A DNA stretch of 64,000 nt, taken from contig NIVC01003031.1 in assembly GCA_002269645.1 (NCBI GenBank), forward strand, positions 60,347 to 124,346, in the 5' to 3' direction. The position numbers and the translations under genes are program-made. This document shows, piece by piece, positions 1 through 64,000 of this stretch. Below the pieces are notes generated by a model. That model saw only the letters and a program-made list of their open reading frames with translations, was not told where the DNA came from and did no database searches. How positions within the stretch are numbered: the stretch's first letter is position 1; every line of letters starts with the position of its first letter. This DNA is from Macrostomum lignano. Lineage: Eukaryota.

Positions 1-118
1 TAATCTGAGAAATGTTTCTTAGAATAGGTCTGAGTATAAGTCTTTAAGTATCAGTCTAAGTATAAGTCTAAGAATAAGTCTAGGTATATGTCTAAGGATT
101 AGTCTAAGTATCTACTTC

Positions 119-190
119 TATTGGTAGCGTTCTTAGTATATGTATTGGTAGCATTCTTAGTATATGTATTGGTAGCGTTCTTAGTATATG
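119..190. repeat. 24-bp tandem repeat x3
   Basis: tattggtagcgttcttagtatatg at 119, 143 and 167. Confidence 0.9.
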
Positions 191-3100
191 CCGAGTGGTC
201 TACTATTGGCCTGGAATGTATTTCTCAGAATGATCTTCCTTGTAATTCTTTTGTAGTTATTTAAGTGTCTGATCGTCTAGTCCAGTCGTTTAGGCGTTCC
301 CGAGATTAGAGGGTCACGGCCTTCTCAATACTGTATATGTATTCCCGAGATCTACTTTGTTTTACTTCAATCTCCTTGGTATTCTGAGTATCAGTAGTAT
401 CTGTGATATGATTAACTTCCACTTCACTCTTTGAATTGAAAAATTTACTAAGTCTTGAAAAGATTTCTAAGTAACAGTTTAAGGCTCAACAAGTAGCGAG
501 ACTTGAGACTAATTTAGGAACAAGCAATCAGCCAGTTGGTGGCTCTCTGGCCAGATCCCATCTATTTATACTATTTTAAGACTTGATCAGTATTAATTTT
601 GATATATGCAGCATTAAAACAAATAGGGCTAAAATTAGTTTTCGGTTTAAAAATACATACAAATTTTACATGAATATTATTATTAAACATTGGAAGATTA
701 AAACAAATAATATGTGAATACTATTCTTGAGTGATAAAACTCGAAATTATTATTGACAAATTTATTTACAAAAACTATTATTATTACTATTAGTAGCATT
801 AAGCGCTTGCACAATAATGAATAATTTTGCTCTCAACCCTATAGATTGTTGATGGAGATATATTGTTTGACATAGACTAGGATTCTGTTTCCATAGAATG
901 AACATAATTAAACTGCAAATTTGGGACCATACTAATCTATTCAATTTTGTGATATAATCCCTCTAATAAAATTCTACTTTTAGTATGTTTTTAATTCAAA
1001 ACCAACAAAGCTCTTTTAATTTCATCTTGTAATCACCTATGTATAATTTTATTATTTAGATGATTGTATGACAAAAAGGAATATAGGCTAGGCCTATGCT
1101 TCTATAACTTTTAATGCTACATTTCAATGCTTTGCAGTACTTATTTGAAGTGACTTTGAAAATTCAGTAAAATATTAATAATTGTAACACAATAAGTGAA
1201 TATAAGCTATATTCCTACAAAATACAAGACTTGATGCTACAATATTGCACTTAGAAGAGGTCCAATTTTAAACTAATTTTAAGAAAAAATTTAACTTTTT
1301 TTTGCCATCTTTTAAGGGGGAATATATATTGAAAGTCCTAATTCTTGTAAGGATAATGCTATATAAAACAAAAGAATGCTAACAAAAAAGTGTATTAAAT
1401 ATATTACATTTTTTATTCTAAACCAATTTTATTGATTTGGACTTGTTTAAATCAAGAAGAAAAGCTCTATGTATACCATACGGCATACTTTGGATCTTGT
1501 AGTATTGTAATATATGCCCAAAAATTTGGCCATGCATCAGCCTTGCACACCAAAAATAGGCATGCACAGTTGGTGTGCATCATTCCTAAGAAAATACACC
1601 TGGCATGCACTTTATAGAATCACATAAAAGAGTTATTGTAAAGTAGAAGAAAAGATAGTAAAGGTTCATTCTTAAACATAAATTTTCCACTTTCCAGGTT
1701 TTTAAGCTTGTAAAAAGGCATTTAAACAAATCTTTGCATGTATCAATTTTCCACTGTGAATAGTGAATATTGTCACTAAAAAAGTAGAAAAAATCAACCA
1801 AATTATCTGTCAAAAAGGGTCTATTACACAATGAAAAAAGGTCATTTATTGTTATACGGCAGGCATTGCCACTAAGTAATTAATTTGCGAACTTTTCAAT
1901 TTTGAATTTTTGCATGCTAGGGTTGAAATTTTGTATTTTCTATTATTTGGAGTGATGTCACTCCTGATATTGAATTTGCAGGTTTCCCTCATTATGCATT
2001 TGCTTACCCGACACTGGACGAGAGCCGTAGTTTTTGTTTCTCTATGTGTTTAATGCCACCCCGTGATATGCCCCTTTGTGTGAATTTGCTTCCATGTTTA
2101 TGCCTAGTTGATGCTCCAATTTGTGAACTATTATTCCTTTGTTTGGTATATTTAAACGCGATGCAACATGATTTTCTGCATGCGCTGGCTTACCCTTCCT
2201 CTTTCCTATCTCATCCTCATAGTGTAGAGTCGATTAAGTAATTTTTCAATTTATCCAGCCTGCTAAATAATAATGCAACTTAATAAACTTGAATTTCCTA
2301 ATATTTATTTGTTGAACCAAAGCCATAGTATTTCTTGAGTCATTTGCCCGTGGGGCATAAAAAAACCAAAGTTCTCAGCTCATAGAAAGCTCCGAGACTG
2401 AATTGTTCCGTAATACGTAAATTACGGTAGTGGCAACAACTACCCTACTGAAAGTAACCAGCTTAGCAAATCTACACATTAAGTTACGGTGTCAGAATCT
2501 CCGATGCAAGGACCACTAGAAGTTACTCTTGTATCAGGACGCAACACTCGTAAATATTGTAAAATTATTTGAAGGCCCGCTTGTTTACATGTATTTATCG
2601 GTACTTGCCTTCAAAAAAGTGTTTTACTCGACTGTTTTAAAGAAGCATGGACTACATTGAGCCTCAGAAGCTCCATAAATAGGTGTATTTATACTTTATT
2701 TAGGCTTTAATCTGTTAAATCTAGATATTTTAAGTAATTATATCCCTATATGCAACTCGTTTTAGAATTTCCTAAGCCAAGGTTTTATGCAGACAGTTGA
2801 CATATACTGCTAGTGCTAGAACTACTAATTCGACAAAGCTTAAGAAAAGGATCGGATGGGCTTCTAACTAATTAACTATCAACAAAAAAGTAGTTTAACA
2901 AGTATATTATTTTATAACTTATAAGTTATAACCTTAGCCTTTAGCTATAATGAAAGTTATCATTATCATACTAAACTAAAGCTAGCCTAGTAGGCCTAAC
3001 AACAGCTAGCTAGCTTTACTATGCCTAGCCTAGGCCTACTATGATTAATTCTATTCTGGTATTGTTTTAAAATAGGCCTAGCTAGTTAACTTAGATCTAG

Positions 3101-3268
3101 TTTTCCTATAGTCCTATATTCCTATATTTTAAGGTAAAAATTGTCAAATCAATAATTTCCCTACATAGGGCTATGATATATCATGCCACATTCAATTATT
3201 AGGAGACTAGGGCAAGTAATAATCTCATGTAAGACCTACTCATGCTTAATGTTAGTGTCAGACAAGTC

Positions 3269-3563
3269 AGTAGTAGGGAAATGTACGCTTCTAGCCCCAG
3301 ACCCCCCTTTTTAAAAACAGCAATTTGGAAGGCTAGAGGGGGGACACGGGGGGAAACCAAAAAACACACTACAACACACTACAACACACTAAAACACCCC
3401 CAAAAACCCCAAAAACCCAAAATACTCCTAATAAACATAAAATATCAAAAACACTATTAACACACCCAATCACATCCAATCACACCCCCGTGTACCCCCT
3501 CTAAGCCTTCCAAACACCCATTTTTAATAGGCCTGATCTAGAAGCGTACATTTCCCTACTACT
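3269..3563. repeat. Left terminal palindrome: 26-bp perfect arms (3269-3294/3538-3563), a second imperfect arm pair, and a G-free A/C-rich loop
   Basis: agtagtagggaaatgtacgcttctag vs ctagaagcgtacatttccctactact; inner arms ~3310-3352 vs ~3484-3527; no G on the + strand from ~3354 to 3489. Confidence 0.9.
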
Positions 3564-3614
3564 ACACACAAACACTCTAGTAACCCGTTGCCCGCGCCGA
3601 AGGCGCGAAGGGTC
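3546..3614 (+). repeat. Polinton TIR segment (left), inverted partner of 21281-21349
   Basis: 69-bp inverted match with 7 mismatches by manual alignment; contains the hairpin GCGCC-GAA-GGCGC. Confidence 0.9.
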
Positions 3615-3983
3615 TGAAATGTTCGCGAACTATTGTTCCATTATAGAGAGAAAGGCAGAAACACAAATAGCGCCGATTTGTATAATTATACAGAAAAGCG
3701 CCAACCATAAAAGAAAAGCGCCATTCAAAAGAAAAGCTCCATTCTACCCCCTTCTATTGTGCCTCTAGTTCGTCTCTTTTTTCTGTTACTAAAAATAGTC
3801 TTTTTCATTCCATTCATGTGGGTTTGCGCAGCCATATATGACACCACTTACAAAGTTATAAATGAGATTTGTATGAAGCCTCATACAACTTTTTGCCAGC
3901 TCAATTTTGCAAAAAAAGTTACACGCAGGGTTACTCATATTGCGCTATAATTTCTCTTTTTCTGTTACTAAAAATAGACAAAA

Positions 3984-4385
3984 ATGACACACGTTACCCA
4001 ACTATCCAATTTGAATGAATTGCAAGTAGGAGACCCAATTGAATACCGAGGTGAGGGGCTTTTTGATGTGATAGGTTCAGCAGCAAATTTGGTTAAAGAT
4101 AATATGGGACTGATAGGACAAGCGGGCTCGGCAGCAGGTTCTATAACAAATGCGGTAAAGGGTGGAATAGAAGCGGCTAGGGCAGCGGAGGAACTTAAGA
4201 AATTGAGAGAATTTAACGACACCCTCTCACAAATAAAAGCAATAAAAGATTTAAAATTAGCACAAGAAGCCACACAAACTACTGAAACACCCACTAAAAG
4301 CAACCCAATAAGTAATAAAGATATCCAAGATTTTAATAAAGTATTAACTAACATTAAAGGCGGAAAAGGATTAAAGAAGTTTTAG
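3984..4385 (+). CDS. Polinton hypothetical protein, probable virion core/membrane-active precursor with GxG-hydrophobic motifs
   Basis: 133-aa intact ORF with RGEG-LF and KGGKG-LK motifs and an amphipathic Gly/Ala-rich segment; preceded by TAAAAATAGACAAAAATG. Confidence 0.65.
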   Translation: MTHVTQLSNLNELQVGDPIEYRGEGLFDVIGSAANLVKDNMGLIGQAGSAAGSITNAVKGGIEAARAAEELKKLREFNDTLSQIKAIKDLKLAQEATQTTETPTKSNPISNKDIQDFNKVLTNIKGGKGLKKF

Positions 4386-4395
4386 TAATATAAAA

Positions 4396-5417
4396 ATGGA
4401 CACAGTTAATGACAAACGCCTTTATTTTATAGGAGAAGTAGTCGACACTTTAAACTTGGATGATAATAAACACAGTCGCTCAATGTTAAAAAGATTAGAT
4501 CGTTTAGGTAAAAAATTAGATTATAATATTGATACTTTTAAACTTGCTGCAAAATATGCACAAGAAGGAAGACCACTTTCATTTAAGAATAATAATAAAA
4601 ATTATAGGCTAACGGAACCTGACGTGAAATTTTTATTGGAGACTCACACCAAAAAGGATGGTGGCCTGTTACCTATTGATGATTACCTATTGGTAGAATA
4701 GGCTATTCTACCAATTCTTTTAGGACTCGGGGCAGCTGGAGCAACCGGTTTAGCAGCCAAAAGAATTCACGATAATCGAAAACAGCTAGGAGAATTAAAA
4801 GCAAAACAAGGGGGTATATTGCCGCTTGCAACTTTGCTTCCAATAATTTTTGCAGGAATCGGAGCAGCTGGTGGAGTAGCAGGTGGAGCGGCTGGAATTG
4901 CAAAAGCAGTAAACGACAAAAAAGCCGCGGATGAAAAAGCTAAACGAGAGGCTGAATTCCAAAGACAGCAAATAACACAGGATGCTCAATTTAAACAAAA
5001 ACTTATTGATACCATTAATAGCAGCTCGGCAACAGCAGAACAAAAAAAAGAAATGCAGAAGCTAGGTTAGCAGCTGGAAAGGGTTTAATATTAAAAGGAA
5101 CAACTCACGGCGATGGCTTAATGCTACAAGGAACAACACATGGAAGCGGAGTTGTAGCGGATAAATTACATGAGTTTGGTCAAACCTTAGAAAAAACGGG
5201 TGAAAAAGCTAAAGGATTTTTTGATAATATTGGAGCCAATTTTAGGCCAGCAGTTCAAAAGATTTTTAATAAATTAGGAAAAGATTTTAACATAATTGAA
5301 AAACACGACGGAAGCGGTTTATATCTTGAAATGAGACCAAAAGCTGGATCAGGCATCTTCTTAAATGCAAATGTCTCAGGCAGCGGATTAATTTTACCAA
5401 AAGCGGAACTCGAGTAG
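4396..5417 (+). pseudogene. Adenovirus pX-like core precursor (about 340 aa), disrupted
   Basis: The three annotated ORFs join into one: in-frame TAG at 4699-4701 and a 1-nt frameshift near 5066. Contains KQGG-ILPLATLLPIIFAGIGAAGGVAGGAAGIA, resembling adenovirus pX (GG-xLPxLIPIIAAAIGA), and repeated GxG-L motifs. Confidence 0.7.
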
Positions 5418-5447
5418 GCAAACATTGTATAAATTTTATTCTATAAA

Positions 5448-8400
5448 ATGGAAGCTATTTTAGCCCAAATCGACAACCCAGAACTTAGAGCTCAATTAAT
5501 AGCTCAAATAGAAGCACAACGAATGGCCGATAGGGCGGAAATAGAAGCTAGAGTCAGAGCTGAAAATGAGATACGTTTAGAAAGACAATTAGATAATATA
5601 AACAACCCACAACAACCAACAGAAATTGGAGCTGAAGTAATAAATATAGATATCGAAATAAATACTGATTATAAAGAATATTTTAAACAAATGAAACCAA
5701 AATTAAAGACCATCCTAGATAGATATACTAAAAGATCAAATAACAAACGACAGCCAATTAAGTATAAAATAGAAATTGAAACAGAATTTAAAAAACCAAA
5801 TATGATTAATGCAAATTCAGAAATGGAGGTAATAAATAACTGTTCACAAGAATCATATAAGACACTTCTATCAATGGGAAATTACAACAATCAATTTGAT
5901 CAAATAGAAGCAGAGTTTGATGAATGGATAGATAAGATGACAGAAAACGGATCAGGGTTTGTATTTGTTTCTTGTAATTTTGCCACAGTAAAGATTGTCC
6001 CCATAGAAATTCTTAGAGGACGATCACACATGAATCTTTTCTTTAAATCACCAATGATTATAAATCCAGACAATAAAGATAATAAGTGTTTATTATAGTG
6101 TTTACTAATTCATAAATATCATAAAGAAGTAAAATCACATGTTAACAAAATATATAATTATAGAAAATATGAATATGAAATAATAATGAAAAACATATCA
6201 TACCCAGTAGCCATTGATGATATATATAAGATTGAAAAAATGAATGGATTAAATATTAATGTGTTTACAATGGAAAAGCCAGAAGAAATTCCAAGTGATC
6301 GGACGGAGTCCGCGACCCATCAGGTCGATAAAGATTGGTATAAAAAAGCTGTTATTTAGTAAAGCCAGCAACAGATATAACAGCACCAGATCAGATTGAC
6401 CTTTTGTACCTACAGCGTGGAAATGAAACACATTATATATACATAAAAGATATTAGTTCATTTTTAAGAGAAAATGGAAATCGAATGCCATTATGTAAAA
6501 ACTGTTTCACATTTAAAAGGGATGAAACAACTCTTAAAAATCATCAAAGATTTTGTTTAGATCATAAATTTACTAATGTTGTAATGCCAGATGAAAATGA
6601 AAAAATATTAAAGTTCCAACAGCATTATATGTCAATTAAAAAACCAATAGTAATATATGCTGATTTTGAATCAACCAACGTTCCACTCGAGTCCCCCAAA
6701 CAGCAGGACTGCACAAAAAAATTGGCGCAGCAGTTTCCGAATAGTTATTGTATATATGTTCATTCTGTAGCAGATCATATTTTTAAATCGAAGATAATTA
6801 CTTATCATGGAAGAGACTCTGCAAAACACATGGCGGAAACATTAGTAAAAATATTTGAACTTATACAATGTCAATATGATAAATTATCAAAAGATATTAT
6901 TATGACAGATAAGGATAGATACAATTATAAAAATGCAACAAATTGTTTTATGTGCAAAATGTATTTAAGTAAGAATAATAAGATACGAGAGCATTGTCAT
7001 CTAACAGGAATTTATCGTGGGGCAGCATGTAGATCATGTAACGCAAAAGAAGGAAAAGGATGTAAGGAAATACCAGTATTTTTTCATAATGGATCTGGCT
7101 ATGATTTTCATTTCCTTGTTCGAGAGTTACTAAATTTAGGTAAGGATGAATATGAAGTAAATATATTACCCAAAACATCAGAAAATTACATATCAATAAC
7201 ATATGGTAAAAAATATTCCCATCTGGTTTTTCTAGATTCCTTGAGATTCTTATCAACCTCTTTAGCGAATGTTGTATCATCACTAGTTCCAAACCCATGG
7301 GATTTAGAAACAATAAATAAAAACTTTCCAAATCTAATTAATAAACTCAAAAAAGAAAAACTATCCGAAGAAGAACTAAAACTATTAACTCGCAAGGGCA
7401 TTTATCCATATGAATATGTAACATCTGAAAAGGTATTTAATGATACTCAACTACCCCCAATAGAAAAGTTTTATTCAATATTATCACAATCAAACATTTC
7501 CGAATCGGATTATGAACATGCACAAAAAGTATGGAATTACTTTAATTGTAAAACATTTAAAGATTATCATAACCTATATCTTAAAGCAGACGTTCTCCTA
7601 TTAGCTGATGCTTTTGAAAACTTTAGAAATCATACATATGAGAATTTTAAAATTGATCCAGCCTATTGTTTCAGTGCACCCGGATTAACATGGGCATGCG
7701 GATTGAAACATACAGATGTAAAAATTGATTTACTAACTGATCATGATATGTTGTTAATGATTGAGCGTGGAATTCGTGGTGGATTCTCAGGGGTATTAGG
7801 AGATAGATATACTAAAGTAAATAATAAGTATCTACCTAATTATAATAAAAAAGAAAAATCATCATATGTATTATATCTAGATGCAAACAATTTATATGGA
7901 GGCTGTATGAAACAAAAATTACCAATTGCCGATTTCCAATGGGAAGACGACCCATATTACTATAAAAACATTCCCGAAGGAAGGGGATGCATAGTGGAAG
8001 TAGATTTAAAATATACTCGGCAAGCAAAAGCACAAACATATAAATATCCTTTAGCTCCAGAGCATTGTTCAGTTAATGAAGATGATTTATCACAAACACA
8101 AAAAGATTACCTAAAAGCAGATAATTCAAAACATCTATCAACAAAAAAGCTAATTCTAAATTTATTCGATAAGAAAAACTATGTAGTGCATTATAAGCTT
8201 CTACAATTTTATGAAAAGCAAGGACTAAAAGTAACCAAAGTACATCGAACAATATCATTTATAGAAGAAGATTGGTTAGCTAAATATATTGACTTCAATT
8301 CAAATCAGAGACAGATGGCAAAAACAAATTTTGAGAAAGATTATTGGAAATTAATGAACAATGCATTTTATGGAAAAACGGTGGAAAATATTAGAGATAA

Positions 8401-9414
8401 AACCCAATTCCATTTAGAAAAGGATATTGAAAAAGCAAAGAAATATTTTACCAAACCTAACTTTAAAGACTTTATAAAATTTGATGATGAATTTATGGGA
8501 ATACATATGCGCAATAAAACAACAAAATTTCTGAAACCAATCTTTATTGGAATGGTTGTTTTAGATTATGCAAAGCTAGTAATGTATGAATATTATTATG
8601 ATGTTATAAATAAAACATGGCCAGATAACTATCCAATATATGCAGACACCGACAGTTTGGTATTTAAGGTTGAAACTGAAGATCGGGCACAGCCCGCGAA
8701 CCTAAGGTTCGATGTCTATAAAGATATGGAAACAATTCAAGATACATTGGATACGTCCGATTATCCGGATAACCATCCTCTAAAATCAGATAAAAATAAG
8801 AAAGTTGTTCTTAAAATGAAAGATGAATTAAATAGCAAAATCATAACCGAGTTTATAGCAATAAGATCAAAATGTTATGCATTTAAGGTTTTAGGACAGG
8901 AGGGAGAGGTAAAAAAAATAAAAGGGGTATCAAGGGCAGCAGTTAAAAAGATAACTTTTGATGATTATAAAAATGTACTATTAGATTACCTTAATACAAT
9001 TGAAAAATATCATACTCCACAATATCGGTTAAATTCAGATAATCATCAGATGTTTGTTATTGAGACTGATAAAAAACATTAAGCCCATTTGATGATAAAA
9101 GGTATTTAGATAATAAAATTAAAACATATCCATATGGTTTAAAAGATGAGATAAAAAACATGATAAAAGATAAAAAACAAAAAGAAGATATAATAAGCAA
9201 ATATATAGAATACAAAGAGGTAATAAATAATTACTATTACAATTGTGATTGTGAATCCGAATGTGAATGTGAATATAATACATTTCTAGAATATGAAAAA
9301 GACATAGATAATTATTATGCAACATTTCCAAAAGAATTTAAAAAATTAAAAAAGGAACAAGTCTTGGATAACTGGAAGAGATTAACGGAAAAACTAATAA
9401 TGGTTAAAAACTAA
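5448..9414 (+). pseudogene. Protein-primed family B DNA polymerase (vOTU-like N-terminal region, exonuclease with endonuclease VII-like insert, polymerase), disrupted
   Basis: Exo motifs YADFES and FHNGSGYDFH; polymerase motifs YLDANNLYG, KLMNNAFYGK, YADTDS; CxxC..EHCHLTGxYRGAACxxCN insert. Lesions: TAG at 6096-6098 in NKDNKCLL*C (Trp expected), frameshift in the A-run 6342-6347, frameshift in the A-run 9071-9076, after which KTLSPFDDKRYL continues in frame into the 9160-9414 ORF. Confidence 0.95.
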
Positions 9415-9750
9415 AGCATGTAATTCCTTAAGTAGAATATCCAATTCCAATTCATATTTTATAGAACACCAATTATCTTCGCAATCGTCAGGATAACTTA
9501 AACACTCTTTTACTTTTTTTCGAAGTTTTTTTATTCGTCTAACAAGCCAATCGATTTTGTTTTCAATAACAGTTTCAGCATAAGCAATTGTGGCTTTTAT
9601 AAAACTTTTTCTTTTTTCTAATTCATATCGAATCGGAAACATTTCTTCGCCATAATCACTATATTTCTGCTCAATAATTATATCTAATTTTTTATTAATA
9701 TTATTTAATTCTTTATTATATGCACACAGACGGGTTTTTATAGGCGCCAT
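9394..9750 (-). CDS. Polinton hypothetical protein (118 aa, helical/coiled)
   Basis: Intact ORF with TAAGAAAATG start context, tightly packed between neighbours; no recognisable family. Confidence 0.6.
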   Translation of the reverse strand: MAPIKTRLCAYNKELNNINKKLDIIIEQKYSDYGEEMFPIRYELEKRKSFIKATIAYAETVIENKIDWLVRRIKKLRKKVKECLSYPDDCEDNWCSIKYELELDILLKELHALVFNHY

Positions 9751-9771
9751 TTTCTTATAAAAAAATTTAAC

Positions 9772-10107
9772 TTATTCAGACTCGTCCTCCCAAACAGCAG
9801 CCAATTTTACAGTCCTGTCAACCTTTTTGTTTTTTGCTTGTCTTTCTTTAAACTGCAAACCATCCATTGGTGAGTATTTCATAATAAAAGTTTTAGGTTT
9901 ATTTATAATAATCGTTGGAAAATTTTTAACGTCATCGCCACTTAAGCACAGAACAACTCCCCCATTTAATTGTAAAAATATCGATTGAATTCCAATAAAT
10001 TTAACCTGTCGCAAACATATTATATCATACTCCTTTGGCTCCAGAGAATTGGTGGTTAGAAAGTTAATTGTATTAGAATCGGTTTTGAACCAATTTTCTT
10101 TTTCCAT
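9772..10107 (-). CDS. Polinton hypothetical protein (111 aa)
   Basis: Intact ORF with TAAAAATG start; no recognisable family. Confidence 0.6.
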   Translation of the reverse strand: MEKENWFKTDSNTINFLTTNSLEPKEYDIICLRQVKFIGIQSIFLQLNGGVVLCLSGDDVKNFPTIIINKPKTFIMKYSPMDGLQFKERQAKNKKVDRTVKLAAVWEDESE

Positions 10108-10133
10108 TTTTAATCTAAAAAAATAATAAAAAA

Positions 10134-10677
10134 ATGAAAGACAGATACGAATGTAAAAAATGTAATGTTACTATGCAAAGAGGTCAAACAGCAAATGGAG
10201 ATATATATCATATGTGTTATTCGTGCGCTAAGATATATCAATTTGAAAAAACAAAAAAAGATTGAAAACTTATATTACTATTTCAAAAACACAATTATAA
10301 AAAATTTATCATGTGACATTTCACATCCATCCCTTCAAAAGCCAGACGGTACACAAATTAATACCATCCCCGGAAATAATGTTTATTTAAATAATAACTT
10401 TTTTCATTTAAATAAAGGAAAAGGATTAAGTTCGAAAGACTCCGAGAGGATTTTAACTCTGGTTGGATATTATTTCAATTTTCTTATGAGAGAGAACACA
10501 AAACATATAAGGTTGGGTAACATACCAAGTGAAATGTTATTGAAGAAGTCATTGGAATTTTTATGTATTGATAAAAAATTTGAACCGCGAATCAAAAGGC
10601 AATTACCATTGTGGGAAGAATATATAATATATGCATTAAAAAAGCTACACCGGATAAAGTCCGATTGTGCTACCTGA
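10134..10677 (+). pseudogene. Hypothetical protein with N-terminal CxxC...CxxC zinc ribbon, frameshifted
   Basis: MKDRYECKKC...HMCYSCAK from ATG 10134 shifts at an A-run near 10253-10259 into the annotated 10165-10677 frame. Confidence 0.55.
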
Positions 10678-11305
10678 CCTCGGGCTTTGTGCCCCAGTTT
10701 CTATAGTTTCTATAGGTGGAGGGTTCGGTTTTTCACCCCGAAAGCTCGCACTCATAGGCCGGTTGAGTCTTAATTCGTTTAATTCTGTATCGGTAAAAGC
10801 TTCAATATCTAAAATTCGATTTCTATCTTTTAAATACTTATCATATAACTCAACCGCGGTTGTTAACTCATGTATTGTAATCTCACCATCATCTAATATT
10901 TTTGCACATATAAGTATAACTGATTTTTATATTGTTTAGCAACATCTCTTAGTGATTTATATTTATTCTTTCTTTTTTAAGATATAATTTAATTACCAAA
11001 AGTATTGATAAGTTTCTTATTAATTCAAAACCTGATATTGAACCAATTGAAATACCCAAAAATAATTGAGATAAATTAAGAGTTGGAATGGATTGTAAAA
11101 TACCTAAAACGATTACACACAACATCGATAAACTTCCAAAACCAATATTGAAAAAATCCATATTCCTGATATGGTTTGAAAGCCTTCTTACTTTTTTAGT
11201 ATATAAATCATAATCATAATTTATTCGATCGACATTACTTAACATGCGTCCTTTACGTTGGTTAAATAAATCTCTTTCCTTTCTGTCCGCTTCAGACACC
11301 GACAT
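10645..11305 (-). pseudogene. Predicted two-transmembrane protein, frameshifted
   Basis: ORF 10949-11305 has two hydrophobic segments. An alternative frame near 10960 continues KSLRDVAKQY...KILDDGEITIHEL to a stop at 10645-10647. Confidence 0.5.
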
Positions 11306-11615
11306 TTTCGTCTATTTTTAATAGCACCAAAATGAATTCCCCACGCTCCTTAGGAATCTGTCCGGCGCTCAATAAGTATTGGATTGGAGTTATTCTTTCT
11401 TTTTTCTCCCGTTTAAAGCCAACCTTCCAAAACTCCTGTAATATAATATGGTTTTTTAATAATTTAATTAACTCCTGAAGTTTCTTATTGTCTTGAACAT
11501 TCACTCCGCTAAATAAAATTTTGGTATGAGATCTAAAAGTTTTTATATTTGATTCTTGTTTAAGAATAACAATAGTATTGCTTTGTCGCATTGATGGAGT
11601 TCTACTAAAAGCCAT
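11292..11615 (-). CDS. Polinton hypothetical protein (107 aa)
   Basis: Intact ORF with TATAAAATG start, overlapping the next gene by 14 nt. Confidence 0.55.
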   Translation of the reverse strand: MAFSRTPSMRQSNTIVILKQESNIKTFRSHTKILFSGVNVQDNKKLQELIKLLKNHIILQEFWKVGFKREKKERITPIQYLLSAGQIPKERGEFILVLLKIDENVGV

Positions 11616-11641
11616 TTTATATAGAAATATTTTAGACTAAC

Positions 11642-13703
11642 TTATATTGCTACAGGTGGCCTTTCCAAATAAGGAGTAGATGGAAAATTATAACCAAATG
11701 ATGTACTACCACAAACTATTGCTCCACGAATAAAATGTGCCGCATCTGCTCCTCCGGTTTGAGCACCAAGGTCCAAACCCCATAAGAGTTTCGGATTTAT
11801 CTAGATCTCCCCAAGTTCCACTATCATACGTAAAAACATTTTGCCCAATTAGTGTCAAAGAATCTCCTGCAACATTGTATGAGCTTAACTGATACCAAAC
11901 TCTTTGATTAAGAATATTAATTTCAAAAAGATGCCAATCGCTATTATCAATATTGGCATAGGTTACAGTTTGGTCGGCGTCATTTAGAACGTCATTGCGG
12001 ACGGTTGCTCCGTCAGCTTTTTTATTACTCTTTTTTTAAAGCAAGCCGAATCTGTCATGCCATTCACTAGCAAACACTATTAAGCCGGCGTCGGTTGTTA
12101 AACCAGATCCATTTTCCGTTGTTGGTCGTTGGTGGCAGTAAGCATAAAACCAAACGGCGTCTGCACCAGCTCCACCACTAGCAGCATTAGCAACTCGGAA
12201 ATAGAAGGAGGCAGAAACATTACGGAAATGGGTGAAATTAAATTGTAAAGCTCCATTGAGTCCAGAGCCTTCGTCAGTAATTCTTGCACCGTTTTGATAA
12301 TCAATATAAATCGCATTTCCAACCATAGACCCAGTTGGAAAAATATCACCAGCAGCTGTTGGGTTTTGATAGCCATTCCAATTACATATTACTGGCTCAT
12401 ATAAAGCGGCATCAATTGCCGGAATACCATCCAATTTAATTTTATCATTAAAAGACATTCTACCGTCCGCCGTTTGTGTTACAACCGTATCAACATAACC
12501 TTTAGTCACAACAGAAGTATTATCGTTTATAGTTGAGATATTAGTAATTGTATTACCACCCATGTCAATAGACTGATTTACTGCTCCTAAATTCAAATCA
12601 ATAACGGTAAAGGTCTGTCTGTAAATCTGAAATGTTGATAAGCCTGGATTGGTTGAACCCGATGTTGATGTAAGACAAAACAATCTGAAATATGAATATT
12701 CTTTATCAAAATTTTGTGTGACATTAAATGTTTGGGTTGAATTATTTAACTCCACCGAACTCGTTGCCGGAATCAAAACATCATAACTTGTATTGTCATT
12801 ACTTCCTTCAAATCGCCATGAAGCAGGGTGCTCGGTTGAGGGTGATGGTCTACCACGCAAATCAATTTTATAACACATTATCGCGGATGGACATTGGACT
12901 TGAATCCAGTAATCTGTTTGTGTTGCATTAGTTGCCCAATCCGTTGCGTCATCCCCATCAAAAGCTTTCCAACTTGCAAAGCTGGTTGTATTAAATGCCG
13001 TGCTTGCTGTAATCGCAAAACCACTACCACTCCAAGCAGCCATTGTTGGTACATGTCCAGGTTCAACAGTTTGGAACCTATCTTGTTTTGGGGCTCCGCC
13101 CCCAACTAAATTATCAACCTCTGTTTTGGTATAAGAATCGGTTATATTACATTTCAAATTTAATGAATTATCTATTTCAGTTTTGTTATAAGAATCCGCG
13201 ATATTCCGTTTCAAATTTAATGAGTTATCTATTTCAGTTTTGTTATAAGAATCGGTTATATCTCTTTTTAAATTTAAGGAGTTATCTATTTCAGTTTTGT
13301 TATAAGAATCGGTTATGTCTCTTTTTAAATTTAATGAATTATCTATTTCCGTTTTTGTATATGAATCCGCGACATTCCGTTTTAAATTAAGTTCGGAATC
13401 AACTTCGGCTTGACTATAAGAATCTAATATATTACGTTTTAAATTTAATGAATTATCTATTTCCGTCTTGCTATATGAATCCGCAGTATTGCGTTTTAAA
13501 TTTAATGAATTATCAATTTGAGTTTTGGTATAGGAATCTGCAACATTCCGTTTTAAATTTAATTTAGTATAAACTTCACTTTTTTTATAACCTTCGTCTT
13601 CATTTATATATCTGTTATCTGCAAAGGAAACATTAATGCCAGTTGATTCTCCACCGCCAGTTCTTGAAGTTCCATTCCATGAGGGTGTTCCACTAAATAA
13701 CAT
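11642..13703 (-). pseudogene. Putative virion fibre/receptor-binding protein: 19-aa shaft repeats, F5/8-type-C (discoidin)-like domain, legume-lectin-like domain
   Basis: About 7 repeats of KR(N/D)IxDSYxKTEIDNSLNL; KAFDGDxxTxW...WxFEGSND motif; IDMGGNTITN...TKGYVD; SASFYF..GADAVWF and GAQTGG..H motifs. In-frame TAA at 12036-12038 and a frameshift near 11770 extend the ORF to 11642. Confidence 0.75.
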
Positions 13704-13726
13704 TTTTAGAGTCTATTTTTACCATA

Positions 13727-14161
13727 TTAAAATGAATCCAATATGTTTTTAAAATCCTCTGGGGTATTGTTCGAGTTGTTTATTTTATATAAAAAATACA
13801 ACGCCGCCTGTCCGCAATAACTTTTATCAAAGGTTTGAAACTGTTCGTGATAATCTCCACATAATCGATTTTTAGTATGGTTAAATTTGTCTTTTATTTC
13901 CTGCAATGGAGGAAGGGCATATGAATCAAAAAAAGAAACAAGTTTGGGTTTTGAATAAACTGCTGACCAATGTACACCATTTTCTTTTGTCGTTTCAATA
14001 TTTACAATAAAGGATCCATATTTTGGTAAGTCTTTTATCTCATCGCGCATAACACATCTGAATGGTTTTATTTTTAATTGTCTCGCCCAGTTTGTTAATT
14101 CAATATTACTTGTTGTGTCCATTCCATATCTTTGTTTGAACTGGTTCCAGCTCATAGTCAT
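13727..14161 (-). CDS. Adenain-like cysteine maturation protease
   Basis: GVHW, FFDSY and Q-x5-CG catalytic motifs in Polinton/adenovirus protease order; intact. Confidence 0.93.
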   Translation of the reverse strand: MTMSWNQFKQRYGMDTTSNIELTNWARQLKIKPFRCVMRDEIKDLPKYGSFIVNIETTKENGVHWSAVYSKPKLVSFFDSYALPPLQEIKDKFNHTKNRLCGDYHEQFQTFDKSYCGQAALYFLYKINNSNNTPEDFKNILDSF

Positions 14162-14340
14162 TTTATGCTCCTGAAAAACTCTTTGTTTTTGTTAGTTTCT
14201 TATCTGTAGGTTTTAATAGTTCCTGTCTGGTTTTAACAGCTTGTAAATGTTTCAATTTTGTTAGTTCGATTTCATAATTATCTTTTGCTTTTTGAACTTT
14301 TACCATTTGTTTTTTTATATTATTACCCATTTTTAAGATT

Positions 14341-15126
14341 CTAAACCTGTTTTATTCTTAAAATTACTGTTATTGCTTGTCCACCAAAACTAATAAGTCG
14401 ATCCGAATCATTTACAACTCTTATATAAATTGATTGTAAATTATATTGATTTAAAGGATAATAAATTGGGGTTTGGGGTGCAACTATCATTTTATCTCCA
14501 ATTGGCACGGCTAGAAATGGAATTGAATAAATAATTCCGCGCTGAACTAAAAATCCATTATCATCTGTTATATAACCACCATTTGAAATATCGGTTGTAA
14601 TATTAATTGTGTTGACTCCGCCTTCAATGTTTCCCACGGTATCGCCCGTGGTTGATGCGGTAACGATTCGGGAGTTAAATCCCAGTATGGTTCTAAGTGA
14701 ATTTGCAACTGTAAAATCGACCTGATATCCGGCTGCTAACGTAAGTGTGAATCTGCCTGATGGTAAATCAACTCATATAACAATCGCGTCTGCTACCCAA
14801 TCACCATTATCTGTTAACTCAGCTTGTATTACAGTATTCAAATCAGTATAGTTATATGCGCCCGGTGTTATAGTAATGGTTGTCCAATTTGCTCCTGAAT
14901 CTTTAGAATATCTAAATTGATTATTTGTTGCATTAATCAATTGAGGCATGTTAAAAACTGAAAACATTATTAAACCAATTTCATAACTTAATGTCTGATC
15001 AAGAGTTAGTGGGTTACGTAATTGAATCCTTTGCTTGCTGCTTGTCATTACAAATTGTAAAGTCGTACTAAATCTTGCGTTGGTTCTATCAACCACTTGT
15101 TTAAGAACATCTAAATTAGAGGCCAT
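14341..15126 (-). pseudogene. Minor capsid protein (penton, single jelly-roll)
   Basis: ORFs 14773-15126 and 14341-14637 share a frame and are linked by open sequence after one TGA (14773-14775). ITPGAYN and C-terminal YYPL..SIYIRVVN..RLISFGG..ITVILRIK patterns are typical of Polinton pentons. Confidence 0.85.
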
Positions 15127-15141
15127 TTTTATAGTGGGAAT

Positions 15142-15908
15142 TTATTCGTCCTCTTCCTCATCCTCCTGTATCAAATTTTGTAAAATTCTATGTTTCCTTT
15201 CTAACCTAGGATTGATATATATGTGTTTGTATTGGCTATCATCCCAAATTTTTTTACACGTACTTTTGAATGGTTTTGTATCTAAACCGGGGTTAAATCT
15301 CGCATGTATATTTTGTAAATCATAGTTATCTAGATCAAACATTACGCAACAGCTAGCATTCTTTTTTATAATTGAATCTAATTCTCTAAAGGATTGAGTA
15401 AGATAAAATGCACCAATTCCATCTCCTCTACCACTAACAAAAATTTCTTTTTGCAATTCTTGATCGCCATCATTAATACAATCGTCAAATACAATTAATG
15501 TTTTATCGTCTTTTGGAATTTGATCATAGTGTAATCGTGTTGATATTTTAAACGTTGGGGAGTTGTTGTCGACGTTTTCTGGATTCTGCGCAGTTTCTCT
15601 ACATAAACCCTCAATGTCAGAAAGTTTGAATTTTGGTTCATCGTCGTCCTCATATTGCTCATATGCTCTTAACATTCTAAACATGATATCTTTTTTTAAT
15701 TTATTTTTTAATCCATGTTTAAGAAATTCATAATATTTTATTCTTGGTTTGTTTGTATATATTATTAAATTATTATAATCTAACATTCCGTTGGTTGTTA
15801 ATTTAACATTGTTAATGTTAATGTTGTTTTTCCTTTACCTGATCCTCCAATCACTAAACAAAGAAAAGGGTCATTTGGAAATATTTTATTATGTTTTGGC
15901 TTTACCAT
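15142..15908 (-). pseudogene. A32/FtsK-like genome packaging ATPase, frameshifted
   Basis: Upstream frame MVKPKHNKIFPNDPFLCLVIGGSGKGKT (Walker A) shifts near 15800 into the annotated ORF with LIVFDDC (Walker B), GRGDGI and LTQSF. Confidence 0.92.
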
Positions 15909-15927
15909 TTTTAAGGATATAATTTAA

Positions 15928-17409
15928 CTAATTTTTTCCTATAGGGGCTTCCTGAACAACGGTGCCGTCGGCTTTAGCAATCGCCATATACTCCTCTAGA
16001 ATCAATGCGTGGGCGTCCACTGCCTGATTTCCGGTTTTATTAATCTCCAATATATAATTCAAACCAACATTTGATGTATTTTCTTTCTGTGCGGTTAGAT
16101 CAAAAACAACCACGGGGTGAATGTTTAGAAACTCTGTGGGAGTATATTGAGGAATGGCGTAGGCTTCGTTTTTGACGTAATCCTGATAATATTTTATAAA
16201 ATCATTAACATCATTATTTCCAACATTTAGATTAAGGGAGTCTTTAACAGGATAATATTGTTGATCAACCTGCAGTCGGATGTTCTGAAGATTAAATGCG
16301 TTAATTGCCGAAAGAGCGTTGTCACTTGCGGTGGCTGCTTGAGCTGCTACATCACCAGATTGAAGCCAATATAAATCACCATTGGCTCTTTTGCTACTTC
16401 TGTTTGTTATTTTAAACCAAACAAATACATACCTCACCCGACAATTTGTTGGTAAGATTTGCCAAAGGAATGAATCCTGATTATTATTAATGGTTCACAT
16501 AAAGTGGCGGCGATTTAAATAAAATATATCCTGGTCTTACATTATCTGATCATTAATATGTTTTAAAAGCGGAGCAGTTACCTCGATAGTTGGCACAACT
16601 AATTGAATCGAAACAATTCGAACTGCAATATCGGTTGAGGTTGAACTTCCAAAAAGTATCCTGGGCTGATATCCACCAGATATTTGCAGCTGTACCCCAA
16701 ATTTTAATCCCTTCCATACCCGATTTGGTGAGATAAACCCAAATAGCGGAAAGATTGAAAAGTCTTGCTCATAAGCGGTTGCGGTAGTTAAAACCGCGAC
16801 TGGGAATTTATTCTGACGATCTATAAAGCCGGTGTTCATATTTTTAGTGTTGGCTAGATCCGTTACAACCGGAACTATATTATTATTTAAATAATTAATA
16901 AGAGCTGCGGTGTCTGCGCCAGCTGCTGGTGTTATTTGGGGAAAAGTCCATGCTCTACCATCTCCCTTATCAGGCATCCATCCAACGCTGTCACCAACCT
17001 GTTTTGATAAATATGTATAATTTAAATGTTTCAAAACTCCATTAATCTCTGCTGGGTTTGTAGACGTCTCAACCGCGGCTCCGTTAATGGATAGTTGTGC
17101 TTGGGAAAAACATTTATAAAGCCAATCATTTTCTATAATAATACCAGCGCGGTCGGCGATATCGGGGGCTGTAAGGGCTGTTCCATCGTTTCTGGTATAC
17201 AACCACCTAACGCGGAAAAACGCATGTTTCATATCCAATATGCTGCTGGTTGCGCCAACGTCAAAATTTACAGCTCCCGTTGTAAAGTTATTTGAATTAT
17301 CGCTTGTTGGTTGGGTATAATTTAAATCTCTTGATCTGACCTCATTAATATACTGTCGGTGTTTTTTGAAATGAAATTTATCACTCCAAATGGTTTTTGT
17401 CTCGGCCAT
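15928..17409 (-). pseudogene. Major capsid protein (double jelly-roll)
   Basis: The two annotated ORFs are in the same frame, separated by TAA (16537-16539) and TGA (16495-16497); about 493 codons, beta-rich, ending ..PVVVFDLT.. as in Polinton MCPs; adjacent to ATPase and penton. Confidence 0.88.
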
Positions 17410-17425
17410 TTTTATAGGTTAAAAA

Positions 17426-18151
17426 ATGAGTCAATTTATGGACGTTGATGGAGAGTTGGCGATTTATAAAGAAAAGCAAAGATATTCCGATTTTGTTAGA
17501 GATTTACAAAAAAAACTGGGAATTCAGTTAGCTGGCGAAAAATTTGCTGCTCCTTTTGTTAATCCTATTGTTGGGAAATTAGGAGAAATAGAAAAGAAAT
17601 AAATATTTGATAACATCAAAAGTGGTTTATTTAGTAAAACCGATTTTATGAATTTATTGGGGAAAACAAATAAAAAAATTGATGATTTGTTTGATTCTGT
17701 AAAAAAGAATGAAGTTAGTTTGGAGGAATTTAAAAAAGAAATTTCTAAACCAGCTAATGTTTTAGAGGAAGAGATTGACACCGAGGGTAGTAAAAGTTTT
17801 TTCGATAGTTATTTAAAAGATGGTGTTCCTAAATCAATACTCGTTGAAAATGAGACCGAGAGTAATATTACAATTGGTGGTAAAAATTTTGATATAAAAA
17901 AATTAAAAGATGAATTAGGAAAAGATGCATTCTATATTATAACACACCCAACTGAGAATCCGTCTAAAGTAGATCGATATACTAAAGAAGATATTAGGAA
18001 AGCTAGAGAGTTTATTGAAAATAAATTGGATACTAGAGCAAAAACTACCAAAATATATAATGAATTAAAAAGAGCTGTTGGAGATGGTTTAAAAACTCCG
18101 CGAAAACTTGTTTTAGCTGCTGCCAAAGCTGCGGGGCATACTGGAGTTTAA
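17426..18151 (+). pseudogene. Polinton hypothetical protein with an internal stop
   Basis: ATG 17426 is in frame with ORF 17648-18151; TAA at 17600-17602. Confidence 0.55.
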
Positions 18152-18174
18152 TTGTTAAATTTGTTTTTTATAAA

Positions 18175-18744
18175 ATGGAAACTAATAAGATTTGTACTAA
18201 GTGTGGTGAAGAGAAACCAATGACTAAAGAATTTTTTATTTGGAGAAATGATTCAAAAAAATTTAGAAATGATTGTCGATTATGTCATAATATTAGTTGT
18301 AGTTTATGGATAAAAAACAATAAAGATAAATGGAATAAATATCGTAGAAACAAATACCAAAATGATGATAATTACAAACTTATTGGATTAATTAGAAATA
18401 GAATAAAAAATCAATTAACCATTTTTAATGATCGGGATCATATTTTCTATCTTGATTGCACTAAAGAATTCTTTATTGATTGGATAAACTTCACAAAACA
18501 TTATTATGTCCCAAAAGATTATACTGGTGTGTTACATGTTGATCATTTTATTCCCGCTTCTTCATATGATTATAGAAATGAAGAAAAAATTAAAAAGTCT
18601 GAGCAATGGAGAAATAAAAGGTACTTATCTGCAGCAGATAATATTTCAAAAAAGGTTAAACAACCAACTATTGAAGAATTAGCAAAACAATTAGTGCTAA
18701 GTTGTATTTTTATGGTTATTAAAAATGAACCAACTTGTGTTTGA
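18175..18744 (+). CDS. HNH-family endonuclease with N-terminal CxxC/CxxC zinc finger (NCLDV-like)
   Basis: CTKC...CRLC, then LHVDHFIPASSYD...WRNKRYLSAADNISK, matching the DHxIP...N...L...N HNH pattern. Confidence 0.75.
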   Translation: METNKICTKCGEEKPMTKEFFIWRNDSKKFRNDCRLCHNISCSLWIKNNKDKWNKYRRNKYQNDDNYKLIGLIRNRIKNQLTIFNDRDHIFYLDCTKEFFIDWINFTKHYYVPKDYTGVLHVDHFIPASSYDYRNEEKIKKSEQWRNKRYLSAADNISKKVKQPTIEELAKQLVLSCIFMVIKNEPTCV

Positions 18745-19996
18745 AGGTGGATTATTGGATGTTCAGAAAGGATTAACAAGCTTACCGCCTATCTTTACTA
18801 CTGGGCGGTATACGAATGAATTACATATTCCAGGTTATTCCTATGCAGGTCCCGGGACTCGGTTGGATTTAAGGTTAAATCCTGATGACACTCCAAAATC
18901 AGATTCGATTCCCATTAACGGTATTGATTGGTTAGCATATTATCATGACTTAGCATACAGAGATGCTGATAAGAACTCTCCTGAGGAAGCATTGAGATTA
19001 AAGCATGAAGCCGATAGAAAAATGATTGAAGGATTAGATAATTTACAGGGGTTGTCGGTAAGCCAAAGATTAACTCGGTGGATGGTTAAAAAGATTTTGC
19101 AGTCTAAAGTTAAATTTGGTTTAGGAATTAATTACAACCAGCATGGAAATAATTGTGTAGAATGTTTGTTATTAAGTGGTGGTGGGTTAAGTTATGATGA
19201 GGCAAAGATTCTTCACAAAGAATACCGAAAACCGAAATTTTATCGAAAGATCATGAACTTTAAAAAGAATGAAATTTGGTATGCTGATTTAATGGCAATG
19301 CCGTCCGATTGGGGATATAAATATATTTTAACTGTATTAGATGGTTTTACTCGATATGCGTGGGCTGTTCCTTTGAAATTCAAAAAAGGAGAGGAGGTTG
19401 CTTCTGCTTTTAGAAGTATTGGAGAAAAAAGTGAACGTTTATGTGTTGATGAAGGAAAGGAATTTTACAATCCACATATGTATAGATTATATCATTTTGA
19501 AAAAGGAAAAGAAAGGATAAAGGGCGCAAATGGTGAGTATATTAATAAAATTTATTCTATTTATGGCGAAAGCAAAAACGCACTGATTGAAAGATTTAAT
19601 CGAACTTTAGGTAAGAAATTATGGTTTCAGTTTAGTCTTAATGGTAACCAAAAGTGGGTAAAAATATTACCAGACGTAGTGAAAGATTATAATAATTCAT
19701 TTCATTCGGCTATAAATATGACTCCACAACACGCTTATAACAATCCTGAAAAAGTTAAAGTTACTTTTGGAGAATTCGAAAAAAAGAAAACTAAACCTTT
19801 TAAAGTTGGTGATTCTGTTTATGTCTATAAATGGAAAGATAAGTTTGAAAAGGGAAGAAAAGGATATTGGAAAATAAGTGAGAAATTTACTGTTAGTAAA
19901 GTTTTAAATACAAATCCTACAACCTATATCATTGCTGATAAAGATGGTGAAGAAATATTGGGTTCGTTTTATGAGAACCAATTAATGTTAGTTTAA
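18725..19996 (+). CDS. Parvovirus-type phospholipase A2 fused to retroviral-like (rve) integrase
   Basis: N-terminal PGYSYAGPG...D.LAYYHDLAY (Ca-binding loop plus catalytic HD). C-terminal WYADL / VDEGKEF / IERFNRTL (D,D,E). One uninterrupted 423-aa frame. Confidence 0.92.
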   Translation: MNQLVFEGGLLDVQKGLTSLPPIFTTGRYTNELHIPGYSYAGPGTRLDLRLNPDDTPKSDSIPINGIDWLAYYHDLAYRDADKNSPEEALRLKHEADRKMIEGLDNLQGLSVSQRLTRWMVKKILQSKVKFGLGINYNQHGNNCVECLLLSGGGLSYDEAKILHKEYRKPKFYRKIMNFKKNEIWYADLMAMPSDWGYKYILTVLDGFTRYAWAVPLKFKKGEEVASAFRSIGEKSERLCVDEGKEFYNPHMYRLYHFEKGKERIKGANGEYINKIYSIYGESKNALIERFNRTLGKKLWFQFSLNGNQKWVKILPDVVKDYNNSFHSAINMTPQHAYNNPEKVKVTFGEFEKKKTKPFKVGDSVYVYKWKDKFEKGRKGYWKISEKFTVSKVLNTNPTTYIIADKDGEEILGSFYENQLMLV

Positions 19997-20404
19997 TTTT
20001 TTATCTTCTGTTAATAAAGTTTTTGAAGCTAATTTTTTTTTAAATATTCATATCATTAATTGCAAGTTTATTTTTTAATTCTTCATCTGTTAACATATTT
20101 TTTAATGGTTTATAATCTGACTATTTGAAAGTTTCAGTTATTTCTTCAAGATTGTTATGAATAAAAAAGATATAAAAATCTAGATTATGTCTTTGTTCAT
20201 TATTATTCAAATATTCACTAATATGAACTTCTATGGCTTTGTTATGTTTTTTGGGAATTCGTTTTTTAGATCTTTAATTTCATCTGTGGTTAATGGGTAT
20301 ATTTTTACTCCTCGAATTTCTACGTATTTTATTAAGCCATTTATTATCATATTTTTTATATCTACAACCTTATCAAAGAGATAATTGGGTAGATCTTGTT
20401 TATT

Positions 20405-20734
20405 TTATGGGGGTAATTGATCTGTGATAATAGTTTTTATTGGAGTAGAATATTCTTTATATTTAAGATTAAGATCAATCTTAAATCTCGTTGGATAATG
20501 ATTTGATTGTGTAGGTAGTTGATAATTATTCAAATATGTAACCAAAGCAATAACATCATCTTTAAGATGACGACCAAAATTTACAATAGTGTTTTTAATT
20601 TTATATAGTAGTTGCTTAATTTCAGATGGTTTTAATGGATATATTTTTTCTCCTTCTAATAGTACAATTTTTAATAAACCATCATTTATCTTCTGTTTTA
20701 GATCTTTTAACCTTTGATCAATTTCTGATTCCAT
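20405..20734 (-). CDS. Hypothetical protein, member of a local paralogue family
   Basis: 109-aa ORF with TAAAAATG start; LKQKINDGLLKIV..KIYPL motif shared with neighbours. Confidence 0.6.
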   Translation of the reverse strand: MESEIDQRLKDLKQKINDGLLKIVLLEGEKIYPLKPSEIKQLLYKIKNTIVNFGRHLKDDVIALVTYLNNYQLPTQSNHYPTRFKIDLNLKYKEYSTPIKTIITDQLPP

Positions 20735-20946
20735 TTTTATGGATAAATTTTAAATAATACTTACTTGAGGCAACAAGGTAATAAATTTTTTTATAACAAA
20801 CAAAAGCAATATTATTATTATTATAGTTACTAATATCATTATCAACAATTGTTCAACTGTAACAAGACTTAAATTTTCTTTAAGTTCATTAATTGGCACG
20901 TTTCCTATGTAAGAATAATTTATGTTCATTTTTTAAGTTATATTTT

Positions 20947-21261
20947 TCACATAAAAATTTCGTTTTCATTATCCGATTCACTAGTTTCATAAGAACTATT
21001 TGTTGATTCAGAATCTGTTGACCTAACCTCCCAATCCTCGGAATTTAAATAATCTCCAAGTTGAAATATTAACTCACCCTCTTGTTCTAAATCATACAGC
21101 CCATCCAACTCTAACGGATAAAGTTTTAGTTCGCTTCCGTCGTCATATTTTAAATAAACTTCATCAATTATTCCATTCAATATGTGCTGTTTTATTATCT
21201 CTGCATTTTTAGTAACAGTCTCAAAAGTATCGCTTACTGAAAAGTTGTAAACTCGGTTCAT
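20947..21261 (-). CDS. Hypothetical acidic protein, member of the same paralogue family
   Basis: 104-aa ORF with IKQHILNGIIDEV..KLYPL; the start lies within TTTTCTGTTACTAAAAATG. Confidence 0.6.
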   Translation of the reverse strand: MNRVYNFSVSDTFETVTKNAEIIKQHILNGIIDEVYLKYDDGSELKLYPLELDGLYDLEQEGELIFQLGDYLNSEDWEVRSTDSESTNSSYETSESDNENEIFM

Positions 21262-21280
21262 TTTTAGTAACAGAAAAAAA

Positions 21281-21349
21281 GACCCTTCGCGCCTGCGGCG
21301 TGGGCGACGGGTTATAAGTGTGTTTGTGTGTAGTAATAGGGAAATGTAC
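21281..21349 (-). repeat. Polinton TIR segment (right); homology stops abruptly at 21349
   Basis: gacccttcgcgcctgcggcg...gtagtaatagggaaatgtac is the reverse complement of 3546-3614. Confidence 0.9.
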
Positions 21350-22041
21350 TAGGGACTAGTCAGCTGTTGTAATCCGTTGAAGGTGCTGACGGCGTCCGGG
21401 TGATAACTGAATGCTCTAGAGACTAGCTGAGGATGTCCAGCAGTTGAGGCTTGCCCACTCTGTCGAGGCTTGATCAGCGAAACTAGCTGAGAAATTTGAA
21501 CAGCGTGTCCATATACATGTAGACACCTGTTGCAACTTGTTGAAGGTCCAGAAGCTCCGCCTGGGTGAAGGCTAGTGACCAACAAAGTCAAGTAAATCTG
21601 ATGCAGACACAATGTAGTAGACGTGCCGACGAAATTTGGAGACTTGGCAGGCTGCACTGAGTCAGCAGTTATTGGCGCACAGGGTGTAATACACTGGCGC
21701 TTATGGGAAAATCCGACCATCTGCAGGCAGAATCATCGAATATCTCGAAGGTCCAGAGGGCTGGCGACGACTTGATTCTTGTTCGAGAAGGTGCGTAGCA
21801 AAAAGTAAGCCCGTGTTCTTGAATTTCGTGCGCCCGCGTTGCTCCGTGTCGGCGCATCAAAAAATGTCAGCTGGGGTGGGGGTTCCCTGTTCTACTGTTA
21901 ATAATAGAACAGTAATATTAATATATAGTAATAAAAGGAATATAGTAATACGATCGTAATCATCTTATTATCATTATTAATAGTAATAATTTCAATAATA
22001 GTCTTAATAATATTGGAATAATAAAACATTTGGTATTTTTA

Positions 22042-22880
22042 GAAAACGTCGTAACAACAGTTGCTAGGGAATATCTCAGCTTGTGAAGCGTCTTTGTGTG
22101 TGTCTGAGGTGTCTTTTTAAAGCAGAGACATGCGTAAAACAGCTGTGAAAATTTCATGCAGCAAGACTAAAGTGGGATGATGTAGCGGCTTCTCAAAAAA
22201 CTACTATATACAGTATTCGGTACATGGAAAACGTCGTAACAACAGTTGCTAGGGAATATCTCAGCTTGTGAAGCGTCTTTGTGTGTGTTTGAGGTGTCTT
22301 TTTAAAGCAGAGACATGCGTAAAACAGCTTTGAAAATTCCATGCAGCAAGACCAAAGTGGGATGATGTAGCGGCTTCTCAAAAAGCTACTATATACAGTA
22401 TTCGGTACATGGAAAACGTCGTAACAACAGTTGCTAGGGAATATCTCAGCTTGTGAAGCGTCTTTGTGTGTGTCTGAGGTGTCTTTTTAAAGCAGAGACA
22501 TGCGTAAAACAGCTGTGCAAATTTCATGCAGCAAGACTAAAGTGGGACGATGTAGCGGCTTCTCAAAAAACTACTATATACAGTATTCGGTACATGGAAA
22601 ACGTCGTAACAACAGTTGCTAGGGAATATCTCAGCTTGTGAAGCGTCTTTGTGTGTGTCTGAGGTGTCTTTTTAAAGCAGAGACATGCGTAAAACAGCTG
22701 TGCAAATTTCATGCAGCAAGACCAAAGTGGGATGATGTAGCGGCTTCTCAAAAAAACTAACTATATACAGTATTCGGTATATTAGGAAACGGCGTAACAA
22801 CAGTTGCTTGGGAATATCTCAGCTTCTGAAGCGTCTTTTTGTGTGTCTGAGGTGTCTTTTTAAAGCAGAGACATGCGTAA
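22042..22880. repeat. 185-bp tandem repeat, about 4.5 copies
   Basis: gaaaacgtcgtaacaacagttgc at 22042, 22227, 22412 and 22597, plus a diverged fifth copy. Confidence 0.95.
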
Positions 22881-24165
22881 AAATGTCTAAAAATTTACAC
22901 TGTCTTGCGTACTAAATAGAAAATTTTGTTAAACATTTACTGAACGATTTTTGAATGTCTGTCTGAATGTCTGTCGGGAAACCAATACGTTCTCAAAATC
23001 AGATCTATAGATCGTTAAAACTGGCTACATTTGAACCCATAGCCGATATCAAACTATCTTATTCTAGTATTGGTTTAGTTTTTGTGTGTACAGTGTACTT
23101 ATTCAAATAGGCCTAATTGTTATCAAATTAAAAAAATTTAGATCCTAATCGCTAGGTCTAATCACGCCCAAAAAATTCACAATAATTCACACGGTCACAC
23201 CCCACTAAATGTTCCTTGTCTGACTCTGACCCCTATATGATAGGGCCTAAGAAGAATAGAATAAACCATTTTAGTATAGCGAAAGCGAAGCCAAGGTTAG
23301 TCATGTTGGGATAGCTGTCTTAACCCCCTAGATCCCTTTTAAGTTTTATACTAGCAATCTAGTGCGGCCCCCCTTCGGGGCGCCCAATAAGCACGGAGCA
23401 AAAATAGTTAATTGAAAACAATTTAAAAAAGCACATTTTCTTAAACACCAAATCCAATTCTTAACTTTTAAAAATCACCTTATTCATGTAAAATTGTCAC
23501 GGACAATGATATTTGCTATGAATCTATTTTTTTTCTAAAATTAACAAATATACAACAAAATATAACTTTTACAAAGATAATAGACATTACCCCTAAATAG
23601 AAAATATTCCCAAGACAGTAAGCATCCCTCCAGATAGCAAGCACCCCCTCCAAAAGTAAGCAACCGCAGATAGCCAGCATCCCCTAATACTCGTAGCAAG
23701 CATCCACCCAGATAGCGAACATCCTGCAGACAGCAAGCATTTCCCAAATATTGTAGAATCATCCACCCAGATAGCAAGCATCTGCAGATAACAAGCATCC
23801 CCCAAATATTGTAGAAGCATCCACCCTAGATAGCAAGCATCCCCCAAATATTGTAGAAGCAGGTTGACGGTCATTTCGTCTGCCGCCTTTTCGTCTGCCG
23901 CCTTTTCGTCTGCCGCCTTTTCGTCTGCCAATATACGATATAGTCGTTTCGTCTGCCAATATATATAATATATAAATCGGAATAACTAATTATGTCATCA
24001 AGCTTCGCATGGAAGTGTAATGTAAATGTCTTATTAATTATAATTTATTATAATGCTAGGACTTTTCTGAAAGTTCCGGAGCTAATATGTTGCATATAAA
24101 TACACAAAGCCAGAAGCAAATACCTCCAACCGTTTAGTTTCCTTCCAACTTTCTTTTTTTCGTTT

Positions 24166-24700
24166 ATGTAAACTCATATGCAATTTATTCACGAATACAA
24201 GTAGCTTAAATGCACAAAGTGTAAAATGTAAGGAGCAATCGAAATTGTAGGCACAGAAAATGTAAACTCATATGCAATTTATTCACGAATACAAGTAGCT
24301 TAAATGCACAAAGTGTAAAATGTAAGGAGCAATCGAAATTGTAGGCACAGAAAATGTAAACTCATATGCAATTTATTCACGAATACAAGTAGCTTAAATG
24401 CACAAAGTGTAAAATGTAAGGAGCAATCGAAATTGTAGGCACAGAAAATGTAAACTCATATGCAATTTATTCACGAATACAAGTAGCTTAAATGCACAAA
24501 GTGTAAAATGTAAGGAGCAATCGAAATTGTAGGCACAGAAAATGTAAACTCATATGCAATTTATTCACGAATACAAGTAGCTTAAATGCACAAAGTGTAA
24601 AATGTAAGGAGCAATCGAAATTGTAGGCACAGAAAATGTAAACTCATATGCAATTTATTCACGAATACAAGTAGCTTAAATGCACAAAGTGTAAAATGTA
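24166..24700. repeat. 94-bp near-perfect tandem repeat, about 5.7 copies, inside the MULE
   Basis: ctcatatgcaattt recurs at 24173, 24267, 24361, 24455, 24549 and 24643. Confidence 0.95.
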
Positions 24701-24805
24701 AAATGTAAAAATGTAAAAATGTAAAAACGTCACAAAACGACTAACGTCACAAAGCAAAACGTCAAAAAACTGTTTCGGCAGTAATTCATTACGACAGACA
24801 CTTGC

Positions 24806-26087
24806 CTAAGACAGCGCCACAGCACTGTTGCCACAGCGCTGTAGGAGCTCATAGCTGGTCAGCTTGCGAGCTGCATAGTCGGCCCAAGCAGCCTGTAGCG
24901 CCACATCGCGCCTGTGTCGGACATTGTCGGTGCGTGGAGCAGGAATAGGTGCCAGCTGTCGAATTTGTAGGCCCAAAATGCGGGCCTGTTCAGCCAGGAC
25001 ACCGATGAGGGCAAAAACGTTCATGCGGACACCAGCACGCTTGCGCAGGCCCGAGTGCCATCCCTCAACGGCATTGTTCGTCCTGTCCATCTGCTGAAAG
25101 GCTGATAACGACTGCACAGACCAGACTGGGTGCGACAGCCATGTCTGGTCGACGTAGTTGCACAGCTCCATTAAAGGCTGTGTCGTCGCCTGTGGTCGCA
25201 GTTGCTCGAAAGCTGCCTCCATCTGCCCCGATGGAAGGTAAGGCAGTGCCATCAGTTGGCGGCACAGCGTACGCGTGACAGGATCAGCAGCATAGGCTAT
25301 TGCGCTATTGCGAGTCACGCACTTCCAATACCTTGAACCCCCTTTTCCTCCATTGCGTCGAGGATGAATCCTTGCGAAGAGATCAGTAGATCCCCTCCGC
25401 GCTTGCTGGCACCTGGTCGAAGGCTGAACATTTCAGCTTCAGCGGCAGCCTCAGCTTCAGCGGCAGCTTCAGCGGCAGCTTCAGCTTCAGCGGCAGCTTC
25501 AGCTTCAGCGGCAGCTTCAGCTTCAGCGGCAGCTTCAGCTTCAGCGGCAGGCTCAGCTTCAGCCTCAGCTTCAGCGGCAGCCTCAGCTTCAGCGGCAGCC
25601 TCAGCTTCAGCGGCAGCCTCAGCTTCAGCGGCAGCCTCAGCTTCAGCGGCAGCCTCAGCTTCAGCGGCAGCCTCAGCTTCAGCGGCAGCCTCAGCTTCAG
25701 CGGCAGCCTCAGCTTCAGCGGCAGCCTCAGCTTCAGCGGCAGCCTCAGCGGCAGCCTCAGCTTCAGACTTACATTTACTACAGACATAAGTTATGTCCGT
25801 CTCAGTCATAAGCTGCCGATACTTAGTCAATGAAATGCCTGCAAGGTTAAAAGGTTAATCGCTTACTATTAATATACTATTATATATACAAAATACAAAA
25901 GTATACAAAAATACAAGTTTAAATACAAAACTATATAGCAAAACTATATACTATACGTAAATACTGATATACGCATTGTTAACTTACCAGAATTGCATGT
26001 CCGATGCTGCCATTTGTTGCACAAGTCGCACAGTAGCGCATGTTGTCTGGGTCGTACAGTCTGTTTACAAATTACGCATGCGTCCAT
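24806..26087 (-). pseudogene. MULE transposase remnant: spliced PHD finger, (AEAEAA)n linker, FLYWCH start, C-terminal RTNNxxEGWH region; DDE core deleted
   Basis: Exon 26087-25988, GT-AG intron 25987-25839, exon from 25838; splicing gives a C4HC3 PHD. SKRGGDLL..GF and, after a frameshift, YWKC, which joins directly to LMALPYLP..YVDQTW..RTNNAVEGWH. Confidence 0.85.
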
Positions 26088-26378
26088 GGTGAAAAAAATT
26101 ATCGATAACACCACTTTCTCAGAAAATAACTTCGCATCGATGCGTCGAAAGTATTATATAGGTTAGTTAGGTTTCGTAGAGAATGAAGAAAAACAAAATG
26201 TATCAATATAAATAAGAAAACATACTTAAAACTTGCTTATACTAATTTATTTTAATTCCCTACATAAAAAATACTAAATAAGTGAATGAAAATAAACATA
26301 AATAAAAAAGTCGTTTCGTCTGCTAAAATTATTTGGCAGACGAAAAGGCGGCAGACGAAATGACCGCAGACCTAGAAG

Positions 26379-27209
26379 GGTATCCACGCTTTTCGGTGCC
26401 TGTGCTTTTCGGTGCCCGGCATTTCGGTGCCCCAGCTTGCTTTTCGGTGCCCAAATTATACATTGGAATTGGAAACAAGAATATAGAAATTGAGCCCTTA
26501 TAATTTAGCAGTGAGTGCTTTGTCTTTGCAGTACTTACTTACTTTAAAAAACAAGGTATTATTCATTTTGTTAAGCTGACCTGGTGTTTTAATTAAAAAA
26601 ACGGTTTTCGAAATTACTCGATTCGATTTACTTCATGTCGCTTGCCGCGTCTCATCCGCGTCAAAATTTTAAACTGATGCCCCAAATGCACTTATAATAA
26701 AATCTTATAGATTATGGTCCAATCATTTCAGCTCATCAAATAATACACACTTCATTTCCTAGGCAGTTTTATGAAACAAAACATGATCGTCGGTCGCGTG
26801 TGATTCAAAAAATCAATACTAACTAAAATACATGTAGACTTGTCACATTTCATAATTTCGATCAAAACTACATGTAGCATCGTTAATGGATTTCAACTTT
26901 ACCTAACTAAGTCTTCATAGCACTGGTACGCTTGCTGAGTGCCGCCAGATTGTATTATATATTACATGATTACGTACTGTACAGCAAATGCATGCAATTA
27001 AATTGACCGGATTTTTCTAAATTTAGGAAACGTGCCAGCTTAACAAAATGAACACTGCTTTTATTAGGAATATCGAACGTTTTGAACGTTTATTGGATTT
27101 CTTTTTTATTATCATCATTTCGGCGTCATAAATTGAGGCACCGAAAAGCAATCTGGGGCACCGAAATGCCGGGCACCGAAAAGCACGGGCACCGAAATGC
27201 ATGGAAACC
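26379..27209. mobile_element. 831-bp MITE with subrepeat-rich ~80-bp TIRs
   Basis: TIRs ggtatccacgcttttcggtgcc.../...ggcaccgaaatgcatggaaacc; perfect 8-bp TSD CCTAGAAG (26371-26378, 27210-27217). Confidence 0.9.
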
Positions 27210-27599
27210 CCTAGAAGCATCCACCCAGATAGCAAGCATCCCCCAAATATTGTAGGAGCATCCACCCAGATAGCAAGCATCTGCAGATAGCAAGCATCCT
27301 GCAGACAGCAAGCATTTCCCAAATATTGTAGAAGCATCCACCCAAATAGCAAGCATCTGCAGATAACAAGCATCCCCCAAATATTGTAAAAGCATCCAGC
27401 TAGATAGCAAGCATCCCCCAAATATTGTAGAAGCATCTACCCAGACAGCAAGCATCCTGCAGATACCAAGCACCCCCCAGATATTGTAGAAGCATCCACC
27501 CAGACAGCAAGCATCCCCCAGATAGCAAGCATCCACCCAGTTAGCAAGAATCCATAAAAAGCAAACATCCCTAGATAGAAAGAATCCCATACATGTAGC

Positions 27600-28740
27600 C
27601 AAGCTTATCAAGCGCAGTAATCCTTCGTTTGCCAAGCGCAGTAATCCTTGGTTTATCAAGTGCAGTAAGCCTTGGTCTATCAAGTGCAGTAATCGTTGGC
27701 TTATCAAGTGCAGTAATCCTTGGTTTATCAATTGTAGTAAGTCTTGGTTAATCAAGTGCAGTAATCATTGGTTTATCAAGTGCAGTAATCCTTGGCTTAT
27801 CAAGTGCAGTAAGTCTTGGTTTATCAAGTGCAGAAATCCTTGGTTTATCAAGTGCAGTAATCCTTGGTTTATCAAGTGCAGTAAGTTCTGGTCTATCAAG
27901 TGCAATAATCCTTGTCTTATCAAGTGCAATAATCCTTGGTTTATCAAGTGCAGTAATCCTTTGTTTATCAAGCGCAGTAGTCCTTGGTTTATCAAGTTCA
28001 ATAATCCTTGGTTTATCAAGTGCAGTAATCCTTGGCTTATCAAGTGCAGTAATCCTTGGTTTATCAAGCGCAGTAATCCTTGGCTTATTGAGTGCAATAA
28101 TCCTTGGCTTATCAAGTGCAATAATCCTTGGTTTACCAAGTGCAATAATCCTTGGTTTATCAAGTGCAGTAATCCTTGGTTTATAAAGTGCCGTAAGTCT
28201 TGGTTTATCCAGTGAAGTAATCATTGGTTTATCAAGTGCAGTAAGTCTTGGTTTATTAAGTGCAGAAATCCTTGGCTTATTAAGTGCAGTAATCCTTGGT
28301 TTATCAAGTGCAGTAAGGGGGTTTATTAAGTTCAGTAAGTTCTGGTCTATCAAGTGCAATAATCCTTGGCTTATCAAGTGCAGTAAGTCTTGGTTTATCA
28401 AGTGCAATAATCCTTGGTCTATCAAGTGCAATAATCCTTGGTTTATCAAGCGCAGTAATCTTTGGCTTATCAAATGCAATAATCCTTGGTTTATCAAGTG
28501 CAATAATCCTTGGTTTATCAAGTGCAGTAATCCTTGGTTTATCAAGCGCAGTAATCCTTGGCTTATCGAGTGCAATAATCCTTGGCTTATCAAGTGCAAT
28601 AATCCTTGGTTTATCAAGCGCAGTAATCTTTGGCTTATCAGGTGCAATAATCCTTGGTTTATCAAGTGCAGTAATCCTTGGCTTATCCAGTGCAATAATC
28701 CTTGGTTTATCAAGTGCAATAATCCTTGGCTTATAATCCA
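27600..28740. repeat. 24-bp minisatellite (tcaagtgcagtaatccttggttta)n
   Basis: About 47 units; 8-residue periodicity in the ORF track. Confidence 0.95.
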
Positions 28741-28814
28741 TAATCCAGGTCTTTTTAATTAGTTTTTGAATAAAAGCTTTCAATAAAAAAATTATGCTAC
28801 TTTTATTATTTTAT

Positions 28815-28883
28815 ACACTACTAAGATTCGAACCCAGGTAGCTGCATTAGCAATCCAGTTTGTTTACATCTAGGCTAGCTCTC
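28815..28883 (-). ncRNA. tRNA-like (Ser-GCT-like) Pol III segment inside a Helitron unit
   Basis: Minus strand: A-box-like TAGCCTAGATG, CTGGA-TTGCTAA-TGCAG arm, B box GGTTCGAATC, downstream T-run. Acceptor stem does not pair. Confidence 0.55.
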
Positions 28884-29964
28884 ATTGAAATTATAAATGA
28901 ATTTGTAGCACTTATAATTCAACACTCACACCAAGTCAATTGAGTAAAAGTTACACGAGGCAGTTATGACATAATCAATTTCTTAGGCAAGTCAGTACCA
29001 GTCTATTAAAGTTAGCAATATGGTTACGCAAGATAAATCAAGTATTGTGCTATGCTTCCACACTGCGTTTTCGATACTGTGACGTAATTCAATTCAGTGT
29101 CAAAATTCAGCCAGTACACAAATGATAAATAAAAGCCTATTGTGATGATGCAATCTATTTCAGAATCAGAATTCAACCAGTCAGTTTTTTCTCTAGCATT
29201 CTTACAATGCATTTCAAGTCGAAAGAGCTGCTTGACCTTTGCAAAAAAGCATGTTTTTCGAATATTTAATCCCTTTAGCATCGAGCAATTTCTTAGCCAC
29301 GATGCATGTACCGTCACAGAAAAATTTATGATCGAACAGTGCAAGTTCGAAGAAAATCGGTTGAGCCATTTTTTCTCTAATCGATCACATAGACACAGAC
29401 AGACCATTTTTAGTATATTGGACTAGCCATTTAGCCCCTCCGCTGGGGAGCCTTGAAAATGACACCAATTGGTTTTTATTTTTGCACAAGAGTAACTTTA
29501 CTATAATAACTTTACTATAATCGTCCAAAATATTGATTTCCATTAATCAAAAAATACCTTTTCTCATTTTGGCAGAAATAAATTGCCATTAATCCAAACT
29601 TTCATTAGCCAAAAAAGTTTCCTTCATCAGCCCAAAACCCTTTCTAAATCAGCAAATAGTGCTTATCCTTTCAAGCACAAACTCTTGATGGATATCGTCA
29701 ATGGCCGGGGCATATTCTGATCCGCAGCAAGAGCTCAATATGCAAATCCCTGACGCCCTTAGACCCTCTCTCTATATTAGCCTAAATCAAAGGATCAAAC
29801 CTTTAATGAATGCGCTGGTATTTCCTATTAGCAGAAATCAGCATCACTTGTGTGTACTTTTTCAATATCTGAATTACAGGAGCTACTTGAGTCGTACTAC
29901 CTGACTATCTGACAATCGCCTAACAACCTAACACCCCCCCCCCAACAATTCAGCCATCGTCCAT

Positions 29965-30800
29965 GAGCCTTGACATCTCAGCAATTCCCCCAGTAAGCCT
30001 TGAGATCCCAGTAAGCCTTTAGATCTCAGCAATTCCCCCAGTAAGCCTTGACATCTCAGCAATTCCCCCAGTAAGCCTTGAGATCTCAGCAATTCCCCCA
30101 GTAAGCCTTGAGATCCCAGTAAGCCTTTAGATCTCAGCAATTCCCTCAGTTATCCTTGACAATCAGCAATTCCCCCAGTAAGCCTTGAGATCTCAGCAAT
30201 TCCCCCAGTAAGCCTTGAGATCCCAGTAAGCCTTGAGATCCCAGTAAGCCTTGAGATCTCATCAATTCCCCCCGTAAGCTCTGAGATCTCAAAAATTCTC
30301 TCAGTAAGTCTTGAGATCTCAGCAATTCCCCCAGTAAGCCTTGACATCTCAGCATTTCCCCAGTAAGCCTTGACATCTCAGCAATCCCCCCAGTAAGCCT
30401 TGACATCCCAGTAATTCTCCCAGTAAGCCTTGACATCTCAGTAATTCCCCCAGTAAGCCTTGAGATCTCAGCAATTCCCACCGTAAGCTCTGAGATCTCA
30501 AAACTTTTCCCAGTAAGTCTTGAGATCTCAGCATTTCCCCAGTAAGCCTTGAGATCTAAGTAAGCCTTTAGATCTCAGCAATTCCCCCAGTAAGCCTTGA
30601 GATCTCAGCAATTCCCCCAGTAAGCCTTGACATCTCAGTAATTTCCCCAGTTAGCCTTGGCATATCAGCAATTCCCCCAGTAAGTCTTGAGATCTCAGCA
30701 TTTCCCCAGTAAGCCTTAACATCTCAGCAATTCCCCAGTAAGCCTTGACATCTCAGGAATAACCCCATTAAGCCTCGACATCGCAGCAATTAAACTCCAG
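29965..30800. repeat. 30-bp minisatellite (cagtaagccttgagatctcagcaattcccc)n
   Basis: 10-residue periodicity (GELLRSQGLL) in the ORF track. Confidence 0.92.
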
Positions 30801-33003
30801 CCTCGACATCTATGCAATTCTCCCAGCGCAGTAATTAGCCTTGACATCCCAACAACCCAACTCCCCTCTCCCAAGAATTCAGCAATCCCCTTATAAGCCT
30901 TGATAACTCAGCAATCCCCTTATAAGCCTTGACAACTCAGCTATTCCCCGATGAGCTTAGATATCTTAGCAAGTCTTTAATTTATGGTTGACAGCGGTTA
31001 ATCTATGATTGAACCAAAACTGACCCTAAGCCTCTAACCCTAACCCATAAGAGAATCTTGGCATGTTAGCAATTTCGACAATGAGCCTTGAGCCTCAGCA
31101 TTAAAGTAACTTCCTCATAAGCTTTTAAATCTAAATTTCACCGGAAGCCTTGACCTGTCAGTAATTCCCCATAGAGCCAAAGCATTTAAGTAATTCGCCC
31201 CAAGAGCATTTAATCTTAGCAATTCCTCGATGGATCATTAATGATTGACACGACTATCGCTCTATAATTGAACCCAAAGCCTAACCCTTAACCTGCAGCA
31301 GAATTTCAGCAATTCCCTAATGAGCTTTGAAAATGTTAGTAATTTCCCCATGAGCCTGAAAATTGAGTGACTTTTGATACCTTTTGATATCTTGGCACTT
31401 GCATTTCAACAATTTATTTCTGCAATTTCTCTAATGAATCTTGAAATCAAAGCAGTTCTCCCCAGAATGACAATTATAGCAATTTCCCTTGTGCCTTGAG
31501 ATCTTATAAATCCTCCCATGAGTATTGATATATCACAGCAATTTGCCATACCAGCATTATGCTCGTAGCAATATTCTTAGCAGTCTTAACAGTCTTAGCA
31601 ATTCCCAATGAGACTTTTACTCTCGACAGGGCGCTTCTTTTATAATTGACATGATGATTCTTGTTCGCTTTTTCTCGCGTTGCGTTTTCTTCTTTTTAAA
31701 AGAAGTTTATATTAAAAAATTACAATATTTCATCATAGCTTTCTGCAGTTTAGCAATGGTTCACCAGCATTTCAGCAATGGTTCACCAGCATTTCAGCAA
31801 TGCTTTACCAGCAGTTTAGGAATGCTTCACCAGAAGTTTAGTAATTGTTTACCAGCACTGTTTTCAACAATCAGTGAGCAGATGGCCTCTAATCTTTGCT
31901 TAAGGCCATACATGTATTGCTTCTGAATAGTCGAAACCATTTGAAATGTTTTTGCAACTTGCAGGCTAAATTTATTATTTTATTGAATGCGTTAGATTAG
32001 CGCTGCTCACCCAGATTAGCAATAGCCTTTGCAAATTAGCACTTGCAGCAGATAAGCGCTGCTCTTGAAGCTTAGCGTAGCCCCAGCAAAAGTATATACA
32101 AAATATAATGTTAAAAATTTGCATGAATCCCCATCGGAAACAATGATTATTGTCACAAAGATAAATTCGCTGCTTCAATGTAGACTCGAACTGCCGACCT
32201 TCTACTAAAAACCTTATACTATTCTAGAAGTTTAGTAACTTCGCAGTTTGAATTAACCCCCCCCCCCAGAAATCGGCAGTTATCCCCACAACAACCTGAA
32301 ATTAGCTATCCCTTCTAATCGCGCAAACAGACTGCAGTCATACTCTTAGCAGCCTGCAGGTATTCACTTTGCCGTCTACAACTTTCATTTCCAGCAGCAA
32401 ACTACAATACTTCACTCAGCAGTCGCAGTTATCCCCTCAAAAACTTGCTTTGCTATACACACATATACACTATACACAAGTCTAGAGAAACTACCTCAGC
32501 AGTTTTTTGCAATTTTTCCCTTTGCAGTTTTGCATGAATGATCCCTTCGACAATCTGCAGTTCCCCTCAGCAGTCTGCAGTTCTCCTCTCGGCCGGCTCC
32601 TCAGTCTTCTCAGCAATGATTCTTTCAGTAATCTGAAAATTTGCTCAGCATTTAGTACGGCTCACTAATCAATTTTCGATACATATCGGCAGTCTTTTGC
32701 GCAGCTCAGCATTTAGCAGTACCTTCAGCTGTTTAGCTATTTAGCAGCATCGTCTGCAATTCGAAAGCAGTAAAGCAGCAGAATTAATTTTTTTACGAAT
32801 CAGATTTTAAAATGCACTGGCTGAAATCAAATCAAATTCAAATTGACAAAATCAAATTTGTTTAGCAACTTGTGCTGAATAGCAAAAATATTGTGCTGCA
32901 TAGCAAAAATAATTCATTGAGTGTGGCTTACTAATTAATAAAAAATGATTCAATTAGTTGAGGCGCAAGCTATAAATGAACTAATTTACTTAATTTTAAT
33001 TAT

Positions 33004-33085
33004 CGGCCGGCGAGGCGGACTCGAACCTTGGACCTTACGCCTAGCCTAAACCTAGTCCTAGTGCCTACACTGCGGCTATTCCGCC
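33004..33085 (-). ncRNA. tRNA-derived/SINE-head-like segment
   Basis: Minus strand GGCGGAATAGCCGCAGTG...GGTTCGAGTCC (A and B boxes); the cloverleaf is imperfect. Confidence 0.4.
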
Positions 33086-34293
33086 TACTGAAGGGAGGGC
33101 GCAAAAATCAGCCATATATGCTTCGACATTCAGTCAAATACATAGCAGTGATGGGCTGCTCAGTGTGCACAGGTTTGGTGCCGGCAGAGCCATTCAGCCA
33201 AGGTCAGAAGAATGTACACACGCAGCCACTGAGCATTATTTCATTTCAATACTTTTAAAATGCACTGGCTGATTTCGCTCTCCCTCCAGAGTGCCTGCGC
33301 AATGCATGGCACACTGCCTCCAGCTGAAAAGCTCAGAGTCAGTTTATAGCGAGAATATGCAGTACGCAGTTGTGGCGCAATCATAATTAGAATTGGAATT
33401 CAGCCAGTCAAGAATTCAACCTAGTTTGCCCTCTCATTAAAAGCATTGGGAAAACTCGTTTTTCGAATATTTAACACCTTTAGCATTAAAGCCGATTAAA
33501 GAAATTTTAACTGTCTTCTTTCTAGATAATTACAAATCTTTTGGGGAAAATGCGATTAAAATTGGTCAATCGGTTCGATCTCTAAGACGTTACACGAATA
33601 CTAACACAAATTCTCTTCGAGTGAAAGTCACACGAAGCAGCTATGACATAATCAAATACTCAGGCGGTCAGCATCAGTCTCAATTAAAGTTAGCAATATG
33701 GTTACGCCATTTCTGTCTTTCAACTTGGCACAGTGTTTTCAACTTGTTGTGATGCAATCTATTTCAGAGTTAGAATTCAGTCAGTCGGTTTTTTCTCTAG
33801 CATTTTTACAGCGCATTTCAAGTCGAAAGAGCTGCTTGACCTTTGAAAAAAAGTATGTTTTTCGAATATTTAATCCCTTTAGCATTGAAGCAGATTCAAC
33901 AAATTTTAACCATACAATCCCAGGCTGAATACAAATCTTTTGGCGAAAACGCGATCAAAATCGGTGAAGAATTGCAATCTCTAGAGCGTTATGGACATTC
34001 AAGCATACAAATATTAGAGATTTAGTATATGTAGAAGTTAAGCGAAGGTTCCTATAGGTACATAGTTTTGACTAGCAATCTACGCCCCCCGTTGGGGAGC
34101 CAAAGAAATGCAATACACGTTTTTTAATAAGCTACATATTTCCTTGAAATCTTAAAAAATCTCCTGTCAAACCTTGTAAGCCTTGACATGTCAATAACTC
34201 CCCCCCACAAGCTTTAACATATCAACTTCCCCCATTGACATCTCAGCAATGCCCCCAATAAGCCTTGGAAATCTAAAAATATCTGTCAACCTT

Positions 34294-34354
34294 CTAACCC
34301 TAACCCTAGCCTAACCCTAACCCTAGCCTAACCCTAACCCTAACCTAACCCTAA
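34294..34354. repeat. Interstitial telomere-like (TAACCC)n tract
   Basis: About 10 imperfect TAACCC units (TTAGGG on the minus strand). Confidence 0.8.
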
Positions 34355-34789
34355 AGCATTGAAATTTCAGTAATTCTCTCTGAGAGTCATTATAGCACTA
34401 CTACAGCATTATAGCGATTCCCTGCAAGCCTCGACATCGTAGGGATTCCCAAATGAATCTCTTAACTTCGACATGAAGCTTCTTTTATTTTTTACATTAC
34501 GCTTTTTTATCAGCGCCCCCCCCCGTGGCGAGCCAACAAAGAATGCAATAAAAAATTGAGTAAAGTACATGAACTTTGAAATAGCCTCTGACTATTGCTT
34601 TGACATCTCAGAAACCCCCCCCCCGTAATCTAAGTTATTCTCTGAGAGCCTTGACATCTCAGTAATTCTCCCCAGCACAGCATTATAGCTTCATTTAATT
34701 TTTACATGACACCCTTCATGTCTGACATGACGCTTCTTTTATTCTACCATGATGCTTCTTAATATTTTAAATGACACTTTCATTACTTT

Positions 34790-36640
34790 TTAAATGAGGC
34801 TTCTATGATTGTTTACATGACGCTTCTATGATTGTTTACATGACGCTTCTATGATTGTTTACATGACGCTTCTATGATTGTTTACATGACGCTTCTATGA
34901 TTTTTTACATGACGCTTCTATGATTGTTTACATGACGCTTCTATGATTTTTTAAATGACGCTTCTATGATTGTTTACATGGCGCTTCTATGATTGTTTAC
35001 ATGACGCTTCTATGATTTTTTACATGGCGCTTCTATGATTGTTTACATGACGCTTCTATGATTTTTTAAATGACGCTTCTATGATTGTTTACATGGCGCT
35101 TCTATGATTGTTTACATGACGCTTCTATGATTTTTTAAATGACGCTTCTATGATTTTTTCATGACGCTGCTACGATTTTTTACATGACGCTTCTATGATT
35201 GTTTAAATGACGCTTCTATGATTGTTTACATGACGCTTCTATGATTGTTTACATGACGCTTCTATGATTGTTTACATGACGCTTCTATGATTGTTTACAT
35301 GACGCTTCTATGATTGTTTACATGACGCTTCTATGATTGTTTACATGACGCTTCTATGATTGTTTACATGACGCTTCTATGATTTTTTACATGACGCTTC
35401 TACGATTTTTACATGACGCTTCTATGATTTTTTAAATGACGCTTCTATGATTGTTTACATGACGCTTCTACGATTCTTTACATGACGCTTCTATGATTTT
35501 TTTACATGACACTTCTATGATTGTTTACATGACGCTTCTATGATTTTTACATGACGCTTCTATGATTGTTTACATGACGCTTCTATGATTGTTTACATGA
35601 CGCTTCTATGATTGTTTACATGACGCTTCTATGATTGTTTACATGACGCTTCTATGATTGTTTATATGACGCTTCTATGATTGTTTACATGACGCTTCTA
35701 TGATTGTTTACATGACGCTTCTATGATTTTTTACATGACGCTTCTATGATTGTTTACATGACGCTTCTATGATTGTTTACATGACGCTTCTATGATTTTT
35801 TACATGACGCTTCTACGATTTTTACATGACGCTTCTATGATTTTTTAAATGACGCTTCTATGATTGTTTACATGACGCTTCTACGATTCTTTACATGACG
35901 CTTCTATGATTTTTTTACATGACACTTCTATGATTGTTTACATGACGCTTCTATGATTTTTACATGACGCTTCTATGATTGTTTACATGACGCTTCTATG
36001 ATTGTTTACATGACGCTTCTATGATTGTTTACATGACGCTTCTATGATTGTTTACATGACGCTTCTATGATTGTTTACATGACGCTTCTATGATTGTTTA
36101 CATGACGCTTCTATGATTGTTTACATGACGCTTCTATGATTTTTTACATGACGCTTCTATGATTGTTTACATGACGCTTCTATGATTGTTTACATGACGC
36201 TTCTATGATTTTTTACATGACGCTTCTACGATTTTTACATGACGCTTCTATGATTTTTTAAATGACGCTTCTATGATTGTTTACATGACGCTTCTACGAT
36301 TCTTTACATGACGCTTCTATGATTTTTTAAATGACGCTTCTATGATTTTTTCATGACGCTGCTACGATTTTTTACATGACGCTTCTATGATTGTTTACAT
36401 GACGCTTCTATGATTGTTTACATGACGCTTCTATGATTGTTTACATGACGCTTCTATGATTGTTTACATGACGCTTCTATGATTGTTTACATGACGCTTC
36501 TATGATTGTTTACATGACGCTTCTATGATTGTTTACATGACGCTTCTATGATTTTTTACATGACGCTTCTATGATTGTTTACATGACGCTTCTATGATTG
36601 TTTACATGACGCTTCTATGATTTTTTACATGACGCTTCTT
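34790..36640. repeat. 23-bp satellite A (catgacgcttctatgattgttta)n
   Basis: About 80 highly homogeneous units. Confidence 0.97.
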
Positions 36641-37419
36641 TTTAAAAAGTCTTTTAGTTTTCCTGACGTTGAAAAGCTTTAATTAAAAAAATTATACTCT
36701 ATGAAAATTCGAACCATCGTCTCTGCATTTAGCTGTTCAGTTTGTTCACCTCTAGGCTAGCTCTCATCGTTTTGATAACATCAACTTTTGCACTTATATA
36801 ATTCAACACTTTAAAATCCAAGCATAGAGTAAATCACACGAAGCAGTTATGACATAATCAGTTTTTCAGTCAGTCGGTATCAGTTAACAATATGGTTACG
36901 CAATTTAAATCAAGTCTGGTGCTACGCTTTCACACTGCATTTCCAATTCAAGTCGGAGTTACAATTCAGTTATGATGCAATCTATTTCAGAATCAGAATT
37001 CAACCAGTAAGTTTTTTCTCTAGCATTCTTACAATGCATTTCAAGTCGAAAAGTTTGCTTGACCTTTGCAAAAAAGCATGTTTTTCGAATATTTAATGCC
37101 TTTAGCATCGAGCAATTTCTTAGCCACGATGCATGTACCGTCACGGGAAAATTTCTGATCGAACAGTGCAAGTTCGAACAAAATCGGTCCAGCCATTTTT
37201 TCTCTAATCGATCACATAGATAGATAGATAGATAGATAGACACAGACAGACCATTTTTAGTATATAGGACTAGCAATCTTCGCCCCCCGATGGGGGACAT
37301 CTGGATAGAATCTCTGTTCTCTACAAGTAACAAAAAGACAGCCAAAAAATCCTTCACAAAGACAACAGACAAACTGCTCAAATGAAGTGAATTGCAATAA
37401 GAAATCTTCCCAAGACCAC

Positions 37420-37990
37420 AAGCATCCCCCAGATAGCAAGCATTTTCCAGATAGCAAGCATCCCTCAAATAGCAAGCATCCCCCAGATAGCAAGCATCCC
37501 CCAGATAGCAAGCATCCCCCAGATAGCAAGCATCCCCCAGATAGCAAACATCCCCCAGATAGCAAGCATTCCCCAGATAGCAAGCATTCCCCAGATAGCA
37601 AACATTCCCCAGATAGCAAGCATTCCCCAGATAGCAAGCATCCCTCAGATAGCAAGCATACCCCAAATAGCAAGCATCCCTCAGATAGCAAGCATCCCTC
37701 AGATAGCAAGCATCCCCCAGATAGCAAGCATCACTCAGATAGCAAGCATCCCTCAGATAGCAAGCATCCACCAGATAGCAAGCATCCCCAGATAGCAAGC
37801 ATCACTCAGATAGCAAGCATCCCTCAGATAGCAAGCATCCACCAGATAGCAAGCATCCCTCAGATAGCAAGCATCCCCAAATTGCAAGCATCGCCCAGAT
37901 AGCAAGCATCCCCCAGAAAGCAAGCATCCTCCAAATAGCAAGCATCCCCCAGATAGATAGCATCCCCAAATAGCAACCATCCACCAGACA
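37420..37990. repeat. 18-bp minisatellite (agatagcaagcatccccc)n; related arrays at 23610-23861, 27211-27560 and 41540-41640
   Basis: 6-residue periodicity (DSKHPP / GDACYL) in the ORF track. Confidence 0.95.
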
Positions 37991-38084
37991 ATAAGTAGCT
38001 AGAGCGACAATTTCCTTAGCTTTATAGTGGCTCCTTTAAATTGGCATGGCGCTTTATACCTTTACATTTGGAATTGTATATCTT

Positions 38085-40795
38085 GAATGTTTGATATGGT
38101 GGCTCTTTTATGTTTGACATAGTGGCTCTTCTATGTTTGACATGGTGGCTCTTCTATGTTTGACATGGTGGCTCTTTTATGTTTGACATGGTGGCTCTTT
38201 TATGTTTGACATGGTGGCTCTTTTATGTTTGACATGGTGGCTCTTTTATGTTTGACATAGTGGCTCTTCTATGTTTGACATGGTGGCTTTTTTATGTTTG
38301 ACATAGTGGCTCTTCTATGTTTGACATGGTGGCTTTTTTAGGTTTGACATGGTGGCTCTTTTATGTTTGACATGTTGGCTTTTTAATGTTCGACATGTTG
38401 GCTTTTTAATGTTCGACATGGTGGCTCTTTAATGTTCGACATGGTGGCTTTTTAATGTTCGACATGGTGGCTCTTTTAGGTTTGAAATGGTGGCTCCTTA
38501 ATTTTCGAAATGGTGGCTCTTTTATGTTCGACATGGTGGCTCTTTAATGTTCGACATGGTGGCTCTTTAATGTTCTTAATGGTGTCTGTTTTATGTTTGA
38601 CATGGTGGCTCTTTAATGTTCGACATGGTGGCTCTTTAATTTTTGAAATGGTAACTCTTTTATGTTTGATATGGTGGCACTTTAATGTTCGACATGGTGG
38701 CTCTTTAATGTTTGATAAGGTGGCTCTTTAATGTTCGACATGGTGGCTTTTTAATGTTTGACATGGTGGCTCTTTAATGTTCTTAATGGTGGCTCTTTAA
38801 TGTTTGACATGGTGGCTCTTTAATTTTTGAAATGGTGGCTGTTTTATGTTCGACATGGTGGCTCTTTAATTTTTAACATGGTGACTCTTTTATGTTCGAT
38901 ATGGTGGCTCTTTTATGTTTGACATAGTGGCTCCTTTAGGTTTGAAATGGTGGCTCCTTAATTTTCGAAATGGTGGCTCTTTTATGTTTGACATGGTGGC
39001 TCTTTAATGTTCGACATGGTGGCTCTTTAATGTTCGACATGGTGGCTCTTTAATGTTCTTAATGGTGTCTGTTTTATGTTCGACATGGTGGCTCCTTTAG
39101 GTTTGAAATGGTGGCTCTTTAATGTTTGACATTGTGGCTCTTTAATATTTGACAAGGTGGCTCTTTAATGTTCGACATGGTGGCTCCTTAATTTTCGAAA
39201 TGGTGGCTCCTTAATTTTCGAAATGGTGGCTGTTTTATGTTTGACATGGTGGCTCTTTAATGTTCGACATGGTGGCTCTTTAATGTTCGACATGGTGGCT
39301 CTTTAATGTTCTTAATGGTGTCTGTTTTATGTTCGACATGGTGGCTCTTTTATGTTTCACATGGTGGCTCTTTAATGTTCGACATGGTGGCTCCTTTAGG
39401 TTTGAAATTTTGGCTCTTTAATGTTTGACATTGTGGCTCTTTAATGTTTGACATGGTGGCTTTTTAATGTTCGACATGGTGGCTCTTTTAGGTTTGAAAC
39501 GGTGGCTCTTTAATGTTTGACATGGTGACTCTTTAATGTTTGACATGGTGGCTCTTGTATGTTCGACATGGTGGCTCCTTTAGGTTTGAAATGGTGGCTC
39601 TTTAATGTTTGACATTGTGGCTTTTTAATGTTTGACATGGTGGCTTCTTAATGTTTGACATGGTGGCTCTTTTAGGTTTGAAATGGTGGCTCTTTAATAT
39701 TTGACATGGTGGCTTTTTAATGTTTGACATGGTGGCTCTTTTAGATTTGAAATGGTGGGTGTTTAATGCTTGACAATGTGGCTCTTTAATGTTTGACATG
39801 GCTGCTCTTTAATGTTCGATATGGTGGCTCTTTAATGTTTGACATGGTAACTCTTTTATGTTTGATATGGTGGCTCTTTTATGTTCAACATGGTGGCTCT
39901 TTAATGTTTGACATGGTGGCTTTTGAATGTTCGACATGGTGGCTCTTTAATGTTTGACATGGTGGCTCTTTTAGGTTTGAAATGGTGGCTCTTTAATGTT
40001 CTACATGGTAACTCTTTTATGTTTGATACGGTGGCTTTTTAATGTCTGACATGTTGTCTCTTTTATGTTTGACATGGTGGCTCTTTAATGTTTGACATGG
40101 TAACTCTTTTATGTTTGATATGGTGGCTCTTTTATGTTCGACATGGTGGCTCTTTAATGTTCGACATGGTGGCTCCTTTAGGTTTGAAATGGTGGCTCTT
40201 TAATGTTTGACATTGTGGCTCTTTTATGTTCGACATGGTGGCTCTTAAATGTTTGACATGGTGGCTCTTTAATGTTTCACATGGTGGCTCTTTAATATTT
40301 GACATAAAGTCACATATATGTTTGACATGGTGGCTCCAAATGTTTGACATGGTGGCTCTTTATGTTTGACATAGTGGCTCTTTTATGTTCGACATGGTGG
40401 ATCTTTTTTGTTCTACATGGTAACTCTTTTATGTTTGATACGGTGGCTTTTTAATGTCTGACATGTTGGCTCTTTTATGTTTGACATGGTGGCTCTTTAA
40501 TGTTCGACAAAGTGGCTCTTTTATGTTTGACATGGTGGCTCTTAATTGTTTGACATAGTGGCTCTTTAATGTTCAAAATGGTGGCTCTTTAATGTTTGAA
40601 ATGGTGGCTCTTTAATGTTCGAAATGGTGGCTGTTTTATGTTTGACATGGTGGCTCTTTTATGTTTGACATGGTGGCTCTTTAATGTTCGACATGGTTGC
40701 TCTTTAATGTTCGACATGGTAGCTCTTTTATGTTTGACATGGTAACTCTTTTATGTTCGATATGTTGGCTCTTCTATGTTTGACATTGCGCTTCT
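38085..40795. repeat. 23-bp satellite B (gacatggtggctctttaatgttt)n
   Basis: About 118 units. Confidence 0.97.
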
Positions 40796-40852
40796 TTGAT
40801 GTTTAGCAGTTTTGTTGTGTTTTTAAGGTGTTTTAATAAAAAAAATATTTTT

Positions 40853-40919
40853 GCACTACTGAGATTCGAACCCAGGTCGCTACATTAGCATTCCAGTCTG
40901 TTCGCATCAGGGCTATCTC
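40853..40919 (-). ncRNA. tRNA-like Pol III segment (second copy)
   Basis: Nearly identical to 47318-47384; B box GGTTCGAATC followed by a T8 run. Confidence 0.55.
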
Positions 40920-41724
40920 TTTTCAATTGGAGAACATGAATTGTGGCCCTTATAATTCAATTCTTACAGCAAGTCAATTGGAGTAAAAAGTTATGACATA
41001 ATCAATTTCTCAGTCAGCCAGTATCAGTCTCAATTTAAGTTAGCAATATGGTTACGCAATTTCAATCAAGTCGTGTGTGCATTTCTTCGGCACTGTTTTC
41101 AACTTGTTGTGATGCAATCTTTAGCACAATCGGAATTCAGTCAGTCAGTTTTTTCTCTAGCATTCTTACAATGCATTTCAAGTCGAAAATTTGGCTTGAC
41201 CTTTGCAAAAAAGCATGTTTATCGAATATTTAATCCCTTTAACATTGAGCAATTTCTTAGCCAGGATGCATGTACCGTGCCAGGAAAATTTCTGATCAAA
41301 TGGTGCAAGTTTGAAGAAAATCGGTTGAGCCAATTTTTCTGAAATCTATCGCATACCGACAGACAACTCATTTTTAGTATATAGGACTAGCAATCTTCGC
41401 CCCCCGATGGGGGACATCTGGATAGAATCTCTGTTCTCTACACGGATCAAAAACACATCCAAATAAAGCCTTCACAAAGACAATATACAAACTGCTCAAA
41501 TGAAGAGCAATGCGAAAAGAAAACATCCCAAGACAGCATGCAAGCATCCCCCCCAGATAGCAAGCACCCCCAGATAGCAAGCACCCCCCCCCATAGCAAG
41601 CATCCAATTGATAGCAAGCATCCACCAGACAATAAGTATCTAGTGCAACAATTTTCTTAGCTTTATGGTGGCTTCTTTATGATTGGCATGACGCTTCTTT
41701 TTACGTTTGTAATTGTCTCTTTTA

Positions 41725-44700
41725 TGTTTGGCATGGTGGCTCTTTTATGTTTGACATGGTGGCTCTTTAATGTTTGACATGGTGGCTCTTTTATGTTTTA
41801 CATGGTGGGTCTTTAATGTTCGACATGATGGCTCTTTAATGTTTGACATGGAGTCACAAATATGTTTGACCTGGTGGCACTTTACTGTCTGCAATGATGG
41901 CTCTTTAATGTTTGACATGGAGTCACGTATACGCTTGACATGGTGACTCGTTAATGTTTGACATGGTGGCTCTTTAACGTTCGACATGGTGGCTCTTTAA
42001 TGTTAGACATGGTGGCTCTTTAATGTTCGACATAGAGTCACATATATGTTAGACATGGTGGCTCTTTAATGTTCGACATGGAGTCACATATATTTTAGAC
42101 ATGGTGGCTCTTTAATGTTGGACATGGTGGCTTTTTAATGTTCGACATGGTGACACTTTAATGTCTGAAATGATGGCTCTTTAATGTTTGACATGGAGTC
42201 ACGTATACGCTTGACATGGTGACTCGTTAATGTTTGACATGGTGGCTCTTTAACGTTCGACATGGTGGCTCTTTAATGTTAGACATGGTGGCTCTTTAAT
42301 GTTTTACATGGTGGCTCTTTTATGTTCGACATGGTGGCTCTTTTATGCTTGACATGGTGGCTCTTTAATGTTTGACATGGAGTCACATATATGTTGGACA
42401 TGGTGGCTCTTTAATGTTGGACATGGTGGCTCTTTAATGTTAGACATGGTGGCTCTTTAAATTTTTTTCATGGTGGCTCTTAAATGTTTGACATGGTGGC
42501 TCTTTATTATTTGACATGGTGGCTCTTTAATGTTTGACATGGTGGTTCTTTAATGTTCGACATGGTGGCTCTTTAATGTTCGACGTGGTGGCTCTTTAAT
42601 CTTCGACAAAGTGGCTCATTTACGTTTGACATGGTGGCTCTTTAATGTTTGACATGGTGGCTCTTTAATGTTTGACATTGTAGCTCTTAAATGTTCGACA
42701 TGGTGGTTCTTTTACGTTTGACATGGTGGCTCTTTAATGTTTGACATTGTAGCTCTTAAATGTTCGACATGGTGGTTCTTTTACGTTTGACATGGTGGCT
42801 CTTTAATTTTCGACATGGTGGCTCTTTAATGTTCGACGTGGTGGCTCTTTAATCTTCGACAAAGTGGCTCATTTACGTTTGACATGGTGGCTCTTTAATG
42901 TTTGACATGGTGGCTCTTTAATGTTTGACATTGTAGCTCTTAAATGTTCGACATGGTGGTTCTTTTACGTTTGACATGGTGGCTCTTTAATGTTTGACAT
43001 TGTAGCTCTTAAATGTTCGACATGGTGGTTCTTTTACGTTTGACATGGTGGCTCTTTAATTTTCGACATGTTGGCTCTTTTATGTTTGACATGGTAGCTC
43101 TTTAATTTTCGACAAAGTGGCTCTTTAATGTTTGACATGGTGGCTCGTTAATGTTTGACATGGTGGCTCTTTAATGTTTGACATGGTGGCTCTTTTATGT
43201 TTTACATGGTGGGTCTTTAATGTTCGACATGATGGCTCTTTAATGTTTGACATGGTGGCTCTTTAATGTTTTACATGGTGGCTCTTTTATGTTCAATATG
43301 GTGGCTCTTTAACGTTCGACATAGTGGCTCTTTAATGTTCGACTTGGAGTCACATATATGTTAGACATGGTGGCTCTTTAATGTTGGACATGGTGGCTTT
43401 TTAATGTTCGACATGGTGACACTTTAATGTCTGAAATAATGGCTCTTTAATGTTTGACATGGAGTCACGTATACGCTTGACATGGTGACTCGTTAATGTT
43501 TGACATGGTGGCTCTTTAACGTTCGACATGGTGGCTCTTTAATGTTAGACATGGTGGCTCTTTAATGTTTTACATGGTGGCTCTTTTATGTTCGACATGG
43601 TGGCTCTTAAATGTTTGACATGGTGGCTCTTTATTATTTGACATGGTGGCTCTTTAATGTTTGACATGGTGGTTCTTTAATGTTCGACATGGTGGCTCTT
43701 TAATATTCGACGTGGTGGCTCTTTAATGTTCGACAAAGTGGCTCCTTTATGTTTGACATGGTGGCTCTTTAATGTTTGACATGGTGGCTCTTTAATGTTT
43801 GACATTGTAGCTCTTAAATGTTCGACATGGTGGTTCTTTTACGTTTGACATGGTGGCTCTTTAATTTTCGACATGTTGGCTCTTTTATGTTTGACATGGT
43901 AGCTCTTTAATTTTCGACAAAGTGGCTCTTTAATGTTTGACATGGTGGCTCGTTAATGTTTGACATGGTAGCTCTTTAATGTTCGATGTGGTGGCTGTTT
44001 AATGTTCGACAGAGTGGCTCTTTAATGTTTGACATGGTGGCTCTTTAATGTTTGACATGGTGGCTCGTTAATGTTTGACATGGTGGCTCTTTAATGTTTG
44101 ATATGGTGGCTCTTTTATGTTTGACATGGTGGCTCTTTAATGTTCGACATGATGGCTCTTTAATGTTTGACATGGTGGCTCTTTAATGTTTGACCTGGTG
44201 GCACTTTACTGTCTGCAATGATGGCTCTTTAATGTTTGACATGGAGTCACGTATACGCTTGACATGGTGACTCGTTAATGTTTGACATGGTGGCTCTTTA
44301 ATGTTTTACACGGTGGCTCTTTTATGTTCAATATGGTGGCTCTTTAACGTTCGACATGGTGGCTCTTTAATGTTCGACTTGGAGTCACATATATGTTAGA
44401 CATGGTGGCTCTTTAATGTTGGACATGGTGGCTTTTTAATGTTCGACATGGTGACACTTTAATGTCTGAAATAATGGCTCTTTAATGTTTGACATGGAGT
44501 CACGTATACGCTTGACATGGTGACTCGTTAATGTTTGACATGGTGGCTCTTTAACGTTCGACATGGTGGCTCTTTAATGTTAGACATGGTGGCTCTTTAA
44601 TGTTTTACATGGTGGCTCTTTTATGTTCGACATGGTGGCTCTTAAATGTTTGACATGGTGGCTCTTTATTATTTGACATGGTGGCTCTTTAATGTTTGAC

Positions 44701-47265
44701 ATGGTGGTTCTTTAATGTTCGACATGGTGGCTCTTTAATGTTCGACGTGGTGGCTCTTTAATGTTCGACAAAGTGGCTCCTTTATGTTTGACATGGTGGC
44801 TCTTTAATGTTTGACATGGTGGCTCTTTAATGTTTGACATTGTAGCTCTTAAATGTTCGACATGGTGGTTCTTTTACGTTTGACATGGTGGCTCTTTAAT
44901 TTTCGACATGTTGGCTCTTTTATGTTTGACATGGTAGCTCGTTAATGTTTGACATGGTAGCTCTTTAATGTTCGATGTGGTGGCTGTTTAATGTTCGACA
45001 GAGTGGCTCTTTAATGTTTGACATGGTGGCTCTTTAATGTTTGACATGGTAGCTCTTTAATTTTCGACATGTCGGCTCTTTTATGTTTGACATGGTGCCT
45101 CTTTAATGTTTGACATGGTAGCTCTTTAATTTTCGACATGTCGGCTCTTTTATGTTTGACATGGTAGCTCTTTAATGTTCGACAAAGTGGTTCTTTATTG
45201 TTAGACATGGTGGCTCTTTTATGTTTGACATGGTGGCTTTTTCACGTTCGACGTGGTGGCTCTTTAAAGTTTGACATGGTGGCTTTTTTATGTTTGACAT
45301 GGTAGCTCTTTAATGTTCGACATGGTGGCTCTTTTAAGTATGACAAAGTGGCTCTTTAATTTTTGACATGGTGGCTCTTTAATGTTTGACATGGTGGCTC
45401 TTTAATGTTCGACATGTCGGTTCTTTTACGTTTGACATGGTGGCTCTTTAATGTTCGACATGGTGGTTCTTTTACGTTTGACATGGTGGCTCCTTAATGT
45501 TCGACATGTCGGTTCTTTTACGTTTGACATGGTGGCTCGTTAATGTTTGACATGGTAGCTCTTTAATGTTTGACATGGTAGCTCTTTAATGTTCGATGTG
45601 GTGGCTGTTTAATGTTCGACAGAGTGGCTCTTTAATGTTTGACATGGTGGCTCTTTAATGTTTGACATGGTGGCTCGTTAATGTTTGACATGGTGGCTCT
45701 TTAATGTTTGATATGGTGGCTCTTTTATGTTTGACATGGTGGCTCTTTAATGTTCGACATGATGGCTCTTTAATGTTTGACATGGTGGCTCTTTAATGTT
45801 TGACCTGGTGGCACTTTACTGTCTGCAATGATGGCTCTTTAATGTTTGACATGGAGTCACGTATACGCTTGACATGGTGACTCGTTAATGTTTGACATGG
45901 TGGCTCTTTAATGTTTTACACGGTGGCTCTTTTATGTTCAATATGGTGGCTCTTTAACGTTCGACATGGTGGCTCTTTAATGTTCGACTTGGAGTCACAT
46001 ATATGTTAGACATGGTGGCTCTTTAATGTTGGACATGGTGGCTTTTTAATGTTCGACATGGTGACACTTTAATGTCTGAAATAATGGCTCTTTAATGTTT
46101 GACATGGAGTCACGTATACGCTTGACATGGTGACTCGTTAATGTTTGACATGGTGGCTCTTTAACGTTCGACATGGTGGCTCTTTAATGTTAGACATGGT
46201 GGCTCTTTAATGTTTTACATGGTGGCTCTTTTATGTTCGACATGGTGGCTCTTAAATGTTTGACATGGTGGCTCTTTATTATTTGACATGGTGGCTCTTT
46301 AATGTTTGACATGGTGGCTCTTTAATGTTTGACATGGTGGCTCTTTAATGTTTGACATTGTAGCTCTTAAATGTTCGACATGGTGGTTCTTTTACGTTTG
46401 ACATGGTGGCTCTTTAATTTTCGACATGTTGGCTCTTTTATGTTTGACATGGTAGCTCGTTAATGTTTGACATGGTAGCTCTTTAATGTTCGATGTGGTG
46501 GCTGTTTAATGTTCGACAGAGTGGCTCTTTAATGTTTGACATGGTGGCTCTTTAATGTTTGACATGGTAGCTCTTTAATTTTCGACATGTCGGCTCTTTT
46601 ATGTTTGACATGGTGCCTCTTTAATGTTTGACATGGTAGCTCTTTAATTTTCGACATGTCGGCTCTTTTATGTTTGACATGGTAGCTCTTTAATGTTCGA
46701 CAAAGTGGTTCTTTATTGTTAGACATGGTGGCTCTTTTATGTTTGACATGGTGGCTTTTTCACGTTCGACGTGGTGGCTCTTTAAAGTTTGACATGGTGG
46801 CTTTTTTATGTTTGACATGGTAGCTCTTTAATGTTCGACATGGTGGCTCTTTTAAGTATGACAAAGTGGCTCTTTAATTTTTGACATGGTGGCTCTTTAA
46901 TGTTTGACATGGTGGCTCTTTAATGTTCGACATGTCGGTTCTTTTACGTTTGACATGGTGGCTCTTTAATGTTCGACATGGTGGTTCTTTTACGTTTGAC
47001 ATGGTGGCTCCTTAATGTTCGACATGTCGGTTCTTTTACGTTTGACATGGTGGCTCGTTAATGTTTGACATGGTAGCTCTTTAATGTTTGACATGGTAGG
47101 TCTTTTATATTCGACATGGTGGCTCTTTAATGTTTGACATGGAGTCACAAATATGTTTGACATGGTGGCTTTTTAATGCTTGACATGGTGGCTCGTTTAT
47201 GTTTGGCATGGTGGCTCTTTAATGTTCGACATGGTGCCACTGATATGTTTGACATTGTGCTTCTT
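41725..47265. repeat. 23-bp satellite B with higher-order duplication (1610/1518-bp offsets)
   Basis: Variant unit gagtcacgtatacg recurs at 44244/45854 and 44497/46107 (70 units apart); identical ORFs at 45011 and 46529 (66 units apart). Confidence 0.95.
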
Positions 47266-47317
47266 TTATGTGTAGCAGTTTCATGTTTTCAAGGTGTTTT
47301 AATAAAAAAATTATTTT

Positions 47318-47384
47318 GCACTACTAAGATTCGAACCCAGGTCGCTACATTAGCATTCCAGTCTGTTCGCATCTGGGCTATCTC
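47318..47384 (-). ncRNA. tRNA-like Pol III segment (third clear copy)
   Basis: GAGATAGCCCAGATGCGAACAGACTGGAATGCTAATGTAGCGACCTGGGTTCGAATCTTAGTAGTGC, then a T8 run. Confidence 0.55.
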
Positions 47385-47868
47385 TTTTCAATTGGAGTAC
47401 ATCAATTGTGGCCCTTATAATTCAATTCTTACAGCAAGTCAATTAGAGTAAAAAGTTATGACATAATCAATTTCTCAGTCAGCCAGTATCAGTTTCAATT
47501 CAAGTTAGCAATATTGGTTACGCAATTTAAATCAAGTCGTGTGTGCATTTCTTCGGCACTGTTTTCTACTTGTTGTGATGCAATCTTTATCAGAATTGAA
47601 ATTCAGTCAGTCAGGTTTTTTTCTAGCATTCTTACAATGCATTTCAAGTCGAAAATTTTGCTTGACCTTTGCAAAAAAGCATGTTTTTCGAATATTTAAT
47701 CCCTTTAATATATAGCAATTTCTTAGCCAAGATGCATGTACCGTCCCAGGAAAATTTCTGATCGAATGGTGCAAGTTTGAAGAAAATCGGTTGAGCCAAT
47801 TTTTCTGAAATCTATCGCATACCCACAGACAACTCATTTTTAGTATATAGGATTTTTAGTATATTGGA

Positions 47869-49596
47869 CTAGCTAATTAGAGCTGGCTGCCAGCAGCCAG
47901 AATAATTTTTTATTGCCCCCCTTTAAGTGGGGTCCAGTGAGTTTTCTTATCAGTTGGCTCTGGCGCAATCAATTAAGATTGACTGTGAAGTTTCTCGCTG
48001 ATAAAATTTTGCATTGGAAAAGCCCATTTAAAACAGTTTTTCGAATATTTAATCCCTTTAGCATTGAAGCAGATACAAGAAATTTTAACCATACAATCCC
48101 AGGCTGATTACAAATCTTTTGGCGAAAACGCGATCGAAATCGGTCGAGAATTGCAATCTCTAGAGCGTTATGGACAAGCATACAAACAAATATTAGAGAT
48201 TTAGTATATGTAGACTAGCTAATTAGAGCTGGCTGCCAGCAGCCAGAATAATTTTTTATTGCATCCCTTTAAGTGGGGTCCAGTGAGTTTTCTTATCAGT
48301 TGGCTCTGGCGCAATCCATTAAAATTGACTGTGAAGTTTCTCGCTGATAAAATTTGCATTGAAAAAGCCCATTTAAAACAGTTTTTCGAATATTTAATCC
48401 CTTTAGCATTGAAGCAGATACAAGAAATTTTAACCGTCTTCTTTCCAGACAATTTTGAATGTTTTGGCGAAAACGCGATCAAAATCGGTGAAGAATTGCA
48501 GTCTCTAGAGCGTTATGGACATTCAAGCAAGCATACAAACCTTAGAGATTTAGTATATTTAGACTAGCTAATTAGAGCTGGCTGCCAGCAGCCAGAATAA
48601 TTTTTTATTGCCCCCCTTTAAGTGGGGTCCAGTGAGTTTTCTTATCAGTTGGCTCTGGCGCAATCAATTAAGATTGACTGTGAAGTTTCTCGCTGATAAA
48701 ATTTTGCATTGGAAAAGCCCATTTAAAACAGTTTTTCGAATATTTAATCCCTTTAGCATTGAAGCAGATACAAGAAATTTTAACCATACAATCCCAGGCT
48801 GATTACAAATCTTTTGGCGAAAACGCGATCGAAATCGGTCGAGAATTGCAATCTCTAGAGCGTTATGGACAAGCATACAAACAAATATTAGAGATTTAGT
48901 ATATGTAGACTAGCTAATTAGAGCTGGCTGCCAGCAGCCAGAATAATTTTTTATTGCATCCCTTTAAGTGGGGTCCAGTGAGTTTTCTTATCAGTTGGCT
49001 CTGGCGCAATCCATTAAAATTGACTGTGAAGTTTCTCGCTGATAAAATTTGCATTGAAAAAGCCCATTTAAAACAGTTTTTCGAATATTTAATCCCTTTA
49101 GCATTGAAGCAGATACAAGAAATTTTAACCGTCTTCTTTCCAGACAATTTTGAATGTTTTGGCGAAAACGCGATCAAAATCGGTGAAGAATTGCAGTCTC
49201 TAGAGCGTTATGGACATTCAAGCAAGCATACAAACCTTAGAGATTTAGTATATTTAGACTAGCTAATTAGAGCTGGCTGCCAGCAGCCAGAATAATTTTT
49301 TTATTGCCCCCCTTTAAGTGGAGCGGAGTGAGTTTTCTTATCAGTTGGCTCTGGCGCAATCAATTAAAATTGGCAGTGAAGTTTCTGGCTGATAAAATTT
49401 GCATTGAAAAAGGCCATTTAAAACAGTTTTTCGAATATTTAATCCCTTTAGCATTGAAGCAGATACAAGAAATTTTAACCGTCTTCTTTCCAGACAATTT
49501 TGAATCTTTTGGCGAAAACGCGATCAAAATCGGTGAAGAATTGCAATCTCTAGAGCGTTATGGACATACAAACCTTAGAGATTTAGTATATTTGGA
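47869..49596 (-). mobile_element. Tandem array of five ~346-349-bp mini-Helitrons (A-B-A-B-C)
   Basis: Junctions at 48214/5, 48563/4, 48909/10 and 49258/9 read CTAG|TC on the minus strand; hairpin CTGGCTG-CCAG-CAGCCAG ~11 nt from CTAG; 695-bp dimer period. Confidence 0.85.
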
Positions 49597-49660
49597 TAGA
49601 AGATAGATAGAAGACTAGAGCGTTATGGACAAGCATACAAATATTAGAGATTTAGTATAT

Positions 49661-50400
49661 CTAGAAGCCATTTTGCCCCCCTCCGGGTGGCTTCTTAGCA
49701 GTTTAGCGCTTGTCTATAAGCAGTTTTGCACAGTCGCTCAGCAAATCACACTAATCTCCAAGCAGTTCTGCAGTAGCAAATCTCTAAGCAGTTGTACACC
49801 AATTTTACTGAGACTAAAAAGTTCGAAAAAGTTACATTTCTTAATGTTTGAATCTTTGCAATGTCAATTCATTTATAGTTCTTTTATGATTATTTGTTAT
49901 TTTTAAATCCTCACCAGATTAGTACAATTCTCCTACATTAGCCCTACACCCCCAGATTAGCCCCACTTCCCCCAGATTAGCACTGCTCCACAGATTACCG
50001 CCGCTTCCCAGATAGTTTCACCTCCCCAGATTAGCACTACTTCTCCAGATTCGCACCACTCCGCAAAAATTTGCATCGCTACTTCTTCTAGATTAGCCCC
50101 AATCCCCCAGATTAGCCCCAATCCCTCAGATTAGCCCTAATCCAGCAGATTAGCCCCCACTCCCTTAAATCAGCACCGCTCCCCAGATTAGCCCCCACTC
50201 CCTTAAATCAGCACCGCTCCCCAGATTAGCCCCCACTCCCTTAAATCAGTACCGCTCCCCAGATTAGCCCCCACTCCCTTAAATCAGCACCGCTCCCCAG
50301 ATTAGCCCCCACTCCCTTAAATCAGCACCGCTCCCCAGATTAGCACCACTTCCAAACTGCTAAAAGGCGACTACTATGGATGGATGGATGGATATTGGAT
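49661..50400 (-). mobile_element. Further Helitron-type 3' end with related ccagattagcccc arrays (38-bp unit x5 at ~50147-50340); 5' end not located
   Basis: ctagaagcca...tggcttct stem at 49661-49695, followed by 18-mer-like and 38-mer repeats. Confidence 0.5.
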
Positions 50401-52169
50401 TGGATAGATGGATGGATTACTGTAAAGCCATATGCCATTTGTTATATGCCATTTTGTTTGTATAATTTGCATCATATGATGTCGATGATTATATATATGT
50501 ATAAATAGGGGTGTAGCCAGGAATTTTTTACAGGGGGATGCAGGGATATGAGTAGCTGCTACTACTTCTGAGGCAGTTCACAGGAAAATTAAGTGCCATA
50601 AATGATAAATTGAATATTGACCAGCAGTGGTAGATCTAGAGTTTCATTTTGGGGGGCAGTTTAAGTTTAGGGTGCCAACATGAGTATAAGGAGCACAAAT
50701 TTTTAAGCAAAGGTGCAAAAATTGGATGTAAGGGACAAAAAATTCAGCTTAGGGGTGCAAAAAATGTGTAAGATGAGCGAAAAATCAAGCTTGTATGAAC
50801 TTTTGTTCTTAATGCTGTTTATCCATTTTGGTTAGAGGATTTAATCAATAAAACATTTTTTTGTTTTTTATAATTTTGTTAAACAGGCCCTATATTTAAA
50901 AAAACATTCATTATATACTTGGTTTCTCTTATTATAGTTTATATTTAGTTGGTTTCTCCTATTATACAAGGGTTGTTTAGAAAATCTGCAACTGAATGTG
51001 TTTCACAGTTTAACAGATTGAACAAATGTAACACTACTCTTCTTACTTCTCAATATAGGCACCCTTGAGGCTTATGCATTTGTGCCACCTCTCAGGCAAC
51101 TTCTTGATGCCAGCAGCATAGAAATTGGCAGGTGACCCCTTGAAGTAAGGCAGGTGTGACAGCATCTCAAAGCCTAGGTAAAAAATGGCAGTCATGTTCA
51201 AATGTTCAAATCTTTAGATATAAAAAAACATTCCATTGTTTTTTATCTAATGTTTTACTTCATTAATCAATGATATTAATCTAACCTTAGCCCCATAATC
51301 TAATCTCATCTATCTACTATCCGAATTCAATCCAACCTCAGTCAACCTTATCCATCTTCTATCTAACTTTAATCCAACTTTAGTCCAACCTCAGCCTAGC
51401 TGTTTCTAATCTTTGCTCATGCCAGTTTCCCTTTATTTTGTTATATATTAGCCTGTGGTGGCCAGACTACGTGACCGGCAGCACCAGTGCAGCCACACTG
51501 GAAACCCTCCCTGCCAACCTCCATCTAGTTGAGGTGGGGTGGTGGCGCACCGCGCTAGCTGGCTCGCTAAGCCAAGGCCGGGGGGGTTGGCATAGCCAAT
51601 CACGCCACACCACATGTGCGCACCTCCCTAGGCCCCTCAATAATCTCGCGCTATTTTCACTTGTATAAATATACGCGCAATGCAGTGCAGCATCTTTGTT
51701 GCCATTCCATCTATTGAAACTAAAAGGCCTTCCGCCTCATTGGTGAGCCCGACTCCCAGCGCGGAACGCAGGGCCTATCTGGTCGGCCCTGTGCGGTCCT
51801 GGCAGCCAACTGCCTTGGCCGACTGCAACGGCAGCACAGCACCACCGCAGCCCCGCAGCACCGCCGTCCAGCAGCCACAGCAGTACCCGCAGCACGAATC
51901 TGCCCAGTCAGCCCGCCCCCAGTAGCTCCTGTGGTCCCGCCTTTCGCCCCCCGCGTTGGACCCACCAGCGCCACACGCTGCAGCTACTTCTAGGTTAGCA
52001 CCGCTGCTGCTAGCCTAACGTCCCCAGCCTCTGTGCAGGAGCTTCGACCCGGCTTACGGCGGCAACTGACTGTCGATTGCCTCGGGTGTGGTCCGGCCGC
52101 GCGCGCCCCTGCTGCCTTCGGCGCCCGCCTGGCGCCCTGCTGCCTTCGGCGCCCGCTCGGCGCCCTGCT

Positions 52170-53440
52170 GTCTTCGGCGCCCGCCCGGCGCCCTGCTGCC
52201 TTCGGCGCCTACCTCGCGCCCTGCTGCCATCGGCGCCCGCCTGGTGCCCTGCTGCCTTCAGCGCCCGCCTGGCGCCCACCTGGCGCCCTGCTGCCATCGG
52301 CGCCCGCCTGGCGCCCTGCTGCTTTCGGCGCCCGCCTGGCGCCCTGCTGCCTTCGGCGCCCGCCTGGCGCCCTGCTGTCTTCAGCGCCCGCCTGGCGCCC
52401 ACCTGGCGCCCTGCTGCCTTCGGCGCCCGCCGGCGCCCTGCTGCCTTCGGCGCCCACCTGGCGCCCGCCTGCCACCCTGCTTTCCCCTGCTCTGCCATCC
52501 TGCTTTCCCCCTGCTCTGCCATCCTGCTCTGCCACGCTGCTCTGCCATCCTGCTTTCCCCTGCTCTGCCATCCTGCTTTCCCCCTGCTCTGCCATCCTGC
52601 TCTGCCACCCTGCTTTCCTCTGCTCTGCCATCCTGCTCTGCTAGGCTGCTCTGCCATCCTGCTTTCCCCTGCTCTGCCATCCTGCTTTCCCCTGCTCTGC
52701 CATCCTGCTCTGCCACCCTGCTTTTCCCCTCCTCTGCCATCCTGCTCTGCCACGCTGCTCTGCCACCCTTCTCTGGCACACTGCTCTATTCCCTGCTTTC
52801 CGTTCCGTGTTCTGCCATCCTGCTCTGCCCCACTGCTCTGCCCACCTGCTCTGCGTCTTGCTCTGCCACCTTGTTCTGCCCCTGCTTGGCTCCCTGCTCT
52901 GCCCCTGCTCTCCCACCCTGCTCTGCCACCATTCTCTGCCCCCTGCTCTACCCCTTGCTCTGCCACCTTGTTCTGCCCCTGCTTGGCTCCCTGTTCTGCC
53001 ACGCTGCTCTGCCACCATGCTCTGCCCCCCTGCTCTGCCCCCTGCTCTCCCACCCTGCTCTGCCACCATGCTCTGCCCCCTGCTCTACCCCTTGCTCTGC
53101 CACCTTGTTCTGCCCCCTGCTTGGCTCCCTGCTCTGGCACGCTGCTCTGCCATCCTGCTCTGGCACGCTGCTCTGCCATCCTGCTCTGGCACGCTGCTCT
53201 GCCATCCTGCTCTGGCACGCTGCTCTGCCATCCTGCTCTGGCACGCTGCTCTGCCATCCTGCTCTGGCACGCTGCTCTGCCATCCTGCTCTGGCACGCTG
53301 CTCTGCCATCCTGCTCTGGCACGCTGCTCTACTCATTACTCTACCCCTTCATCTGCCACGCTGCTTTGCCATCTTGCTCTGCCACCCTTCTCTGCCACAC
53401 TGCTCTATTCCCTGCTGTCTGCCTTACCCTGCCCCTCTTC
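52170..53440. repeat. GC-rich compound minisatellite (ggcgcccgcctggcgccctgctgccttc, then ctgctctgccatc variants)
   Basis: Low-complexity tandem units that open ORFs in nearly all frames. Confidence 0.9.
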
Positions 53441-53686
53441 TCTTCTTGCCCCCTCCCGCTAAAGTAGTCTCGTAATAATACTAAATAGTGCAGCTTATTG
53501 AAAACATACTCGTATTTATTCTTCAGAGAAAACTACCGGTGGAGCCCAGCTGCTGTACGATTGGCACCTTTGCTATGGTCTCTGGCGCGGCTCGCCCACG
53601 GAGTTCGCCCACAAAAGCTATCCAAGCACGAGCTTCTTACCAGTTTATGTGCACATCGAGTTTATATATAGTTGGTACGTACCGCC

Positions 53687-54764
53687 ACCGTGAGCGCTGA
53701 AGCGCTGACATCAGGTGTAAACGCCACGGCCGGGACTGCCGCTGTCTCCGCTTAAGCAGCCGCCTCGAACAACAATGCAGTCGGTGCAAAGCGTACCATA
53801 CCCTTCAGCAATTCGGTGGTCGTATCAAAGTTAGCTCAGGATGGAACGGTCGTTGAAAGTATTTTGTATTGAACTCTCAGCAAATGGAAACTCGTATCAT
53901 TGACAGTTCGGTTTAGCTCTATTTTCAGTCAAATTTTTAACTTTGTTAAACTGTAACTCTTACTCTTGTTCTACTTTAAGCCATAACTTGTAAGCTTGCT
54001 CATGTATTGACTGCATGCCCATATGCATGCAGTAGTACTTCCAATCACCGTTAGTGAGGTTTCACAAGTCACCAATAGCCGCAACAGAAAAGCCATGCAC
54101 TGACAAGCCATATCTAATTTTGGCAGAGGTGGGGAGGGCGGGAGAAGGTGGCAGCAGAGAGCGGGAGTGTGGCGCCGGAGAGCGGGAAGGTGGCGGTAGA
54201 GAACGGGAAGGTGGTGGTAGAGAGCGGGAAGGTGGTGGTAGAGAACGGGAAGGTGGCGGTAGAGAGCGGGAAGGTGGCGCCGGAGAGCGGGAAGGTGGCG
54301 GTAGAGGGCGGGAAGGTGGCAGTAGAGAGCGGGAAGGTGGCAGTAGAGGGCGGGAAGGTGGTAGTAGAGGGCGGAAAGGTGGTGGTAGAGAACGGGAAGG
54401 TGGCAGTAGAGAGCGTGAAGGTGGTGGCATTGAGCGGGAAGGTGGCAGTAGAGAGCGGGAAGGTGGTGGTAGAGAGCGGGAATGTGGTGGTAGAGAACAG
54501 GAAGGCTGCGGTGGAGAGCGGAAAAGTGGCGCCGGAGAGCGGGAAGGTGGCGCCAGAGTGGGGAAAGGTCTGACCAAACGTCTGTCTTATCGCTCTAACA
54601 ATGTGGCTGAGTTTGCAATACCTGCATTTTTATATTTTAGTTACAATAAAGCATAAATTGGCTTGTAGGTATTCTCTTCGTGAGCTCTCGTTTTTGCGAC
54701 TGTTGCTAAGTCTTGTGGAAATTTTGTTAAATTGGATTCTCTGAGTTCTTTACTTTATTTTTCA
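53687..54764 (+). repeat. Left arm of a long inverted repeat (contains a 21-bp array, 54140-54570)
   Basis: Reverse complement of ~61437-62739, near-identical outside the array. Confidence 0.92.
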
Positions 54765-54774
54765 TAATTTCTTG

Positions 54775-55420
54775 ACTTTGACTCAGCTGCATGACTGTTC
54801 CGGAGGGGACACAGTGGGAAGGCACGGGCCCCCATTCCGCTAATCCCTGAACGGCCGACGCGTCGCTATGAACGAAGGGTTGGTGACTAGGGACTAGGGA
54901 GGTCCCCCAGTGTCGCCATCAGCTATGTTGCTCTCTGGAAGGAGAGTTCAGCCCTGCGGGTGGCCTGGAGGTAGCGCATGAACTTAATTAAGATTTTTAG
55001 GTTTGCGCGCTTTGATAATTGATGTGTGTGGCCAAAGGTAACTGAGTCTGGCTCTCATGAATGCGCGAAGTTGCGTCTCCGGAGTTGCAGATGGCGGTGG
55101 TTATTGCCCTGCAGGTACTGGTGCCTGGAGAAGCAGTCGTGACTTGAGAGAGTACAAAGGGGTTCGGGCCCGAGAGAGGAGCCGGAGGCGCCAACTTTTG
55201 CAATGCAAGAATGTCAGTCAGCTCATTTCCTCGAATCCTCACATGCCCCGGCTCCCACTTAAGGATAATTTTGTTTTTAGAAGTGTAGTGTAGAAGTGGA
55301 GCTCACCACGGTTCCAGTGGTCATTGATGGCATCGCGCGGGTCGATAGCTACGGAATAGCGTCTCCGATTGAGCGTTGAGGCATCTGGGTAAATACCTGA
55401 CACAGTTGCACCCAAGGACC
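54775..55420 (-). pseudogene. 3' fragment of an RNase H-encoding non-LTR retrotransposon (I/R1/Loa-like)
   Basis: Minus strand LKWEPGHVRIRGNELTDILA (RNase H C-terminal motif), LIKFMRYLQATRR ORF end, and an AAAGTCAAG tail near 54775. Confidence 0.7.
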
Positions 55421-56405
55421 ATTGGAATATACATATAGTCTAGTAGTCCTTGATTACTACAATAAAGCATTTAAATGTACATGAAGGTGTGTAACGCACG
55501 GTATTTGGCAGTGTAAAACTCAACGAAGGCCCCGTGGAGGCAGTGCTCGCTTTATTTATAAAAAGAGCGAACGTACATTAAAGCGATACCTTTACCCAGC
55601 AAAATATTTGTCATAGTCCAATATACAGGAATAAAACCATTACACATGTAGGTGTTGATCGACTTGATGTCGCTCTAGAATTATATAGATCTGCATCCAT
55701 GAGCGTTAGGGTACATTGACGACTACAGAAAACATGCAGACAGACTGAGCTGACCTGAACCATGTGCGATGGTTCTACATGTACATGTATACTTTTGAGA
55801 CTGATGGTATCGTTGCATCTGAGGCATATTGACACAACAGTACTCGTACTTACTGCATGTCACGATCTTGTGCGGAACTCGCCAACTTGTACATGTACTT
55901 GTAGCTTTATTTGCAGTACGACTATGTATAGGGAACGAGGCTTGCCCAGTATAGTGCTTTTCAGCACCGGATCCTGGGAATCGGTGCGCGCTCGTTGCAC
56001 GACCGGGTTGCATCAATATACTCGTAACACAGTTCACAGCTTAGATCGAGTCTCCAATGTGGAGGTCCACATCCTTGTCCATCAAGGTCCATCCTTGATT
56101 GATTGTTTTTACTGGGATCAATGTGTAATCACTTGTACATGCAGATATAGTCAAGTCACTTGACTACATGTACATGTATATGCTGTACATGTAATTTCTA
56201 TTCATAGCTTATGTACTGTACCATATATGCATATGTGCATGTGCATATGTGCATCAATATATTGATGCAAATATATACGTGCAGTACGTAGTAATGTACG
56301 TAGTACGTAGATCACAGTTATGTGAGGTTCCACAAGTCACCAATACCCATAAAACAAAAGCCATGCACACACAAGACATGTATTTTTGTGTATACATGTA
56401 TACGT

Positions 56406-59400
56406 TCTATTATAATTCTATTCAGTTCTATTAAATTTGCACTTCGGTGCAAATATGCTGCGACCTCCGGGTGACGCTTGCCATCTGGCTGGCGCTTGCC
56501 CAGGTGAGAGCGGTGAGCCGCGCTCTGCTAACACGGACGCTGCGGCTGCTAACAGCGGCAGGAAGGGCAACCGGCGAGGCAAACGAAGTCTCCACCGGCG
56601 CATCCAGCGGCGGCGTGAGCGCAACAGGCGAGGACGGCTGAAAGGTCGTTTTCGCAAGTCTGCAAGTTTGCTTGACCCGGCCCCTATCCAATCGGTTCTG
56701 CCTGGTAGCGCAGGAGACCGTGAGGCCCAACAAGTCCGGGCCCCAGCTGTACCAGGAAGCGCGTTTAGAATTGCCACCTTCAACTGTCGCACTCTCAAAC
56801 CTGCTTGGAGGAGGGGAATGCTGGCGCAGCTGGCATCCGATCTGCAGCTGGACATTGTGATGCTGCAGGAAGTTTCAATTGTGACGCAGGACGGCCTCCA
56901 ACGTGAGGATCTCGGTGCCGGCTGGACCCTGTTTTTCACCTCAGCGGACAGTCGAGGACGTGGAGGAGTCGGCGCTCTAGTCGGACCGCGGCTGCAGCAG
57001 AGTGTCTGCTGTGTCCCCGTGTCACCTCGGCTTCTGCGTGTGGATGTGAGACTGCGAGGCCGTAACGCCCGGGTGTTCTGCGCGTATGCACCGACAGCTG
57101 CCCATCAGCATGAGGCGCAGGAGTTCTTTGATTTCCTGTCGGAGCAGCTCGAGTCGGTCGCAATGCGTGACACTGTGGTGGTGCTTGGCGATCTCAACGC
57201 TGTCGCGGAGAGGTCCCAGCGCTCCCCGTTCGTGTCCCCGCGCCAGAATGGCAACTCTAGTGCGCTTGCGGACCTTATGTCGCGGCAAGATCTGGTGTCG
57301 GCGAACACGCGCTTCCGCAAGCCTGCTTTTCGTTTGGCGACTTTTGCTGGTTGTAAGCGAAGAAAGCGGAACGCGCGCCAAAACGCCACGACGCGCCGGG
57401 CCCAGCTCGACCACATTCTTGTTCGTAACGCGAGCGCAGTCGGGTGACAGACTGCGACACGATGGCCCCGCTGTCCATCCGATCCGACCACCGCCTGCTT
57501 TTCTGCAACCTTCGCATCCGGGATCCGCTGTACAGGCCGCCCAAGCGACCCCCACGCCGCTACTTCCGGGCTCTGCGAGATTCTAGCACCCGCGGCAGGT
57601 TCGCGTACGCGTTTGCCACCGCACTGGGAGAGTCTGCGAGCACCGGTAACTACTCTGAAATTAGCGCGGCAGTAGCGACGGCAGCGAGCAAAACTCTGCC
57701 ACTGATGAAATCTGCAGCCCGTAGTCTCCCTGTCTGGGCGGATGACAAGGAGGTTCAAGAGGCGAGGCGGACAGTCGAGAGGCTGCGACGGTCCAGGAGA
57801 CCGACGGCAGAGGCCGAGAAAGCCCTGTCAGACGTTTATGTCAGGCGGCAGCAAGCCGCTGTTGACGATGCCATCCGAAGCGTCACCTCCGCAGGGTTCG
57901 ACCAACGGAATCGGCTCGTATGGCCGACAATCAACGCCTTGACTGGTCGCAAGAAGAAAACGGTGCTAAACTTGACCGGCAACACGCCAAAAGCGCAGAA
58001 ATGAGCTACGCGACTTCTTCGCCGATATCGTCAACGCGCCGCCACCGCCTCTGCCAGAAGTGATGCCACTGCCGCTCGAGACGGCGCTGCCGTCGCAGGA
58101 AGATTTCAACACCCAGCCAGTGACCAGCAACGACGTTGTGCAGTTCGGCAGTTCGCTCGCCATGCGCCGGGAGGTCGCCCCGGGACCGGACGAGGTGCCT
58201 ATCGAGGTGCTGCGACTCACAAGGGTCGCCATTGAGGTGGCTCGTGTGATGAACGGTCTCCTTTCTGGAGATGCCGCGCCCCGCGAGTGGACAACCGCGC
58301 ACATCGTCGCGATCCCGAAGAAGCCAGGCACGACACGAAAGGAGGAGCACAGGGGGATCTCGCTTATGTCCTGCGCCGCGAAGCTGTTCAACCGGGTGCT
58401 GCTGGCTCGGTTACAGCCTGTGCTGGACCAGTTCCTGCGAACTGAGCAGAACGGGTTCCGCCCACATCGCGGCACAGTGACGCAGATCCTAGCCCTCCGC
58501 CGCATCATCGAGGAGGCGCGCATCCATCAGTCAAGTCTCGTGGTGATCTTCATTGATTTCCTCAAGGCCTTCGACTCGCTGGCTCGCGGCGCGCTGCCTC
58601 TCGTGCTTCGTGCGTACAATGTACCGGAGCAACTGATTTCCGCCATCATGGCGATGTACCAGGACACGACCGCTTCGGTGATGACGCCAGATGGACTGTC
58701 AGACCAATTCAGCACGTCGTCAGGCGTGCTACAGGGTGACACTTTGGCGCCTTTTCTGTTTGTGCTGGCACTGGACTGGGTGCTGGGAACCGGCCTGCCC
58801 AACCTGGATGACGGCTTCCTTTTGAGAAGACGCACGAGTCGGCGGCACCCGGAGAAGCGGCTCTCCGTTCTCGGCTATGCGGACGACCTCGCGCTACTTT
58901 CATCGACGGCTGAAGGTGCCCAGCGGCTGCTTGATGGCCTGACGGCGGCAGCGTCGCGGGTCGGCCTTAAGCTGAACGCGCGGAAGACGGTAGTGTTCAC
59001 GGTGCCCTCCGACTTGCCGGCCGAGATCAATTACCGAGACGCTGCCGGGAATGCATTTATGCTTACCCGCTGCGAGCGCTTTGTGTACCTCGGCGGCTCC
59101 GTGCCGGACGTTGCCGACGACCTGAAGAGACGCCGAGGACTGGCCTGGGCCGCATTTCGATCTGTGCGCTCCGTGCTCCAATCTGAGGCCCTGGACGACG
59201 GGCTCAAGGCTCGGCTGTTTCAGGCAGTCGTCGAGACTGTCCTGTTGTACAACGCCGAGACTTGGACCCTGACGGACGCCTTGGAGAGGCAGCTGGACGC
59301 TGCGCATGCGGCAATGCTGCGTGCGGCTTTCGGAGTGCGCAGCGGCCCAGGCAGCGAGACCAACGCCGCGCTCTACACTAGGGCGCGCCTGACGCGGCCT

Positions 59401-59708
59401 TCTGACCTGCTGCGCGGGCGGCGACTTCGACTGGCTGGCCACGTCATCCGGTCGGAGGCCCGCTGTCCTGAGCCGCTACACGACGTGCTGCTGCTCAAGC
59501 TGCAGGGACCGCGGAGGCGAGACCAAGGGCGAACGGTGCGATACCCTGACCGACTTCTGAGTGACGCTGGCGCCCCGGACCAAGCAGGGGGATGCGACTT
59601 CCTGAGGGCAATGGCCCAGAGACGCGCTTTCTGACTGCTCCCCCCTTTCTGGCTACTGCGTGGCCGGCGGGAGCAGTACCTTGTTGTTGTTGTTGTTGTT
59701 GTTGTTGT
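56406..59708 (+). mobile_element. Full-length RTE-clade non-LTR retrotransposon (3.3 kb)
   Basis: 10-bp TSD ATGTATACGT (56396-56405, 59709-59718), (TTG)9 tail, 9-bp 3' stem, single EN-RT coding region. Confidence 0.92.
56455..59634 (+). pseudogene. APE endonuclease-reverse transcriptase ORF with two frameshifts
   Basis: IATFNCRTL, LQE, GDLNA, LDHIL, SDH (APE); RGISL, QNGFR, FIDFLKAFDS, GVLQGDTLAP, YADD (RT). Frameshifts near 57428 and 57993. Confidence 0.93.
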
Positions 59709-59809
59709 ATGTATACGTGCATAAATTCAAGTTTATGCACATGTATCAAGCAGTACGCGACTGACTGTATAAACTAGTCGTACTGAACTGGAGCCATGCC
59801 TCAGATGCT

Positions 59810-60631
59810 GGACTCCACACGTCAAAACCAAAGCCCGCAAAGCTCTTGAGACTCTCGCGCACATCCGCAGAGCTTTCGGCGCTACTGGGGCCTCACCCCG
59901 CCGCCTCTGGTGGACTTACACGTACTGTCATTGTGAGACCGACTATCTTATTCACCGGCTTCATTTGGAACAGTGACCTATAGTGGTGAAAGGGGTTCTT
60001 GATGCTCTCAACAGGGTGCAAGGCCGCGCTTGTCGAGCTATATCATGAGCGCGACTCCATCTACGCCCTTCGCTGGCATGAACACCTTCCTGGACTTTGT
60101 CAGAGGGGAGGCAATGAAAATCACCCGCCGTCTGCTTATCGCAGGTGCCCCATCCAGAAGCAGTTCGCCTTCAGAAAGGGATCCTCCGGCGACCTCAGCC
60201 TGCGAGACCTGGAAGCAGCGAGAGGCCTGCTGACCCTCTCGAACGGAATTCCGTCCACGCTCTGCCCTCCGCTCAAATTCAAAACCGGCAACGAGCTGGC
60301 CGATCGCCTGGCCAAGGCTGGCTCGGCCGGTTTTTTTACTGGTCCCCTGCTGGCCGTGGCCCACCCCTATTGCTGTTGTCACCACTCGGATCAACTAGTG
60401 GGTGGCTTCAAAGCAGGGAGAGGTGGGCAAACGCCCCCGACTGCCGGCAATCCGGCGCGGCGGTCCGCCCTATGCAGGGCCCTGCTTGGACCCAACCGCA
60501 GGGTCATCAGGGCGGTGAACATGGCCCTTTGGGTCATATGACTGTTTTGCCAGGCATCGTTAACCTCCAGGGAAAAATCCCTGGAGGTTAACGCCCCCAG
60601 ACCCACTGAGCCCCCAGCTAAAGTCAAGTAA
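59810..60631 (+). mobile_element. 5'-truncated, degenerate RNase H-encoding LINE (Loa/R1-like) with probable 14-bp TSD
   Basis: KARKALETLAHIRRAFGAT-G-SPRRLWWTYT..IVRP thumb motif, GNELADRLAKAG, AAAGTCAAG tail; direct repeat ATGCCTCAGATGCT at 59796-59809 and 60632-60645. Confidence 0.72.
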
Positions 60632-61436
60632 ATGCCTCAGATGCTCATTGATGCAACGCTACAATAGTCTCAAAGGACGTGTGCGCGTGTACATGTAATG
60701 TAGAGTAGACCAATCGAACACATGGATCAGGCCAGCTCAGTCAGTGAGTCTGCATGCTTCATGTAGTGTCAATGTACCCTAATGCTCATGGATGCAGATG
60801 TACATGTACATGTAAATGATGCTATAAGAGCCGCATCGAGCCTATCAAAACCTACAGTATATGTACGTGCACTGTGCTTTATTGTAGGTGTAATTAATGC
60901 ACGTATTGTATTGTACAATACATTTTGCACTAGTCGTTGAGTTCGCGTCCTGGAAAGGCAGCCACTATATGTAGCTAGCACATGTGCAGTGCATAAAGCT
61001 TCCTTATATAGGATCAATTAGTCTTGCAAAGAACTGAGGACAGCGAAATATCTAGACAATGTCGAATGAATGTACAAATAAATGCAAGGAACGACAGGAG
61101 TTGCATGCGGACGTCCGTTGTGTGCACATGTAAGCAATTACATTGAAACCATTCAGAATAGATTCTGTACTTTCATTGGTGACTCCCAGTCCTAACGATC
61201 CCTTCTCTCTACGCACTTGCATTGGCACCTATAAAGTACACTAAAACATTTCACCTTATCTTTCAATGATTGCATAGCGCTGGGCGTGATAAAGTTTTGT
61301 ACGAATAAGCTATTGATAATAGTCCCTCCCGAATTTCAATCCATTTTCTAACATTCGAAGAAACATCTGAAGATAGATGTACGCTCGTACATGTTTTCTT
61401 TGTCTTGCTATGCTAAAAACTGGCACAATGAGGCAC

Positions 61437-62739
61437 TTTGAAAAAAGAAAGTAAAGAACTCAGAGAATCCAATTTAACAAAATTTCCACAAGACTTAGCA
61501 ACAGTCGCAAAAACGAGAGTTCACGAAGAGAATACCTACAAGCCAATTTATGCTTTATTTTAACTAAAATATAAAATGCAGGTATTGCAAACTCAGCCAC
61601 ATTGTTAGAGCGATAAGACAGTCGTTTGGTCAGACCTTTCCCCACTCTGGCGCCACCTTCCCGCTCTCCGGCGCCACTTTTCCGCTCTCCACCGCAGCCT
61701 TCCTGTTCTCTACCACCACATTCCCGCTCTCTACCACCACCTTCCCGCTCTCTACCACCACCTTCCCGCTCTCTACCGCCACCTTCCCGCTCTCCGCCGC
61801 CACCTTCCCACTCAATGCCACCACCTTCCCGCTCTCCGGCGCCACCTTCCGTTCTCTACTGCCACCTTCCCGTTCTCTACCACCACCTTCCCGCTCTCTA
61901 CCACCACCTTCCCGCTCTCTACCGCCACCTTCCCGCTCTCCGGCGCCACCTTCCCGCTCTCTACCGCCACCTTCCCGCCCTCTACGCCACCTTCCGCTCT
62001 CCGGCGCCACCTTCCCGCTCTCTACCGCCACCTTCCGCCCTCTACTGCCACCTTCCCGCTCTCTACTGCCACCTTCCCGTTCTCTACCACCACCTTCCCG
62101 CTCTCTACCACCACCTTCCGCTCTCTCACCACCTTCCCGCTCTCTACCGCCACCTTCCCGCTCTCCGCCGCCACCTTCCCACTCAATGCCACCACCTTCC
62201 CGCTCTCCGGCGCCACCTTCCGTTCTCTACCGCCACCTTCCCGCTCTCCGGCGCCACACTCCCGCTCTCTGCTGCCACCTTCTCCCGCCCTCCCCACCTC
62301 TGCCAAAATTAGATATGGCTTGTCAGTGCATGGCTTTTCTGTTGCGGCTATTGGTGACTTGTGAAACCTCACTAACGGTGATTGGAAGTACTACTGCATG
62401 CATATGGGCATGCAGTCAATACATGAGCAAGCTTACAAGTTATGGCTTAAAGTAGAACAAGAGTAAGAGTTACAGTTTAACAAAGTTAAAAATTTGACTG
62501 AAAATAGAGCTAAACCGAACTGTCAATGATACGAGTTTCCATTTGCTGAGAGTTCAATACAAAATACTTTCAACGACCGTTCCATCCTGAGCTAACTTTG
62601 ATACGACCACCGAATTGCTGAAGGGTATGGTACGCTTTGCACCGACTGCATTGTTGTTCGAGGCGGCTGCTTAAGCGGAGACAGCGGCAGTCCCGGCCGT
62701 GGCGTTTACACCTGATGTCAGCGCTTCAGCGCTCACGGT
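61437..62739 (-). repeat. Right arm of the long inverted repeat (21-bp array expanded, 61640-62290)
   Basis: Same minus/plus-strand ORF start MRFHKSPIAATEKPCTDK at 62372 and 54054. Confidence 0.92.
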
Positions 62740-64000
62740 TTTATCATCGGCTATGACTTGTAGATTGACAGCTAAAAGACACAAGTTAGTAGGTTAAGTT
62801 CAGAGCCCTTCTGACACCCGATTTCCAAAGAGCTGGTTTGGAAAGCCATGCGCTCACGTACTGGTGGCGGCAGATTAGCCTTATCTCCGGGTTAGTTGAT
62901 TTCTGCTGTTCAAAGTTTCCTGCTTATCTCTCGCTATGTTCTTTTAAGCTATATACATTTAGGACGTAGCTGTTCGCCACATATCTTTGCTATACCTTGG
63001 GGCTGACCATGTATCTGACATGCTGTACGTAGCTTGGGAGGCCAGCTAGCATTATTAATGATAGATTTCTTTGCTCTAAGGTCTGACCAGCATCCGATTA
63101 AAGAAAGCCGAATCAATCGATATATTCCTCATTTCCCTTTTTGAATGACTCTTTTTGAATGATTGTTGTATGTGACACATTCGCCTCTTTAATGTACATG
63201 TTAGAAGTAGCGATCTAGTAGGACACATGTATACTGTATTAGATGCATGCATAAGATTTAAAGTAAGGATCACTGGTATAAGTACATAATAAAACCATTC
63301 ATTTTTTAACTACCTGTAATAGTCCAGTGGCCTGTCTAAGTGTAAAGTCGTGCAGACCGGCATGCAGCCAATATTATTTGCAGCAGCGTATCTGATACAC
63401 AGAGGGAATTATTTGAGTAGAGAACAGTGGATTAAGCATTAAAAATCACTCGGAAACCCGTATTGAGTGTTAAACACTCAATAGATAAGATGTATAGCCT
63501 TCAGCGATCCGGCCTACAGCGGAAGGCAATCTTGCTTGCAACTTCATGTAAATATAGAATGGCTTTACGACACCTTTTTTAATACATGTACATAGACTGG
63601 CTAGAATTCTTCAGTTTGCTTCAAACAGGGTCTAGTCTGCGTGACATGTGTAGGCCACGCCGCGGCTCACTCCAATTATAGGTACATCTAAATGTATTGC
63701 ATAAAAACATAGCGATCAATCGTAAAGACTTCATTTTCTGGTCCAAGCTGCGCTCACCTAGCTGATCTGGACCCCGTTCAGATATAATAAGCACACAATT
63801 TTTAACACTGCACTGGTACAAACATGTAGATGTATACACTTTCTTGTACATCGTTGTACATTGTACATATGATAAACATCACCAGGTACATATATGTAGG
63901 ATGTAGCGCTATGATACCGCAAATCCCATGTTAGAATAGTTCGTAGATACAACAATTCATATATCCGTGAGCAACTCCAACTTGGACTACCCAGCATGCA

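What the first reader, a model, noticed from the sequence alone, without database searches (positions are those of the whole stretch)
8682..8713. Double-hairpin insert no. 2, next to catalytic motif C: a candidate frame-preserving mobile mini-element
AT-[CGGGC-ACA-GCCCG][CGAACC-TAA-GGTTCG]-AT. Relative to copy 1 the loops differ and the stems show compensatory changes (G-C vs A-T), so structure rather than sequence is conserved. Removing it turns YADTDSLVFKVETE-DRAQPANLRF-DVYKDM into ...VETEDVYKDM, the usual Polinton spacing as I recall it. This resembles the double-hairpin elements of chytrid mitochondria and Rickettsia coding palindromes. I am not aware of such elements being described in Polintons. 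The element's own HNH nuclease or integrase is a speculative mobiliser. Weaker GC hairpins occur near 10676-10696 and 13088-13100.
Basis: partly seen in the sequence, partly recalled or inferred. Interest (0 to 1): 0.7.

Follow-up and report, generated by a model that had tools for sequence, protein, structure and literature searches.

The report
Jumping 30-base hairpin inside Polinton polymerase
A 30-base DNA double hairpin sits in a predicted surface loop beside the active site of a Polinton virus polymerase, is present in some copies of the virus and absent from others at more than 30 positions, and is likely a gene-less selfish element, predicted to be copied during Polinton DNA replication.

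Summary
Confirmed. 8682-8713 is AT-[13-nt hairpin][15-nt hairpin]-AT inside the polymerase gene of an integrated Polinton. The ten added residues fall in a low-confidence loop after the motif C strand. The element belongs to a family of roughly 400 copies (436 pattern hits, 37 control) at more than 30 positions, in both orientations and all codon phases, found only in Polinton DNA in the loci checked. Stems covary, the two hairpins reassort, and loops are mostly of the DNA mini-hairpin type. The flanking AT is not a simple target duplication. Best mechanism (about 0.5): template switching by the Polinton polymerase; rival: Endo VII-type nuclease cutting. Integrase is unlikely; the two weaker hairpins are not inserts. 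It works like mitochondrial double-hairpin elements and yeast GC clusters; six literature searches showed none in Polintons. This scan already reported the family from other pieces of this genome (four notes); this report adds motif C detail, junction classes and partial conversions.

The parts
8682..8713 (+). Double-hairpin element, copy 2: AT + 13-nt hairpin (5-bp stem, 3-nt loop) + 15-nt hairpin (6-bp stem, 3-nt loop) + AT; net insert 30 nt, ten codons in the polymerase frame
   Evidence: filled and empty alleles
6298..6329 (+). Double-hairpin element, copy 1, in the N-terminal part of the polymerase gene; also present/absent among copies
8645..8656 (+). Catalytic motif C (DTDS) of the protein-primed family B polymerase; the insert follows the strand behind it
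   Evidence: (D266, T267, D268 invariant)
5448..9414 (+). pPolB gene of the Polinton; in this copy the frame is broken near 6098, 6345 and 9082
   Evidence: fold match to phi29 polymerase Z 20.5, rmsd 4.1, 306 aligned
6926..7084 (+). Endonuclease VII-like zinc domain inside pPolB (candidate structure-specific nuclease, activity untested)
   Evidence: Pfam PF02945, E 6.8e-07
18175..18744 (+). Free-standing HNH/Endo VII-like nuclease gene in a slot that holds an Eco47II-like nuclease in other copies
   Evidence: phrog_1035 E 4.3e-09
18725..19996 (+). PLA2-like domain plus rve integrase; sister copies carry the element at six positions of this gene
3593..3607 (+). Subterminal hairpin of the left Polinton end with the geometry of the 15-nt hairpin (CG ends, C-GAA-G loop); possible source of the module (inference)
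21288..21302 (-). Matching subterminal hairpin of the right Polinton end (one mismatch, GCA loop)
10651..10663 (-). Single 13-nt hairpin resembling the first module, standing where sister copies have native sequence of the same length: likely a partial conversion
3269..21349 (.). Host Polinton (about 18 kb, terminal inverted repeats, pPolB, protease, penton, ATPase, double jelly-roll capsid, fibre-like gene, integrase)
   Evidence: protease, penton, ATPase and fibre labels rest on recalled motifs and gene order, not on a family hit

Best explanation
The 30-base double hairpin is present or absent at this site among Polinton copies and is likely a gene-less selfish DNA element that is predicted to spread when the Polinton's own strand-displacing polymerase jumps onto a folded hairpin pair on single-stranded viral DNA, copies it and returns. 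Shown: fixed geometry, presence/absence at more than 30 positions, both orientations, all codon phases, confinement to Polinton DNA in the loci checked, covarying stems, module exchange, tandem arrays of unlike members, retention in guessed-RNA contigs. Inferred: (1) protein-primed replication displaces single strands on which the C-(G/A)NA-G mini-hairpins fold; (2) a nascent end finishing in (A)T pairs with the AT at the foot of a folded element, copies 28 nt plus AT and re-anneals at its old place, which gives 30 nt and looks like an AT duplication only at AT targets; (3) switches at the central CGCG swap modules, and switches within a hairpin equalise arms and flip loops; (4) recombination between Polinton copies then spreads filled alleles; (5) selection keeps inserts in tolerant loops, gene ends and spacers. 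At motif C most filled copies likely descend from one old insertion, with at least one more event.
For: 55 filled and 22 empty of 77 copies, 42 exactly +30, 2 exactly +60, 11 one to three bases short. 436 genome hits against 37 control; 205 against 2. 71 of 75 double-hairpin loci lie by Polinton-matching DNA, the other 4 are a different terminal motif; 47 of 47 in a second set. 92 distinct 28-mers, 52 stem combinations, up to four pair types at one stem position. Loops of type RNA or its reverse complement in 86 of 92 and 72 of 92 against 35% background; such loops are far more stable in DNA than RNA (PMC13037366, passages). At 10 sites whose nearest empty allele is not only AT, 7 keep the target pair at one end and AT (once AC) at the other, 2 have AT at both, 1 duplicates GT. 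Native look-alike sequence near 10650-10720 has been partly overwritten with element sequence in several copies, which a precise cut-and-paste would not do. Template switching is known to equalise arms and invert spacers (PMC8604942, abstract). All four filled/empty combinations of sites 6299 and 8683 occur (11, 4, 7, 3 of 25). No recombinase, transposase or HUH gene among accessory ORFs.
Against: No intermediate or new insertion was observed. Template switching alone does not obviously explain why the copied tract stops so often at exactly 30 nt. The 9402 site (target GA) lacks the one-base match the model wants, and two sites end with AT on both sides. Nearest sampled empty alleles need not be the true pre-insertion state. 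Endo VII-type nuclease domains are on hand in every full copy and could give the same junctions. The pairing fractions are inflated because the scan required pairing. Loci came from the first 30 hits of each search and overlap, so confinement is sampled, not proved.
Confidence: 0.5

Rival explanations
1. Same selfish element, but moved by a nuclease: an Endo VII/HNH-type domain of the Polinton cuts the double cruciform out (or nicks a target) with a two-base stagger, and the piece is ligated or copied into a break, leaving mixed ends after replication.
For: Endo VII domain inside pPolB and a free nuclease gene in a variable slot; the Endo VII motif serves junction resolvases and homing endonucleases (PMC6083498, passages); the element has two-fold symmetric ends and centre; the two mirror-image junction classes fit a two-base crossover core; new copies often land at the AT beside an older copy.
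Against: Element load does not follow the nuclease type: copies with the HNH-type gene carry 0-15, copies with the Eco47II-like gene 0-7. No conserved recognition sequence beyond CG ends. Partial overwriting of native sequence and odd module pairs (11+15, 12+15, 13+13, 15+15) point to copying, not excision.
Confidence: 0.27
2. The hairpins are a functional cis signal of the Polinton (protein docking, pausing, protection of single strands from nucleases or single-strand binding proteins) that the virus gains and tolerates, not a pure parasite.
For: The terminal repeats carry a hairpin of the same geometry; mini-hairpins act at phage origins and N4 promoters, resist nucleases and bind SSB poorly (PMC13037366, passages); the filled motif C allele is common and appears in guessed-RNA contigs of four studies.
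Against: Full-length copies with no element at all exist (C283, C2379, C926); positions differ from copy to copy; many sites are private to one or two copies.
Confidence: 0.1
3. RNA-mediated retroposition by a host reverse transcriptase, as proposed for Allomyces DHEs and yeast GC42.
For: Reverse transcriptases are in the genome (window 58063-59634); proposed for DHEs lacking duplications (PMC2800124, passages) and for GC42 (PMC4478555, passages).
Against: No poly(A) tail or long duplication; no copy outside Polinton DNA in the loci checked; loops are DNA-type triloops.
Confidence: 0.06
4. A MITE moved by the Polinton integrase or by a host DDE transposase with AT targets.
For: ATCG...CGAT ends; AT/AT flanks in 88 of 135 contexts; viral MITEs with dinucleotide duplications exist (PMC10664404, passages).
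Against: Only 2-4 nt of terminal repeat; non-AT targets are mostly not duplicated; retroviral-type integrases give longer duplications (recalled); a host transposase would also hit host DNA.
Confidence: 0.04
5. Assembly or sequencing artefact, or a conserved peptide motif.
For: Eleven filled copies are 1-3 bases short, some likely read errors.
Against: Independent short-read contigs from four DNA-type runs of three studies hold the filled allele and its variants; the insert is read in all six frames at different sites; homologues lack the peptide.
Confidence: 0.01

Closest known systems
Double-hairpin elements (DHEs) of chytrid (Allomyces) and fission-yeast mitochondria (PMC10085805 passages; PMC2800124 passages; Paquin et al. 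2000 seen only as a cited title)
   Same: Short, gene-less, GC-rich pair of adjacent hairpins in an AT-rich genome; sporadic presence; no clear target duplication; mobiliser unknown
   Different: Here in a nuclear-integrated DNA virus, mostly inside protein genes (the fission-yeast DHEs are intergenic or in rRNA genes); fixed 13+15 geometry with CG ends and DNA-type triloops; no sequence kinship tested
Yeast mitochondrial GC clusters, GC42 (PMC4478555, passages)
   Same: Presence/absence at many homologous sites, dinucleotide flank, changes concentrated in loops, merger and shuffling of units, spread by recombination through flanks
   Different: 30 nt, AT core that is partly element-borne, primary sequence of stems free to covary, viral host
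Rickettsia palindromic elements (recalled; the search returned no paper on them)
   Same: Palindromic insert that keeps the frame and adds a peptide in a surface loop
   Different: About five times shorter than recalled RPEs; no preferred reading frame or peptide; eukaryotic virus
MITE-like palindromic repeats of pithoviruses and pandoraviruses (PMC10664404, passages)
   Same: Gene-less palindromic repeats that colonise a DNA virus, form mixed arrays sharing a dinucleotide, mobiliser unclear, resolvase suggested
   Different: Those are about 140 nt with 47-54 bp terminal repeats and intergenic; this one is 30 nt, has two separate hairpins and enters genes
DNA mini-hairpins d(GCGNAGC) (PMC13037366, passages; PMC3201870, abstract in listing)
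   Same: C-G closed GNA triloops on short GC stems
   Different: A structural motif, not a mobile element; many loops here are ANA, and the copy at 8682 has ACA and TAA loops

Membership tests
Mitochondrial DHE / GC-cluster type mobile palindromes | Two adjacent GC-rich hairpins, no coding function | tested here: met
   all six frames used
Mitochondrial DHE / GC-cluster type mobile palindromes | Presence/absence at homologous sites | tested here: met
Mitochondrial DHE / GC-cluster type mobile palindromes | Residence in mitochondrial DNA | tested here: not met
   lies in Polinton copies on nuclear-size contigs
Mitochondrial DHE / GC-cluster type mobile palindromes | Sequence kinship with Allomyces or Schizosaccharomyces DHE consensus | not tested
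   no DHE sequences were fetched; no Rfam match in 3200-21400
MITE (non-autonomous DDE transposon) | Terminal inverted repeats long enough for a transposase | tested here: not met
   only CG or ATCG at the ends
MITE (non-autonomous DDE transposon) | Duplication of the target bases | tested here: not met
   1 of 10 informative non-AT sites shows a duplication; the caveat on nearest empty alleles applies
Rickettsia-type coding palindromic elements | In-frame insertion in a surface loop | tested here: met
Rickettsia-type coding palindromic elements | About 150-nt unit with a recurring peptide (recalled) | tested here: not met
   30 nt; peptides differ by frame and strand
HUH-mobilised hairpins (REP, Helitron, Replitron) | Cognate HUH nuclease gene linked to the repeats | tested here: inconclusive
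   none among accessory Polinton ORFs; the host genome was not searched for one
Spliced mini-intron | Removed from RNA | tested here: not met
   guessed-RNA contigs of four runs cross the site without a gap and no skipping joint is listed; RNA status is a guess
Polinton/Maverick (host element) | pPolB, rve integrase, double jelly-roll capsid, terminal inverted repeats | tested here: met

The most novel reading that the evidence does not exclude
This is the smallest known kind of viral parasite DNA: a 30-nt, sequence-free structural replicator defined only by two abutting DNA mini-hairpins and an AT core, born from the Polinton's own terminal hairpin, that hijacks the viral replication machinery, evolves by swapping hairpin modules, and has settled on 30 nt because that lets it invade the genes of a nearly all-coding genome, even next to the polymerase active site. 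It would give an enzyme-defined model for how mitochondrial DHEs and GC clusters move.
Probability: 0.4. Interest if true: 0.82.

Novelty: new variant of a known kind. Interest (0 to 1): 0.66.

Why it matters
How gene-less hairpin elements (DHEs, GC clusters, coding palindromes) move has been open for decades because the host systems have many candidate enzymes. Here the element is confined to an 18-kb virus with one polymerase and one or two nucleases, has dozens of filled/empty pairs in a single genome and can be made as a 30-mer, so the question becomes testable with purified enzymes and oligonucleotides. It also shows a route by which viral enzymes gain ten-residue loops, and the inserts map tolerant loops and mark recombination among Polinton copies.

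Tried and rejected
Search for the element outside this genome: viral contigs gave 2, 1 and 0 pattern matches and metagenome contigs 8; inspection showed GC-rich DNA with broken stems, one IMG/VR hit (L232) being a near-perfect single case that I treat as chance. A single-protein search of viral contigs found no relative; the alignment found 27 loci (327 kb) with no perfect GC-rich abutting double hairpin. Other animal genomes could not be scanned at DNA level, so range beyond this host is unknown. A second, distant Polinton family of this genome (pPolB about 50% identical) had the element only at the shared PLA2 site, in 3 of 26 stretches. No link between slot nuclease and element load. No HUH, recombinase or transposase among accessory ORFs. 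No Rfam match. No RNA holder was on record; the RNA label of runs is a guess, and no empty-allele joint was listed in either read call (59, 60), which is no evidence of absence. Diversity around the motif C site showed no clear co-conversion tract beyond the codon before the insert; I built no tree. The motif CGCTCGG... hits are terminal motifs of another repeat and were left out of all element counts. Literature searches that could have shown such an element in Polintons or DNA viruses listed none; I saw listings and abstracts only for most, read passages of PMC8502044 (no occurrence of 'hairpin') and PMC11161782, and opened no supplements. Repbase entries and subscription papers were not searchable.

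Full report
1. Observation. The window holds an integrated Polinton of about 18 kb (3269-21349) in a 764-Mb eukaryotic genome. At 8682-8713 the sequence is AT, CGGGC-ACA-GCCCG, CGAACC-TAA-GGTTCG, AT. As single-stranded DNA it folds into two abutting hairpins on both strands (z about -4, 0 of 200 shuffles). A second copy lies at 6298-6329. Abutting hairpins as such are not rare in AT-rich DNA, but the CG-ended form is: 2 seen, 0 of 500 simulations.

2. The motif C site is a true presence/absence polymorphism. A protein search of the genome scored 150 of 693 candidates and showed matches of 360 and of 330 nt at 93-97% identity. Of 77 copies that I fetched and that span the site (chosen by similarity rank, not at random), 55 are filled and 22 empty; 42 are exactly 30 nt longer, 2 carry two unlike units (+60), 11 are 1-3 bases short. 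Nearly all filled copies have Asp or Glu there, so most likely descend from one insertion; L304 is filled on the proline background with a different first hairpin, which points to a second event or a conversion. The first hairpin varies among filled copies (CGGGC, CGGAC, CGTGC arms) while the second stays, i.e. modules are exchanged. Contigs of four DNA-type runs from three studies hold the filled allele and these variants (they cover both junctions, with fewer than 31 bases on the right). Contigs of four runs guessed to be RNA cross the site without a gap, so the insert is likely translated, not spliced.

3. Effect on the protein. Of 97 aligned homologues, 94 have 25-26 residues where the window has 35; one (P0007) has an unrelated 11-residue insert in the same loop. 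The AlphaFold model (mean pLDDT 88.3) puts the insert in a coil between the strand after DTDS (269-277) and the next helix (288-294), with pLDDT under 50 at 280-285. The domain matches phi29 polymerase (Z 20.5, rmsd 4.1, 306 aligned). The window's own polymerase gene is broken elsewhere (near 6098, 6345, 9082), but filled copies with open frames over 1250 codons exist.

4. The family. A pattern holding only the AT flanks and four CG pairs gives 436 hits against 37 for the reversed control; module patterns give 192 against 4, 205 against 2 and 185 against 23. In the loci held there are 92 distinct 28-mers in 135 contexts and 52 stem combinations; inner stem positions use three or four different base pairs (the scan required pairing, so the paired fractions are inflated, the variety is not). 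By my count the element sits at more than 30 positions of this Polinton family, about 26 inside reading frames, on both strands and in all three phases, so the peptide is irrelevant. None was seen in the capsid or fibre-like genes (3478 of 18081 nt), and several cluster in one ATPase loop, at gene ends and in spacers. Variants with other module sizes (cores of 24, 26, 27, 29, 30 nt) were seen at spacers and gene ends (part of that output was cut), apart from one-base-short copies. Tandem arrays have a 30-nt period and unlike, sometimes inverted members, which fits serial insertion beside an older copy.

5. Confinement. In 89 overlapping loci from the first hits of three searches, 75 held a double hairpin; 71 lay beside Polinton-matching DNA and 4 were a different motif in the terminal repeats of another element. 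In 60 more loci, 47 held one; 46 mapped to the window's Polinton and the last lies in an alternative polymerase gene of a sister copy. A distant second Polinton family has it only at a shared PLA2 site (3 of 26 stretches). It was not found in 27 related viral loci or by pattern in viral and metagenome collections.

6. Clues to mechanism. (a) Junctions: AT/AT flanks are commonest (88 of 135), but at 10 sites whose nearest empty allele is not only AT, 7 keep the target pair at one end and AT (once AC) at the other, in both mirror forms, 2 have AT twice, and 1 duplicates GT. This is a two-base crossover or priming core, not a transposase duplication. (b) Loops: 86 of 92 first loops and 72 of 92 second loops are purine-N-A or its reverse complement, against 35% background, closed by C-G; the stable reading tends to be in the 5' hairpin of either strand. 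GNA mini-hairpins are much more stable in DNA than RNA, resist nucleases and bind SSB poorly (PMC13037366, passages). Loops flip at one site (GGA and TCC at 6299). (c) Near 10650-10720 native sequence that resembles the element has been partly overwritten with element sequence in several copies, and in the window at 10651-10663. (d) All four filled/empty combinations of sites 6299 and 8683 occur (11, 4, 7, 3 of 25), so copies recombine. (e) Every full copy has a nuclease in a variable slot, HNH/Endo VII-like or Eco47II-like, and pPolB has an Endo VII domain, but load does not follow nuclease type; no HUH, recombinase or transposase was found among accessory ORFs.

7. Best explanation. A selfish structural element copied by polymerase template switching on displaced single strands during Polinton replication, then spread by recombination and filtered by selection (about 0.5; that it is mobile in some way, about 0.9). 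Template switching is known to equalise arms and invert spacers (PMC8604942, abstract), which covers covariation, loop flips, module swaps and partial overwriting. Its weak point is the precise 30-nt length. The main rival is cutting by an Endo VII-type domain (0.27; PMC6083498, passages). My reading before the look-up leaned to the nuclease route; earlier AI notes favour the polymerase, and the partial conversions found afterwards moved me to it. The subterminal hairpins of the Polinton (3593-3607, 21288-21302) have the 15-nt geometry and may be the source (inference).

8. Comparison and novelty. It works like DHEs of chytrid and fission-yeast mitochondria (PMC10085805 and PMC2800124, passages) and yeast GC42 (PMC4478555, passages), but is not a member: it is not mitochondrial and kinship was not tested. 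It fails the MITE tests. Viral palindromic repeats are known from pithoviruses but are longer and intergenic (PMC10664404, passages). Searches listed no such element in Polintons; Repbase and subscription papers were not searchable and no supplements were opened. This scan has reported the same family from other pieces of this genome (e1-8608547, e1-9034476, e1-9844966, e1-8607364), which is not independent evidence; one note calls the host a flatworm (e1-9898789, untested here). Verdict: real, new variant of a known kind, interest 0.66.

Noticed in passing
window 18175-18744; L201:6175-6687; L191, L203, L274, L192: An exchangeable nuclease slot before the PLA2-integrase gene: HNH/Endo VII-like in most copies (47-74% identical while neighbours are 75-98%), Eco47II/EcoO109I-like restriction nuclease in others. 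Looks like homing or inter-virus conflict.
   Followed up: partly
L212:770-3769, L273, L215, L355: Some copies of this family carry a different polymerase (about 1000 aa, phrog_1907 hit) in place of the window's pPolB; it also carries the double hairpin.
   Followed up: partly
L286 (G000:C93:602500-611800), L233, L251-L253: A family of 3-9 kb elements with long terminal inverted repeats beginning ACTACT, inserted in satellite DNA, with a subterminal hairpin like that of the Polinton ends and no Polinton gene found.
   Followed up: partly
L119, L121, L123, L125, L127, L213, L277 near window 10660: An AT-richer 29-30-nt double hairpin with CA/TG in place of CG ends, present in some copies only: likely an older generation of the element.
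   Followed up: partly
window 53687-62739: An endonuclease plus reverse transcriptase region (56455-59634) framed by long inverted repeats, 520 nt perfectly complementary, with internal 21-nt repeats.
   Followed up: no
window 37900-48000: A satellite of 23-nt period, over 350 units.
   Followed up: no
window 3269-3565: A 300-nt inverted-repeat segment at the left Polinton end that duplicates the terminal motif in reverse; the true left terminus is unclear.
   Followed up: no
L211, L218, L222, L223: Non-autonomous or decayed Polinton derivatives and a variable left-end module with a paralogous ORF pair also carry the element, once next to the terminal hairpins.
   Followed up: partly
window 13109-13590: The fibre-like gene holds 57-nt (19-residue) tandem repeats followed by an F5/8 type C domain.
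   Followed up: no

Follow-up and report, generated by a model that had tools for sequence, protein, structure and literature searches.

The fusion gene lies in a decayed Polinton/Maverick

In the window (the whole stretch of DNA analysed, 64,000 nucleotides long), terminal inverted repeats enclose an element of about 18 kb. Close to its right end, an open reading frame joins a phospholipase A2 (PLA2) to an integrase (Table 1). Several Polinton hallmarks are present: inverted repeats at the ends, a size in the 15-20 kb range, dispersal in many copies (more than 100 in this genome) and a retrovirus-like DDE integrase. The element is a decayed Polinton/Maverick in an animal genome; that the host is an animal follows from 86 matches to Wnt, obtained exon by exon. 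Polintons make a six-base target duplication, and the right end of the window copy is truncated. In the window copy, interruptions affect the genes for polymerase, capsid, penton, ATPase and core protein; the fusion, the protease and the nuclease gene upstream of the fusion are open.

Table 1. Features of the element in the window. A slash within a motif marks a predicted cut.
Feature	Position	Strand	Remarks
Left terminal inverted repeat	3266..3615	.	67-72% match to sister-copy ends
Putative core protein gene, rich in Gly motifs, broken	4396..5417	+	Stop near 4700, frameshift near 5050
Type B DNA polymerase gene (presumed) with inserted endonuclease VII domain, broken	5448..9414	+	Stop near 6098, frameshifts near 6345 and 9075
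Putative adenain-type maturation protease, open frame	13727..14161	-	His, Asp, Gln, Cys motif order
Putative penton and A32-like packaging ATPase genes, both interrupted	14344..15908	-	Penton label tentative
Putative major capsid gene, with a stop here	15937..17409	-	490 aa in sisters; named from size and place
Free-standing HNH/endonuclease-VII-like gene, overlapping the fusion start	18175..18744	+	phrog_1035, E 4.3e-9
PLA2-integrase fusion ORF, intron-less allele	18725..19996	+	423 aa, open throughout
G8-G9-L10, candidate GG/X site before PLA2	18746..18754	+	pLDDT < 50 at residues 1-15
Parvovirus-type PLA2 domain	18752..19117	+	Ca loop Y40-x-G42-P43-G44, H74-D75, Y78, D97
GGNCC word from the Gly42-Pro43 codons	18848..18852	+	Sister intron sits between 18850 and 18851
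G132-L133-G134, candidate GX/G site at PLA2 end	19118..19126	+	G132 in 40/40
G152-G153-G154 (G152-x-G154), second candidate linker site	19178..19186	+	Lineage-specific
DDE integrase without C-terminal chromodomain	19193..19993	+	D188, D242, E289
Right terminal inverted repeat, 70 bases left	21280..21349	.	90% complementary to 3546-3615; sisters run about 280 bases further

Several of the gene labels rest on motifs or on position, because the family libraries gave no match. The frame that we take, from its polymerase motifs, to encode a type B polymerase is a single frame of 1319-1324 aa in two sisters, and Pfam matched only its inserted endonuclease VII domain (PF02945). Likewise, the putative protease is presumably of the adenain type, going by the order of its motifs; it had no family match in Pfam, PHROGs or NCBIfam. 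Pfam gave no capsid family match for the putative major capsid gene, and the Pox_A32 match of the ATPase gene (E 0.016) was under the cut-off. The core-like gene encodes 319-328 aa, is open in three sister copies and holds nine GxG or GG-hydrophobic motifs over its three frames. A first-pass annotation of this DNA had called this module pX-like and placed it apart from the PLA2, and it is indeed a gene of its own in these three sisters.

A fibre-like gene, in which short repeats occur together with an F5/8 type C domain, fills the slot at 12036-13703 (minus strand), which differs strongly among sisters. Elsewhere in the window a 23-base repeat is arrayed about 354 times (37900-47000), and 520-base perfect inverted repeats (53687-62739) flank GC-rich frames at 56455-59634, which from their motifs we presume to be endonuclease- and reverse-transcriptase-like.

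A PLA2 and an integrase are joined in one frame

The 423-codon frame contains zero internal stops. Its residues 32-110 matched Phospholip_A2_4 (PF08398) with an E value of 5.5e-8 (33.4 bits, cut-off 23.9), and it has a YxGxG calcium loop, an HDxxY motif and a downstream Asp, as expected of a parvovirus-type PLA2. The Pfam matches to rve at residues 180-247 (E 1.8e-6, 28.6 bits, cut-off 32.6) and to rve_3 at residues 284-332 (E 0.04) were both under their cut-offs, and no chromo match was found in the integrase part. A structure model built from a 40-row alignment (mean pLDDT 80.7) shows two folded parts, with pLDDT below 50 at residues 1-15 and 133-154, and the solved folds that it matches best are those of retroviral integrases (E 1.4e-14 for the foamy virus intasome). 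The earlier reading of a PLA2 that precedes a DDE integrase in a single intact frame thus holds: the frame is free of stops, and it carries a Pfam PLA2 domain and a retroviral-integrase fold. The gene is an intact fusion of two catalytically complete domains, conserved over a wide clade. From its sequence, the PLA2 part is predicted to act as a phospholipase in entry.

The fusion recurs among sister copies and more distant homologs

Among the 120 homologs listed, of 168 found, 42 contain both Pfam domains; when our own profiles were used instead of Pfam, a PLA2 part and an integrase were seen in 55 of these 120. The alignment comprised the query and 39 homologs picked for having both domains (33-74% identity), and in all 40 proteins H74, D75, Y78, D97, G132, D188, D242 and E289 are invariant. 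In the host genome we collected 90 loci, which after removal of five duplicates represent 85 distinct places. The 140 codons from residue 43 on, which span the PLA2, the linker and the start of the integrase, are open in 71 of these 85 copies. In the others the first stop lies outside the linker (12 copies) or within it (two copies, both read out of frame). The dN/dS of the linker in the host copies is 0.076.

We also examined 108 external loci, 17 of which have a PLA2 part. It is in the frame of the integrase in eight of them, adjacent in another frame in six, and apart in three. The adjacent arrangement in different frames (L101, L129, L134, L139, L142 and L150) could reflect separate genes, decay, sequencing error or a programmed frameshift. 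Taken together, the sequences support the fusion as a conserved, though not universal, trait of the family.

Conserved glycine motifs flank the PLA2

All three glycine motifs named in the first-pass annotation are present (Table 1). GG or GxG occurs no more than five residues before aa 12 in 28 of the 35 proteins with a leader, and 36 of the 40 aligned proteins have such a motif at residue 132. As background, such motifs were counted in 8 of 10169 five-residue windows of the integrase part, a lenient and biased control because this part is folded. The third motif, G152-x-G154, was found in only three of the 40 proteins; among the 71 open linkers of the host copies it reads GGG in 41, GSG in 29 and GG in one, so that the middle residue varies and the glycines stay. 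In the structure model the helix 112-131 stops just before G132, and PLA2 domains that are not fused likewise terminate in the GxG that follows the PLA2 here. For these two reasons, this GxG may be structural.

According to the available part of a mavirus study (PMC6048507), the mavirus protease cuts at GG/X and GX/G, and mavirus virions contain the integrase and a hydrolase cleaved around GK/G. An adomavirus core protein with adenain motifs is apparently cleaved in virions as well (10.1101/341131, accessible text). Since the glycine motifs are conserved, predicted to be disordered and similar to the mavirus protease sites, cleavage of the fusion at these motifs by the element's own protease is likely by analogy. 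The first-pass proposal that the flanking motifs are protease sites stands best for the first two, which are conserved, fit the mavirus rule and fall within or right beside segments of low model confidence that are probably disordered; it fares worse for the third, with its narrow distribution, and G132 is perhaps a helix cap. Under the GX/G rule the cuts in both GxG motifs would precede the second glycine, one residue earlier than had been drawn.

We think it likely that the precursor would be packed into the particle and matured at GG/L10 and GL/G134 (here also at GG/G154). Maturation would free the PLA2 for endosomal escape and leave an integrase that travels with the DNA, as occurs in mavirus with separate proteins. 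The annotation had gone further: both enzymes would be delivered in fixed stoichiometry, and the fusion would answer how an integrating dsDNA virus loads its integrase. The data lend no support to a fixed stoichiometry, nor to a need for the fusion in loading: in the accessible mavirus text the integrase and the predicted hydrolase are packed as separate gene products, and a fusion is therefore not needed for integrase loading.

Two other explanations of the fusion were weighed. It could be specific to the window copy, created when the stop codon that separated two adjacent genes was lost, and the six of 17 external loci in which the domains adjoin in different frames would suit such an origin. 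The probability of this is negligible, as the check for a stop or restart near 19135-19190, proposed with the original annotation, disclosed no in-frame linker stop in the sister copies, the linker dN/dS is low, and the search for PLA2+rve fusions elsewhere, also proposed there, returned the 42 fused proteins among the 120 listed homologs. For the host family we rejected it, the frame being open across the linker in 71 of the 85 copies. A different view is that the fusion works uncut, with the glycines capping a helix and providing a flexible tether, while the PLA2 serves as a handle of the integrase for packaging or membrane contact. The place of G132 directly behind the helix, the occurrence of the motif in unfused PLA2 genes, the scarcity of the third motif and the adenovirus P4 position, which holds Lys and not Met, Ile or Leu (adenain motif from the available text of 10.1101/341131), all agree with it. 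We nevertheless judge it unlikely, because GG is kept right before the PLA2 despite unrelated leaders, because both glycines of the GxG stay while the residue between them varies, and because the mavirus sites are defined, in the part of PMC6048507 that could be consulted, as GG/X and GX/G. Packaging followed by cleavage is thus the reading that we retain.

Most sister copies carry a predicted group I intron in the calcium loop

At the boundary of codons 42 and 43 (between 18850 and 18851), 82 of the 85 host copies contain a group I intron or its remnant. The window copy is one of the three that do not; the other two are 99% and 90% identical. The insert, of about 300-335 bases, follows the Gly42 codon. 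Of 40 scored genomic matches, 37 align only from nt 127-132 on, and genome-wide we counted 106 exon-2 starts versus three uninterrupted junctions. Since the copies are related and have recombined, these counts are not independent events.

The structural elements were named by eye on 17 aligned inserts, with a slid alignment as control. The group I pairing holds in 99.7% of 629 cells, compared with 33-45% in the slid controls. Both sides have changed in 15 of the 37 pairs, which counts as few events because much of this covariation separates the two variants of the intron, type A (58 copies) and type B (24 copies); P2 and P3 also covary within type A. P1 has a U-G pair at the 5' splice site in all 17 inserts, P3 and P7 are 100% paired (7 of 13 pairs changed on both sides), the guanosine-binding G-C pair is present in 17/17, and P4-P5abc folds in 17/17. 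The predicted structure shows the insert to be a group I intron with P1, P2, P2.1, P3, P4-P5abc, P6, P7 and P8, in two core variants. A spliceosomal intron was rejected, as the insert lacks an initial GT and has the fold of a group I core.

The last base of type A introns is A in 39 of the 58 copies, G in 16 and unclear in three. The P9.0 strand is perfect in all 39 A-ending copies versus 8 of the 16 G-ending ones. In type B (L006, L008, L018, L020 and L061-L084) P2 and P5abc are as in type A, and the core is different and fully paired. Behind type B introns the sequence does not encode Pro-Gly in frame as it usually does, yet 22 of the 24 copies retain the catalytic residues of the PLA2. Many copies have palindromic inserts of about 30 bases in intron loops and gene ends (L022:1156-1512; ends of the upstream nuclease gene, e.g., in L007, L012 and L021). 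Contigs of presumed-RNA runs show more such inserts at other loop positions, as well as additional versions of the intron (including L034:1507-1585) that differ at the 5' end and have inserts as long as 255 bases; these probably represent other subfamilies.

Searches with Rfam returned no RF00028 match in 11 intron-bearing loci of the host genome and no intron family in 13 loci and positions 1-30000 of the window; weak miRNA, sRNA and snoRNA matches were taken as chance. A viral contig from IMG/VR (L091) encodes a fusion that is 36% identical and has a related insert at the same codon, which ends in G and passes RF00028 (52 bits, cut-off 50, E 3.5e-12). This is the only intron among the 17 external PLA2 loci. 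A DNA pattern search for external introns retrieved the same contig and one chance match in a phage gene, and a protein scan retrieved that contig only. Within the window and eight sister elements, no other intron of this kind was found beyond the PLA2 site. Two homologs (P0004 and P0031) open with a peptide corresponding to the 3' end of type A in translation, and the first residue of two others (P0034 and P0035) is exactly the Pro; being protein sequences alone, they serve as hints only. P0004, apparently an intron-split fusion, and P0165, a homolog of the Eco47II-like protein described below, are both on 4853-base ENA contigs, perhaps one and the same.

In a tree of exon 2 (74 rows) the intron-less copies fall in two places, and the window copy stands beside two A-ending intron carriers with full support. 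As judged from this tree, its intron-less state fits either a precise loss or recombination.

Selection on both exons suggests splicing

No exon-exon joint was found in the contigs of five presumed-RNA runs (and two DNA runs), a material that may hold DNA and drop rare forms. The presumed-RNA contigs show intron-exon continuity, and one of 457 bases spans the intron into exon 2. In the 54 intron carriers whose two exons are both open, exon 1 has a dN/dS of 0.28 and aa 45-99, which lie before the first internal in-frame Met (aa 100), have one of 0.078. The A-ending copies alone gave 0.22 and 0.078. Part of this low dN/dS may predate the gain of the intron. Because both exons are under purifying selection, we infer that the intron would splice in vivo, and regard this as quite likely. 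An A-ending group I intron is documented in an anemone mitochondrial gene, with a ligated mRNA stated in the accessible part of that report (PMC8146996).

The insertion-site word is avoided throughout the element

Between 3546 and 21349, GGNCC was observed twice versus 16.5 expected, which makes it the most depleted of 64 palindromic words, and one of the two occurrences is the uninterrupted junction. The observed and expected numbers in the flanks are 4 vs 5.4, 10 vs 18 and 54 vs 61. Six intron-bearing sisters have 0-1 GGNCC words, and the two other intron-less copies have two and four. L091 has none (5.5 expected), and there too the word ranks first in depletion; in ten other external loci it ranks 6th to 63rd, and in none first. 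TCNNNGA (25 vs 49.5 expected), CTNAG and CCNGG are also under-represented in 3546-21349, possibly as traces of other nucleases.

The gene directly upstream of the fusion is HNH-like in 65 of 82 copies and Eco47II-like in 17. The assignment of the latter comes from matches to PF09553 that are under the cut-off (E 7.8e-5 and 2.4e-4); an NCBIfam search of the nuclease gave nothing useful, and a single-sequence structure model was discarded (pLDDT 36). We take GGNCC to be the word recognised by Eco47II. All 17 copies with the Eco47II-like gene contain the intron, compared with 62 of the 65 with the HNH-like gene, a difference that is consistent but not significant because the intron-less copies, all of them with the HNH-like gene, number only three. 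In the partial contig L091 this slot holds a GIY-YIG gene. A free-standing nuclease gene next to an ORF-less intron is the arrangement of collaborative homing.

We slightly favour a scheme in which the intron would persist by breaking the sole GGNCC word that the Gly-Pro codons force upon the gene. It would shield its carriers from the Eco47II-like nuclease of some copies, and be spread by it. The window copy would be a target of this nuclease, since it has the HNH-like gene instead and a bare GGNCC site.

Each of these two steps has its competitor. The introns may be real group I relics that are mostly dead or poorly spliced, with the carriers making a shortened protein from an internal Met or riding on a few intron-less copies. 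The terminal A of most type A introns, the ambiguous 3' end of type B, the purely unspliced contigs of the five presumed-RNA runs and the Met at aa 100 would all follow. Against it stand the compensatory changes within the intron family, the purifying selection upstream of Met100, which is seen also in the A-ending copies, the perfect P9.0 strand in every A-ending copy when only half of the G-ending ones keep it, the anemone precedent (PMC8146996, as far as available) and the mere three intron-less copies, and we consider dead introns improbable. As to the spread of the intron, the neighbouring HNH-like (or GIY-YIG) gene could act through a long homing site, or recombination alone could suffice, GGNCC being avoided for some other cause. 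This accords with the prevalence of the HNH-like gene, the GIY-YIG gene of L091, the larger divergence of exon 1 than of exon 2 between copies (79-90% vs 90-94%) and the scatter of intron state and nuclease type over the tree. It sits poorly with the HNH-like gene of the three intron-less copies themselves and with the fact that the depleted word is the word of the insertion site (and that of Eco47II). We see it as a less probable, still serious competitor to protection of the GGNCC site.

Implications

On balance, we find it probable that the fusion product is packed and cut by the element's own protease, and that the window copy is a rare allele without the predicted self-splicing intron that splits codons 42 and 43 in most sisters. 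A more far-reaching picture is put forward tentatively. This Polinton clade might deliver its entry enzyme and its integrase as one protease-matured precursor, the gene of which would be guarded in the animal lineage by a functional, often A-ending, group I ribozyme that conceals the only unavoidable GGNCC from the restriction-like nuclease of rival copies. The intron would then be the immunity half of a methylation-free restriction system, found at the same codon down to 36% protein identity.

As summarised in the available part of a 2024 review (PMC10964413), the only animals with group I introns are some non-bilaterian lineages and five sharks, and nuclear ones occur in rRNA genes only. Both rules would be extended by an intron that is present, in more than 100 copies, in a protein gene of a provirus in animal nuclear DNA. 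It would also supply ribozymes with a naturally altered catalytic core, presumably functional in animal cells. With the fusion, the maturation and delivery of a Polinton integrase become testable on two small natural proteins, and the intron-less allele of the window is a natural control substrate for both protease and nuclease.

Comparison with known systems

In the accessible texts of PMC8502044, PMC5803895, PMC3671162 and 10.64898/2026.06.19.733378, the PLA2 of Polintons is PLA2X or CAP and is not joined to an integrase. Alpha adintovirus PLA2X (PMC8502044) and Sf Maverick CAP (PMC5803895) resemble the gene in the window in that a parvovirus-VP1-type PLA2 occurs in an animal Polinton and is proposed to be a virion entry protein. 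They differ in that their PLA2, as described in the parts available, is joined to a pX-like domain or forms an ORF of its own, whereas in the window it is joined to the integrase and the putative core gene lies apart; where PLA2X has a C-terminal pX-like domain, the C-terminal part here is the integrase. The integrase in the window has no chromodomain, which PMC11071296 gives as typical in the text available. Mavirus, to the extent covered by the accessible text of PMC6048507, has a related protease with GG/X and GX/G sites and carries both its integrase (MV02) and its hydrolase (MV13, in two fragments around GK/G) in the virion. However, mavirus is a protist virophage, its integrase and hydrolase are separate genes, and the latter is a predicted alpha/beta hydrolase and not a PLA2.

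Integrated Polinton-like viruses of protists have, in protein genes, group I introns of about 300-380 bases that contain no ORF (PMC12220804). In the part of that report available these are restricted to three protist groups and in Rhodomonas lie in a short gene before the capsid gene. The intron described here, in contrast, lies in an animal nuclear genome and in a PLA2 calcium loop, and has an altered P7 and mostly a terminal A. The available texts of 10.1101/2023.08.22.554363, PMC11296320 and PMC11071296 mention neither the fusion nor group I introns in animal Polintons, and no published report of either was found in the open literature as far as accessible; supplementary gene tables (e.g., of PMC8502044) may list such fusions. 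By analogy with collaborative homing in phages (PMC3984707, available part), the nuclease and the intron would work alike here. Unlike the phage case, the candidate is a restriction-enzyme-like cutter of a five-base word, with predicted cutting, and it is accompanied by element-wide avoidance of that word in a eukaryotic virus.
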